Positions 1-64,000 of a DNA stretch of 64,000 nt are shown here, in pieces; within the stretch, counting starts at the first letter, position 1; each line of letters begins with the position of its first letter. The DNA comes from Blastocladiella emersonii ATCC 22665 (Eukaryota; Fungi; Blastocladiomycota), in NCBI GenBank assembly GCA_025594325.1, contig JANHCV010000001.1:1984001-2048000 (forward strand). The letters run 5' to 3'. The notes under the pieces were generated by a model that did no database searches, had not been told where the DNA came from, and saw only the letters and a list, made by a program, of their open reading frames with translations. Made by a program: the position numbers and the translations under genes.

Positions 1-3000
1 TTGTTGATCTGGACGCACATCTAAGAGACGCGAGGCGTTAGCACTGGTCCTTGATGGACACGGCTCGGCGGCAACGGCGTACCCTTCTCTTGTCGTCCTC
101 GGAGATCTCGGGCTGGTCGAGCGTCGCGTCGATCTTGGCCCGGAGCTGCTCGGCGTACAGGTCGATGGACTGGCAGTAGACGGCGCCGAGCCGGCCCATG
201 AACTTGGCCACGTACACCTTGTCGGGCCACGCGAGCTTCTTGAGCCAGTCGAGCGTCTGGTGGAAGAAGGAGAAGACGTCGAGGATCGACGACGAGTGCA
301 GGACCGTCTCGGAGATGGGCGTGAACTAGACGCGGTTGTGCGGGTGAGTGATATTCGCGCAGCGACGCGGGCTGGTGGCAGACGCACATCGTCGAGCTTG
401 ATCGCGTTGTTGACAATGTCGGTCGACTTGATGCTCGTCATGTCGAGGAACAGGAACACGAACGGCGAGAACCACCGCGAGATCTCAATGTAGTCGGCCA
501 GCCTAGACACGCGTGCGCTAGAGTCAGCTCGGCAGCCTGGCCGTCACGGCGGCGAGAGAACGTACTGGTTGTAGGGCGACACCTTCTCGGTGACGACCTT
601 CATCATGTCGTACAGCGTGAACACGAGCGGGCTCGGCAGCGCACGGCGTTGCTTCCAGCACTTGCGGCCCATTTGCGAAATGTAGTCCATCTCGAGCGCG
701 AGGTACTTGAGGTACACTTCCAGCGAGATCTGGACGTTGTCGAGGTGGTATCTACGGCGCGGCGACGCGGGATCAGTGGTGGGATCACGCGGGGGTGTGC
801 GAACGCGTACCTCTTCCACGACTTGGAAAAGTACGACTTCTCGGTGGTGAGCTCCTCGAGCAGCAGCTTGACCATCTCGAGGATGCGGCCGTACATATTG
901 GACACGACGGGGTTGGCGAGCGCGTGGAGGAGCTGGAACCGCTGGACGGCGCCGACCTGGATCATCGTGTACAGCTCGGCCGACCACGGCTTGACGTCGG
1001 GGCGCGACGACCGGAACAGCGGGTTGTCGTAGATGACGCGCAGCATGTACAGGGTCTGGTCGAGCTCGTTCTCGGGCTGGTTGTACGGGTACGCTTGCCG
1101 GTACCCCGTCACGTTGTACCGGAAGATGCCCTCCATGGACGTGAGCACGCGCAGCCACCGCTCCTTTTCGCTGCGCGAGAAGATGAGCGCGTTGGCGGAC
1201 TCGGCCTCGGCCACCGACGAGAAGGCCAGGTACAGCGGGAACAGCGTGATTGTGTGCGCCGCGTACTTGGGCAGTAGCAGCTCGACCTGCGCCACAAACC
1301 GCGACGCGTCGCTCACGCCCCACCGCAGCGCGTAGATGTACAGCAGCGCGTCCGACAGCCGCGACAACGAGTACTCGCCGTTTTGCCCCATGCCGTACGC
1401 CGTGTCGATCTCCAGGCACTTGTCGAGCAGCATGAAGTACGCCATCTCGTGGTCGAGGTCCATGTCGAGCTCCGGTTGCCGCTCGGGGCTGACAACCTTA
1501 AAGACGTGGTGCGAGTTAGTCGGGCCACGAGATCGTGGCCGCCAAGGGAACGTACAATCTCGACGCCTTTGTCGAACTTGATCGTCTCCGGGTTGCCCGT
1601 GAACTTGATGGACCGCGTTCCGAGGAACTTGTCGCTCTTCTCCTTGCCGACGGCGTCCTTGTCGTTCCACATGGAGAAGGTCACGCTGTCGCCGAGACTA
1701 GACGCGCGCGATGAGGGAGAGGACGTGGGTAAGTGGTCAGGATCGCGGTTCTGCGACGAGGAACACGGTGCACACCTCCGTACCCGAGTCGCCATCCGTC
1801 CTCGGTCTTGAACGCGACGGTGCCGTTGATGGCCAGGAACAGCTCGGCGGTCGGGCGGTTGGCCGTGATGTGGACGAGGTTCTTGGGCTGCTTGGCGTGC
1901 GCCGTGACGAACATGCCGAGCAGCTCCTTGAGCTTGGCCTGCTCGGCCTCGAGCCAGGCGCGGAACTCGTGCTCGTTCGAGTACCGCGAGGCGTTGGTCA
2001 CGTCCGTCGACAGGTCCTGGAGCCGCTGCTTGAGGCTGGCGACCGACATGCCGAGCGCGTGGTTCGTGTGGCGGTCGACGGCCATGCGGTGCTCGTTGGC
2101 GTTCCACGACATGACCGTCTTGAGCCACTCGAGCAGGCCCGACGCGTCGAGCTTGGACTCCTGCGCCCACACCATGGTCTCGGACGCGGTGCGCTCCATG
2201 GTGCTCTGGCCGTCCGTCACCTCGCGCACCATCTTCTCAAAGTACTGCCAGCAGAACCGCTCCTTGGCCTCGATGTTCTTGGGCTTGTCGCGGTCCGAAA
2301 TGTGCTCCTTGACCGTCTTCATGAAGATGCGCACAATGTCGTAGATGCGCCGCCCCACGAGCCGCTTGCCCGACTTCTCGAGCACGTTGTCGTAGAAGGT
2401 CCCCAGACACTTGCCGAGCAGCTCCTCCTCGGGGTACATCTTGGTCCGCTTTTGCAGCTGCGCGAGCACCGCCTTGGCGCGCCGCTTGAAGTCGGCGATG
2501 ACGCCGCCCGTCACGCGCGTTTTGAGCACCTACACAGAGGATCGCGCGGGTGTGTGAGACGACCATGGCCACAGTCTCCATGGCCGCGCGCGCACGAGCG
2601 TACCTCCTCAGACAGGTCGAACGGGATGTCGGTCATGGTCGAGTCGTACTTCTCAAAGTCCTTGGACGGCACCTCGGCCGCTGCTGCTGCGGGTTGCTGC
2701 TGCTCGGCCGGCTGCTGTGCCTGCTGCTTCTGCGCGGCCTTGTCGTCGGCCTTGCCGGCCTTCTTCTTGTCGTCCTTTTTATCCTCCTTGTCCTTTTTCT
2801 TGCCGAAGCCGAAGAAGCCGCCCTTTTTCTTCTTCTTGGGGTCGTCCTCGGGCTCGTCGGGGACCGCGGCCACGGCGGCCACGGCCGCGACGGGCTCGGC
2901 GGCGGCGGCCGGCTTCTTGGGCGCGATGGTGGTCAGGTCGCTGATCGAGCCCTCGGGCTCCTCCTCGCCGGCACCGTCGAACGGGAACGGGAGGAGCGCC

Positions 3001-3479
3001 GTGTGGATGGCGCATTCGTAGAATAACCGCTACACGTCGACACAGCGGGGTGAGGTCCGTTGCCGCGGTGGACTCGCGTGGGTGAGGCGTACCTTGTCGA
3101 CCTGGTACACGCGCGTGAACTCGTCCTTGAAGTTGTAGTCGTCGGCCGACGACTCGTACAGGTTGATGTTGGACTCGAGAATGTACCGCGGCAGCTGCAG
3201 GCCCGACTCGGACTGCGTGTACTGCTGCTGCGAGCGCTCGAGCGTGCGGATCTGGTCGGCGATGCGCAGGAGCTTGTGTCGGCCATGGCGGAGCACGTAG
3301 TTGCGGACACTAAGCCGAGCGATACGCCGTCAGCGATCAGGACATGGGCGTGTCGAAGAAGCTCTATCGTACATCTCCCAGAGCTCCTCGGGCGTCTTGC
3401 GGTGACCAAACACCTTGCGCTTGACCTTGAGCCCGCCGCCGAAGACCAGCGAGTCGGTGCTGCGATACTGCGACGGCAT
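1..3479 (-). CDS. Munc13/UNC-13-like C2 + MUN-domain protein (fungal Git1/YOR296W type); multi-exon, 3' end lies outside the window
   Basis: Spliced minus-strand frames join MPSQYRSTDSLVFGGGLKVKRKVFGHRKTPEELWE|IVRNYVLRHGRHK (intron 3310-3372), a Lys-rich exon and a C2-like segment (FLAINGTVAFKTE...VTFSMWNDKD...DKFLG). Helical exons near the left edge read FTPISETVLHSSSILDVFSFFHQTLDWLKKLAWPD and MCVQINN, resembling the MHD1/MUN region. Confidence 0.65.
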
Positions 3480-3923
3480 GGTGGCGGTGGCCCGCGCTCA
3501 GCGTCGTGGGTTGGTGCGGATGGCGAGCGGTAGAGAGTGGAGCCGCTTCGTTTGGTTGAGGACCGTGGATTGCGCCCAGCGCGTTGCAGTTACATGGAAT
3601 GGTGCGGGTAGCAGCAGATCGGTCGCGGGAGGACCGGTCGCTTTGCGGCCTGGATGCGCTGGTACCCGGGTCGGGGCTGCCCCATCCCGCCGCCGACCCA
3701 AGCAGCGAGGCGGACGACCGAGGGCGGCGGGAGACGTGACCGCGGACTTCGGCGCGACGCGTCTCGCGCGGACACGTGATGTGAGGCACGACGCGTCTCC
3801 GCGCGAGCGCTCGCCTGCTCTTGCCGCTCACCCACTTGCGAAATCGGATCTGCACTGTCGATCATAGCTTGCTGCAAGCGCATGTAACCTGGTCATAGTG
3901 TCGACTCGAATTACCTCGGCAAG

Positions 3924-5573
3924 ATGGAGGTCAGTCATGCCTCGTGAATCTCTCCCTCTCCACCTGTATCTCACGCAATCCCGCGTGGCTGTAGCGTGGA
4001 GACAGCTACGTCTACTCACACGTCCCGCTGCCGACCACGGGCAAGCGCGGCAGCGGTGGCGGCGGGAGCAGCAGTGGCAGGGCCGCGCTCGGCCGGTCGG
4101 ACCACCTGATCGCCGCCCGCCAGCGCGCCGAGAACACGCGCGAGCTCAACCAGGCGCAGAAGAACTACTATGAGCGCACCACCATGCACGCGCGGTTCGA
4201 GGAGGAGGCCGAGGCGTCGATCCGCCGCCGCGCCGTCCCGCGCCGCGTCGCCGCGTGGCGCCAGGCCGACGCCGCCATGGTCGAGGCCCGCCGCGACCGC
4301 CTCCGCGAGCTCTACGACGCCGACTCGGCGCGCTGGCGCACCGAGCTCCTCGCTCTCGAGTCAACGCCGCAGTCGCGCGTCGAGGGGATGCGCGCGCGGG
4401 TCGCCGAGCTCAAGGCTAAGCGCGAAGAGGAGCGGCTGCGGGTCGTTGCCGACAAACTCGAGGAGCACCGACGGTTCGCATTCGCATCCCACCGACTTGT
4501 CGAGACGATGAACTAACCGTTTCGACGCGTGTAGCATCAACTGCGACGAACTGCGCGCCGTGCGCACCCGCGAGATGGTGTACGCCGTGACCGCGTCGCG
4601 CGCCGAGCAGGTCCAGGAGAAGGCGGAGCGGCAAGCCCGCGAGCGCGCCGAGAGCGCGGCGCTTGACGCCGCGTGGGAGGAGCAGCGGCTCAAGGACGCG
4701 GCCAAGGACGAGGCAGCCCGCCTGCGCCGCCGCGCTGCCGACCGCGCACAGGTGCGTGCTTTCGAGGCGCAGATCGCTGCGCTCGCCGAGGCCAAGAAGC
4801 GCGAGCAGAAGCTCGAGCAGGACTACGCCGAGTTTCTCAAGCAGGCGCTCGCCGTGCAGCAGGTCAAGGAGGAGCACCACCGGGCGAGGCAGCAGGCCGA
4901 GGCGCGTGCGGCGCGCCAGGAGCTCGAGCAGGCGAACCGCGAGCGCGCCGCGCAGCGCGCGCGCGAGGTGCAGCAGGCGCTCGAGCAGGATCTCAAGTGG
5001 ATCCAGTCGCTGCTCGACCTCGACGACGCCGAGAAGGAGGCCGAGTCGGAGCGCAAGACGGCGCTGCGCCGCGAGCTGCTCGAGTTCCGCGACACGGTCC
5101 TGGCGCAGCGCGCCGCCGAGGCCGCGCGCGTCCGCGAGCTCGACCGCGTGTTCGCCGCCGACGCCGAGCGCACGTGGCGCGCGCGCGCCGCCAAGTGGGC
5201 CGCCGAGCAGAAGGCCCGCGAGAAGCTCATGGCCGAGGTCATCCGGTCGCGCGAAGAACAGCTCGCCATGCGCGCCGAGCAGGCCCGCCGCGAGCTCCAG
5301 GACCAGCGCGCCGAGCGCGAGGCCCTCGAGTGGGCTGTCGCCCAGGTCAAGCGCGGCGAGGACGAGATGCGCGCACGCGCCCACCGCGAGCAGCAGGAGT
5401 ACCACGAGGTGCTCAAGGCCCAGATCGTCGAGAAGCACGAGCGGCGCCTCGACGACATGGACCGCGAGCACCAGGACAGCGAGCGCCGCCGTGCCGCCGA
5501 GGCCGAGTACCAGGCGTGGCTCCAACGCGAGCTCGCGCGGCCCGCGTCCGTAAGGGCAGGCACCCGGCCGTGA
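3924..5573 (+). CDS. CFAP53: Cilia- and flagella-associated protein 53 (CCDC11; trichohyalin-plectin-homology coiled coil)
   Basis: ATG 3924, intron 3930-3994 (GTCAGT..TAG), then ...DHLIAARQRAEN...ESTPQSRVEGMRARVAELKAKREEERLRVVADKLEEH|..INCDELRAVRTREM (second intron near 4473-4534) and a long E/R/Q/A coiled coil. The pattern matches CFAP53. Confidence 0.75.
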
Positions 5574-5618
5574 ATCGGTGATCTGATGATGGTCGTGTAT
5601 GGTCGCGTTCTGTACATT

Positions 5619-5650
5619 TGTCTCCATGTCTCCATGTCTCCATGTCTCCA
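5619..5650. repeat. Tandem repeat (TGTCTCCA)x4
   Basis: Four perfect 8-bp units read directly, just downstream of the CFAP53 stop. Confidence 0.95.
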
Positions 5651-6063
5651 ACTTTGCATGTGAGGGACGGCGTGACGCGTCGCGACGCGTCGCTGTGTTT
5701 GAAGATCTCTCGAGAGTCATGCCAGTTCGTCGTCCTGTACGTTCATCTAGAGCTCAAGTATCACCATGGCATCTCTTCGAGTACCGCTTGCAACGGGCTC
5801 ACCAAAACCGAAACGCAAGGCCGTCGGCACGACGCGTACGCGCTGCTCAAGAAGCCGCGACCCCGCGTTGCCTCATCTTGGCCTCTTGTTTAGAGCCGCT
5901 CGAGGGCGCTCGGACCGCGACGCTCGGCTCGGGCGGCGTCGGTGCAAAACGCGGGCTGCCGACCACCGGGTCGGGCAAGTCGAGTGCCGCCGCATCGACG
6001 CAAGGCCTCGCCGTCCGCCCCGCCTCCCCGAGTGCGGCGCGCTCGGGTTCACCGAGTCACCGC

Positions 6064-7228
6064 ATGGCTGACACGTCGGGCTTCGCGCTTGGATCTACGC
6101 TGCTGAGCGAGGGGGGCATCTCGGGCTCGTTCCTGGGGCTCAGCATGGGCTCGCTCGGGTCGCGCATGGACCTCGGGTACCTGTTCCCCGGCCGCCAGGC
6201 GTCGTCGAACCGCGCGCCGCCCGAGATGGAGCAGCTCAAGACCATGCACCGCCAGCTCAACGAGGAGATTGAGAAGCTGGACACCGAGCAGAGCGGTGCG
6301 ATCCGCGGCTGGGAGGGGCACGGCCGTCAGCGCTGAAGCTCCTCGCTCCTCGTGTAGAGCACATCCGCAAGGTCTTCTACTGGTGGCGGCGCGACCACAT
6401 GGCGACCGAGGGCAAGATCCGTGACGCCGTGGCCAAGGCGCTGCACGACGCGCAGTTCCACGACAAGTGCAAGGCGACCGAGAGCAAGCTGCGCAACGAC
6501 CTCGCGCTGCTCGTGCACGAGATGAGCGACCTCACGTCCAGCAACGGGCACTTGCAGGAGCAAATTCGGCTGCTTCGCCGCGAGCGCGACATCGAGGAGT
6601 CGCTCAACCGCACCGCCGTCGAGGAGATGGCCCGCCGCAAGCGACAGCACGACAAGATGATGGCCGAGTCGAAAGCGTACGTCGTCTTCGCAGCGGTTTT
6701 CTGATATGGTGGCTGACCCAATCTTCGCGTAGCGCGTCGAGCGAGCCCAACGGCCCCGACGTGTCCGAGCTCATGGGCGGCGACCTCGAGTCCGTGGTCC
6801 GGACCTGGATCTCGCACAACCGCGGCGCACAGCCCGAGGACGTGGACGACGAGGCCGTGGCCGAGGCCCTGATGGACGCGCTGGCCGCCATCGAGGCTCG
6901 GACGGCCGCGAAACCAGCGTGGACTCCACCTGAACCGGCGTCAAGTCGGCCATCAAGCGGCGGTCGCCGAACATCAGCTGGCGGCTTACCACCGCCGTCG
7001 CTGCTCGTCCGCGGACCCGACGACCGACCTCCGATATTCGCGCCCGAGGCGAGGCCGCCACCGTCGCTTCCGCCACGCGCCGGGTTCGCTGCGGTCCCCG
7101 CCAAGGAGTCGGACCGCCTCGTGCCCATGTTCCCGGGCCCGCAAAGGAGCGCGGGGCCTGCGCGGAGCATGGCGACTTCGGGCCCTGCAGCGCCAGGGTT
7201 TGATCTGTTCATATCCGGTAAACACTGA
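6064..7228 (+). CDS. Hypothetical coiled-coil protein, about 3 exons
   Basis: MADTSGFALGS...EEIEKLDTEQS, then an intron, HIRKVFYWWRRDHMATEGKIRDAV...HDKMMAESKA, then an intron (GTACGT donor near 6677), then SEPNGPDVSELMGG...FDLFISGKH*. Coding-like codon bias; no family recognised. Confidence 0.65.
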
Positions 7229-7360
7229 TTGTGACGACGAGAGCATGGGTTGGGAGTGAGGCAGGCGTGGCCGTGGTCATCGCTCGAGGTCGATGGCTGC
7301 TCGCGCTCCCTGAACGCGACCCCTCCCATGAATGTAACTACGACAACTACATGTAACTCA

Positions 7361-7999
7361 ATGCAACCGCAAGGACTTGAGCTTGAACTGCAGGACGCCT
7401 TCTTTGGCAAGGACTCGCCCGTAGCGGGACTCGTGGAGGGGGCCGCGTTGTTCCTCGCGCCGATCCGGCCAGAGACCTCGCCCTTCTGCGCGTTCGGTCC
7501 GCTCTTTGACAATGATACGGAGAACGAAAGGCCTATGAGCGCGGCCGACGTATTCCCGATCCTCGCGTACCTGCGGGCGGGAGGAGGGGTGGTGGGGACG
7601 CCCGATGAGCGCGCACAGCTCTCGCTAGATCGTACACGTTGCTCCCTTTGACGGCTCAGGCGACGTCGCGTTGACAAGCTTTGCTCGCTCGATGCAGGAT
7701 TCTCGCTTTGCGTCGGAGGCGACGAGCGGCCCGTGTTCCACGTCGTTCAGTCCGACTGGAACTGGTACGCCGTCCTTCCGACGTGTTCTTGCGCGGATTC
7801 TCACTGTTCTACGCGCTGCAGGTTGCTCGGCGTCACGCGGTGCCGCGCCCACTACGCGCTGGTCGCAGAAACCGGGATCGGCGCCCTCGTCGTCGTGTGG
7901 CGACCCAAGGCGGGCGAGTCGCGTCTCGCTGCCGCGGGACCGAGCCGCGTCCTGGCCACGGCGCTCAAGGTCGTGCAGCGGTTGTGCGCTCCGTTATGA
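7361..7999 (+). CDS. Divergent profilin-like protein (about 170 aa); start uncertain
   Basis: Two same-frame ORFs (7250-7651 and 7733-7999) are joined by canonical introns 7632-7697 (66 nt, removes the stop) and 7765-7821 (57 nt). The spliced product has profilin-like spacing of segments. Confidence 0.5.
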
Positions 8000-8077
8000 A
8001 AACCAGTTCGTGTACAGACAATTGATTCAGGGGGCAATACAGACAAACTCAACAAAGAAACACGCCCAACGTACTTC

Positions 8078-10087
8078 TTACTCCTCGATCGCCATCGCCG
8101 AGTCGCGCTGAGGCGCGTCGGAGGCCGCGCCCTTGAGCATCGCCGAGGCCGCCGTCGGTGTCCGCGGGGACATGAGGCCTGAGTCGTTGCTGACCATGCT
8201 GACGCCGCGCATCGCCGGGTTAGACGCCTCGCCGACCGACGCACTCGGGAGCGCCGCCGTCAGCGCCGCGAGCTTGCGCTCAAACTCGTCGAGCATCGCG
8301 AGCTTGTCGGCGGGCAGCTCCGCGTCCTGGTTCGCCAGCGTCACGGGCCGGCGCGGCGACCGCGACCGGGACCGCGCCGAGCGCAGGTCGAGCGGCGGCA
8401 CCACGCGGTCCGGGCGCGACGAGACGCGGCCTTGGCCCGCAGGGGGCGGAGGCGGGAGCGAGCCCGGCGGATGCAGACTGGCGGCTGCGTGCGGAGGCGG
8501 CGGGGGAAGCGAGCTCGGCGCGGCGTGCATCGGCGGCGGTGGTGGGAGCGACGGCAGCGCGGCCATGGGCGCGGGAACGAGCGGCGGCGGCGGGATCGCG
8601 AGCTTCATGGCCTCGGCCCGCGACAGCTGCACGGTGCGCCGGCGCGACCCGTTCGCGCTCGCCGTGCTCAGCGAGCTCTCGGTCGGCGACAGCGGCGACG
8701 CGGTCCAGTGCCCGGCGGGCGCCGACACGGTCGAGTGGCGGTCGAGGTCCAGGTGCGCGGCGCTCGCCGGGTGCGACGGGAGCGACGCGTGGCGCGTGCC
8801 CGCGGCGATCGCGCCTGGGTGCGCGCCGCGCGGAGGTGGCACGGCGACGAGCGGCGAGGCCAGCGGCGTCGACGACGTGGTCGTGTAGCCCGAGTCGCGC
8901 CCGCTGAGGGTTGGCTTGCCGAGGAAGGGCGAGGTGGAGCCCGCAGACGCGGCGGCGGCGGCAGCAGCCGCAGCGCTCGGCGTTGAAAGACTCTTGAGCG
9001 AGTTGGTGACGGAGCTGGTGCGCGGGCGAGGTGGGCTCGGCGGGGCCGAGTCGCCGCCCATCGGACCGGCGCCGTAGTAGTCGAGCGGGTCATCCTCGTC
9101 GTCCTCGGTCTCATCGCCGCCCTCGGCGGCACCGTGGATCGCCTCCGTGACGACAGCCGGTGGCGCGGCGAGCGCCTCGGCCTGCTGCTGGCGCTGGCGG
9201 AGCGAGGCCATGTCGGGCGTGGCGGGCATGAGCGAGTGGTTGTCGTGCAGCTCGAGGTCGGGGAGCGTCGGGGCCACGAAGCTAGCGGGTGGCGCGAGGT
9301 CGGGCTCGGCGGCCTTGGCCATGGCGGGCCGCGGCTCGTCCTCGTCGTCGGACGACATGAGCAGCGCATCCTCCTCGCGGCGGCGGCGCTCGGCGTACGT
9401 CGGCTCGGCGAGCCCGCGGGCGGCACGCGCCTCGCTCCGCGCGCCGGCAATGATCTTCTTGAGGTCCTGCACCCACATGTCGAGCGTCCACGCGTCCTCG
9501 AAGGTGCACCACAGGTGGTCCTCGCGCTCGCCGCCCGAGCTCGAGCCGACGTGCAGCTGCAGCTTGGCGGGGTCGGGCTGCGACACGAAGGCGCGCTCGT
9601 TGAGAAACATCTCGCCGACGAGCTCCTTGCGGTCGCGGTGCTTGTAGTAGCAGATGCGGCCCGACGTGAACAGCACCACGTACCGGCGCTTGCTCGTGGC
9701 GCCGCCCGTGAACCGCGACAGGAGGCGGCCCGTGTTCGCGGCGGCCGCCGAGTCCGTGGCCGTCAGAAGGTAGTGCTGCAGGACAATCGGGTCCGGGTCC
9801 GACGACACGGTGCCCGTCAGCGAGCGCGCCGACGACGACGCGCCGTGGCCGCCGTGGGCGTGGGCGTGGCCGTGGCCGGAACGGTGCCGCGAGCCCGACC
9901 CGTCCGAGCGCACCGATTGCGTATCGGAGTGCGACGAGCTCAGGCGGCCATGGTGCTGGGGCAGGTCAGCGGCGTGCATAGTGGGTGGCGCGGGCGATGC
10001 ACCACGGCCGCGGCTCCGCGAGCGGGCGGCCCGGGGCGCTGGAGGCGCGGCAGTAGGGAAGTTGGTGGCGCCGAGCGGGAAGGCCAT
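8078..10087 (-). CDS. PH-domain protein with a Pro/Ser-rich C-terminal region
   Basis: 669-aa ORF containing SKRRYVVLFTSGRICYYKHRDRKELVGEMFLNERAFV...TFEDAWTLDMWVQDLKKII (PH fold), followed by PPPP-rich tracts. Confidence 0.8.
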   Translation of the reverse strand: MAFPLGATNFPTAAPPAPRAARSRSRGRGASPAPPTMHAADLPQHHGRLSSSHSDTQSVRSDGSGSRHRSGHGHAHAHGGHGASSSARSLTGTVSSDPDPIVLQHYLLTATDSAAAANTGRLLSRFTGGATSKRRYVVLFTSGRICYYKHRDRKELVGEMFLNERAFVSQPDPAKLQLHVGSSSGGEREDHLWCTFEDAWTLDMWVQDLKKIIAGARSEARAARGLAEPTYAERRRREEDALLMSSDDEDEPRPAMAKAAEPDLAPPASFVAPTLPDLELHDNHSLMPATPDMASLRQRQQQAEALAAPPAVVTEAIHGAAEGGDETEDDEDDPLDYYGAGPMGGDSAPPSPPRPRTSSVTNSLKSLSTPSAAAAAAAAASAGSTSPFLGKPTLSGRDSGYTTTSSTPLASPLVAVPPPRGAHPGAIAAGTRHASLPSHPASAAHLDLDRHSTVSAPAGHWTASPLSPTESSLSTASANGSRRRTVQLSRAEAMKLAIPPPPLVPAPMAALPSLPPPPPMHAAPSSLPPPPPHAAASLHPPGSLPPPPPAGQGRVSSRPDRVVPPLDLRSARSRSRSPRRPVTLANQDAELPADKLAMLDEFERKLAALTAALPSASVGEASNPAMRGVSMVSNDSGLMSPRTPTAASAMLKGAASDAPQRDSAMAIEE

Positions 10088-11737
10088 GGCGATGATGGGG
10101 ATGAATGTGCGTGGGTTGCGAGGGAGCGGGGGCGGGATGCGAGGTGTGAAGAGCGGGCGGGCGAGGAGGACCCGGAGCGAAGAAGGTTCGTCTACGACAA
10201 CTCTCTGTGGACGTGCAAGCGAGGGGTCCAGTTAGCGCAATGCGGGCGCGACGGTCAAGAGTGGGCGGGCCGTGAATCGGTAGAACAGGGGAACAACGGG
10301 TGGAGCGCAATCAATCGGGCTACGCCCACGGCCAAGTCGGTGGCTCGGGCGCTCAGCAGACGCGATTGTTCGCCGTGAACGACGAGCATGCGCCAAGCGA
10401 CGGCCGGCGTAGTGGCGCCGCAAGACGGTGGGAGTCAGCGCTGCGCCACCGGGCCAATGTCAGCCCGCACGGCACGCACAGCGACTTGATGGCCGAGCCA
10501 ATCGCACTGCCGTTGTCCTCGACGAGCCTGGCACCACTGAAGGTTCCGGTGGCGGTGGCGGAGGCATCCATGGCCTCGGCGCGGCGTCGGTGGCGGCGGC
10601 AGCGGAGGGAGGGCGAAGGGCGAGGAGGACGATGAAGAGGGCGAACGCACGTACATAGGATATAGTCTATGACGCTCTATCAACGCAAACAAACACTCGG
10701 CGGGCACCGTCGGAGGCGACGCAGGCACAAAGGGCGGGTGGGTGGGGTGGGTGATGTTGAGGCGGATGGCCGCTTCGAAGTTGTTGAAGGTCGAGGCGAG
10801 ACAGCCGTCGAGACGAGTCAGCGTGTGCACTGGTGCAAGGTCAAAGGTTGCGGGCTCGAGTATCGCGAGAGCGAGGACCGAGCGAAGTCGGCCGCAGGGT
10901 CGTGTTGCCGACGGCGGGGGAAGCGGGGGCGGCAGCGGGCCGAGGCGGGCAACGCCCGTGGTGGCGCGCGCTTGTACCCTAAATTAAAAGTTGCCTCAAC
11001 GAGACGTAGCTCTTCCGCCAGGTTCTTCCTAGGATCCCCTGCGCCGCCTCAGACGACGCGAGCTCACTACGTCGCCGTCCTCAACTTCGATCAACGTGTC
11101 GGCCACCGGGCGCGACGCTCGTGTCGACAACGTCGCGATCTCCGCTGACGCTTCGCCGCTGTGCGCGATGGCGGTCCCTGGAGGCGTCTCGGGCGCGGGG
11201 GCGCTCATGCGTCGCCACACAACGCCAGCGCCGGTGGCGATTGGCCAAGAGTGAAACGAATCCGTTCGCCCATGATTAGAGCTCGCTGATGACACGCCGG
11301 CCCGGCCGAACCACGGGTAGCGTGGAGCTCTCGCGTCTCCCTCGAGTCGGCGACCACACGCAGCAAATACCCGTTGCAACATGTGCCAAGTTGCGCCTTG
11401 CAGCGCGTGCGGCAGTGTGCGAGGGGGCGGAGCCGGAGCGAGATCAGGCCAGCGATCAACCGCAGATCGGTCCGCCGCATGGACACCGGTCACGCGAGCT
11501 CGCGTGACTGAGCCGCACTTTCGAGGCGCGAGCCGCCACCCTCGCCCAGCGCGGCGCGCTCCATCACGGTTGCCGGCTGCGATTCGCAGGCTTGGGACTT
11601 TGGGTTGACGAACGAACACGGGCATTTGACACCGCGCAACGTATCGACACCTCTCGTCCGCGACCGCCCCTGTGCATCGCCCACCTCGACCGTGTCCCGA
11701 ACCGCTACCGCCGCCACGCCCACCACCGCCGATCACC

Positions 11738-13621
11738 ATGGTTGCCAAGAAGGCCAAGTCCAAGCGCTTGACTTGCAAGCAGAAGTACAAGATCGAGCGC
11801 AAGATCCGCGAGTCGAACCGCAAGGCCCGCAAGGAGGCCAAGAAGAACCCGCGCTCCAACAACAGTGCGTCTGCTTTCCGCACATCCGAGCTGCAAACGC
11901 GAGCTCATAGACTGACCAACACTTGATTGTATCGCGTAGAGTCGCGCAAGGACCCCGGAATCCCCAACCTGTGGCCCTTCAAGCAGCAGCTCCTCGAGCA
12001 GATCGAGGATGCCCGTGAGCGCGAGGCGCTGCGTGCCAAGCAGCTCAAGGAGCGTCAGAAGCAGCAGGCAAACGCGCTGAAGATGGCCGCCGCCTCGTCC
12101 ATGGCCGGCGAGCTCAGCATCGCTGGTCTGTCGACGGCCGCCGAGGCTGAGCGCACGTGGCAGGCGCAGTCGGGCAAGCAGTCGCAGGCGGCCTACTACC
12201 GCGAGTTCCAGAAGGTCATGGAGAAGTCGGACGTGATCCTGCAGGTCCTCGACGCCCGCGACCCCATGGGCACGCGCGCCAAGCACATTGAGAACCTGAT
12301 CCTCGAGTCGGGCACGGGCAAGCGCGTCATCCTCATCCTCAACAAGGTCGACCTCGTCCCCAAGGAGAACGTGCAGGAGTGGCTCACGTACCTGCGCCAC
12401 GAGTTCCCGACCGTCGCCTTCAAGGCCTCGACGCAGAACCAGCGCCGCAACCTCGGCCAGGGCAACGTGCGCATCGAGCACGCCACCGAGGCCATGCTGC
12501 AGTCGTCCGAGTCGATTGGCGCCGACGCGCTGCTCAAGCTGCTCAAGAACTACGCGCGCAGCATCAACATCAAGACCTCGATCACGGTCGGCATCATCGG
12601 TTACCCGAACGTCGGCAAGTCGTCGCTCATCAACTCGCTCAAGCGCGCCAAGGTGTGCGGCACGGGCGCCACGCCCGGCTTCACCCGCGTCGTGCAGGAG
12701 ATCCACCTCGACAAGCACATCAAGCTGCTCGACTGCCCCGGCATCGTCTTCTCGCCCGAGCGCTCGGACGCGTCGTGGAAGGAGAAGGCCTCGGTCATGC
12801 TGCGCAACTGCATCAGCGTCGAGAAGCTCGAGGACCCCGTCACGCCCGTCGAGCTCATCCTGACGCGCGCGTCCAAGCCCACGCTCATGCTGCTGTACAA
12901 CATCCCTACCTTCAACTCGGTCCAGGAGTTCCTGTTCCTCATTGCCAAGTCGCGCGGCAAGCTCCGCAAGGGCGGTGTCCCCGACATCGAGGACGCGGCC
13001 CGCGCCGTGCTCAACGACTGGAACCAGGGCAAGATCCTCTTCTACTCGATGGCGCCCAAGCGCGACCTCGGCGGCGAGGCCTCGATCGTCGACCACTTCG
13101 GCTCCGAGGTCGATGTCGACGCCGACCTGGCCCGCCTCGACGGCGGCGACGCGCGCGACTTTGTCGCCATGCCGTCGGTCACCGAGGCCGACCTCCAGGC
13201 CATGGCGCAGGACGAGGCCATGGAGAGCGACGACGAGAGCGACATGATGGCCGACAGCGACGTGGACATGGACGACGACATGGACGAGGACGTCGAGTCC
13301 GAGGACGACGACGTGGTGGTCCCCGACGCGTTCAACGCCAAGCGCGCGTCCAACGTGGCCGCTGGCGCGCAGAATGCGGCGCTCGGTGCGCAGCGGAAAA
13401 AGCAGGTCTACATGTCCGAGGAGGAGGAGGCCATCAACCCGCGCATCAACCAGAACAACCGCAAGGCGGCCAAGCAGGCCAAGAAGCTCGCGGCCAAGCT
13501 CGCGGCCAAGGCCGCCGCGCCGCCAGCGGGGCACTCCAACGACGTCGACATGGACGGCGGCGACTCGAACGACGCCTACAGCTTCGCCGACTTTGCGTGG
13601 GGCGGGCCAGGACAGGCGTGA
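11738..13621 (+). CDS. NUG1: Nucleolar circularly permuted GTPase Nug1/GNL3 (nucleostemin family)
   Basis: MVAKKAKSKRLTCKQKYKIERKIRESNRKARK|KSRKDPGIPNLWPFK (intron 11865-11939). DVILQVLDARDP, LNKVDL, GYPNVGKSSLINSL and LLDCPG motifs occur in G4-G1-G3 order. Confidence 0.95.
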
Positions 13622-13929
13622 GCGCTCGCACGTGTATGATCTTTTTTCTGTATGTAAACCCAGGACACGGTCCTTCAAAAAGATTCTAGTTTCTTGTTCC
13701 ACTGGCCACCTTTGCTCGAGTGAAGTGAGGAGGGGAGGGGACGAAAAATGAACTTCGCGCGGTCACGCCGGATGCGCGTTTGCGGTGCCACCCCTCGGCT
13801 CGGGTCGCTCGCACGCCTTCTTCCGCGGATGGCCGCTGCTCCCGCCGCTCGGGAACACCCCACACCCACACCTTTACTGCTCTGTAACTCGCCTCAACTT
13901 CTTGCACTTTGTGCGCTCGGTTCGGCACC

Positions 13930-16119
13930 ATGGCTCCCATTTGGACCGAGGCCGAGTTCAAGGACCTGTTCAAGTCGATGACCCGCCTCGTCCGCGACGG
14001 CTGCAAGGACGCCGGCGAGGTCATGTCGGACGAGTGGTTCGACTACGTCTCGGACATGCACACGTCGGTCAACTCGTGGCCGCACCGCACCGCCCTGCGG
14101 CTCAAGTCGCTCGTTCCCATGTACCAGGTCACCTACACGTACGCCGTGATCTCCCGCTGATCCCGCGGCAAGCGGTCCTGTTCCGCGGCGCCTGACGGCT
14201 GGATGCGCATCGTGTAGCCGTATCATCGAGAACGTCGGCGGGTCGGCGGCGCCCAAGCAGGTCAAGCTGCAGAGCTTCTTCCGCCTCTCGACGGACAAGC
14301 AGCGCAAGCTGGCCAAGCTCTCGGCCAGGTCGCCGGTCCGCCTCTCGCTCGACGTCTTCAAGGCCGCGGCCCAGTTCTTTGACACGATCGCCGCCTCTGC
14401 TTCCTCTTCTTCGTCAGAGGACGACGAGGACCAGGACGACGAGGTCGCCAGCAGTACGCTACTTACTCGTGACATCGTCGAGCGCAAGCTAACTCGTAAC
14501 CGCGCCCTGTTGCAGATCTCACGACTCCCGAGGTTTCGCACCCACCGCGCCGCCCCCGGCGACATTCCGGTTCGGTTATGCCGACTGTTCGAGCCAGTTC
14601 GCCGCTCTCGGACCTCGACCTCGCCGACTCGGCCACGACTTCCGCTTCGAGCTCGGGCTCCAGTTCGTCCGACGGGGGCAGCTCGCCCATTCCTGCACCT
14701 GGTCCGAAGCTTCGCCAACGGCGCTCCACGCCTGCTTCTCGCCCTGAACCTCGCGCTACCTCACGCCCCTCCCGCGCCTGCCGCACTGGTTCCAGCTCGC
14801 TCCCACGGTCTCGCTCTCACTCGGCGACGCGTGGCTCTCGCACCCGCGATGCTGACTCTCGCAAGCACGCTGATGATGATGACGAGAGCGGCTCTGATTC
14901 CGACGTCGATTCCCGCCCGCACTCGCGGTCCCACTCGCGCACGTCTACTCGTACCCGCTCGCGGCAGGAGACTCCCACGCTGCCGTTGAGCGACCGCGCC
15001 GATTTTCGCTCGCGCTCGCGGTCTCGGTCTCGGTCTCGGTCGCGGTCCCGCTCCGGCTCGGCGACGCGTCGCTCGCGGCACAGCGCCGCCGCCTACGAGC
15101 CGCCCGATCCGTACCTGTACCCTTACGACCTTCGCCACGGTCGCGGCCAAGGCCAAGGCCAAGGTGCTGACCGCGAGCGCGAGCGTGAGCGTGATCGCGA
15201 CCGTCCAGCTCACCAACAATCGCGCGAGTCTCGGCACTCAAACAGCGGCCGCGGTGCTGATGCTTTCCACGGGTACCCCGACCAAGGGTATCCTGACCTC
15301 GGCCGGTATCCCGGGTACTACGACCCGCTTCCTCGCTACGACTACGGCGGCCACTTTGGCTCGCGTCGCTCCAATCGTCCTCCGAACGAGTCGCCCGACT
15401 TGGACGCCGACCGCTATTACGACTGGCGGGCCGCCCCGCCGCCCCCGCCCCCGCCGCCTGCCGCGTACCCCGATCCTCGCGCGGGCTGGAACTACGCGGC
15501 GCCGTACCCGTACCCGTACGCCTACGAGCCGTCCATGTGGCCACCGCAGCATTCCATGGCGCCGCCCCCTGTCGCTCCCGCCGCTCCCGCTCCGGCTGTT
15601 TGCCCCGCCGGCCACCTTTGCCCGCACGCTGGAACCGCGTGGCCGCCGCCGCTGCTCGTCAACGCGTCGTGCCAGGCCTCCCCTGGTCACAGCACAGCCT
15701 CGTCGACACCCGGTGGCCGCCCGCTCGGCCACGCGGACGCGCCTCCGCTCGCGCAGTTCTCGGCCACGCTCTCGACTAAGCTTTCCGCCGCAGCCGCAGC
15801 GGCCGCCGCCGTGACCGTTTCGTCGACCTCGCGGTCGGCCCCAGCCATGACGCGTCCTTCCTCATCGTCGATCCACGACGTTTCCACCCGCCCCTCGTCT
15901 TCGGCCCGCAGCTTCGCGACCACCGTGCCCTCGGCGAGCACCTACTTCCTCGACTCGGCCATCAACACGGGCCCCGCGTCCGAGGACGTCACCCCCGAAC
16001 CCACCGCTCGCGCGCTGACGCTGCTGCCCTTTGCGACCGCCGACGGGAACCCGCCTGCGCCGCCGCCGCCGCGGGCGCGGCGCAAGCGGCTGACCGGCGT
16101 CGCGCGGCCGGGATCGTGA
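13930..16119 (+). CDS. Hypothetical protein: N-terminal Myb/SANT-like helical domain, RS repeats and Pro/Tyr-rich low-complexity region
   Basis: MAPIWTEAEFKDLFKSMTRLVRDG...DEWFDYV...LRLKSLVPMYQ, then two introns (donor near 14139; second near 14453-14514), then the ORF 14578-16119 with an RSRSRS tract and YPYPY/PPPP segments. Confidence 0.65.
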
Positions 16120-16286
16120 GACTCGCGTACTGCTCGTGTCGCGCGCGGTCGGTTCATGGTGGGAAGAGGTGGTTGACGCAAATGGTTCCTTATTTAATGC
16201 ATGCATGGTGATTGTTGATGAGTCAAGTGAGATGTGCGAGTGAAGATGTGCGGGCATGAGGGTGTGATGGGTACACGAAACGAAGC

Positions 16287-18867
16287 TCAGCAGTCGACCT
16301 GCGCGTACTCCACGTCGCGGTGGACACGACGGCGGGGCCGCGTGGCGACGAGCGCGGCGAGAACCACCATGGCCAGCGCGACGACGCCGATGGCGGCGGG
16401 CCAGGCGGCGGCCGCGGAACTTCCCAGCGTCGCCGGCCCGTTCATCGACGCCGTCGCCGGATCCACGCCGAACACGTCGTCCTCGATGGCGCGCCGGATC
16501 TTGCGGCCCTTGGCGTACGCGCGACCAACGCCGTTGCTGCGACCGCCGATCCCGCCGCGCGCAGACGACGCGCCGCCGCGAGCGCTTGTCGATCCGCCGC
16601 GGCCGACCGTCTTGTGGCTGTGTCCGCGAGCATGGCCATGGCCGCGGCCGGGATGACCTTGGCCGTGTCCAGGATGTTCGTGGTCATGCCCGTGGGGCGG
16701 CGCGTGGGTCGGCGTCGCTGGCGCTGAACTGCTGCTGCTGCTGGTGGTGGTGGTGGTGGTGGTCGTGCGCGTCGCGGTCACGGTCGAGGCGGACGTGGAA
16801 GACGAGGTCGAGACCGACGAGCTGCTGGTCGTGCTACTCGTCGCCGCGGATGAGGTGGTGGTTGACGACGAGGGCGGCGGCTGCGTCGCGGTGGAGGCCG
16901 GCGAGGACGTCGAGACCGACGCGCTGCTCGACGTGGTCGTAGTAGTGGACGCCGTTGTGGTAGTGGAAGCCGAGCTGGTCGACGAAGTCGACGGCGGCTG
17001 AGTAGCCGTGCTGGACGAGGTCGGGAAGTCGAGGCTGCTCAACCGTCGACGCCGTAGTTTGTGCAGGCTCGCTCGTTGAGACCTCGATGGTGGTGATGGT
17101 CGAGGCAGTCGTGGCGGCCGTGGTCGAGGACGGGCCCGAATCGGTGTTGGTGGGCAGCGGCTCGACTGCCGTGATCTGGTCGGTCGCGGAACTGGAACTG
17201 GAAGCCGTAGTCGCGCTCGGCGCCGTCACCGACTCGCTCGCAGCGGTCTCGGTGGGGCTGCTGGTCGACGTGATCTCGTCGTCAAAAGTCGTCGTCGCGC
17301 CGGCCGCCGTAGAAGAAACCGGCGTAGCGGTCTCCGAAGCAGTCAGCGGGGCCGTTGAGGTCGCCGTGGTCGCGTCGACCGTCTCGCTCGCGGTGCTGCT
17401 ACTCGAGGTCGCCGTCGCCGACTCGGTAGTCGTTGATGTGGCCGAGGACCCAGTCTCGGTCGTCAACACCGCCGTGGTAGTAGATGAGGTCGTTTCCGCT
17501 GATGGCTCGGCCGTACTGCTGGGCTCGGCAGCAGTTGAGGTCTCGACCGGCGCCGCGGTCGACGTCGGCTCGAGCGCGGACGTAGTGCTCGTTGCGCTGG
17601 CCTCGGCCGAGGTCGTGGAGCTTGCCGCAGTGGTGGTCGCCGAGGTCGCCGAGTCGCTCGTGGAAGCGGAAGTCGATGAGGCCACCGTGGAGCTGGACTC
17701 GACGGTCTCCGACGTTGCTGTCGCAATCGACGTGGAAGTGTCTGCAGCGGGCGCCGTGGTCTCGTTCGTGGGCGCCGGCGCCGACGTGGCGACCATGGAG
17801 CTGGATTCGGACGCCGACGAGGTCACGGTGGCGGGTGCTGTGGTCGTAGTCTCGCTCGTGGACGTGGACGTTGACGCAGTGGCCGTGGAGCTGGACTCGG
17901 TCGTCGTCGAGCTCGAGGTCTCGGGCGCAGCGGTCGTCGTAGCGGCGGTCGTAGAAGCAGCGCCATCGGTCGAAGTCGCACTCGCGGCGGTCGTACTTGA
18001 CGCGGTTGATGTCGTCGAGGTGACCTGGGTCGTGGTGGAGGCGGCCGACGACGACTCGGTCGAAGTTGCAGTCGTCGAGATGCTCGTGGTGGTTGACGCC
18101 GAAGTTGCCGAGCTCGTGGGCACGTCCGTGGGGGTGGCGATCGGGGACGTTGACGTAGATGTCGGATCCGAAGAAGTAGTCGCGGGAGCCGAAGTCGCGC
18201 CCGGGGTACTCGTTGACGAGGCCGTAGTCGCAGGCGCAGAGGAAGTCGTCGCGACCGCCGTCGAGGTCGATGACGTGACGCTCGCGGTCGCCGTACTTGG
18301 AGAAGAGCTTGCCGTCGTCGACCCAGCCGAGGCGCTTGAGGTCGAGGTGGTGGAAGCCGAGGACGATGCGCCCGTTGTAGCCGCAGTCGTCGAACTGGCC
18401 GACGTCGTAGTAGGCGATGCAGTCGATGTAGTAGTCGACGCCGCGGCCGAGGTCGTAGCCGTAGACGTGGGGGCCGACGTAGTCGTAGTCGACGTCAGCG
18501 AGGCACTCGTGGTCGTGGCCGCCGAGGTTGTAGATGCGCGGGTCGTAGTGGCCGAGGACATCGCCGTAGTCGAGGACGTCGAGGCGGTCGTCGTTGCGGT
18601 GGCCGATGATGTGGACCGAGTGCTTGTCGCGGAGGTAGTCGACGCGGTAGTCGTCGCGTGACCGTTTGCGTTCCCGTTGCCGTTGGTCGCCGTCGGTGGG
18701 CCGGTGCTGTTGCCCTGGTTGCCGATCCCGTTGCCGTTACCGTTGGACGACGAGGTGGTCGTGGTGGCCGCCGCCGCTATAGTGCTGGACGGCAGCGTGG
18801 TGGTGGTGGCGTTGGGACGCCGGCCGGGCGGTATCGACGGGCGATGCTCGTCCGAGTAGCCGCGCAT
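16287..18867 (-). CDS. Ser/Thr-rich mucin-like type I membrane protein, interrupted by a frameshift near 17040
   Basis: Two overlapping S/T-rich frames (ORFs 16834-19122 and 16287-17042). The second ends in a hydrophobic helix (AAIGVVALAMVVLAALVA), a basic stop-transfer segment (RPRRR) and the tail EYAQVDC. No signal peptide is evident at ATG 18867. Confidence 0.7.
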
Positions 18868-19324
18868 AGTGTAGTGCAAGATGAGCGAGGAGCTACGTGT
18901 ATAGTCGATTCGTGGTTTCGGTTGAGGGGGAGGGCGAGCGAGGAAGGGAAGCGGCGCTGTTAAGTAGATCGAGACCAGGTCAAAACAGGAAAGAGTGTTC
19001 GCGTCCGATCGCTTGCTTGTTCGTTCGGTGACGCGCGTCGCGACGCGTCTCCCAGCTCGCGCGCCGCGGCCACGTGATAAACGGCGCGTCGGTGCGAGAC
19101 ACGGGCTGCGAGCGTCTCGCAAAGTGTCTCCCCGAATGTCCCATCGCTTTTCGCTCTAATACTCGGCGAGCACGTCGCGAGACCGTCTCGACGCGCTCGG
19201 CTTCGCGTCACTCAGATCCACCTCGTGTCATGTGATGCGCGTCTCGCAGCGACCGCCGTGTTTAGCGGCCGCGTCTCGCCGCAGAAACGCCGCGCTCTCC
19301 CTGCAATCGACGCATCCCCCCTCC

Positions 19325-22300
19325 ATGTATCGCACACCGCATCGCGGGACCCGGGCACTGGCGCTCGCCTGGCCCTCGGCTCGCTCCCATGTAATCGCAC
19401 GCCGCCATGAATCGACCCGTGTTCCCGGCCCGGGACCGCACGACCCACCACCAGTCCCGCCAACAACCAGTATGGAGAACCCCTGTGCGCTTGATGGAAA
19501 GCTCTCTGACACTCAGGCCCTGCTGGTAGTCCCTGGCCAGCCGACGGCCGACGGCTTCCCCGAAACGGCGCCCCAGCGGGTCGCACCGTCGCCAGTCAAG
19601 AACCCGATAGCGCCGCCGCTCCCGGACGCCGACTTCTTTGCGCCGAGCCAGGACCTCGCGCAGGCCGGCATGCTGCACGTGCACCCGGCGTACTCGACCG
19701 TCGACTTTGAGCACGACCTGAACCAGACGCCAGCTTCCGCCTCGTTCCTCTCGCCCGACGGCACGCCCGCAGCTGCTGGCTCGGCGCGGTTCCTCGACCG
19801 CAACGCGAACCCGGCCGCGACCAAGATCATCACCACCGACTACCGTGCGCCGACGCACTCGCAGGTCAACGAGGAGCGCGGCGCGCAGAGCGAGTGGGAC
19901 GCGACGCTGCGCAAGTGCGCCAGCCCGATCCAGCTCCGGCTCACCGTGTCGCGACTCCTGTCGCAGTCGCGCGCGCCCAAGCAGGTCGACCTGATCGCCG
20001 CCCTCAACGCGTGCGCGCGCCTCGCGCTGCTCGGGTGGAAGGGCGTCGCGCCGCTCATCGACAAGCTGACCGCCGAGACGTCCGCTGCCTCTTCTTCGGG
20101 CGACCGCCGCGCAAACTCTCGCGGCGGCGCGCCCGCCTCCATCAAGACGGACCCTTTGCCACTGTCGAGCGTGCACAAGTCGCAGCAGTACCAGCGCGAG
20201 AGCTTCGAGGTGGCGCAGACCATCATGCAGACGCTGGTCGAGCGCGGGTCGATCCCGTCGCTGCACATCTACAGCGCCTACATCCGCGTGTGCGCGCACG
20301 CCGGCCAGGCCGACGCCGCGTTCCAGGCGCTCGACGACATGAAGCGCAACGGGCTCGTCCCCGACACGGAGATCTACAAGGGCCTCGTCATGGTCTCGGC
20401 GCGCCAGGGCGACGTGCAGCGCGCGCTCGAGGCGGTCGAGATCTCGGTCCAGAACGCGTCCTCGGTCTCGCGACACGCGAAGTGGCTCAAGATGGCCCTG
20501 CGGCTCGCCGTCGGCGTCGAGGCCGGCAAGTGGGTCGGGATCCTCATCAGCCTGACCACGGGCATGAACGAGATTGCCACGCAGATCGTCGGCATCGGGT
20601 TCGGCACCGTGTTCGGGCTCCGGCTCGCGATCCCCGTCCTCATGCCCATGCACCAGCAGTCCGCGTCCAGCAAGCAGCAGCAGCAGCAGTCCGCAGCGAC
20701 GTCGTCGCAGATCACGCCGACCGGATCCACCCCGGCGCAGTCTCCCGTGTGGTGGAAACGGCTGCTCGACATGCTCCTCGGCATCCACCCGCAGACCTTC
20801 ATCACGCCGTCTCCGCGCCCGCCCGGCTCCGCGTATGGTGGCGGCAGCGGCGGTACGACCACGGCGGTCGGGTTCCAGGCGGCGAGCCCAAACGCCGTGT
20901 TCCACTCGCACGACGCGCAGGAGGTGAGCCAGCACATGCACGCGTACCTGATCTCGGTGCTCGAGACGGTGGGCAACGTGGACGCGGCGCTGACGGTACT
21001 GGACGAGATGCGGACCAAGGGGATCCCCGTCACGGTGCACACGTACAACATGCTGGTCGAGGACCTGGTGCAGCTCGGGCGGCCCGAGGTGGCGCTGGCG
21101 ACCATCGCCAAGATGGCCTCGGTCGCGCCCTCGTCGTACACGTTCCTGCCGGTGCTGCGGTACCACTACGACCGGCGCCAGTTCGACCGCGTCGTCGACG
21201 TGTACGAGACGCACATGGTCCCGCGCGGCGTGCCGCTCGACCTCGTCACGTACACGTCGCTCATCTCGTCGTTCGGCAAGGTGGCGCGCGTCGACGAGGC
21301 CATGGCGCTGTTCGACCGGTTCCTGCGCGAGGGCTTTGTGCCGAACCAGTTTGTCCTCAACACGCTCATCAGCATTCTGGGGAAGAACGGCCGGTTCCGC
21401 GACGCCGAGGACGTGGTGCTCGTCACCATGCCCAAGTACAAGGTGCTGCCGACGCCGCGGTCGCTCGGCAAGCTCGTCGACAAGGCGCGCAGCCTCGACC
21501 CCGCGACCTACGTGCCGCCCGAGTCGGCCGATTTCGCCGCGCCGCCGTTCCCCGTGCTCCCCGGCCAGCCGTCGCCGCCGCCCGTCCAGGTCCAGCGGTC
21601 GTGGTTCTGGTACTTTCGCCTGCGCGCCGTGCCCAACGTCACCCTCGACATTGTCCCGCACGTCCTGCTCATGAGCGTCCTCCACCAGTTCGGGTACTCG
21701 CACCAGGCCCTCGCCGTGTACTCGGAGGTCCTCGGCCACACGGCCACGAGCACCCCTCCCGCAACCGACGCGTCGCCACCCCCGCCGCCGCCGTCCATCC
21801 TCATGTCCTCGGACCTCGCCCCGCTCGCGCCCGTGACGACGCAGGGGTACTGGGCCGCGGCCATGGCGTCCGTGGGCGTGCCGTCGCTGAGCGCCGAGCA
21901 CGTGGTCGCGCTCGTGTACGAGATGAAGTGCCGGCGGCTGTACTCGCACCCGCTGCCGAACCCGCCCGCCGGCCCGTCGGGCTGTCCGCGGCTCGCCGAG
22001 CTCGTCGCGTCCGTCGTCAAACAGCGCCACGCGCCCGCGGCCACCACCGCAGCGCGGCCCGAGCCCGCCAATGTCGTGATCCGGCGGAACGGCGGGATCC
22101 TCGCTAACGTCATCGACAAGGTGATCGCGGTCGCGACGGCCGAGGCTGAGGGTAAGGGAGGGGGCGCGCCCGCCATGGACCCGGGCCTGCCCTCGCTCGT
22201 CCTCGCCATGGGCGACGCGTTCGCGAACAGTGTGCGCGTCGCGTACGGGCACCGCGGGTACGCGGAGTCCGCCCCGGCCGCGGACGTGGTCCCTGCCGCC

Positions 22301-23008
22301 ATCAGCAGCAGCACCGTGCCCACAACAACGTCCCGGTTCCTCGACGACCTCGAACCCGCCTCCCCCTCCTCCTCCACCGCCGCGTCCGACCCCGTCGCCG
22401 TCGACGAGGACGACGAGGACGACGCGGTCGCGGTCCCCTCGCGCATCGCCAGCGCCGAGATCCCGTACTCGCCCGCGCCCGATGTTGCGCCCCCGGCGGC
22501 GGTTGCGGGATTGTCGGGCCCGTGGCGCCAGGAACTGCGCCAGTTCACGTACAAGCTGCGCACGCTTCGCGCGCTCGTCAAGGCGCAGCAGGACGCGCAG
22601 CGCGCGGCGGCGGTCGCGGCCAGGCGCGCGGAGAAGCGCGAGCGGCGGGGTGCTACGGTGTCGGCGGCCGCGGAGACACGAGCGCCGACGATGCAGCAGC
22701 CGACTCCCGAGCCGGCCCGCGCGCCCGTCGGCCGCACGACAGCGGCGGCAGCTGCGGCGGCCTCGGCGCGCGCCGCCGCGTACGCGAGCCCAACCGACTT
22801 CTTTGGGAAGATTGACAAGTTCGAGAAGAAGGCGAGGCGGCGCGGCGATCCCAGCTCCGAGTCGGCCGAAAACCCAGCGCCGGGCCTGAGCACCAAAGTC
22901 AAATCGTTTTACGAGGAGATCGAGCACGCGGCCGCGAGTTCGCGTGCCCGGGCCCAGGACAAGAAGTCCGGGAAGCCGGTGGTCCGCGCGCCGATCGGGC
23001 GCAGGTGA
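19325..23008 (+). CDS. Pentatricopeptide-repeat (PPR) protein, probably mitochondrial
   Basis: Repeated PPR-like units (IYSAYIRVCAHAGQADAAFQALDDMKRNGLVPD; TYNMLVEDLVQLGRPEVALATIAKM; TYTSLISSFGKVARVDEAMALFDRFLREGFVPN). The Arg-rich N-terminus from ATG 19325 resembles a presequence. Confidence 0.9.
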   Translation: MYRTPHRGTRALALAWPSARSHVIARRHESTRVPGPGPHDPPPVPPTTSMENPCALDGKLSDTQALLVVPGQPTADGFPETAPQRVAPSPVKNPIAPPLPDADFFAPSQDLAQAGMLHVHPAYSTVDFEHDLNQTPASASFLSPDGTPAAAGSARFLDRNANPAATKIITTDYRAPTHSQVNEERGAQSEWDATLRKCASPIQLRLTVSRLLSQSRAPKQVDLIAALNACARLALLGWKGVAPLIDKLTAETSAASSSGDRRANSRGGAPASIKTDPLPLSSVHKSQQYQRESFEVAQTIMQTLVERGSIPSLHIYSAYIRVCAHAGQADAAFQALDDMKRNGLVPDTEIYKGLVMVSARQGDVQRALEAVEISVQNASSVSRHAKWLKMALRLAVGVEAGKWVGILISLTTGMNEIATQIVGIGFGTVFGLRLAIPVLMPMHQQSASSKQQQQQSAATSSQITPTGSTPAQSPVWWKRLLDMLLGIHPQTFITPSPRPPGSAYGGGSGGTTTAVGFQAASPNAVFHSHDAQEVSQHMHAYLISVLETVGNVDAALTVLDEMRTKGIPVTVHTYNMLVEDLVQLGRPEVALATIAKMASVAPSSYTFLPVLRYHYDRRQFDRVVDVYETHMVPRGVPLDLVTYTSLISSFGKVARVDEAMALFDRFLREGFVPNQFVLNTLISILGKNGRFRDAEDVVLVTMPKYKVLPTPRSLGKLVDKARSLDPATYVPPESADFAAPPFPVLPGQPSPPPVQVQRSWFWYFRLRAVPNVTLDIVPHVLLMSVLHQFGYSHQALAVYSEVLGHTATSTPPATDASPPPPPPSILMSSDLAPLAPVTTQGYWAAAMASVGVPSLSAEHVVALVYEMKCRRLYSHPLPNPPAGPSGCPRLAELVASVVKQRHAPAATTAARPEPANVVIRRNGGILANVIDKVIAVATAEAEGKGGGAPAMDPGLPSLVLAMGDAFANSVRVAYGHRGYAESAPAADVVPAAISSSTVPTTTSRFLDDLEPASPSSSTAASDPVAVDEDDEDDAVAVPSRIASAEIPYSPAPDVAPPAAVAGLSGPWRQELRQFTYKLRTLRALVKAQQDAQRAAAVAARRAEKRERRGATVSAAAETRAPTMQQPTPEPARAPVGRTTAAAAAAASARAAAYASPTDFFGKIDKFEKKARRRGDPSSESAENPAPGLSTKVKSFYEEIEHAAASSRARAQDKKSGKPVVRAPIGRR

Positions 23009-23052
23009 GCTGGCAGACAGATATACGAGGAATATATGTAGCTATGACCTAG

Positions 23053-23663
23053 TTAGGCCTTGCCAATGGGGATGATGCTGCCGGTGAGCGGCGCGGCAGC
23101 GGCGTCCGCGGCCGTGGGCTCGATGAGACCGAACTGCTTGACGGCCCAGTCGAGCGCCGGCACCATGTTGCCCTTGGTCAGCACCTTGCGGGCCTCAGCG
23201 AGCGGGAACCACGCGCGCTCGCGAATCTCGTGCTCGGGCCTACACGGTGGTGGGCGTGTCAGCGCCCATCGTCGCCATCGCGTTCCAGGCGAACGTACCA
23301 CTCGGGCCCCGCGGGAAACTCCTTGATCCCCTCGACCCCGTCGGCCGCGTACCCGTACCACCAGAACTTCTGGGGCTTGTGGGGCTTCTTCTTAGGCGTA
23401 TGGTCGAGGGTGCCGAGCAGGACGACGCGGGTCTCGTCGGCAGCGCGGACGCCGGCCTCCTCCCACGACTCGCGGATCGCGGCGGTGACCGGGTCGCTGC
23501 CGTCCTTGGCCTCGTACCCGCCCTTGGGCAGGATCCACCGCGACGGGTCCGACCGCGACGAGATCAGCAGCACGTGCGGCGCGGGCGAGCGCAGCACGAA
23601 CACGCAGCCCGCGACTTGCCGGATCTTGCCCTCGTAGACTTGCGCGGACGTGTTGGCGGTCAT
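23053..23663 (-). CDS. Nudix hydrolase of the DIPP/Ddp1 (diphosphoinositol polyphosphate phosphohydrolase) type
   Basis: RQVAGCV...VLLISSRSDPSRWILPKGGYE...AAIRESWEEAGV (Nudix box), intron 23240-23298, then WPEHEIRERAWFPLAEA. Confidence 0.88.
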
Positions 23664-23938
23664 TTGGTTTGATTGGGTCAAGTTACATGCAACACTTGGT
23701 TGTTAGAGGAGAGAGTAGGGACGGGCCGGCACTTCAAGGAAGCGTGAGCGACGCGCAACGCAAGCACGCCGCTCCGCTCCATCCGACTTCGCCACACTTC
23801 CTTGACCCGCTTCGACTCGATTCACGAGAGAACGCCCACCGAGTTCCAAAAAAGTGTTCCTTTTATTATTTTCTTGTTGTTGTTAGCGGTGAATAAGATT
23901 AGGATAGCAAGTAGGGGAGGGGAGCGACGACACCACGA

Positions 23939-26900
23939 TTAGTCGCTGTCGCTGCCCGAGCTGCTCGACTCGTCGTCGGACCCCTCCTCGTCCGACGAGT
24001 TGCGCAGGACGCTGGTGAGCGCCTTGGGCCCCGCCGACATCGGGTGCCGGTGGTGCGGGTGCGCGTGCGGCGCGACGGCCGACGCGAGCGACGACGTGGA
24101 CGCCGCGGCGCTGGACCCGGCCGTCGACATGCCGTTGCTGCCAGCCGCGGCGGTTGCCGGCGGCGGCATCGTCGACTTGCTGGCCACCTCGGACTGCTGC
24201 GGCTGCAGGTACTGCGACGCCGTGGCGGGAGCGGGCGCCGGCGCTGGCACCGGCTGCTGCAGGGGCGCCGGGACGACGTGTTGCTGCTGCTGCTGCTCGA
24301 GCTGCTGCTGCTGGCGGAGGAGGCGCTGCTGGCGGTTCGTCTCCTCGTTGACGAGCTGCCACAGGCGGTACACGGTGTGGTTGTTGAGCGCCGAAATGTC
24401 GAGCTCAATCTCCTCGGACGAGCCCTCGAGCGCGGGCATCGACTCCTTGATGATGTCGAGCACCTCCTGCATCTTCTCGTTGGGCAGGTCGTTGATCTTC
24501 TCCGACAGCTCGCGCTTCATCTCGTACGTGACCTCGGGCTCGGGCGCAGGCGCGGGCGCCGGCGGCGGGGCCATGGGTCGCGGACCAGCCGGGCCGCGGT
24601 GGTGGTGCGGGTGCGCGTGCGGGTGGTGCGGCGCCGGGGGACCGTGGCGCGCGGGCTGGCCGCCGGGACCGCGATGACCGGGCACGCCGCCGGGCCCGCC
24701 GTGGGGTCCGGGACGGCCACCAGTCGCGCTCGGTCGCCGAGCGTTGGGACCCGACGCACTGCCGGACGGACCGCCCGTCGAGTAGTGCGAGGACGCGGCG
24801 GCGGCGGAAGCGGCGGCGGCGCGGGCCTCGCGCTTCTGGCGCTTGCGCTCGCGGTGCTGCTCCTGCAGGTCCTTGAGCTCCTTTTCGAGCAGCGCAATCT
24901 GGATCTGGGTCTGCGTGATCTTCTCCTTGACCTCGTCGTCCGACGAGTCCGAGTCGTACGCCGCGTTCGACTTGGCCTTGGGCCCGCCGGCACGCGACCG
25001 CGCGGGACCGGATGCGCCGCTGGCACCGCCGTTCTTGCGGTTCGGGCCCGACGCCGCATTGCCGCCGGGCGGGAGCGCGGGCATCGACGACGACGAGCCG
25101 GACGACGGGCCCGCGGCCGACGCGGGGATCGGGCGGTTCGCCCACTTCTGCTTGAACACGGACTCGAGGCGGTGGCCCATGATGTAGACGGGGGTGCCGG
25201 CCGGGTTGAACGTGTAGCAGTTCTGGAACATGAGGTCCATGTCGCGGCGGAAGTCGTCGGCCGACGCGTAGTACCCGTCCTCGAGCCGGCGGCGGATCGT
25301 CGACAGGTCAATGGGCGACTTGATGATCTCAAAGTACTGCGGGTACAGCTTGCGGTCGACGGGCTGCAGGAACGGCGTCGAAAACTCCTGGTACTGCTTC
25401 TTGAACAGGTCGCGCACGATCGCCATGCAGTGCTTGAGCTCCTCGGCGACGCGGCGGTGCGCCGACCCGCCCGCGGCCGACGACGCCTTACTGCGCTGGA
25501 CCGGCTCGGCCTTGATGGGGGCATCGAGCGAGGACGACGAGCCCGAGAGCGAGCTGTTGCGGCGGGCGGCAGCGGCAGCGGCGGCGGCCTTGCTGCTGGT
25601 GGAGGAGCCGGCGGGGCGCGGGGTCTTGCTGGCCGACTTGGAGCCGACGGCGCCACCGGCCGACGAGGCGGGACCGGTGCTGGTCGCATCGGCGGGCGGG
25701 AGGCGCTCGAGGTGGCGGTCGTACGACTTGCGGACCGAGAGGGCCATGGCGGCAAAGGGCGACTGCTCGCCGTTATAGCGGATGCAGTTGTCGACCATGA
25801 GGGCCACGTCGGCCGTGACGGCGTCGACCGACGTGTACTCGCGGTTGATGAGCTTGCGCTCGATCGTGGACAGGTCCATTGGGTGCTTGATGATGTGCGG
25901 GTAGTCGGGGATGTTGAGCTTGACGGGGTCGACGGGGGCGAGGAACGGGCCCGCGTCCTTGGTGCGCTTCATGTTGCGGAAGGCCGTGAGCAGGTGCTTG
26001 TTCTGGAGCGGGGTGATGGTGGACGCCGAGGGCGCGGGCCGTGGTGGGGCGGCCATGCCGCCGGAGCCGGCGAGCGAGGGGAGCGCGCCCGAGCTGGCGC
26101 CCGGGGTGCTGGCCGAGGGCGCCATGGACGCCGTGTCCGGGGTGGACCCGCGCGACGAGAGCGAGGCGACCGAGCCGGGCGGGTGGTACGGGGTATAGAC
26201 GCCGGCGGGGATGCCACCGCCGGGCGAGCTCACCGTGGCGAGCGTCGGTGCGGGGGCAGCGGCGACGGGGGCGGCGGGGGCACGGGGCTGCGACTGCTGC
26301 TGCTGCTGCGGGTGGTCGAGGCCCTGGAGCGAGCGCAGAAGCGGATTTGGCTGCGCCGGGGGCTGCTGTGCCGAGGACGACGAGAGGATGGGCGGCGGCG
26401 GCAGCGAGGCGATGGGGGCGGGCGGCAGGAAGGGGCGATCGGACGTGGGCAGCGCGTTGGGCGATCGCACGGGCGACTGTCGAAGCGGCGAGCGGCGGGG
26501 CGAGGCGGACACGGGGTGGGAAGGAGCAGCAGCAGTAAACGCGGGCGCGGGTGCGGGCGACGCGGATCGCGCAGCAGGGCCAGCGGCGGTCCGCGGTGGC
26601 GAGCGGGCGCGCGAGGGCGACAGGGGACCGTTGGGGCGCGCGGTACCGTTGGCCGAGGGCGCCAGTGGTGGCACGGCGGGGGCGGCCTGGTCCACGTCCA
26701 TGCGGTCCGACGAGGCGGGCGCGGCCGACTCGGGCGTCAGCAGGTGCGGCGAGGTCGGGCCCGCGTGGTGGTGGTGGTGGTCGGCAAACGAGGCGGCGGG
26801 CGCGGCGTTGGGTGCCGAGGGCGAGGTGCGGTCCGAGGACGCGATGGCGGCGTTGAGGTCGAGGTCGGCGAGCACCACGTCGGCGAGCCCGTCGAGGCGC

Positions 26901-27253
26901 ATCTTCTTGGCCGGGTGCGGATGCGCGGCATGGGCGTGGGCTGCTGCTGCTGGAGGCGGCGACTGGAGCGGTGGTGGAGCGTCGGGCTGGCCGTGGCCGT
27001 TGGTGTGACTGGGGCGGCGTGAGCAGGCGGGTCGAGGAGCGATGGAGGGAGGTCAGGCGCGTCAGAAAGTAGCAATGCAGGGGTAGCGGTGTCGGGTACG
27101 GTGGCGGCGAGGGGGAGAGGTGGCAACCAGCGAGGTAGAGTGGGAGGGGAGAGAGGAAGTGCAGCAGAGAAGAATGAATGCATACCCGTTGTCCGCCCAG
27201 TCCTCATCCGCGGGCCGCTTGCGCAGGTCCGCGTTGTTGGATTGCATGATCAT
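23939..27253 (-). CDS. BDF1: BET-family protein with two bromodomains and an ET domain (Bdf1-like)
   Basis: Exon 1 MIMQSNNADLRKRPADEDWADNG, intron 27009-27185. BD1 AGPFLAPVDPVKLNIPDYPHIIKHPMDLSTIE...NCIRYN; BD2 STPFLQPVD..YFEIIKSPIDLSTIR..NCYTFN; ET domain VTYEMKRELSEKINDLPNEKMQEVLDII...EIELDISAL. Confidence 0.93.
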
Positions 27254-28391
27254 TGGAGAGGGAGGCCGCGGGGCGATAAATAAGGGGGGAGGGGGAGGGG
27301 TAGAGTGGCCGAGGGGTGGTGGTGACTCGCAAGCGTGGGCGGCGAGGACAGATGCGACCGAGACGACGACAGCGGCACAGCGACGGGATGGCGGCGACGC
27401 GGTGGGTGGTAGTGGGTGTGGTGGTGGGCCGAGGTGGGTTGAGTTGAGGTTGGGCGTGAGACACGCGCGGTGACCAAAGTTGAAATCGGGGCAGGCCGGG
27501 GGGCACGCGGGTATTTGTCGGGTCGGCGGTCGAGGCCCGCGGGAAGCGAAAGGCGAAATGCGGCGGGAGAGAGGATCGCGCACGGCGCGCGCCGCCGGCT
27601 TTTGAGGGGCGGAAGGCGCCACGTGGCCGGCAAGCCCAAAGCAGCTGACCAATGGGAAGTCTCCCGCCCCGAACGCCGCGCGCCGCCCATCGCCGCCGGG
27701 GACGGCCACCGACCACGGCGCCGCGCTCGTCATCGGCGAGGAGGGCGGACCCCGCTCACATCCAGGACGGTGGGGGTGGGTCGGGCGAGGGCAAGGTCGG
27801 TGCGCGCGGGCCGTTGCAGCGGTGCAGAGGAGCAGCACCGTGCCGGAAGTGGGGGTGGTGCGGGACGGCAGCGTCGCTCTCAAGTGCTCACCTGTCGAGC
27901 AGCTCGGCGGGTCGGAGAGAAGCGCTGAGCAGGTCTGCGAGCGAGAGAGCAGCTCGAGGGGAGCCGAGCCGGCCGCGACAGCCCGGCGCGAAAAAAAGGG
28001 AGGCTTTTGACCCGCATCACGTGTGTGGTTTTTCGGGTCGCCGAATTTTGTCGCGAGGCGCGGCGTGTGTCCCACTTGGCCGACGTCGTCGTTGCCAACG
28101 CCACTCTCGTCGCCGCGCTCCGCTCCCCCTGCTCATGCACCGCCCACTGGGCTCCACGATTTCTACGCATCTGCCACGCATCAACCACCCGCATCGCCGC
28201 CGCGACCATCACGGCCTGATCACGTCGCTGTCGCTGCCGCTGCCGCTGCCGCCGACGCTGTGCCACCGCGCCCCGCTCCTTGCATCTATGCACCCTGGCC
28301 GCGCCACCGCCGCCTGAACACCACCGACCCCCGCACCGGCACCCGCCCCCGATCCGCTGAGCCCCGACGCGTCGACTGCGCCGCCGCCGCC

Positions 28392-31300
28392 ATGGCCACC
28401 ACCAGCGTCAAGGTCGCGCTGCGCGTGCGCCCGCTCACCGCAAAGGAGACGCTGGCCAACTGCTCCGAGTGCATCTCGTACATTGCCGGCGAGCCGCAGG
28501 TCATCATCGGCTCGGACCGCTCCTTCACCTTCGACCACGTCTTCTCGCCCGACACCCCGCAGGCCAACCTGTACGACGAGTCGATCGCCCCGCTGCTCGC
28601 CAAATTCCTCGAGGGCTACAACGCAACCGTCCTCGCCTACGGCCAGACTGGGTCGGGCAAGACCTACTCCATGGGCACGGGGCTCGACGGCAACGTCAAC
28701 ACCGAGAACCAGGGCATCGTGCCGCGCGCCATCCACGCCCTCTTCGCCGAGCTCCCGCACCGCTACCCGCCGCCCTCCTCGGCCCAGGTCTCCGTGTCCT
28801 TTCTCGAGCTCTACAACGAGGAGCTCATCGACCTGCTCAACCCCGCCCTCGCCTCGGCCCGCATCGATGCGCGGCCCGGATCCGCACCACCACCATCGCG
28901 ACCCGCCTCCGCCGCGCCATGGTCGCGCGGCATGGCCTCGGCCGAGTCCGGCGACTCGGCCCTCCGCATCCGCGAGGACGAGTACGGCAACATTGTCTGG
29001 GTCGGCGTGCGCGAGGAGGTTTGCGGGTCGCCCGAACAGCTACTTGGGTGCGCTCTACTTCTACTCCCACCGCGTACGAGCTGTGTCACTCACTACGTCC
29101 GCCACCCCATAGATTGCTCAACAAGGGCTCGCTGTGCCGAACCACGGGCTCCACCGACATGAACATGGTCTCGTCGCGCTCGCACGCCATCTTCTCCGTC
29201 ACCCTCCGCCTCAACAAGGTCGACACCGACGGCTTGTCCGAAAAGATCACCTGCAAGTTTCATTTCGTCGATCTCGCCGGTTCCGAACGAGTACGTCTCG
29301 GTCCTCCCCGCATCCCTCCCGCACCCGACTCACGCCCCTGTTCACCCCGCACGTAGCTCAAGAAGACCAACGCCGAGGGCGCCCGCGCCAAGGAGGGCAT
29401 TGCCATCAACAGCGGCCTGCTCGCGCTCGGCAACGTGATTTCGGCGCTCGGTGACGAGTCGCGGCTCGAAAAGGGCGTCGGCCACGTCCCCTACCGCGAC
29501 TCGAAGCTCACGCGGCTGCTGCAGGACTCGCTCGGCGGCAACTCGCAGACCATGATGCTGGCGTGCGTGTCGCCCGCCGACTCCAACTTCCAGGAGACCC
29601 TCAACACGCTTAAGTACGCCAACCGCGCCCGCAACATCAAGAACAAGGTCACCATCAACCAGCAGACCGCCGCCAACTCGGTCGAGGTCCAGCAGCTGCG
29701 CACCCAGATCGGCCGCCTCAAGCTCGAGCTGTCCACGCTCAAGGAGCAGTACGGGCTCGGCGGCGCTGGCGGCGGCGGCGGCGACGGTACCGGGTCCGGG
29801 CTCGCCGGGTCGCGCGGCGGGTCGTACGAGAACCTCAAGATGCACGAGAACCACGCCATGGCCAACGCGTCGCTGCGCGTCACCATCTCGGACCTGCAGA
29901 ACGAGCGCGACAAGCTCGAGTTCAAGATCCAGCAGCTCCAGTCGCGCATCAAGAAGCTCGAGCAGCAGCTCCTCCAAATCCAGGCCGAGCGCGACACCCT
30001 GCTCCTCGAAAAGAACGGATGGTCGCTCCCGGCCCCCGCCGCCGCGCACCCTGCCGTCGACGGCGAGGACGCCGTCATGACCGACGCCGACCCTGCCGCC
30101 ATGACTGTCAACCCGCTCGTCACGTCGTACCTGACCAAGATCACGGAGCTGCAGCACGACCTCGCCGAGCGCGAGCAGGAGCTCGCCGTCGTCCGCCAGC
30201 AGGCCGCGCTCGTCTCGTCGGCCGCCGCGGGGCTCGACCGCCACCGGTCCATGTCCATGTCCATGGGCGGCAGCAACGGCGGCGGCCGTGCGCCCAAGCC
30301 GTTCCGGTTCGTGCTCCCCGGCTCGGCCGAGGCCGCCGGCCAGGACACCACGATCCAGGCCACGCTTGACCGCGCCCGCGAGCAGTGCCAGGAGGACATG
30401 AAGTTTCTGCTGCAGGCCAACGGCAAGGGGCTGCTCGCCACGGGCAGCGGCGGCGGTACCGGGTCGGCGGCCGGCGGCGGGGTCAACGCGCTGCGCGGCG
30501 GCAGCGGGTCGCCCGACCAGGGCGGGTACGACGACCAGTCGGTGATCAGCGAGGTGGAGCGGCCCATGGTGTTCGGCGGTGCGCTCGAGGTGCCGACGTG
30601 GGCCAAGACGCCGAGCGTGATCGACGGCGGTTCCGGCGGCGGTGGCGGCGGGCAGGACGACGCGCAGAGCAGCACGTCGGTGCAGCAGCCGCCCGAGGTG
30701 CTGTACCAGGCGCTGCACAAGATCCAGGCGGACCTGCAGATCAAGGAGGAGCTGATGACGCAGCTCGAGGCGACGCAGCGCGAGTACGTGGCCATGAAGG
30801 ACACGTACGAGGACAAGTTCTCGCAGCTGCAGAACGCGCTGCAGTCGATCCGCACTGAGCGCGACCTCGCCCTCGAGCGCATACAGGGCAACCCGCGCGA
30901 GAACCCGCGCGACGTGCGCGCGAAATACGAGGCCAAGGTCAAGCAGCTGCTCGGCGAGATCTCGGCGCTCCGCCGCAACCACATTGAGGCGACCAAGACC
31001 ATGGCGTCGTCGAAAAAGGCCGAGTTCGCCCTGCGCCAGCTCAAGCTCTCGGTCGAGGCCCTCAAGGCCGAGAAGCACCGCCTCATCAAGAAGATGCGCG
31101 AGGACGCCGACAAGTCGCGCGACCAGGCGCTCGCCGCCGAGCGCGAGATCCAGAAGCTCCGCCGCAAGGAGCGCATGGCCACCGAAATGGCCAAGAAGTT
31201 TGAGCGCAACTTCGAGCTCCAGAAGGTGCTCCTCAAGCGCCGCGCCGAGGAGATCGTCGCCACCCACCAGAAACTCAAGACCGTCACCAACCTGCTCAAG

Positions 31301-33022
31301 CGCACCGCCGGCGCCAAGGCCATCTCCAAGCTCGGGCTCGCGGGGATCGGCGCGACCAGCATCGCCGCCGGCAGCAGCGGTAGTGGCGGCGGCGGGTTCG
31401 GCGCGGGCGGGCGCCGCGGGTCCGCGTCGTCGGTCGCCGCGTCCGTGTTCGGCATCGGCGCGGGCGGCGGGAACAGCCGGCCCATCTCGAGCATGTCGGC
31501 GACGTCGTTTGCCGACGAGCAGTCCGAGATTGCATTGTCGTACCGCAAGCACCAGCTGTACAAGGAGATGGAGGCGGTGGTGACGGGCCAGCAGCTGTCG
31601 CGCGAGCTCGAGCAGCTCGTGACCAAGCGCAAGCGGCTCATGGACGAGAAGCACGAGCTGCTCAACGAGCGCGAGCGCGTGGTCGCGGCCGAGGCCGAGC
31701 GCAACGGGGTCGCGCCCGACCCGAGCGCCCCGCAGTACATGGACGACCGGCTCGAGGCCATTGACGCGGAGCTGCACTACGTCGAGGTGCGCATCAAGAC
31801 GGTCACGGACGAGGCGGCCAAGGAGGACGCGGGCCACAACGGCAACGGCGTGTCCGGGTACGACGCGGTCGTGCAGCTCGTGCGCACACTCAACGCCGAC
31901 GAGGCCACGGCGCTCCTGCAGACGGTCGTCGACGACTACATCCAGGTCCAGATCACGGCGCGCAACCAGGGCATGGAGGTGCAGCGCCAGGAGTCGCAGA
32001 TCGACGGGCTCCGCAAGAACCTCCTCCTCATGCGCAAGACGGCCATGAAGAACGCCGTCGACTACGAGAAGCGCATCAAGACCATGGCCGTCAACAACTA
32101 CCTCCAGTCCGCCACCATCCCCGCGTCCGCGTCCGCCATGGACCAGCTCATGGACATTTCCGTGTTCACGCCGTCCGCCGCCGCGGGCGCCACGCCCACC
32201 AACGCGCGCAACGGCGGCGGCGCCGCCGCCGGGACCGCGGGCCAACGCGGCTCGCGCGCCACGTCGCCCACCATGGCGAGCTCGCGCCGCCAGCACCACC
32301 AGCAGCAGCAGGACGACGACGCCATGTCGATTGCGAGCTCCACGTCCAGCTCGCCCGTCAAGGGCGGCGGGTCGATCGTGTACGGGCCCGACGGGCACCC
32401 GGTCGGCCCGCGCGAGTACCGCAGCATGTCGATCAGTAGCGCGGGCAGCGCCGCGACCGCCATGACCACCAGCACCACGGCGACCAACGCCACGGCGCGC
32501 CGGCGACCCGTGTCCTCGGCGTCCTCGCAGGACGTGTTCGAGCGGCTGTCCAAGACGTTCACGGTCGCGTCCCAGCTCAAGGTGCGCGACACCGCTACCG
32601 TCACGGACGCCAACGGCAACCCGATCGCCGGAGCGGCCGGCGGGTCGTCCCTCACGCGGCGCGAGTCGCACGAGCGGCTCAACCAGTCGTACGGGACCGG
32701 CGCCGCGGGCACCGGGTCCGGGTCGACGGTCAACCTCGCGCAGATCGACGAGGAAGGGAGCGGTAGTACCGCGCGCCGTCCGTCCACGTCGCCACCACCG
32801 TCGGCCGCGCACCCAAACTCGCGGCGGCCGGGGTCGACGACCCTGGCCGCGTTCGGCACCCACGCGTCCGCGCCCTACGACGCAAGCGCTGGACAAGGTA
32901 GTAGCGGCGGCGGTGCGTCGGCTGAGATTGACTTTGACCGGCCAGCACCCGCGGCAGCACCCGGCGACCGCGACGCGCAGCAGCAGATCGTGGACGTGGT
33001 CATGGACGAGAGCTCCGGATGA
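28392..33022 (+). CDS. Kinesin-4 family motor (KIF4/KIF21/KIF27-like)
   Basis: [18 protein letters not shown]-loop [28 protein letters not shown] and [22 protein letters not shown]. The stalk segment [20 protein letters not shown] is KIF21-like. Two introns near 29049-29111 and 29293-29355. Confidence 0.92.
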
Positions 33023-33591
33023 GGGGCGGCGGGCCCGCGCCTTGTTGATATACCTCTTCTCCTCATCCTCCCGTCGCTTCGGATCCGTCGCCGCGGCCGC
33101 GGTGGAGCTTTGGTCGAACTGTTCGTGTCGCAAATTGTACCTTTACCTGTATACCTAGCGTTTAGGCTTCATGAGCGAGACATGGAGTTCTGTGAGCGAG
33201 ACCTGAGTTCCGCGAAAACGACGCGTAAGCGGGCTCGAGGTGGCGACGGTGGCCAAGAGATCAGCGGCGGGCCGCCAACTGCTACGGCGACCTTGAGTGC
33301 CGCGCCCGTTGCGCCCTCGCCGAGGACGGGCGCGCGGTGGACTGGATCGACGCGTAGCTTGACGAGGCCGGTGGCGGCGGCGGCAAGCAGCGAGGACTCG
33401 GCGCAGGACCTGCGCAACGATCGCGTCGCCGTCACGGTCTTGGTCGCTGTCAAGCGCCGCGAGCCGCCGATTCATCACGACTTCGTCAAAGTCGTGCTGA
33501 TGCTGTTCGTGATCCGGGCGAAGGCCGCCGAAGAACACGCGCGGAAGCGCAAGCGTTGGACAACCCGATGACTATATTCGCCCCAACATCA

Positions 33592-34216
<625 letters not shown>

Positions 34217-34507
34217 GATGATGATGCTTGGGTGCGGGTGGGCGGTCGATTCGTCAGCAGCTCCGTAGTGCAGCAAGTGCAGGCAGCGTGCAGATGGCGG
34301 GCGCGGCGGGGCAGGCGATCAGCGGGGAGCGGGGGCGTGGAGCCGCGCGGCGAGGGAGGCGGCTGGACGACGCGACTTCGACTTGAACGAGTGAGTCGTC
34401 ACGCCGTCACGCCGCCGCGGCGCCACGCTTCGTCGCGTCGCGTCTTCGCCCTGCCCCTCCTTATCCTCGCCCCAGCACAGTAAAAAACCCATGCTAGCCA
34501 ATGAACC

Positions 34508-35057
34508 ATGACTTTCGGCAAAGTCCCCGTCACGTCCTACGCTGCCACGCTGCAGTCCATCAACACGGACCTCGTCAAGAGTACCTCTTGGGCCCGAACT
34601 TCCTTCAGCGCCGACCTCTCCTGACCCTATGTCGATCGCTAGGCGTCGAGGCCCTGCGGCGAGACCTGCGGCACCTGACCTCGTCCATTGACCGTGCCGA
34701 GGAGCGCAAGGGCCACCTGCAGGCGCAGATCGCCGAGCTGCAGGGCGAGTTGCACGCCACGGATGCGTCGCTGCAGTCGATGCACGCCGCGCGGGAGCGG
34801 ATAGAGGCGTCGCTCTCCCAGTCAGAGCGGACCTATCAGCAGGTATGCTATCGTCGTCGCCGCGACTGCCACTCAGTGTCCACTCACGCGGCTGCGCTCA
34901 TAGATCGTCCAGTCGTCGCAGCAGCTCCTCGACCAGCTCCAGCGCGATGCGGACGCGGTACGCCATCTGCAGGTTCGTGTGAGCGGGAACCGCGCACTCG
35001 CATCCAGCAACTGACACTCGCGCTTAGTTCTCGCCGCCGCCGCCACACCACGACTGA
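34508..35057 (+). CDS. SSNA1: SSNA1/NA14/DIP13 microtubule and basal-body coiled-coil protein
   Basis: The spliced product ATLQSINTDLVK|VEALRRDLRHLTSSIDRAEERKGHLQAQIAEL...ERTYQQ|IVQSSQQLLDQLQRDA aligns by eye with SSNA1 (AALQNYNNELVKCIEEL...AYLKILESSQTLLSVLKRE). Three introns; the last exon is less certain. Confidence 0.8.
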
Positions 35058-35116
35058 GGCCCGCCAGATCCACATGAAAGCCGTTCAAATGTATATACAG
35101 TGTCTCATCTTCAAGT

Positions 35117-38100
35117 CTAGTTCCCGGCCGCTCCAGGCCGCGAGCCACGCGACCCGCTCGCCGACGCACTCGCCCGCGTCGAATCTGCCGCCACGAGCGA
35201 GTACCGCACGCCCTTCCCGTCGCGCCGCTGCTGTTGCTGCTGCACCGGGGACGCCGATCGAGACCGGGACCGCGACCGCGACCGCGACCGCGACCGCGAC
35301 CGCGAGCGGGACCGCAGCTGCACGCGCGACCCCGGGTGCCGCGAGATGGGCAGCGTCACGCTCTGCGTCGTGACCCACTCGTCCTCGTCCCGCGTGGCGG
35401 CGCGCGGGCGGAACTCGTCGAAGGCGCTCCCGCCGGTACCCGACCGGGCGCGGGTCGCGGGCGCCGCCGGTTGGCTGGCGCGCGGCGGGCCGCCCATGTC
35501 GATGAACGTGTCCTGCTCCAGCTCCTCGAACGCGCGACGCACGTCCTCGGTCGCTGACCGGTACTGCGAGTCGAGCCGGCTCGCCGAGAACGACGGTGGG
35601 GCGCGGGCAGGTGGCGCCGCAGTCGTTGGAGCGCGCATGGACGAGCGCTGCGGCGTCTTGGCCGGCGTCGTGACAGAGTACGTGCCGTAGCCCGTAGCTG
35701 CACCGATACCAGTGGCCGATGGCGGCCGCGCGCTGCCCGCCGCAACCGGCGGCGAAAGCGGGAGATGCGACGCCGACGCCGTCGATGCGGCAAACACAGT
35801 GCCACGCGTCTGACCGTCAGCGCCCACGCGCATGCGGCGCAGCTCGTCGTCGCGGCGCGCCATGGCCTTGTTGACCGACTGGAACCGGAGATCGAGGATC
35901 TTGTACTCCTTCTGCGCCTCGATGAGCTGGTTGCGGTGCGAGTCGGCGGTGGCGATCGCGTCCTGGCACTCGCGCTCGAGCTCGGCGACCTGGCGGCGGA
36001 GCTCGTCGCACTCGTCGCGCAGGCCCTCGAGCTGCGTGGTGAGCGCGACGATACGCTGCTCGCGCTGCGCAGCGACCGCCTGGATCTCGTCGAACCGGCG
36101 CGCGTGGTCGGCGAGCGCGCGCTGCGCGTCGGCGCGGGTGCGGTCGACCTCGCGCGCGAGCTGGTCGCGCTCCGACTGCGCCGTGGCTTTGGCCGTCGCG
36201 AGGTCCGCCTTGAGGTTGGCCACCTTGTCGTGGAGCGAGGCCGCGAGGGCGTCGCCCTTGGCCACGGCGTCGCGCAGCTCGGCTTCGCTCGTGCGCAGCG
36301 TCTGCACCTCGAGCTCCGTGTCGACGAGCGACTCCTCGAGCGCCTGAATCTTGGACAGGTGCCGGTCGATCTCGTCCTGCAGCTGGTCGCGCTCGAGGTT
36401 CGCCGCGTGCGCCTCGGCGCCGACACGCTGCGTGGCCTCGGACACCTTGGACTTGGCGTCGGCGAGCTGCTGCTCGAGCCGGGTCGCGTGCGCGGCGCGC
36501 TCGGCGAGCGCGGCCTGCTTCTCCTTGAGCGCGGCCTTGAGCTCGACGACGGCGCGCCGCTCGCCGCCGAGCAGCTGCTCCGCGTCCTGCAGCATCTCCT
36601 CGAGCTTGCCGTTGGCGCGGCGCAGCGCCGTGTTCTCGGACCGCAGCTTGGCGCGGTCCGTCTCGGCCTCGTCCTTGCCGACGGCCGTGTCGTCGAGCTT
36701 GTTGTCGAGGTGCACGACGTGCTCGCTGAGCTCCTGGACGCGCGTCTGCGCCTCGCCGAGCTTGGCCTTGGCCTGGGCGTGCGTCGCGTGCAGGGCCTCG
36801 AGGTCGCCGGCGAGCTTGCGCTCGCGGGCCTCGAGCGCCGCGTTCTCCTGCATGAGCGTGGCCTGGCGGTCGAGCAGCTGCTCGACCTCGTGCTTGGCCT
36901 TGACCTCGCGGGTGCGCGCGTCCTCGAGCTCGATAGCGCGCGCCGTGTCGCGGTTGCGCGCGAGGTCGAGCTCGTGGAGCAGCTTGCGGTGCTGGAGCCC
37001 CGCCGCGTCGAGGTCGTGCTGGGCCTTGCGCGAGATGGCCTGGGCCTTGTCGAGCTCGTCCGACAGGGATTTCTCCTTGGACTCGAGCAGGTGCACGTCG
37101 CGCTGCAGCGTGTCGACCTGGGCGCGCAGCGGGGCGAGCGAGTCGACCTCGGTCTGCTTCCGGGACGCGGCGGCGCGCGCCGTGGCGAGGTCCTCGTCGC
37201 GCTGCGCCACGGCGTGCTCGAGCTCGAGCACGCGCACCTCGAGTTTCATACGCTGCTCCTTCTCGGCGAGCCAGTCCGCGTCCTTGTCCTTGAACATGCG
37301 CATGTACTTTTTCAGCTCCTGCTCGCGGTGCACGACGCGCTCCTGCAGGGCCTTGCGCTGCGACGCGGCCTCGAGCAGGGCCTTCTCCTGCTTGCCGACG
37401 CGGCCCTCGGCCGTCTGCAGCAGGGCCTGGAGCTTGGCGACCTGGGTGTCGAGGCGCTCGGCACGCGCGGACCAGGTGAGCACGTCGTTGGAGTGTTTCG
37501 AGGTCGAGGCGCTCAGCTTGCGGGTCAGGGCGGTGCACTCGTCCGACTTGTCCTGGACCTGGCGCTGCAGCGCCTTGACGTCGGCCTCGCGGGCAAAGTG
37601 CAGGTCCTTGATCTTGGACTCGTAGGCGCGGCGCACCGAGTCGAGCTCGTTGAGCAGCGCCTGGTGGTCCGTCTCGAGCTGCAGGTTCTTGGTGCGCTCC
37701 TCCTCGAGCATGAGCAGCAGCGAGCGCGGCGTCTCATAGTACTAGTTGTGCGGCGGGGTGAGTGGTGGGCGCATCGATTGCAGGTGCGAGAAGCGTACCT
37801 TGCTCCGAGACGTCTTCTCGGCCTCAAGCGTCTTGTTCCACGCATCGAGCGGCCCCGCATTCTTGCGCGCCTTCTCGCGGGCCGATGCGACGGCGCGGGA
37901 CAGCGCGCGGTCGCGCTGGTCCGCGTCGGCGGCGGTGATGCGGTCGCGCATGGCGCGCTGGCGTTCCTGCTCCTCGCGTCGGGCGCGGGTGCGCGCCTGG
38001 TACTCGGCCTCGAGCTGGGCGAGCTCGCGGTGGTTCTCCTCGGCGAGGCGTTTCGCCTCAATCTCGGCGTCCTCGGCCTCCTGCGCGGCGCGCTCCTTGC

Positions 38101-38386
38101 GGTCGCGGACGCTGTCGAGACGGAACTGCGGCGGGGCCTGCGGCGCGAGCGTGTACAGGATCGGCCGGCGGTGTTTTGATGGGGAGACGGTCAGGAGGGT
38201 CTCCTTGGGCAGTCGCTACATGAAGTCGCATGTTAGCGATGGCTTGGTGACCGGCGTTAATAGAAAACGAACGGCGGGAGCGTTGCGCTGGTCCTCCAAA
38301 GTCGGCGGGTCGGGTTTGGGGAGTCGGGGTCCGAGTCGCAGGGTAGGGAATGCCGGCGGGTTGCGGCGCGGTGCGCTACGCTGCAT
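35117..38386 (-). CDS. Large coiled-coil protein (about 1050 aa), family not recognised
   Basis: Exon 1 MQRSAPRRNPPAF...QRNAPA (GTTCGT donor, GCTAAC branch, TAG acceptor), exon 2 RLPKETLL...KTSRSK, exon 3 YYETPRSLLLMLEEERTK... with heptad-rich sequence, then an RS-rich tail. Confidence 0.8.
35268..35303. repeat. (GACCGC)x6 hexamer repeat encoding an Arg-Ser tract on the minus strand
   Basis: Read directly from the sequence; lies in the 3' part of the coiled-coil gene. Confidence 0.9.
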
Positions 38387-38820
38387 GGGATGGGGAGGCC
38401 AGGGCGCGCGGGTCTCGATGCATCCAGTCGGTGTCTCGCGCGAGTCGTTTGAAAATCGGCGCGGTGATGGAGGTGGTCGCCAAAGACGACGCGCGGCAGC
38501 GACGGGAGACGCGTCGAGACGCGCGAGACAGGTGGCGCGTGATCGGCCCCCGCCTGGCGACGCGCCACGCCGCCGTCACCTGACTTCAAGTCGCACTTTC
38601 CACCTCGCGCCCCCCGCCCGCCGCCGTCGCCGTCGCCCCCGCGGTCCATGGCCGCCACCACGCGGTGAGATCGTGACGCCGGCCGCGCTGATCGCACGCA
38701 TCACACACTACCACGCAACGCATCGACAACCCGCCCTCGCCCGCCCCGCCCACCCGCTCGCTTCACGCATCGACCATCGCCGCCTGAGATCCGCGTCCGT
38801 AGCAGCAGCAGTCCACCACC

Positions 38821-41750
38821 ATGGTCAAGGCCTACCTGCGCTACGCCCCCGGCAACGTCTTTGGCGTGATCGCCTCGACGACCGCCAACATCGCGTCCGA
38901 CGCCACGGGCCGCCTCGCCGTGTCGCCCGCGCTGCAGTCGGTCGTCGTGTGGGACACTAAGAAGGCCGAGTCTGTGACCGTGTGGCACGAGGAGGGCAAC
39001 ACGGCCGAGGTCTCGTGCATTGCCCGCGCCCCCGATGGCACTACCTACGCCGCTGGGTACGCGCACCTCGCCCGCGATGATCGCGCGTAGCCCGACCCCG
39101 TCTAACGCCCAACCCGCCGCCGCGTAGCTACACCGACGGCACCATCCGCGTCTGGTCGCTGACCGCCGGCACCACGCCGCTGCACTGGTTCCAGGGCCAC
39201 CAGTCGGCCGTCACCGCCCTCACCTTTGACCCGCAGGGCACCACGCTCGCGTCGGGCTCGCAGGACACCAACATTGTGCTGTGGGACCTGGTCGCCGGCG
39301 CCGGTAAGGTCCGCCTGACCGGCCACAAGGACCAGATCACGTCGCTCGTGTTCGTGCCCTCGGGCAGCGCGCTGCGCACCGCCGCCGAGCAGGAGGACAT
39401 GGCCGCGGGTGCTGAGCCGAAGCAGCAGCAGAAGGTCACGGACCGGAAGCTGCACCGCCTGCTCAAGTCGCTCCCCGCCGCGCACATCCTGTCCGCGTCC
39501 AAGGACACGACCATCAAGGCGTGGGACCTGACCACCAACGCGTGCGTCGAGACGGTCGTCACCCACCGCTCCGAGGTCTGGGACATGGCCCTCACCCACA
39601 TGTGGCAGGACGCCCCTGAGGTCCTGACCCTCGTCTCGGCCGGCGACGAGCTCAAGGTCCACAAGGTCAACGCCGACCACCTCGACCAGATCCTCGCCAC
39701 CGCCGCTTCCGCCTCGTCGTCCGCTGCTGCTGTGCCACCACCACCAACAGGTGACGCCGTCATCGCCGAGGCCGACGAGCCCCTGCGCGCCATCGTGCAC
39801 GCCGGCGACCTCAAGAAGGTCTCGTCGCAGCGCAGCGTGTCGCTCAAGCTGTCGCCGTGCCACACCTTCGTCATCGCCGCCTGCGTCGACACCCAGATCC
39901 AGGTGCTGCGCGTCCTCTCGCCCGAGGAGGCCAAGAGCAAGCTCACGCGCCGCCGCAAGCGCCTGCAGGACCGCGCGGCCAAGGCGCGCGCCGAGGGCAA
40001 GGAGCCGACGGCCGAGGAGCTCGGCGAGCCCGTGCTGGCCATTGGCGACCTGATCAGCCCGCTGTTCGTGGCGCTCGCCGACGCCAAGGTGCGCAGCGTC
40101 GACGTGTGCCCGTCGCTGCCCGCGCCCCGCAACACGCCCGCCAAGGCCGACGCGGCCACGTCCCCGCCCATCTTCACCTTCCTCGCGTCGCTCGCCAACA
40201 ACTCGATCAACGCGTACGCCGTGACCAAGGACGAGGTGCAGGTCCTCAGCACCGTCGACATGCACGGCCACCGCGGCGATATCCGCGCGCTCGCCCTCAG
40301 CCAGGACGACGAGCTGCTCGCCTCGGCCGGCACCAACCTCGTCAAGGTGTGGAACGTGCGCAACGCCAAGTGCATCCGCACCATGGACGCCGGGTACGCG
40401 CTGTCCGTGGCGTTTGTGCCCGGCGGCAAGTACCTGCTGGTCGGCACCAAGAGCGGCGAGCTGCAGATCTTCTCGCTCGCGTCGTCGGCGCTCGTCGAGT
40501 CCATCAAGGCCCACGACAGCGCCATCTGGAGCATCGCGCTGTGTCCCGACAAGACCGGGTTCGTGACGGGGTCGGCCGACCACCAGGTCAAGTTCTGGGA
40601 CTTTGCGCTCGTCCGCGAGGAGGCCAACCGGCTCACGGCCATCCACACGCGCACGCTCAAGCTGTCGGACGAGGTGCTCGCCGTGGCCATCTCGCCCAAC
40701 CAGAAGGTGGTGGCCGTGTCGCTGCTCGACGCCACGGTCAAGGTCTTCTACTACGACTCGCTCAAGTTCTCGCTGTCGCTGTACGGCCACAAGCTGCCCG
40801 TGCTGTGCATGGACATTTCGTCCGACAACACGCTGATCCTGACGGGGTCCGCCGACAAGAACATCAAGGTGTGGGGGCTCGACTTTGGCGACTGCCACCG
40901 GTCCCTGTTCGCGCACGGCGACGCCATCATGCAGGCCAAGTTCGTGTGGGGCACCCACTACGCCTTCACGTGCTCCAAGGACAAGACCATCAAGTACTGG
41001 GACCTCGACAAGTACGAGAACATCTCGACGCTGGCGGGCCACACGTCCGAGGTGTGGGCGCTCGCCATTGGCAAGTTCGGCAACTTTGTCGCGTCCGCGT
41101 CGCACGACCGCAGCATCCGCATGTGGGAGAAGACGGACGAGCAGCTGTTCCTCGAGGAGGAGCGCGAGCGCGAGATGGACGCGGCCGCCGACGCCGCCAT
41201 GGTCGAGGCCGCCAACGAGGCCGGTGCTGACGCCAACGGCGTCGCCCTGTCCAGCGCCGACTCGCTCAAGGCCGGCGAGCGCATCATCGAGGCGCTGCAG
41301 CTGTGCCTCGACGAGCGCGACAAGGCCGCGGCGCACGCCAAGTCGGGCCAGCCCGCGTCGGCACTCCCCGTCAACCCGATGCTCCTCGCGACCAACTGCG
41401 CCGACCCCGAGTCGTACGTGCTGCGGTCCCTCGAGCGCGTGCGGTCGGCCGACCTCGAGGCCGCGCTGCTCGTGATCCCCTTCTCGTACATCCCGCTGCT
41501 CCTCGAGCTCGCCGACCTGTGGGCTGAGCGCGAGTGGAACCTCGCCGTGACGTGCCGCGTGCTCTTCTTCCTGCTCAAGGTCCACCACAACCAGATCGTC
41601 GCCTCCCGCGCGCTCCGCCCGCGCCTCGTCAGCTTGCAGCACCACGTCCGCGCCGCCGTCGAGCGCCAGCGCGATATCATCGGGTGCAACATGGCCGCGT
41701 TCCGCTACCTCAAGCGCGAAAAGGAGTTCCTCTCGTCGTCGTCGTTCTAG
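38821..41750 (+). CDS. UTP12: U3 snoRNP WD-repeat protein Utp12/Dip2 (WDR3)
   Basis: MVKAYLRYAPGNVFGVIAS, intron near 39057-39127, many WD40 repeats (LYGHKLPVLCMDISSDNTLILTGSADKNIKVWGLDFGDCHRSLFAH) and a C-terminal Utp12 domain (DLEAALLVIPF). Confidence 0.96.
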
Positions 41751-41835
41751 AGCCCGGCCGGGGTTTGTTTGTCGTCAGAGCATGTATACACCTAGTCCAC
41801 CTTGTTCATCCATTTCTTCCTCTCTTCTGCGTGTC

Positions 41836-43281
41836 TCACGACAGTGCCGCCGCCTTGGGCGCCGCGGCCGCCCGCCGCTTGTCCTCCTGCCACGCCGCGA
41901 GGTCGCTCACGTCTTGGACCAGGTCCGGGTCGTCGACCCACACCGTGAACTGGATCCACGCCTTGGCCTCGGCCGGGATCTCGGTTCCGCGCTTGGCCGC
42001 CGTCTCCATCTCAATGCCGTAGTCGTTACTACATGACAGCCGTGCGTGAGCGTGGCCCGTGGACGGCAAAGACCGCGAGAAGGCGCACCGGTACGTGACC
42101 CGCGGGTCGACCATGAGGAAGTTGCTCGAAATGCAGTGGTTCAGCACCACCGTGTGGCCGGGCTCGACGGGGAGACCTTCGCGCTCCATGACCATGTCGC
42201 GGTTCACGGTCACAAATTGCCTAGCGCAGCGACGACGAGTGGAGTGAGATGGTGGCCACGATGGCGACCATGGCCAAGGACGCGTACCAGATGCTCCCCG
42301 CCGCCTTGAACGGGTACAGCATCGCGGGCGCGTGCTTGCCGTATTTGGAGAAGGTGTAGGACGACTTGTGCGCCGAGTGCAGGTACAACTGAGTGAGGGG
42401 CCATCGTTAGCTGAGGTGTGCGTAAGCGAGCGCAACATGGGATACGCACCGACTTGCCAGGAAGAATCGCCACGGCCTTGATGTGCAGCTTGTCGCCGTA
42501 CCGGACCGGCGATCCCGGTCTCGCCGGCTCCTTCTCGCCGTCCCACGTCTCGGCGCGCTCGAGAACAAACACGTTGCGGCGGACCGGGTCGACGTGGCGG
42601 TGCGTACATGCGAGCGGGACGGCGTCGGGTGCTTCTTCGCCCGTGGCGAGACCGGCGACGCGCTGGTGCGGGAGCAGAGTGGCGAGCGGACTCGCGGCGC
42701 GACCATCGGACCCGTCCTGCGGGCCAGTCAGGTCGGCGAGCGACGCGCCCGACGCGTCGACGGCGAGCATCCCGAGCGTGAACAGGTTCTGCAACATGAT
42801 CGGCGCTCCGTACACGATGCGAGGTGACAGGGCGACCTACCCGCGCACGAGTTTGGTTAGCATCGCCTCGAACGGAAGCACACGAAGAACGCACCGGCTG
42901 CTCGGCCTGCGCGACTCGCGCCGCGACCCGCGTACTCCCGAGCTCGCCCGAAGCCTGCTTGCGGAGGAGCTCCTGGACGCGGTCTCCCTTTCCGAGCCCG
43001 TCCTCGCGCCAGTTGGCGACGCGCACGCCCGGGTGCACAAAGACCTGCGCGCCGACCGCGTGCGTCAAGCACTGGTTGCGGTTGGCGAGCTTGGAGTGGG
43101 GCTTGATCGCGCCGCGCTGCGTCGACGAGACCTGCTTGCCGGTCGACGGCGTTGGGTGCTCGGTCAGGATCGGCTTGTCGACGAGCCCTGCGCTGCCCGT
43201 GTACCGCGCGAGCCGCGGGCGAGTCACGGCGTGCGGGCCGAGCGGCTGGCGCGGCGGGAGCGAGGTCGTGGATGATTGCAT
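41836..43281 (-). CDS. CFAP161: Cilia- and flagella-associated protein 161 (C15orf26 homolog)
   Basis: PGVRVANWRED, VRYGDKLHI, LYLHSAHKS, W|QFVTVNRDMVMEREGLPV, VVLNHCISSNFL and NDYGIE segments match CFAP161 in order; about 4 introns (e.g. 42221-42287). Confidence 0.8.
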   Translation of the reverse strand: MQSSTTSLPPRQPLGPHAVTRPRLARYTGSAGLVDKPILTEHPTPSTGKQVSSTQRGAIKPHSKLANRNQCLTHAVGAQVFVHPGVRVANWREDGLGKGDRVQELLRKQASGELGSTRVAARVAQAEQPVRSSCASVRGDANQTRARVGRPVTSHRVRSADHVAEPVHARDARRRRVGRVARRPDWPAGRVRWSRRESARHSAPAPARRRSRHGRRSTRRRPARMYAPPRRPGPPQRVCSRARRDVGRREGAGETGIAGPVRRQAAHQGRGDSSWQVGAYPMLRSLTHTSANDGPSLSCTCTRRTSRPTPSPNTASTRPRCCTRSRRRGASGTRPWPWSPSWPPSHSTRRRCARQFVTVNRDMVMEREGLPVEPGHTVVLNHCISSNFLMVDPRVTYRCAFSRSLPSTGHAHARLSCSNDYGIEMETAAKRGTEIPAEAKAWIQFTVWVDDPDLVQDVSDLAAWQEDKRRAAAAPKAAALS

Positions 43282-43868
43282 TGTTTTCTTCTGGATGTGG
43301 CCTTTGGAGAGCTGAAGGCGAGCGAGTGGCAGACGAGAGTGGAAGTGACGCGTTGAGCGACGATTTGTCTCACGCGTCAAGAAATCACCTGATACGCGGG
43401 AGACAGTTTTCTAGACGCGTCGCGACGCTCGGCTCGTCAGCGTTCACCTCGCAGCAGAGCTCGGGAACAAGGAGTTCCACGACCAACGAAGCCATCAGGT
43501 CATCTGCAAGCAAAATGTCGCATCCGAGCGTGTACAGGCCGGCGCGAACGATCACGTCGTGGACAGCTCAGATCCTGTCAATCAGCGTGGCCGGAACCTT
43601 AGCCTCGTCGACTTTGGAGTGAAGCCGGCCGAACACGGAGGCGATGCGAGCTGACCGTATCGAAGAAGATGCTGGTCGATCAGGGTTCGGGTGGCAGCTG
43701 GTTGACAGAAAGGCGCGCTTGATGACCATGGCCATGGTCACGGACGAGCTGACCGTGTGCCGTTCAAGCATCACATGGGGTTCGCTTTCTTCGCTGACGG
43801 ACTGTTGATCAAGCAAGCACATGATATAATATTGAGCAAAATGGTTAAGAGGGTTGGAGGGGAATCAT

Positions 43869-46043
43869 TCACGCCCTCGCTCCGCCGCCAGTGACGCGGC
43901 CACCGCTGCCCGGCTTGGCCCCGGGCCCGATCCCGTTGAGCGTTGACACGACGAACCACAAGGCGTCGCGCGACGTCCAGTAGTCAAAGTGCGCGCGCAG
44001 GCCACCGAAATACTCGGCCGCGACGTCGACGTGCGCCGTGACGCGGCTGCGCGCGACCACGTTAGGCAGCACGTAGTCGATGCGCCACTCGCCGGGCAGC
44101 GTGTTGAGGGGCAGCGGCGAGCGTGGCTCGGGGATCGGTGCGGGCGACGCAGGCTCGAGGGTTGGTGGCAGGTCGATGGTAGTCCCGTCGTCGCGGCGAG
44201 GTTGTGCGGGCGAGGTCGCGGGCCGCCGTCTCGACCTCGAGCGGCGACGACTCGAGCGTGGTCGTGACGACGACCGGCGAGACTTCTCGAGCGATTCGGT
44301 CACGGCCTCGACTTCCTCGAGCGCCGCAGCCGCAGCGGCAGCGGCTGTCGTGTCCTTGGTCGGCGAACCGGCCGCGCTGCTGCCCATGAACATGCCCCAC
44401 AGCGTCGCGGCGGTGGTCATGATGGGGTCGGCGCTGCCGAGGAGCGAGGGCCGCGGCGAGAGCGGCTCGACGACACGGCGGCGCTTCCTTGGCCGCTCGC
44501 CCTGCTCGTCGTCGTCGTCGGAAGGGTCCGAGTCGCTCAAGTCGGGGTGCTCCTCGCGCTGCCGGCGGCGGTGGCGCACCTTGACCCAGTCGTCCCCGTC
44601 GTCGCTCAATGGGCTGGCGGACTTCTGGTCGAGGTCCATTGAGGCGGCAACAGCGACGCTCTCCTCGTCATCGTCCTCGTCGTCCTCGGCGGGGGTCCCG
44701 CACCCCTCGGGGCTCGCCTCGTTGTCGGACGCGTACCCGTCATCCTCGCCGTCCTCGTCGCTCCCACCGCCGGGGTGGTGCGCGTCCTCGAAGCGGCCCG
44801 ACCCGACGGCAAGCACGCTGGCGGCAAACGAGCGCACGCTCTGGGTGACGATGGTCGGGAGGAGCGGCGGCAGGCCGGGCATGGCGGGCATGGCGATGGT
44901 GGGCACGCGCGCGGCAATCGATCCCAGCAGCCGGACGTGCAGCGCGTCGCCGCCCGGCGCGCTCCCATCCGTGTAGAGCGGGACGGGGACGGGCGGATGG
45001 TCGGCCCAGCGCGCGTCGAACAGAGGCTCGTAGCGGTACGCGATCGGGTCGAGCGGGTGGTACACGTTGAAGAACTGGGCGCGCGGCGCGTACGCGTCGG
45101 GATCGTGGCCGCGCAGGACCAGCGCGTTGCTGATCGGGCTGCCCATGCAGAAGACGCGCGAGATGGGCACGTCGACGGGCTCGGTCGCGGGCGGGATCCC
45201 CGGCGCGGGCGTCGCGTTCATCAGGTCCCACATGACGAGGCCGCCCATCGAGTGCGCGAACACAGCGACCTGCCCGTCAAAGTCCGGGAACCGCGCGAGC
45301 AGGGCGCGGTACCCGGCGTTGAGCTGGCGCGCGACCGTGGTGCGGATGAACTGGCCGTTGTGCGCGGTGAAGTAGTAGAGCGGGTCGACGGCAAACTCGT
45401 TGACGACGGTGCGCAGCGCCGCGCACGTCGACAGCCGGATCGCGTCGACGCGCGCGCGGCTCGCGTCGTGCACCGCCGTGTGGTACTCGACGGGCTGCAG
45501 GTGGATCCGCCGGCACGTCTCGAGGCGCGGGTCACCCGCAACCGACGCGAGCGTCGCCCGCACGCGGTCCACGTTGCGCGGCAGCCAGTCCTGCCGCCCC
45601 ATGCCGTGCACGATGAAGACCAGCGCGTCGGGCTTCTCGCGCGGCGCCGGGTACGTGTACGCGTCGGCCGGCGACGTGGCGCGCGCGTGGTTTGGCGGAC
45701 GCTGGTGCCGCGGCGCGTGGTGGTGGTGCCCGCGGTGGTGATGATGTTGGTGGTGGTGATGGGCGTGGTGGCCAGGGCGCGGGCTCGGGCCGCCGACCAC
45801 GTCCCAGTCGTCCTCGTCCGCGTCCGCAGCGACGGGCGGCGAGATCCACGACGGAAGCGGGTTTACGGAGATGCTGGGCGCGGGCAGGCGTGGCCGATCG
45901 GGGTCCACGGTGCTCGGGGTCGCATCGGTGGTGGGAGGAGGGGCGGGCGCGAGGGACGGCGCGTCGTCGGCCGCGGTGCCGGTCCCGGCCTGCAGGAGCG
46001 GCAGCACGAGCGGGTCGTCGATGCCGAGGATCGGTTTGATCAT
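43869..46043 (-). CDS. DDHD-domain phospholipase A1 (Ddl1/PA-PLA1-like)
   Basis: LVFIVHGMG, lipase elbow AHSMG, FCMGSPI, FFNVYHPLDPIAYRYEPL and C-terminal RIDYVL...AHFDYW. Start set at MIKPILG (46043). Confidence 0.88.
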   Translation of the reverse strand: MIKPILGIDDPLVLPLLQAGTGTAADDAPSLAPAPPPTTDATPSTVDPDRPRLPAPSISVNPLPSWISPPVAADADEDDWDVVGGPSPRPGHHAHHHHQHHHHRGHHHHAPRHQRPPNHARATSPADAYTYPAPREKPDALVFIVHGMGRQDWLPRNVDRVRATLASVAGDPRLETCRRIHLQPVEYHTAVHDASRARVDAIRLSTCAALRTVVNEFAVDPLYYFTAHNGQFIRTTVARQLNAGYRALLARFPDFDGQVAVFAHSMGGLVMWDLMNATPAPGIPPATEPVDVPISRVFCMGSPISNALVLRGHDPDAYAPRAQFFNVYHPLDPIAYRYEPLFDARWADHPPVPVPLYTDGSAPGGDALHVRLLGSIAARVPTIAMPAMPGLPPLLPTIVTQSVRSFAASVLAVGSGRFEDAHHPGGGSDEDGEDDGYASDNEASPEGCGTPAEDDEDDDEESVAVAASMDLDQKSASPLSDDGDDWVKVRHRRRQREEHPDLSDSDPSDDDDEQGERPRKRRRVVEPLSPRPSLLGSADPIMTTAATLWGMFMGSSAAGSPTKDTTAAAAAAAALEEVEAVTESLEKSRRSSSRPRSSRRRSRSRRRPATSPAQPRRDDGTTIDLPPTLEPASPAPIPEPRSPLPLNTLPGEWRIDYVLPNVVARSRVTAHVDVAAEYFGGLRAHFDYWTSRDALWFVVSTLNGIGPGAKPGSGGRVTGGGARA

Positions 46044-46296
46044 TGCAGTGTTTCCATGAGCGAGGGAGGGTGATGGAGAGGAGAGGAGGGGAGGGGAGAC
46101 GAAGCGCGCCAAGGCATCGCTCGCGAACCGAAGGGACGTTGGCTGTTCGCTGACGTGCAGCGGCCGCCGCCACTCCTTGACGTCACCAGCACGCTCGGTG
46201 CCGCGTGAAAAAAGAGGGAGGGTGACGGTGTCGGTGTAGCTGACGGTGTATAGCAGGTGGTAAATAGTAGAGAATATGGTGGGTGGGGAGACAATA

Positions 46297-48066
46297 CTAC
46301 GCGTCGGCCTCGTCGTCGTCGTCATCACTCATGGCCATGACCTCCTCCTCCTGGTCCGCTTGATCGGCGACCGCCTCGGCCGGATTTGGCGCGGGCGTCT
46401 CGTCCTCGGCCTCCTCGTCCTCGTCCAGGGCCATGGTCTCGCCGGCGTCCTCGTCCTCCTCCTCGTCGAGCTCGAGCATGGGCCCGTCGTCGTCGTCGCT
46501 CATGGCCATGACCTCGCCGTCGTCCTCCTCCGCCTCCTCGGCGCCGGCAGCAGCAGCGGCGGCAGCGGCAGCGGCAGCCGCGGCGTTGGCGCTCGGGAGC
46601 GCGGCGCCGAGGATCGGTGCGCCCGACGCAGCGGCCGCCGCCGTTGCCGCGGCGACCGCGCTGTCGAGGCTCTCGAGCGGGGTGCCGGCCTCCTGCGCGG
46701 CGGCCATGGCGGCCGTGGTCGCGACGCCGCGCGCGGCGCGGTCGGCGGCGACGAGCAGCTCAATGGGGACGGGGCGCGTGAGGTCCGCGACGTCCATGCC
46801 CGAGGCAGTCGCGTAGTCGTCGAGCGAAATGTTGGCGGTGGTGGGCGGGGCGAGGGCGGCGTTGACGCGGTCCGGGTCGCGCTTGAGCTCCGAGTGGTAC
46901 TTGTTGCGCACGTTGACGCGCGTCTTGCCCGGAATCATGTGCGCAATGGCCTCGAAGTTGAGCCCCCACGCCGTCAGGCCCTGGTAGAAGACGTCCACCT
47001 CGTCGGCGCGCCACCGCGACCCGTTGCGGTTCGCGTTGCCGCGCGTGTGGTGCGCCTGGTTGTAGTACCGCCCGTGCGCCGCCGACTCCTCGATGATGCG
47101 CTGCGGGGCAGCCGGCCGCGGCAGCGCACGCGTCACGACCGCGTTCTGCACGACCATGCGCCCGTTGACGAAGGTGACCTGCGGGCCGAACGCGGCACCG
47201 CCGCCGCCCGAGGCGCCGTTGGCCCCGCCCTCGTCCTCGTCGTCACTCGGCATCATGCGCTCCTCGTCGACATCGTCCTCGTTCTCGTCAAGCGTCATGA
47301 CCTCCTCCTGCGGCAGGGCAGCGGCAGCACCACCGGCGGCGCCAGCGGTTGCCTCGGCCTCGGGTGCGACGACCGTGACGCCGGCGAGCTTCATGGCCTC
47401 CTCCTCGCGGATGCGGCGCTCCTCGAGATACAGCTCGCGGCGGAGGCGGAACTGCTCCGTCGGGCTCGACGCCGCGGCGAGGGTAGCAGCGCGGCGGCGG
47501 GCACGAGCACGGCGGTCACGTCGGATCGTGAGGGCGAGCTTGTCGCGGCTCTCGGTCGCAACGCCCGCCGCCGTCATAGTCCCAAATTGGCCCGCCGTCG
47601 TGCAGAAGAAGGCGAGCGGCATCGCGGCGCGCGTCTCGTCGTCCGACAGGTCGACGCCGTCCGTCGGCAGCGGCGTCTTGGGGCGGCGCGGGGCGCGCGC
47701 GCGGCGAGACGCCGTCGAACCGGTCGCCGACGCAGTATCGTCGGCACCACCGTCCTCCTCGGCGTCGGGTTGCATCGTCTCCTCGCCGTCGCCATTCACA
47801 CTGCTGCCGTCGCGCGACGGCTGGTCCTCGGGGTCCGCGCGCGAGGCAGGGCGCGGCGGACCGGTCGGTCGTGGGCGGTTGCGCGGGACGGCGATTGGGA
47901 CGGCGGGCGGGCGGGAAGTTGAGATGACGGTTGGGACGGTGGGTGGGCGGGAGGTCGAGATGACGGTCGGGACGCGCGGGGCGGAACCCGGCGGGCGCGG
48001 CGGGCCGATGACGGTCGGACCGCGCGGGGGAGCGACCCCCGGGATGGAGATGGGGATGCCCGCCAT
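46297..48066 (-). CDS. BDP1: TFIIIB subunit B'' (Bdp1) SANT-domain protein
   Basis: SRWRADEVDVFYQGLTAWGLNFEAIAHMIPGKTRVNVRNKYHSELKRDPDRVNAAL (Bdp1-type SANT), preceded by PQVTFVNGRMVV; acidic tail. Start uncertain. Confidence 0.85.
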   Translation of the reverse strand: MAGIPISIPGVAPPRGPTVIGPPRPPGSAPRVPTVISTSRPPTVPTVISTSRPPAVPIAVPRNRPRPTGPPRPASRADPEDQPSRDGSSVNGDGEETMQPDAEEDGGADDTASATGSTASRRARAPRRPKTPLPTDGVDLSDDETRAAMPLAFFCTTAGQFGTMTAAGVATESRDKLALTIRRDRRARARRRAATLAAASSPTEQFRLRRELYLEERRIREEEAMKLAGVTVVAPEAEATAGAAGGAAAALPQEEVMTLDENEDDVDEERMMPSDDEDEGGANGASGGGGAAFGPQVTFVNGRMVVQNAVVTRALPRPAAPQRIIEESAAHGRYYNQAHHTRGNANRNGSRWRADEVDVFYQGLTAWGLNFEAIAHMIPGKTRVNVRNKYHSELKRDPDRVNAALAPPTTANISLDDYATASGMDVADLTRPVPIELLVAADRAARGVATTAAMAAAQEAGTPLESLDSAVAAATAAAAASGAPILGAALPSANAAAAAAAAAAAAAGAEEAEEDDGEVMAMSDDDDGPMLELDEEEDEDAGETMALDEDEEAEDETPAPNPAEAVADQADQEEEVMAMSDDDDDEADA

Positions 48067-48465
48067 GCCGTCGAATGCAGCGGGTCGGATCGTTGATGCG
48101 TGTGCTTCGTTGGCGGTGGGTGCGAGAGCGTGGGGATCAGGGGTGCTCAGCGCAACGAGCGGGCGGACGGGCGGGCAGGCAGCCGGGCAGCAGGGGGACT
48201 TGGCCCCCATGCCGGGCAGGCGGCCGGGGCGGAGACAAACCAGCTCACGTGTGACAGCATGACGAGGAAAATCCGCGGAACCCGCGAGACGCGTTCCGCC
48301 GCTTCCTCTTGCGAGTCACACTGCTCGCCGGGTGCGTCGCCGTCCATGAATCCATGAACCCGTCACGGCCACGCGTGAGCGACCCGACTTGACGCATCGA
48401 GCGCGTCGTTGCACCCAGCGCCGCTGGCTCCATCCACCTCGACCCGATCGCCCCATCCTGCACCC

Positions 48466-51400
48466 ATGGACCCGCGGCCGACCATGACCAACGGCGGCCA
48501 CACGGCTCCTTCGAGCGTGCCTGCGCCGCTGCCGACCGGAACCGTGTTCGGCGCGTCGCCCATCCCCGCCGTCGTCACGCCCGGCATCGTGCGCGTCGAG
48601 GACGTGAACCGCTCGGTCCATCGCGCCCTCGGCCGCGCTCCCCTGACCACCGTCCCGACCGACACCATCAAGGGTACTTCTACCCGGATGCACCATGGTG
48701 AATCGACCGGAAACCGTGGGACTGAGCGCTGCGCGGTCGTGTAGTCGCCGCCCTGCTCTACGCGCCGACCGAGGTGACCATCGCCAACCCGGGCGACCGG
48801 TGGTCGACCAACGCGCTCGCCCCGCACGAGTTCCGCCACCTCGTCTCGGACGCGGCGTGGGCCGGCCCGCTGAGTGCCGCTGTCGCCCACACGGCCACGA
48901 CCGCGGTCCCGCTCATGTACGCGCGCCCCTCGGTCTCGCCCTCATCCCCGCCGCGCCGTCTGACTCCCATTCCGTAGGAACGTGCGCCGCATGCCCGCGA
49001 CCCCCACGGCCACCCTCTCGCCGCCCGTCACGCTGAGCAGCGGTCAGCCGCGACTCGCGCTCGCCGAGATCATCGCCGCCGCGCTCCCGCTCCACGTCGA
49101 CCCGCCACCCGCGCAGCCGCGGCCTCACCTGCCCTTCCTCTCGGACGCGCACGTCGACTCGGTTATGGCGCGCTACACGACGCGTCGCTCAACTCCCGCC
49201 CCGGCCCCGGCCCCGGCCGCAGCCGCTACCGCCGTCGCGACCGGCCGCGCTATCGGCAAACCCGTTCGTCCACCCGCACCGCCCGCACCGGTGGCCCACC
49301 CTGCCGTTTCCACGGCCGATCGGCTGCTCGCTCCGCGGCGCCGCCAGCCGTCCGACATTGTCGTAGAGATCCCCCTGAGCGGACCCGCCGTCCAGGCCGC
49401 CGCCCAGCACAAGCGCAAGCGGCTGTCGAATGACGCTGCCCCTACCGCGGCCGCCGCATCGCAGGCTCGCTCGGCGACCCCGTCCTCGAGCCTGCCGCCG
49501 CCCGCATCGACTACCCCGATCCCCGACGACAACGACGGCGACTACGTGCCCGACACCGACATGGCCGACGTCGCCGCCCCGTCACCACCACCGCCGCGCC
49601 CCGTCAAGAAGCAGCGCACGGGCAAGGCCCCCGCCAAGTCGGCCCAGGCCCTCGAGCACCTCGTCTCGCAGATCCGCTCGCCCACCCCCGACCCCGCCGC
49701 CATCGCCACCTCGCTCCGCCGAAACGTCGTCTCGCAGCTCGTCGACGCCCTCACCAACGGGCTTCTCGCCCTCTCTGACGCCGAGGCCCGCACCCTCGTC
49801 GCCTCGTGCCTCCCGCTCGTCAAGCCGTTCACGGCCCGCACCATCCTCCGCCCGCGCCGCCGGCGACCCGATGACGGCGACTCGCGCAAGGACAGCGGTC
49901 GCGGGCTGAGTCCCGGCGCGCCCGCCGATCCGTCGCGCCCGCATCACGCTGACGAAGCCATGGACGTCGATGACGACGACGACGAGTCCGAGGATGACGA
50001 CGATTCGGACGCGGCGCGGGGCGCGCGCCTCGCTACCCTCCTCGACTCGGTCCTCCTCGCCGTCGACGCCGCCCAGGCCATTGTTCTGCTCTACACGGCC
50101 TACCCTGACACGCTGACGACCGACGCAGTCGCCGCCATCGGCGACCTGTTCAAGAACCAGATGCTCGAGTCGGTCGTGCCCGTACTCGAGGCCCGCGAAC
50201 GCGGCGACGTGGACGACGACGATGACTACGCCGCGAAACCGACGCGCGGCGGCGCCAAGGCCAAGGGCAAGGGCAAAGCCGCTGCCGCCGCCGCCAAGTC
50301 CGCGTCGCTGCCCAACGAGTACGAGAGCAACCACCTCATGCTGCCCGCGCGCATTCTGTCGAGCAACCCGCGCCTCGAGAAGTCGGCCCAGTCGCTCATG
50401 CACGCCCTGTGTGCGCTCACGCTGCGCCTGCGCAACCTCGTCGCCGTGCACGCGCACAAGGCCGCGCTCGAGGAGTTTGCCATCTCCATCTCGTACGGCG
50501 CCATGGCGCCCGTCTTCATGGGCACCGCCGCCGACCCGCTGCTGCAGATGCGCGGGCTCGAGCTCGTCACCGCCGTCGCCGCGCTCCGCGCCGACCTGCG
50601 CCAGGGTATCATCGACGAGGTCGTTGCCAACCTGATCCACAGCTCTTCGGCCTCGGCCGGTTCCACGGGCGCGGCGCGGCGCACCGTGCGCCGGTACAAG
50701 CTCGCCGACGGGACCTCGATCCAGCTCGCCACCGCGCTCGTCCTGCACCTGATCCAGGCGGCCGCGCCGTCCGCGGCCGACCTCGGCGCCTCCATGGCCG
50801 CCGCGAGCAAGCACGTGGCACCGCCTCCGCCGCTCGACGAGTCCAAACGCTACGCGGGGCACGTCGTGCAGTACCTACTCGCGCGCGCGACGAAAAAGTC
50901 CAAGTCGGCCGTCACCAACGAGGCCGACTACCTTGCGCTGCTCCGCGCCGTGTTCGAGGACGTGGTCACGGTACTGCCCTCGCCCGAGTTCCCCGCCGCC
51001 GAGCTCGTTGCGTGCATCACGCTCCAGCTCATGATCCCCGTCGTTGAGGACGAGGGCACCACCGATATCTCGGTCAAGTCGCTCGCCATGGACATCTTCT
51101 CGTCGCTCCTGTGCCACTCGCGCAAGCTAACGGCCGAGCACGGCGCCGTCGACGCCAAGTCGATTGCCCGCGCCAAGCGCGTCGTCGCAGCGTATCTCGA
51201 GCAGGCCGCCAAGGGCGATAGCGGCGCGGCGTCGGCGCTCAACTACCTCCGCGCCGAGTGGGCCACGCTCGATCGCGCCAACGGCAGGGTCGAGGATGGC
51301 AAGGCTGCCGCCGTCGCCGCCAGCGCCGCGGCTGCCGTTGACGCGGCTGAGGACGACGGGCTCGACTTCATGCGGAGCGATGACGAGGAGGACCAGCCCG

Positions 51401-54400
51401 TCGACGCGGCCGCAGCGCCCGCGCCTCAGCAGAAGGACGCCGACGACACAAAGCCGCTCCTCGACGTGTCGCGCGCCGCAGCGCTCGAAGCGCTGCACAA
51501 GCTCCTCGTCGGCGCGTCGATGCTGCACAAGTACACGGAGCCGCTGCTCGCGCGCATCGTGCGGTGGTTCGAGGCCAAGGAGACCAACGTGCGCAGCCGC
51601 GCCATCAAGGTGCTGTCGGCCGTCGGGCAGGTCGACCCGACCATCATGTCGCAGCCGCGCGTTCTGGGCGCGATCCAGGCGCGCCTCGACGACCCGTCGC
51701 CATCGGTCCGCGACAGCGTGCTCGAGGTCGTCGGCAAGTGGATCCTCGGGTCCTCGGGCCCCGTCAACCACGGGTACCTCAACATCCTGTGCGCGCGGAC
51801 CGTCGACCGCGCGACGAGTGTCCGGAAACGCGCCATCAAGACGCTCGGCGCGCTCCGCACCCGCGTCGAGGTGCCCGACCTCATCGAGATTGCGGTGCGC
51901 CTGTTCCACCGTATCTCCGACGAGGAGACGAGTATCGCCGACACGGCCAAGCGCGTGCTCGTCGACATCATGTTCCCGCCCGCGCCCAGCGGTGTCTCGG
52001 CCGCCGCCGCCGCGACCTCGGCCGCCGACTACGACCCGGACGCGGCGTCGCTCGCCTTCGCCGCGCTCAAGCAGACGCAGCGGCTCGACGTGCTCTCGCA
52101 GGCGCTCGTGTTCTGCGGCGTCGTCGCGCGCGTGGACGCCGACCCGCTCGTCTACTTTTTGCGCTCCGACAGCGTCACGCTCGGCCTCCTCCCACCCGCG
52201 CTCTTCCACTCGATCCAGACGGGCGCGCCGCTGGCCCCGCAGACCCTCGACGCGCTCGCCGCGCTCGCCGTCCTCGCCCGCGCCGCGCCGCGCGCCGTGT
52301 CCGCCGAGATGCTCACGGCGTGCGTCAATTTCGTCACGTTCCCCATGCCGCAGCAAGCGCGGCACGCCGAGGCGATCAACCGCCAGTCGCTCCTCGCGCT
52401 CGGCCTGTTCCGCGAGGCCCTGGCCGCGGGCGAGCGCGACCCCGACGCCGCGGCGCCGCTCGCGTCCAAGGTCCTCGACGACCTCGTGGTCAGCGCGCTG
52501 CGCGTCGTGCAGTGGGGCGTGCTCGCCAACGTGCGCGCTGCCGTCGCCGTCGCGTGTTTCGCATCGCGCCGCTTCTCGGCTACGGCGGCCGCCGCGGCGG
52601 CGGCGGAGACCCGCGTCCAGACCCTCCTGCAGGGCGCGACCGCGCAGCTCGTCAAGTGCCGCGACGCGCTCGGTCCCGACGGGTCCGGCGCGCTGCCCGC
52701 TAAGCTGAGCGAGGTCCACGTGCGGCGGCTGCTCGCCATCGTCGGCGCGCTCGCGCAGTACCACGCGATGCAGCAGCCGTCGTCCGCGGACAAGGGTGCC
52801 GCCGCCGCCGCGGTCACGTCCGACACGGTGTTCGACGTGCTGCGGTACTTCTGCGGCCCGTGCGGGCTCTCGGAAACCACGCGGTCGTCGGCCATGCAGG
52901 CGGTCGGGTTCATGACGCTCCAATTTAGCAAGCTGCTGATGCTCGCGCCGATGCTGCGGCTCATCAAGGGCGTGCTCGATGCACGCGACGCCGAGCCGCT
53001 CATGGCCGAGGCCGCGCTCGATATGATCGTCCAGTTCATGTCGCGCGAGGACGCCAAGGCGGCCGAGAAGCAGAAGTCGGGTACGGTCTTGCGTTGTTTC
53101 GGCTAGTACTTGTGCAGTGACTGACGCGATTGCGCGAGCGTTTAGGGGCGCTGGACTTTGACCGGCAGGCGTTCCTCGGCACGACCATGGAGTTTGCGAC
53201 GTCGGGCATCGCCGAGTCGCTCGCGCAGGCGTTTGTGTCGGACATTGTCGCGTGCGCGCTCATGGACGCGATGGACACGGTGCGGCGGCGCGTCGTCGAT
53301 CTCGCGCAGGAGGCGATTGGGTTTATCTCGCTCAACCGGCTCGCGCACCCGAAGCTCGTGATGCCCGCGGTCGTCGCCCTCGGCACCTCGCCCGACTCGC
53401 AGGTCGCGGCCAAGGCGCGCGTGCACCACGCCAAGCTCCACTCGCAGCACGCGTCGACCATCTACGACGCCAACCGCGAGGCCGTCATCGCCGCGAGCGA
53501 CTACCAGGCGCGCGTGCAGCGGTCGGCGGCACCGCTCGGGTACGCGGCCGCGTCGGCCTCGGGCGAGTCCGCGGGCGTCGTCGCGCACCTCGCCCCGTTC
53601 TACGCGGTGATCCGCGATACCAAGCGCGAGCGCCGCGCGTTCCTCCACCTGCTCGTCCGGTTCTTCGAGTGGCGGCTGCAGGCCACGTCCACCGCGCCTC
53701 CCGAGGCTGTCCCAGCAGCAGCTGTCGGTCCTCGGCGCGGTCGGGCACCTGCAGCAGCAGCATCGGCAGCAACCACCGCGGCGAACGACGGCATGCAGGG
53801 CGTGCCCACGGCCACGGACGTGGGGCGGTGCCGGTGGCTCGCCGACAACCTGGCGACGCTCGAGTTCAAGCACGAGGACGAGGTGCTGGCCGTGATCCAG
53901 ACGGCGAACCGCGTCGTGTCGAGCGTCGCGGTCGCGGTGCAGGTCGACCTCGAGCGGCAGCTGCACGCCGCGAGCAACAGCAGCGGAGCCGCGACCCCGA
54001 TCTCGCCCGACGCGCCCACGTCGCCGCAGCGCGAGACGGCGTGGCCCCTCGCCGAACTCGTGCGCGCGGCCGCGGTGTCGGCCATGCTCGTCGCGGCCAA
54101 GGGGTACCTGACGCGCGCGTTCGGGCTGTCGGCGGCCAAGGTGCGCAACTTCCGCGACACGCCGGCGGCGGCCACGGGCCGCGGCGCGATCGCCAAGTCG
54201 GTGGCGCGGCGCGACGAGGTGCCCGCGTACGTGTGCCCCGTCGACGACGCGCACCTCGCGGTCCTCGCGTCCGCGACGGCCACGGCGGCCGAGGTCGAGG
54301 CGATCGCGGCGCCCGTCCACGCGCTCCTCGAGGGCCTGCTCGACCAGGACCCCGCCCTGCACGACGAGACGGCTGCGGCGGCCGCGCTCGCCGCGAACGG

Positions 54401-54584
54401 CGTGTCGATCGGCGAGTCCATGGCCGACACTTCGTCGGACGCGACGTCGGTGCTCGTGCCCACGTCCGACGACCCGCTCGCGTCCGTCACAGCGCCACCG
54501 CCGCCGCCGCCGCCGGCGACGCGGGCCAAGCGCGCGGCTTCGGGTCGCAAGGCTGCACCGCGGCGTAAGGCGAGCGGGGCGTGA
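48466..54584 (+). CDS. SCC2: Cohesin loader Scc2/NIPBL
   Basis: HEAT segment ETNVRSRAIKVLSAV..DP..RLDDPSPSVRDSVLEVVGK..DRATSVRKRAIK and a Nipped-B C-terminal segment GIAESLAQAFVSDIVACAL...HPKLVMPAVVALGTS. Two 5' introns plus an intron near 53082-53147. Confidence 0.92.
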
Positions 54585-54672
54585 GGGCTGGAGTGTAGTA
54601 TAGCAATATCGGATTGGAGTAGGTTTTGAGGCGACTCAGGCATGAATACGCGAGAGACATCCTGACAGGGCC

Positions 54673-54680
54673 TGACGTCA
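54673..54680. promoter_or_regulatory. Perfect CRE/ATF palindrome TGACGTCA upstream of the metallothionein-like gene
   Basis: Sequence seen about 310 nt upstream of ATG 54987; function inferred from the known bZIP (Atf1/Sko1) site. Confidence 0.4.
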
Positions 54681-54818
54681 CCGCGCAGCGCCACCAGAAG
54701 GAAAGTCAACGCGCGCGTTTTTCGCTCGCGCAGCAGCTCGCGAGCGGGTCCGCGCGGACACACGAGCGCGACTTGCCGTGCGAGCGCGCCACCCAACATA
54801 GAGTGCGGGCCCGCGTGG

Positions 54819-54824
54819 TATAAA
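54819..54824 (+). promoter_or_regulatory. TATA box (TATAAA)
   Basis: AT-rich hexamer in a GC-rich background about 165 nt upstream of ATG 54987. Confidence 0.5.
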
Positions 54825-54986
54825 GTCGGCGGGCCCCCCGCGCCTCCCCGCTCGCTCTCCTCACCGACTTGAAGCCGAGACCAAACGTATGCAACGAGCG
54901 CGCGCGTACCATGCTATGCAACGAGACCGCGGGCGCTGACCCCGCTGCTGCCCGCCGACCATGTAGCAACCAACCCAACCATCACC

Positions 54987-55235
54987 ATGTCCGCCTCCTG
55001 CCACTGCCACGACGAGATCGACCTGCACCCGCGCCTGATGCGCGACGTCGAGAACTGCGAGTCGCCCGAGTGCCGCGACCACCTGCACCACGCCGAGGCG
55101 CACGCGTCGCACCACGGGGCCGACGCCAAGGTGCACGCGCACAACGACAAGTGCTGCTGCGAGGCCGGCAAGTGCTGCTGCGCGACGGGCGCGTGCGGCA
55201 AGGACACGGCCGCCAAGAAGGACGGCTGCTGCTAA
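54987..55235 (+). CDS. Small His/Cys-rich metallothionein-like protein (82 aa)
   Basis: Single exon with strong codon bias and a good start context (ACCATG). 13 Cys and 11 His, including CCC..CCC and a terminal CC; no Trp, Tyr or Phe. Confidence 0.75.
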   Translation: MSASCHCHDEIDLHPRLMRDVENCESPECRDHLHHAEAHASHHGADAKVHAHNDKCCCEAGKCCCATGACGKDTAAKKDGCC

Positions 55236-57037
55236 GCGCGAGGGCGTCGGTATCGGCTTCGGCGACGAGTGGGCCGCGTGGTGCGGCGCTGTCGCTTGTC
55301 GAGCCGAGCCGCCGACGGCGTGCAAGCGTCTCCAAGGTGTGTGTACGAGAGAAGTAGGTGTGAGGTGTGAGAAGGCGCCGTAGTCGCAGACATGTTGAGT
55401 AAATGTACCATACCCTGGCAGCTGCACATGATGAAGCGCAAAGCGAGAGATGCGAAGAGGGAGAAGTCGGAGGTCAAGGACGAAAAGGATCGGCGAGATC
55501 CGCGCTGATCACGGCGTCGTCACCTTGCCTTCATGGCCGCCGATGAGTGTTGACTGCAACCACGGATGGAGTGTGCAGGCCAGCTTGACGACGACACGAG
55601 GGCGTGGCCGTCGCGCGTGACGAAGACGTGTGAGTGGGCTGCACACGCGGCGTGGAGCACGAGTCTCGCACTCGGTGCGACGCGCGTCCGCGATGATCAG
55701 CGCGGGTGCCGGCAACAAGCACGGGGCCGTCGGCCGATGAGCGATGCGAACGGCGATGAGCAGCGCGGGCGCGGGCGCGTCGTCGCCCACAGCCGTGGGA
55801 GAAAAGCGCGCGAACCCGGCGGCAGCGCGGCGGTGCGAGACACGCGAGCCGGGCGAGACAAACGAGGACGCGCGACGCGCCGCGTGCCACGCCACGGCAC
55901 GGGATCGACCATCGGCGGCCGCGGGCGCCGCGGGCCTCCCGGCGGGTTCCGCGCGCGTCCCGGAGTACAGGATCAGCAAATTGGCGAGCGCGACCGCGCG
56001 GTCCGCTGGCACGCGAGGGGCGGCGCCGCCGTCTCGCAGCGATTCGCCGCGGACGCGCGCGGCGCGTCTCGCACGAGGCCGTCGACTGTATCAGCGGTTT
56101 ACACGTCAAGTAACGGGTGATCGCACGCCCCCGTTGCGACGCGCAGCCTCGCGCGCCCTCCCTGCTCGCTCTCTCTCCCCCAAACGCGCTCTCGCCCCCG
56201 CCACGCCTGCACTGGCTACTGTACCTCGCCGACCCGCACCCGCACCCACTCGGAGCCGACTCGCGCGCACACTCGCTCGCTCGCGCGTCCGCTCGCCCGC
56301 CTGCCCGCCCACACGACACGCGTCACCACGCCGACCCACGCCACGCGTCGCCCGCGATCGCGCGCATCAACACCAACGTGATCGCGTCGCGCCTCACCGC
56401 GCCACATCGCCCGCGCAAACGCCGATTCCCAAGTCCTTCGACGCTCGCTGCCGACGCTGCCGCTCCTGCACTCGGGCGCCGGTTTCGAATTAAGTACGCG
56501 TCCACTTGGTTATCGGGGGCCGGTGTCGAGAACAAGGCAAAACTATTTTTCGATCCCCGCCCCCATTGTTTCCTCGTCGATTTATTCTCCCGCTTGGCGC
56601 GGGAGGGGGGCGCAGCGCGAGCCGACGGGACGGGACGATGCAGGAGGAGGAGAAAAAGTAGGCTGCACCGGAGCCCGCCCCCGATCCTCATCCGACGGCT
56701 CCGTCGCCCTCGCTCGCGCGCGCCTCCCCCGCCCGTTTCCCGCATCCTCGCGCGGCCGCCCCAGAGCCGTCCCCTCTCTCCCACGGCCCCCGCGCCCTCA
56801 TCATCCCCCCCTCATCGTCTCATCGCCCGCCCTCCCACGCTCACATCGCCCTGCTGCGCGATCACATCCGCCACACCACACACCCACCCCGCCACCTCGC
56901 GCGACGCTGTGCTTGCCCGGCTGACCGACCGTTCCACCCACCCACCCGTCCGCCCACTCGCCTCCCTCGCGACAGCGCAGCTCAGCTCCTCTCGCTCTTC
57001 GCCCGCTGCTGCGCTCAAGTCGCAGCATCCGCCCAAC

Positions 57038-57264
57038 GTACGTGGCCCTCATCATCTCTCACTCTGCCCTCCTCGGGTGCACTGTCGCGCATCGGGCACA
57101 TCGGCCATGGCCTGGTGCTCGCGTCCGGCCTGCCGCCCGCTCGGCCGCCTTCCCTCCCTGGCGGGATGCACGCCGCGTGGGAGCGATGCCGTTCCCATTA
57201 CAATCCGCCCGCCGCCGCCCGCATCGCCGCTGACCTGTGCGGCTGTCGATCCTCGATTACGTAG
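57038..57264 (+). other. Candidate 5'-UTR intron of the NOL4-like gene
   Basis: GTACGT donor at 57038, GCTGAC branch at 57229, TAG acceptor ending 57264, about 87 nt upstream of ATG 57351. Confidence 0.5.
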
Positions 57265-57350
57265 CGCGTGCGATCCGTTCGCGTCCAGCTGGTCGATCGA
57301 GCCGAACGGGCAGTCCCGACCCGGCCCGACCGCCTCGCCGCCGCCCTGCC

Positions 57351-59976
57351 ATGACGCCCCCGGCACCCAACTCGACGCCCGCGACCCCGACGTCCGCGGC
57401 TGCCCCTCCTCCCGCCGCGCCGACCGCCCACCACGCGCACCCGAACGCGCACCTGTACCCGCCGCGCCAGTACGCCGCTATGGAGCCGCCGCAGCAGCAC
57501 GCCCAGCATGCCGCCTATGCCTACGCGCCCGACCATGACTACGATCGCGCACACGCCTACGCGCCGGCGCCCCGCGGCCGTGACTACGACTACGACCTCG
57601 ACTACAACTACGCGCCCGAGTACTCTCGCGGCAACGGCTACCATCCCCGCCACCAGCACCACTACGACGCGCAGGCGTACCCGCCGCCGCCCGCGCACCA
57701 CTACCAGCAGCAGCCTCCCCGCCCGCTTCCGCCGCACGCGCGCGACTCGTACTACCAGCACCAGCGCGCGCACCAGCTGCCGCCCTCGACCGCGTACCCG
57801 GCCTACGCGGATCACCGCGGTCCCATGTCGCCGCCGGCCACCCACGGCCATGGCCAAGGTCCCGCCGACGCGTTGGCCGCCGCGCCCGCCCCCGACCGCC
57901 GCCCGCTCCCGCCACCGTCAGCCATCGAGTCGCGCCCGCAGCCCGCGTACCACCAGCAGCAGCAGCCCGAGTCGCGGGCGCCCAAGCGCGCGTGGCACGA
58001 CGACAACGAGCCGACCAACGGCGAGCACCTGCACCCGCACACGCCCATCACGCCCGCCGCCCATGGCCACGCGCTCCCCGACTACCGCAACACCAAGCGC
58101 ATGCGCCCGTCGTCGCTCGGCTGGCCGCCCGAGCTCCCGGCGCTCCCGCCCGCACCGCTCCTCTCCGAGTACATGGGCGCCATCGAGTCGGGCGCCGCCA
58201 TGGCCCTCTCGGCCATGCGCAGCGCCGGGTCCGTGCGCAGCGGAGACGCGCCCGCGCCCACGACCCGCCCGCAGCTCCCGCCGCCGCCGTCCTCCATGCA
58301 CACGCCGCACGGATACGGCCGCAACCTCCGCGAGCCCGCCTTCGACGACCGGTACCACGGCGCCCAGGACTACGACTACGACGCGTACGGCTACGGCTAC
58401 GGCCCCGACGCGCCTTCGCACTACGCGCCCTCGGTCCACTCGCAGCCCCCGCCGCCGCTGCCGCCGCACGCGTCGCGCTACGGGTCCGTCCAGGCGTGGC
58501 AGCAGGACCAGCAGCGCATCCACTACCTGCAGCAGCAGCACGCGCAGGACCGGTACTATCACCACGGCGACGCCGGGTACTACGGCCACGACTCGGCCTA
58601 CTACGACGCGTCGCCCGACCACCACCTCGCGCCGCCGCTCCTCCCGCGCTCGCTGACGCGCCCGTCCACGGTCCGCCCGCCCCCGCCGCCGCCGCTCCCG
58701 CTGCCTCCTTCGGCACCCACGGCCCTGCCCATTTCGCCGCCCGCCTCCGACCGCATCGCGCACCGCCACCCGGCCCAGCTCGCGGGCGGCCCGAAGCGCC
58801 CGCCGCCGCAGCAAAAGTTCCAGTTCCTCCCGCACCCGGGCGTCCCGACCGACGGCCCGTCGCCCGGCCCGGCGATCCGCGGCAACGGGTGCGTCGCCAA
58901 CGACGCGCCGCCCCTCGGTAACGGCCACGACGACCACGCGCACCTGGTCCAGGCGGCGCCCGCGGCGCAGCGGCTCGTCAACCCGGTCCTCGCGGCTGCC
59001 GCGTTGCCTCGCGCGGCGATGCGTGTTCATGTGCGTTCTCTATCGCTGGTTGACTTCGAGTGCTCGGACTGGTTGCTGACCTACTCTTTCACGCCCGTAA
59101 CAGAAATCGTACTACACGTTCAGCGTGCCGACGTACAACCTCATGGTCAAGCACCTGCGGCTCGCCATGGAGATTGACCACGCCAACGGCAAGCTGCCCG
59201 CCGGGTCCATGGCCCTCGCCATCAGCACTGCGGCCGCGTCGTCGTCGTCCTCGACCTCGACAGTGAACGCGGGTGCGGCTGCTGCCGCCGCGGCCGACGA
59301 CAGCGACCACGACGACGACGCCGATGAGCCGCCGGGCGGCGCCGCCGAAAAGGACAAGGACGGCAAGGACAAGGAGTCGGTGGACCGGTACCCGACGTCG
59401 CTCGAGATCACGCTGACGGACGTGGACAACGCGCTGCCGCGCAAGCGGTGGAAGCGGCTGCAGGAGAACCTCCAGCTGTGGCCCGGGCGGCCCAACCACC
59501 GCAACCTGTCGTGGAAGTCGTGCACGCTCATCATCGTGCCGCGCGAGCAGTGGCGCGAGGTGTTCCTGGCGTTCCACCTGCTGTCGACGCAGCACCCGAT
59601 CACGCAGGAGCGCATCCAGCGCCACCAGTCGGCGCGCGACACGTTCAACGCCCTCAGCAAGGTGTACCAGACGCGCCGGTCCCGGTGCGGGCTCACGCTG
59701 CCCACCATCGAGGCGTTTGTCGACGAGTGCGGGTGCGGCGGCCACGGCACCCACCCGATCATCGAGGGGTTCGACGAGGCCGCGGCTGCTGCCGACCTCA
59801 TGGCCAGCGGCGCCGACCCGTACCCGATCCCCTTCTCGGCCGCCGGCCTGCCCGGCGCCCCCGTCACGAGCACCGGCAACCACGGCTCGGACGGTGGCGA
59901 CGAGGAGGAGGAGATCGACGAGCTCGACGAGGACCGGCCAACCGCGGCCATGGCCACGGCCAACGTCCAGGCATGA
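57351..59976 (+). CDS. Pro/His/Tyr-rich protein with a C-terminal NOL4-like integrase-type zinc-binding (H2C2) domain
   Basis: Exon 1 is low-complexity; intron 59031-59103 (phase 0). Exon 2 reads KSYYTFSVPTYNLMVKHL...IIVPREQWREVFLAFHL...RHQSARDTFNALSKVY...TIEAFVDECGC. Confidence 0.75.
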
Positions 59977-60298
59977 CGGCCAGCCGCGGCCGCGGCCGCG
60001 AGCAGTGTGTAAGTCTACGTACCCATTTTTGAAGGTCCCGGCCCGGCGCGCGCTCGGTGCGAGGCAGGGCAATATTTTCTATATACCTCATCTCTTTCTT
60101 CTTCCTCTTCTTCACCACGGGCTGTTTTTGGAGGAGTGGGAGAGGGAGCGGCTAGCAACGCGTCACGGCGCCTGTGCAACACGCAGAGTTTTTCAGCGGC
60201 GGGTCGGTCGGCCCCGGCTGCTGCCGCCCACGCTCTCTCTCCTCCTCCCGCCTGCCGCCTTGCCCCTTTTGCTCCCTCCCTCTGCGCCCGGGCTGCCT

Positions 60299-60910
60299 GA
60301 TACCCAGCGCTCTCCGCACACTACCACGCATCGCTACGCATCGCCCTGTGCCGCCGACCTGCTGCTCCAAACACGCGCGCGCGCACGCCCTGCCACCGCT
60401 AGTCTGCCCGTTCTACGCCCGCCGCTCCACGGACTACACGCCCTGAGCCACCAGTGAGCCCGATCCGACTGAGCCGCCGTCGTGCTCGTCCCCAACCTTG
60501 ATCGCGACCGTCTCCCCCCGCGGTACGACTGCCGACCGGCCCCATGGTCGCCCCACAGCAAGCTGACCGGGCTCGATCCGCATCTAGCTCGTCTCTCTCC
60601 TCCCTGATTTCCATGTCGTTGTGATCGCGACCCGCGTGAAGGCCTTTGATACCCCCTATACCCCCGTCCTTCGCGTCGACCGTCGCCTTCTATCCCGTTT
60701 GACCCCCGCACGCCGCTCCGCCGCTCCGCGATACCCTGCCCTATCGTACGTCTGCTCCTGCGCTCGCCCGATCCGCCGCCTGTGTCTCTAACCGTCGTAC
60801 GACTTGCGCAGGAAACCCATCGGATCGATACCCTCTCCCCTATACCCCTCCTCCTTCGCGCACGCTGCTCCGTCGTCCGCTGGCCAACCCACTTTTTGAC
60901 TGGATACCCC
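60299..60910 (+). repeat. Cluster of sense-strand (G/T)ATACCC motifs in the 5' leader of the RRM-YTH gene
   Basis: GATACCC at 60299, 60648, 60730, 60827 and 60903; TATACCC at 60657 and 60841. Confidence 0.85.
60746..60811 (+). other. Candidate 5'-UTR intron of the RRM-YTH gene
   Basis: GTACGT donor at 60746, CTCTAAC branch near 60786, GCAG acceptor ending 60811 (66 nt, typical size here). Confidence 0.65.
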
Positions 60911-60994
60911 GGCCCGCCGTCGACCTGCACCGTCCCGCGACCTCCTCCTTCATACTCCCCTCCTTGCACTCTTGCTCGCGCCCCTCTCTCAACC

Positions 60995-63487
60995 ATGCTC
61001 TCCGGCGATCCTACCGATTCCCCGACCCGCGACCGCGACTATGAGGCCGCTGCCGGCTCGCCCACGACCTCGTCGTCGTCGGCCTCGCCCTCGCCGCCCG
61101 CCTCGGACCAGCCGAGCCCTACCACCCAGCGCTCGCGCCGCGCCCTCTACGGCCGCAGCCTCTCCACGCCCGCCGCCGGCATGCACTCGGCGGCTGCAGC
61201 GGCTGCCGCGGCCCTCGCCCAGCTGCGTGTCTCGGCCGACCCCGAGACTGCGGCCGAGTCGGCCACGGGCCCTGACCCGCCCGCCGACGCGCCCGCCGCT
61301 GCGACGGCGCCCTCGGCCGAGTCCGAGTCGCCCGGTGAACCCGCCCTGCCGGTGGTGACCTCGGGCTACCCGCTCGTCCCTGTGCCGCCGCCGCCGCCGC
61401 CGACGCCGCGCCACCGGTCCATCTGGGTCGGCAACATCAGCGAGCGCGCGACGCGCGACGACCTCGTGGCGCTGTTCGGCTCCTTCCCGGGCTTCATCGA
61501 CCTCTACTACATGAAGCACACGCGCTCCGCCTTCATCAACATGGCCACCGACGACGCCGTCGAGGAGGCCGCACTCCACTTCCATGGCCAGGTCTTCCGC
61601 GGATCGCGTCTCATTTGCCGCTCGCGCCTGCACAAGACGGCCGTCGCGGCCGCTTCGTCCTCGTCGTCGCCGACTCCGGGTGTGCCGGTGCCGCCCATGT
61701 CCTTCGCCGCCATGACCATGCCCGGCGGCGCCGCGAACACCGTCGCGCACCAGTTCGGCTCGCACCCGCCGCCCCCGCCGCTCGGTGCACACCACCAGGT
61801 CATCTACGGCCCGCCCCAGTGGATGCTCGTCCCGACGCCGTACCCGTACGCCGGCGGCGCGCCCGGGTCGCCCGGTCCTCCTGCGGGCGCGGGTGCGCAG
61901 TCGCCGACGGCTCAGCAGCAGCAGCAGCAGGCGCCCTCGCAGCAGCAGTCATCCATGTCGGCTGCCGCTGCCGCCGCTGTCGCCGCGTACAACTACTACG
62001 GCTACGTCCCCGGCCAGGCCCAGCAGGCGTCGCAGCCGCAGCAGCCGCAGCAGCCGCAGCAGCCGCAGGCCGGAGCGTTCGGCCCGCCCGTCCCCATGCC
62101 GCCGCTCCCGCCGCCGCCGCCGCACGGGTACCCGTCGCCCCAGCAGCCGCAGCAGGCCCCGCAGCAGCAGCAGACCGACCTCGCAGTGTCGCAGGAACCC
62201 GTCCCCGGCGGCGGTGGCGCGCCCGGCTACCCCGCCGTCCCGCCCGGCATGGTCCCCGTCTACGGAATGGGCGTCCCTGTGCACGGGATGAATGTCCCCG
62301 TCGGCGTCGTCAACCTTGGCATGCTCATGCACCAGCAGCAGCAGCAGCACGGCGCGCACCCGATGCACCCGTCGTCCTCGCTCATGTCCGCCGGCGCGAG
62401 TAACATTCCGCCGCCGCCGCCGCCGCCTGGCCTCGGGATGCCGCCTTCCGCTGCCGCCGGGTCCGAGTGGGCTACGTCGCCCGTTCCTGGCCCCGTTCCG
62501 CACGCGGGTGGGCCGCGCGGGAGCGGTATGGTCGCGGCGGCGACCCCGTCGTCCTCGGGCACCGCCCAGCCCGCCGTCGCCACGACCACGACTGCGAGCG
62601 GCGGCCCGTCGTGCCGCTACTTCATCATCAAGAGCCTGTCGCTCGAGGACCTCGAGCTGTCCATGAAGCACTGCATGTGGTCGCCCCAGGTGCACCTCGA
62701 GGCGATCCTCGACCAGGCGTTCAAGGTACGACTGTGCCGCGTTTTTGCGGTGGTTGAGCAGTGACTGACGGTGCACCGCGGTGTAGACGACCGAGTGCGT
62801 GTACCTCGTGTTCAGTGTCAACAAGTCGGGCGAGTTCTTTGGATTTGCTCGGTACGTTCGTCGTCGGTGTCGCTGGGCTCGTGTGCAATGCTGACCCGTT
62901 CCTCGATCTGTAGCATGACCACGCCCGTCGGCCCCGGGCCCAAGCTCAACTGGTCGATCCAGGAGAGCTCGCGCAAACAGCAGTCGCTCGGCGGCGTGTT
63001 TGGTCTCCAGTGGCTCATGATGTACGCTTTTCTCGCACCGACCGAGCCCCGCCCTCGATCGTGACTGACCCGCGCTTGCGACTCACGTGTCTAGCCAGCG
63101 GCTCCCGTTCAGCCAGGTGCGCCACCTGCACAACCCGTGGAACGCGGGCAAGGAGGTCAAGGTGTCGCGCGACGGGACCGAGCTCGAGCCGCACGTCGGG
63201 CACGCGCTGCTCATGGAATTTTACCAGTTCCACCGCGCGCAGCTCGCGCTGTCCATGCAGGGGGTCGCGCCGCAGTACCCGGTGCCCAAGTACGTTGACG
63301 TCGCCGCTGGTCTTGGGTGAGCATGCGCTAACTTGCGTTCCCTGCGCGCTCATGTAGACGCTTCGCCGCGTACATCCACCCGTACCCGGGGGCGGGCATC
63401 CCGGTCCCCATCCCCGCGCCTATCCCGGTCCCGCATCCGCAACACCAGCACTACGACCCGCACGGTGCCGCGCCGGGCCCTTACTAA
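60995..63487 (+). CDS. RRM + YTH-domain RNA-binding protein (YTHDC-like m6A reader)
   Basis: RRM SIWVGNISERATRDDLVALF..SAFINM. YTH domain RYFIIKSLSLEDLELSMKHCMWSPQ..LDQAFK|..VYLVFSVNKSGEFFGFAR|M..LNW..SLGGVFGLQWL|..LPFSQVRHLHNPWNAGKEVKVSRDGTELEPHVG. Four introns in the 3' part; last exon ends GPY*. Confidence 0.92.
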
Positions 63488-63531
63488 GCCCGATCCACGA
63501 CAAGACACGGCTGCACCCGCTCGTTTGGCTG

Positions 63532-63825
63532 GATGATACCCCCCGACTACCGTTTACCAGCCCGACACGGTGCAGCCGCCGCAGGTCCACGACGCGCGCA
63601 TGGCCATCATCTCCACGCTGCCTTTCCCTCCCTCTTTTCTTACCCTCCTAGCGCCAGCTCACTGCAGCGATGGCCCGACCAGCCCGTGCGCGCGCGCGTG
63701 GATCTCTCTCTTCCGCCCTCTTTCAACAGCAACAACATCGTCTCATTTTTTCCTTCGCTTTTCGTTTCCCGTTCGTGTGTGATGATACCCCCCTCCCTCC
63801 TCACTTTTGATGCGATGATACCCCC
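63532..63825 (+). repeat. Three copies of the 12-mer GATGATACCCCC in the 3' flank of the RRM-YTH gene
   Basis: Exact copies at 63532, 63781 and 63814. Confidence 0.9.
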
Positions 63826-64000
63826 TCTCCCTGATCGCTCCGAGGAACAAGAATACTACAGCACGCTTTTTTGACGTCTATACATCGACGCGCTCGCGGC
63901 CGCGAGGGCGACGATGGCCATGGTCATCGTGGCGACCATGGCCACGGCCACGGCCACGGCCGTCACTGTCGCACAACGAGAGCGGCCACATCAGGGGTCC

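Follow-up and report, generated by a model that had tools for sequence, protein, structure and literature searches.

A sense-strand AUACCC cluster flanks a YTH1-family gene of Blastocladiella emersonii and may mark its mRNA as a target of a Khd4-type regulator

In the 64-kb stretch of Blastocladiella emersonii DNA analysed here (the window), all ten plus-strand copies of the heptamer (G/T)ATACCC (KATACCC) flank a single gene encoding an RRM and a YTH domain. Seven copies lie 92-696 nt 5' of the ATG and three lie 48-330 nt 3' of the stop codon. The copies are clustered, restricted to one strand, located outside the coding sequence and conserved in Allomyces, and their core, AUACCC in RNA, is identical to the motif that Khd4, a multi-KH protein of Ustilago maydis, binds (PMC10450656). 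The reading we favour, which we judge about evenly poised between right and wrong, is that these copies serve as cis-elements in a YTH1-family mRNA, which would be a densely studded target of a putative Khd4-type regulator.

The plus-strand copies begin at positions 60299, 60648, 60657, 60730, 60827, 60841, 60903, 63535, 63784 and 63817. The original prediction had placed the seven 5' copies at exactly these positions and had described three identical 12-mers (GATGATACCCCC) after the stop, at 63532, 63781 and 63814; both observations were reproduced, and the 12-mer occurs three times in the window against 0.12 expected. Its statements that around the gene the motif keeps to the coding strand and that the CDS is free of it also hold, since the flanks carry ten sense and no antisense copies and neither strand of the gene body (60995-63487) contains KATACCC. 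Elsewhere in the window there is, as claimed, no other plus-strand copy, but the reverse strand has three copies (15286, 26191 and 50604) rather than two, every one within a coding ORF. Neither the other intergenic and non-coding regions of the window (at least 17 genes) nor its other promoters contain the motif, and bare ATACCC occurs elsewhere as solitary copies (three plus, four minus), approximately at chance level.

Across the window, 13 copies of KATACCC were observed against 2.72 expected, a number reached in 0/100 shuffles, and an unbiased scan of all non-simple strand-specific 7-mers ranked GATACCC first for local clustering. The sense strand of the flanks is C-rich (39-46% C), but this composition does not account for the enrichment, since dinucleotide shuffles of either flank alone never reach the observed counts (5' flank, seven copies against 0.14-0.16 expected; 3' flank, three against 0.05; 0/5000 shuffles in each case). 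In the flanks, ten sense ATACCC compare with 0.40 expected, and no antisense GGGTAT with 0.04; the motif is not a common strand-unbiased repeat, and its clustering is confirmed as real and far beyond chance.

The core is exactly ATACCC in 10/10 copies and is preceded in every one by G or U, and the flanking bases vary. UUUG stands upstream of five of the ten copies, C/U-rich sequence follows them (CCCCCUCUCCC and similar), and the three 3' copies have the 12-mer GAUGAUACCCCC in common. The copies at 60648 and 60657 form a 9-nt tandem duplication, and those at 63781 and 63814, 33 nt apart, share about 20 nt. In local folds, nine of the ten motif 7-mers were more accessible than the median 7-mer, by only a mild excess.

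The features of the locus are collected in Table 1. The ORF of the upstream gene ends at 59973, and an AT-rich patch stands at either end of the presumptive transcription unit, with all copies between the two; the first patch (60061..60117) is upstream of every copy. Shuffles produced the intron pattern by chance about 0.09 times per kb on each strand; the 1-kb leader has two. Of the 5' copies, four are situated at the well-formed predicted leader intron 60746-60811 or downstream of it, and six are downstream of candidate 60523-60587. Splicing of the latter would take out the upstream ATG at 60544 and leave only the last three codons (ATG 60613) of the upstream ORF 60544..60624. Within the CDS, exon 3 has the same reading in the Allomyces and Catenaria orthologues, and the GTACGT donor at 63290 was preferred over GTGAGC at 63318 because the resulting ...PK/RF... 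junction is identical in Allomyces. With the transcription start, leader introns and poly(A) site as predicted, the copies would belong to the UTRs of the mature mRNA.

Table 1 Features of the YTH-gene locus (positions in the window).
Feature	Position	Strand	Basis or remark
AT-rich patch with TATATAC; presumptive poly(A) region of the upstream gene and/or YTH-gene promoter	60061..60117	.	30-nt windows of at least 60% A+T
GATACCC copy 1, 696 nt before ATG; may be promoter rather than transcript	60299..60305	+	
Second candidate leader intron, GTACGA...CTGAC...TAG, 65 nt	60523..60587	+	Intron pattern
Leader upstream ORF	60544..60624	+	Sequence
Copies 2 and 3, abutting: GATACCCCC and TATACCCCC	60648..60663	+	
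GATACCC copy 4, 10 nt before leader-intron 5' splice site	60730..60736	+	Aligns with the Allomyces copy at L002:3871
Leader intron (predicted), GTACGT...CTAAC...CAG, 66 nt	60746..60811	+	Signals; size as the four CDS introns
Copies 5 and 6, GATACCC and TATACCC, spacing 14 nt	60827..60847	+	
GATACCC copy 7, 92 nt before ATG	60903..60909	+	
Exon 1, 577 codons: low-complexity regions, RRM residues 142-211, YTH start residues 541-577	60995..62725	+	
Exon 2, YTH domain	62787..62851	+	PF04146 1.7e-05
Exon 3, YTH domain including ...LQWLM...	62914..63021	+	Frame runs on from exon 2 into exon 4
Exon 4, YTH C-terminal half, RHLHNPWN...VKVSRDG	63095..63289	+	PF04146 5.4e-11
Exon 5, stop TAA at 63485-63487	63358..63487	+	
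GATGATACCCCC copy 8, 45 nt past stop	63532..63543	+	Aligns with the single Allomyces 3' copy
GATGATACCCCC copy 9	63781..63792	+	
GATGATACCCCC copy 10	63814..63825	+	
AT-rich patch directly past last copy; presumptive poly(A) region	63842..63886	.	A+T windows; inferred

Three other interpretations of the 3' region were set aside. One, a plus-strand promoter of a downstream gene, was rejected, the sequence at 63915-64000 not opening a Cdc42 coding region. A small ORF at 63533-63874 (MIPP...) holds the three 12-mers in one frame; its GC3, 0.60 versus 0.86-0.95 in the real CDS of the window, is too low, and it was therefore treated as non-coding. The 3' copies also have the look of a C/D box snoRNA (UGAUGA...CUGA), an idea dropped with no relevant Rfam match; the Rfam covariance models gave in this region two sub-threshold miRNA-model hits only, both away from the 3' copies. 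The 64-kb window contains no KH-domain gene.

The gene does encode an RRM-YTH protein, as originally described. Protein comparisons, run exon by exon, place in exon 1 an RRM (PF25701, RRM_YTH1, 2.5e-07; PF00076, RRM_1, 3.6e-07) and the beginning of the YTH domain (PF04146, 1e-06), which is the architecture of the YTH1 family, where a PF25701/PF00076 RRM precedes a PF04146 YTH. Homologues were found fungus-wide, all of them carrying PF25701 and PF04146, and the conservation of both domains extends across the fungi. The best alignments of the YTH pieces are to YTHDC2, YTHDC1 and CPSF30 (exon 4: 8.7e-10 for YTHDC2, 8e-07 for YTHDC1), and residues of the m6A-cage region are kept, namely the W of ...CMWSPQ... 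and the segment ...HLHNPWN.... Since the domain is of YTHDC type and retains these residues, it has the look, judged by its sequence, of an ordinary m6A reader rather than of a Mmi1-type sequence reader. The fungal YTH1 clade comprises putative m6A readers; YTH1 of Fusarium shows a sharp, transient induction at conidial germination, and the Ustilaginomycotina have PHO92-type YTH proteins only, YTH1 being absent (PMC10826363).

Conservation of the motif around orthologues was found in part. The Allomyces macrogynus orthologue has sense GATACCC at -130, -117 and +373 (5' flank, two copies against 0.012 expected in shuffles; 3' flank, one against 0.026), each with the exact ATACCC core preceded by G; the 5' pair is spaced by 13 nt, compared with 14 nt for copies 5 and 6 in B. 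emersonii, and ATACCC occurs five times in the 10-kb Allomyces locus, always in sense orientation. The UTRs of the two species are otherwise barely alignable, and when the flanks are aligned locally, the top alignments are anchored on motif copies: the best 3'-flank alignment has the motif at its centre (E 0.008), and that at copy 4 ends in CGCGATACCCT in both species. The Allomyces leader additionally has TTACCCCC variants and GATACCCG. Conservation did not extend to the Catenaria YTH1 orthologue (no enrichment, a single distant copy) or to seven farther ones, those of Umbelopsis, Coprinopsis, Cryptococcus, Bipolaris and three metagenome loci, which show no cluster or enrichment; among the fungi compared, those known or reported to have Khd4 homologues likewise show no enrichment at YTH1. 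A motif that is sense-only, confined to presumptive UTRs and conserved in Allomyces fits an RNA-level cis-element.

The Khd4-AUACCC system of U. maydis is reportedly the subject of Vollmeister et al. 2009 (RNA 15:2206). Sankaranarayanan et al. 2023 found AUACCC in 81% of Khd4-edited transcripts and no enrichment of antisense GGGUAU; the hexamer lies mainly in 5' and 3' UTRs, by preference near the 3' UTR start, and in the 3' UTR it is destabilising, reducing mRNA and protein levels (PMC10450656). A six-copy reporter was bound by Khd4 and destabilised, AUACCC alone was no predictor of regulation, and the Khd4 regulon comprises approximately 3% of genes (PMC10450656). Homologues of Khd4 have been reported in Cryptococcus and Candida (PMC3798556). 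At the YTH gene, both the AUACCC core (all ten copies and the three Allomyces UTR copies) and the sense specificity follow the Khd4 pattern. The claim that the motif is a new cis-element has to be given up, its core being the published Khd4 motif (PMC10450656), and, because this core is already known as a Khd4 mRNA-destabilising site, (G/U)AUACCC around the YTH gene is probably not a new self-recognition code. A literature search on the 7-mer itself returned primer sequences only.

In the mechanism that we propose, the mRNA would have seven copies in a long 5' leader with one or two introns and an upstream ORF, and three copies in a 3' UTR of perhaps 350-400 nt, their invariant core AUACCC corresponding to the element that the tandem KH3-KH4 of Khd4 is reported to bind in U. 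maydis. A Khd4-type multi-KH protein, a putative Khd4 orthologue, would bind these sites in the mature mRNA and make it short-lived, and the 5' copies might also reduce translation. The m6A reader would then be produced in sharp, transient pulses at life-cycle transitions.

Autoregulation, the explanation first put forward, would have the encoded RRM (RRM_YTH1) or YTH domain bind (G/U)AUACCC in its own leader and 3' UTR, with feedback on stability, splicing or translation. RNA-binding proteins often autoregulate, and the motif is private to the YTH gene within the window, with ten copies against none in the non-coding regions of at least 17 genes; the association of gene and motif is retained in Allomyces, and the fixed G/U at -1 and the 3' UTR 12-mer exceed the published Khd4 hexamer. 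However, a regulon of approximately 3% of genes, as in Ustilago, would likewise leave a 17-gene window without a second target, and an exact match to the proven motif of another protein is the simpler explanation. A YTHDC-type YTH domain with cage-region residues should read m6A, and AUACCC matches neither a DRACH context nor the DSR of Mmi1. Furthermore, RRM and YTH are conserved across fungi, yet Catenaria and the seven farther orthologues are without the cluster; a conserved self-recognition code would predict enrichment there, so these orthologues outside the Blastocladiaceae count against it. With nothing linking the motif to either domain, reading by the protein's own RRM or YTH is unsupported, and we consider autoregulation quite improbable, as we do its specific form in which the RRM_YTH1-YTH protein would bind (G/U)AUACCC (3' form GAUGAUACCCCC) independently of m6A, in analogy to Mmi1-DSR. 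A different RNA-binding protein, for example a poly(C)-binding KH protein, might instead read the element, the match to the Khd4 hexamer being coincidental. This would accommodate the C/U-rich sequence after the copies as well as the 12-mer and the upstream UUUG, which suggest a wider or bipartite site, and the Khd4 orthologue in this lineage is itself only putative. We nevertheless hold it to be unlikely: the invariant part is exactly AUACCC in all ten copies and in those of Allomyces, with variable flanks, and a chance match between a conserved hexamer and one of the few experimentally defined fungal RNA-binding protein motifs seems improbable.

The copies might also act in DNA, as GGGGTATC/GATACCCC sites for a transcription or chromatin factor such as a Reb1-like Myb protein, placed at promoter and terminator or insulator. 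Reb1-like Myb factors have TTACCCG-like sites, and the TTACCCCC variants and GATACCCG of the Allomyces leader resemble the Reb1 consensus; copies stand on both sides of the gene, and that at 60299 may be upstream of the transcription start. On the other hand, 13/13 flank copies in the two species have one orientation relative to the gene, for which composition only partly accounts (the expected sense:antisense ratio is approximately 10:1, at very low absolute numbers), no other promoter in the window has a copy, and most 5' copies are downstream of predicted leader introns and would therefore be within the transcribed region. A role in DNA thus appears improbable. That the copies have no function and arose by local slippage or duplication within C-rich UTRs is very improbable. 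The tandem duplication at 60648/60657, the approximately 20 nt shared by the copies at 63781 and 63814 and the 39-46% C of the sense strand would suit such an origin, but composition-preserving shuffles never reach the observed counts, the copies are spread over stretches of 600 nt and 290 nt, their flanks being unrelated, and the motif occurs independently in both flanks of the Allomyces orthologue, where the sequence is otherwise unalignable.

Were a Khd4-type protein to read these sites, the AUACCC-based stability code, characterised so far in one smut fungus, would reach an early-diverging zoosporic lineage and would be an old fungal post-transcriptional code. A new reading that we suggest is that the Khd4-AUACCC code is older than the split between Blastocladiomycota and Dikarya and was, in the Blastocladiaceae, wired onto an m6A reader. 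The YTH gene would then be an exceptionally dense natural target, with ten sites mostly in the 5' leader, and would connect two levels of RNA regulation, in that the mRNA of a protein reading the epitranscriptome would itself be subject to KH-mediated decay. The life cycle of B. emersonii is marked by abrupt, RNA-driven transitions. The proposal of a new code for autoregulation should be weighed against the Khd4 hypothesis before it is built upon.

Compared with known systems, the locus resembles Mmi1-DSR of Schizosaccharomyces pombe in combining clustered strand-specific hexamers with a YTH-domain protein. Mmi1 reads the DSR without m6A. The motif here, however, is (G/U)AUACCC and not U(U/C/G)AAAC, and the YTH domain is YTHDC-like with m6A-cage-region residues, so that the DSR-like system originally envisaged is not borne out. 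The accompanying remark that GAUACCC is neither DSR nor DRACH is correct from the motif itself, in which the A before C has U, not a purine, ahead. As in autoregulating RNA-binding proteins such as Bicaudal-C, which regulates its own expression via CCR4-NOT (cited in PMC10450656), the UTRs of an RNA-binding protein gene are unusually dense in a single short RNA motif, but here that motif matches the specificity of another protein, Khd4. The fungal YTH1 clade shares with this gene its defining RRM_YTH1 and YTH architecture, and the protein groups with the fungus-wide homologues; this likeness covers the protein only, a cis-element for YTH1 genes not having been described. With Khd4-AUACCC of Ustilago the locus shares the hexamer core in every copy, sense specificity, a position in 5' and 3' UTRs (presumptive here) outside the ORF, one copy near the 3' UTR start, multiple copies, comparable to the bound and destabilised six-copy reporter, and a target that codes for a regulatory protein. 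It differs in that the host is a blastocladiomycete with a putative Khd4-type reader rather than a basidiomycete, in having ten copies per mRNA mostly in the 5' leader, whereas the published effect in Ustilago comes from 3' UTR copies, in the invariable G/U ahead of the core and the 12-mer of the 3' UTR, neither of which is described for Khd4, and in the target, here a gene of m6A-reader type and in Ustilago a regulator of membrane trafficking.

Ten sense-strand copies of (G/T)ATACCC (KATACCC) surround the YTH gene, and their coordinates, obtained by pattern searches and by reading positions 60000-64000, agreed exactly with the original prediction; of reverse-strand copies it had counted two, where three were found, each within a long high-GC3 ORF. 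These 13 copies compare with 2.72 expected in the 64-kb window, a count reached by none of 100 shuffles, and for the 12-mer GATGATACCCCC three copies were counted where 0.12 were expected. Because the flanks of the gene are C-rich (39-46% C, plus strand), they were shuffled by themselves, preserving dinucleotides, and none of the 5000 shuffles reached the observed number in the 5' flank (7 copies versus 0.14-0.16 expected) or in the 3' flank (3 versus 0.05). The hexamer core occurs there ten times in sense (0.40 expected) and never in antisense (0.04 expected). GATACCC headed an unbiased ranking by local clustering that took in every non-simple strand-specific 7-mer of the whole window, and the cluster is thus not a general property of the genome's intergenic DNA; bare ATACCC has seven other occurrences, all single, on both strands and at about chance level. 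The clustering is confirmed as a statistically strong observation.

The base preceding the core is G in eight copies, T in two and A or C in none, though C is the commonest base. All three 3' copies (63532-63825) are identical across the 12 nt of GATGATACCCCC, including an extra GAU prefix. Accessibility of the motif in local folds is mildly above average, and Rfam gave no match in the YTH-gene region. In five of the ten copies UUUG lies at most about 12 nt upstream (window 60645, 60894, 63521, 63805; e.g. TTTGATACCCC, TTTTTGACTGGATACCCC, GTTTGGCTGGATGATACCCCC), a context not seen at the Allomyces macrogynus copies.

Features of the window (gene content of 1-59973 from Pfam).
Feature	Position	Strand	Remarks
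Est1-like	1684-2529	-	weak match
TPH domain	4512-5570	+	
GNL3L/Grn1 GTPase	11927-13618	+	
PPR protein	19160-23005	+	
BET double bromodomain	23942-27052	-	
KIF21-like kinesin	29357-33019	+	
WDR3/Utp12	39081-41747	+	
DDHD lipase	43872-46328	-	
Myb protein	46300-48315	-	
Nipped-B/Scc2	48964-54581	+	
AT-rich patch	60061-60117		5' of all copies; contains TATATAC
Candidate second leader intron	60523-60587	+	GTACGA...CTGAC...TAG, 65 nt; absent from original prediction
Predicted leader intron	60746-60811	+	from original prediction; signals and size as CDS introns
YTH exon 1	60995-62725	+	CDS start 60995
YTH exon 2	62787-62851	+	
YTH exon 3	62914-63021	+	
YTH exon 4	63095-63289	+	
YTH exon 5	63358-63487	+	stop codon 63485-63487
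AT-rich patch	63842-63886		3' of all copies
KATACCC, upstream	60299, 60648, 60657, 60730, 60827, 60841, 60903	+	pattern search
KATACCC, downstream	63535, 63784, 63817	+	pattern search
KATACCC, other	15286, 26191, 50604	-	within long high-GC3 ORFs

The four CDS introns measure 61-73 nt and carry the signals GTACG...CTRAC...YAG. GTACGT at 63290 was taken as the last donor rather than GTGAGC at 63318, since the resulting ...PK/RF... junction is identical in Allomyces, and this choice sets the stop codon and leaves all three 12-mers 3' of it. The intron pattern, for which shuffles give about 0.09 chance matches per kb per strand, occurs twice in the 1-kb leader alongside the four CDS introns and is absent from the opposite strand; the two candidate leader introns may be there by design or by luck. 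Splicing of the upstream candidate would delete an upstream ATG (60544), leaving a three-codon mini-uORF (ATG 60613). In this genome of 69% G+C all ten copies fall between two AT-rich patches, an arrangement shared by the Allomyces locus, and the patches are likely promoter and poly(A) landmarks. Overlapping palindromes of 20 and 24 nt (63883-63937, 75-90% complementary) lie just past the downstream patch. An ORF at 63533-63874 (reading MIPP) holds the three 12-mers, all in one frame; it was taken as non-coding because its GC3 is 0.60, versus 0.86-0.95 in real CDS.

Exon-by-exon Pfam searches identified RRM_YTH1 (PF25701) and RRM_1 at residues 142-211, and a YTH domain (PF04146) spread across exons 1, 2 and 4, whose best alignments, piece by piece, are to YTHDC2, YTHDC1 and CPSF30. 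Conservation of the tryptophan of ...CMWSPQ... and of the segment ...HLHNPWN...VSRDG... was observed, and the predicted domain is DC-type with its m6A-cage region intact. The closest proteins are those of Catenaria anguillulae and A. macrogynus; the RRM_YTH1 plus YTH architecture is fungus-wide and matches the 'YTH1' clade of putative m6A readers. Fusarium YTH1 shows an expression spike at conidial germination (PMC10826363).

Conservation around orthologs, expected under the original prediction, held for Allomyces. There, a GATACCC pair spaced by 13 nt (14 nt for 60827/60841 in the window) precedes the ATG by 130 and 117 nt, and a third flank copy, GATACCCCCCC, lies 373 nt 3' of the stop; every copy in 10 kb is in sense, with none in antisense. 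Flank shuffles gave 0.012 expected copies 5' (two reached in 1/5000) and 0.026 3'. Elsewhere the flanks can hardly be aligned between the two species; the motif forms the centre of the best 3'-flank alignment, and CGCGATACCCT the end of one of the two best for the 5' flank. The top 5' alignment (60394-60448 versus L002:3804-3865 of the Allomyces locus, E 4e-04) surrounds CTGCCCGTTCYACGSCCGCC and is a second conserved island in leader or promoter. A further Allomyces GATACCC (L002:4759-4765), left out of the UTR count, straddles a 3' splice site (cacgtAG/ATACCCGTC) and is partly coding. Conservation did not extend further: Catenaria has a single copy, some 620 nt beyond the stop, and no enrichment was found at the loci of Umbelopsis, Coprinopsis (one copy, at +74), Cryptococcus depauperatus, Bipolaris and three metagenome/assembly contigs, so that the association looks confined to Blastocladiaceae. 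In Catenaria (MCFL01000014.1) the annotated model (P0001, locus 4001-5498, 478 aa) appears cut short at either end; the actual gene covers approximately L001:3419-6500, its frame with RRM and YTH exons opening at an ATG near 3419 and closing at a TAG near 6500.

AUACCC, the invariant core, has been published as the sequence that the multi-KH protein Khd4 of Ustilago maydis recognises (PMC10450656). The original interpretation holds in part: the reading as a sense-strand RNA element stands, but the element is not new and nothing ties it to the encoded protein. In Ustilago, a de novo motif search around sites edited by hyperTRIBE returned AUACCC only, and about 81% of the edited transcripts carry it. 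The motif lies mainly in 5' and 3' UTRs with a preference for the 3' UTR start, and antisense GGGUAU was not enriched; 3' UTR copies reduced reporter mRNA and protein in a Khd4-dependent manner, and about 200 mRNAs for regulatory proteins make up the target regulon (PMC10450656). Khd4 homologs occur in Cryptococcus and Candida, according to a review (PMC3798556); Pfam detected no KH-domain gene within 1-59973. We give roughly even chances to the YTH1-type mRNA being a target, with a very high density of sites, of a Khd4-type KH protein. That protein would bind the AUACCC copies and keep the message unstable, so that the reader protein would be made in short pulses. The seven leader copies might serve translational control or simply be extra binding sites.

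That a different RNA-binding protein reads the motif is rather improbable. We consider it unlikely, and somewhat more so, that the encoded protein reads the motif itself, as first suggested. In the window the motif is private to this gene, and its fixed G/U at -1 and 12-mer exceed the published hexamer; however, a regulon of 3% would in any case include no second target among the 17 genes of the window, the YTH domain resembles an m6A reader of the usual kind, AUACCC fits neither DRACH nor DSR (as had been noted), and conserved domains would predict conserved sites at orthologs, where they are not seen. Equally unlikely is a DNA-level site, for instance for a Reb1-like factor, given the uniform orientation of 13/13 flank copies, which also lie within the region predicted to be transcribed. 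Neutral slippage is the least probable origin, as both the shuffles and the independent Allomyces copies argue against it.

The cluster is thus provisionally assigned, from its sequence, to AUACCC/Khd4-type elements, here on an m6A-reader gene of an early-diverging fungus. It differs from the published hexamer in its fixed G/U at -1 and its 12-mer, and is alike in core, strand and placement outside the CDS, that is, in every sequence-level defining property examined.
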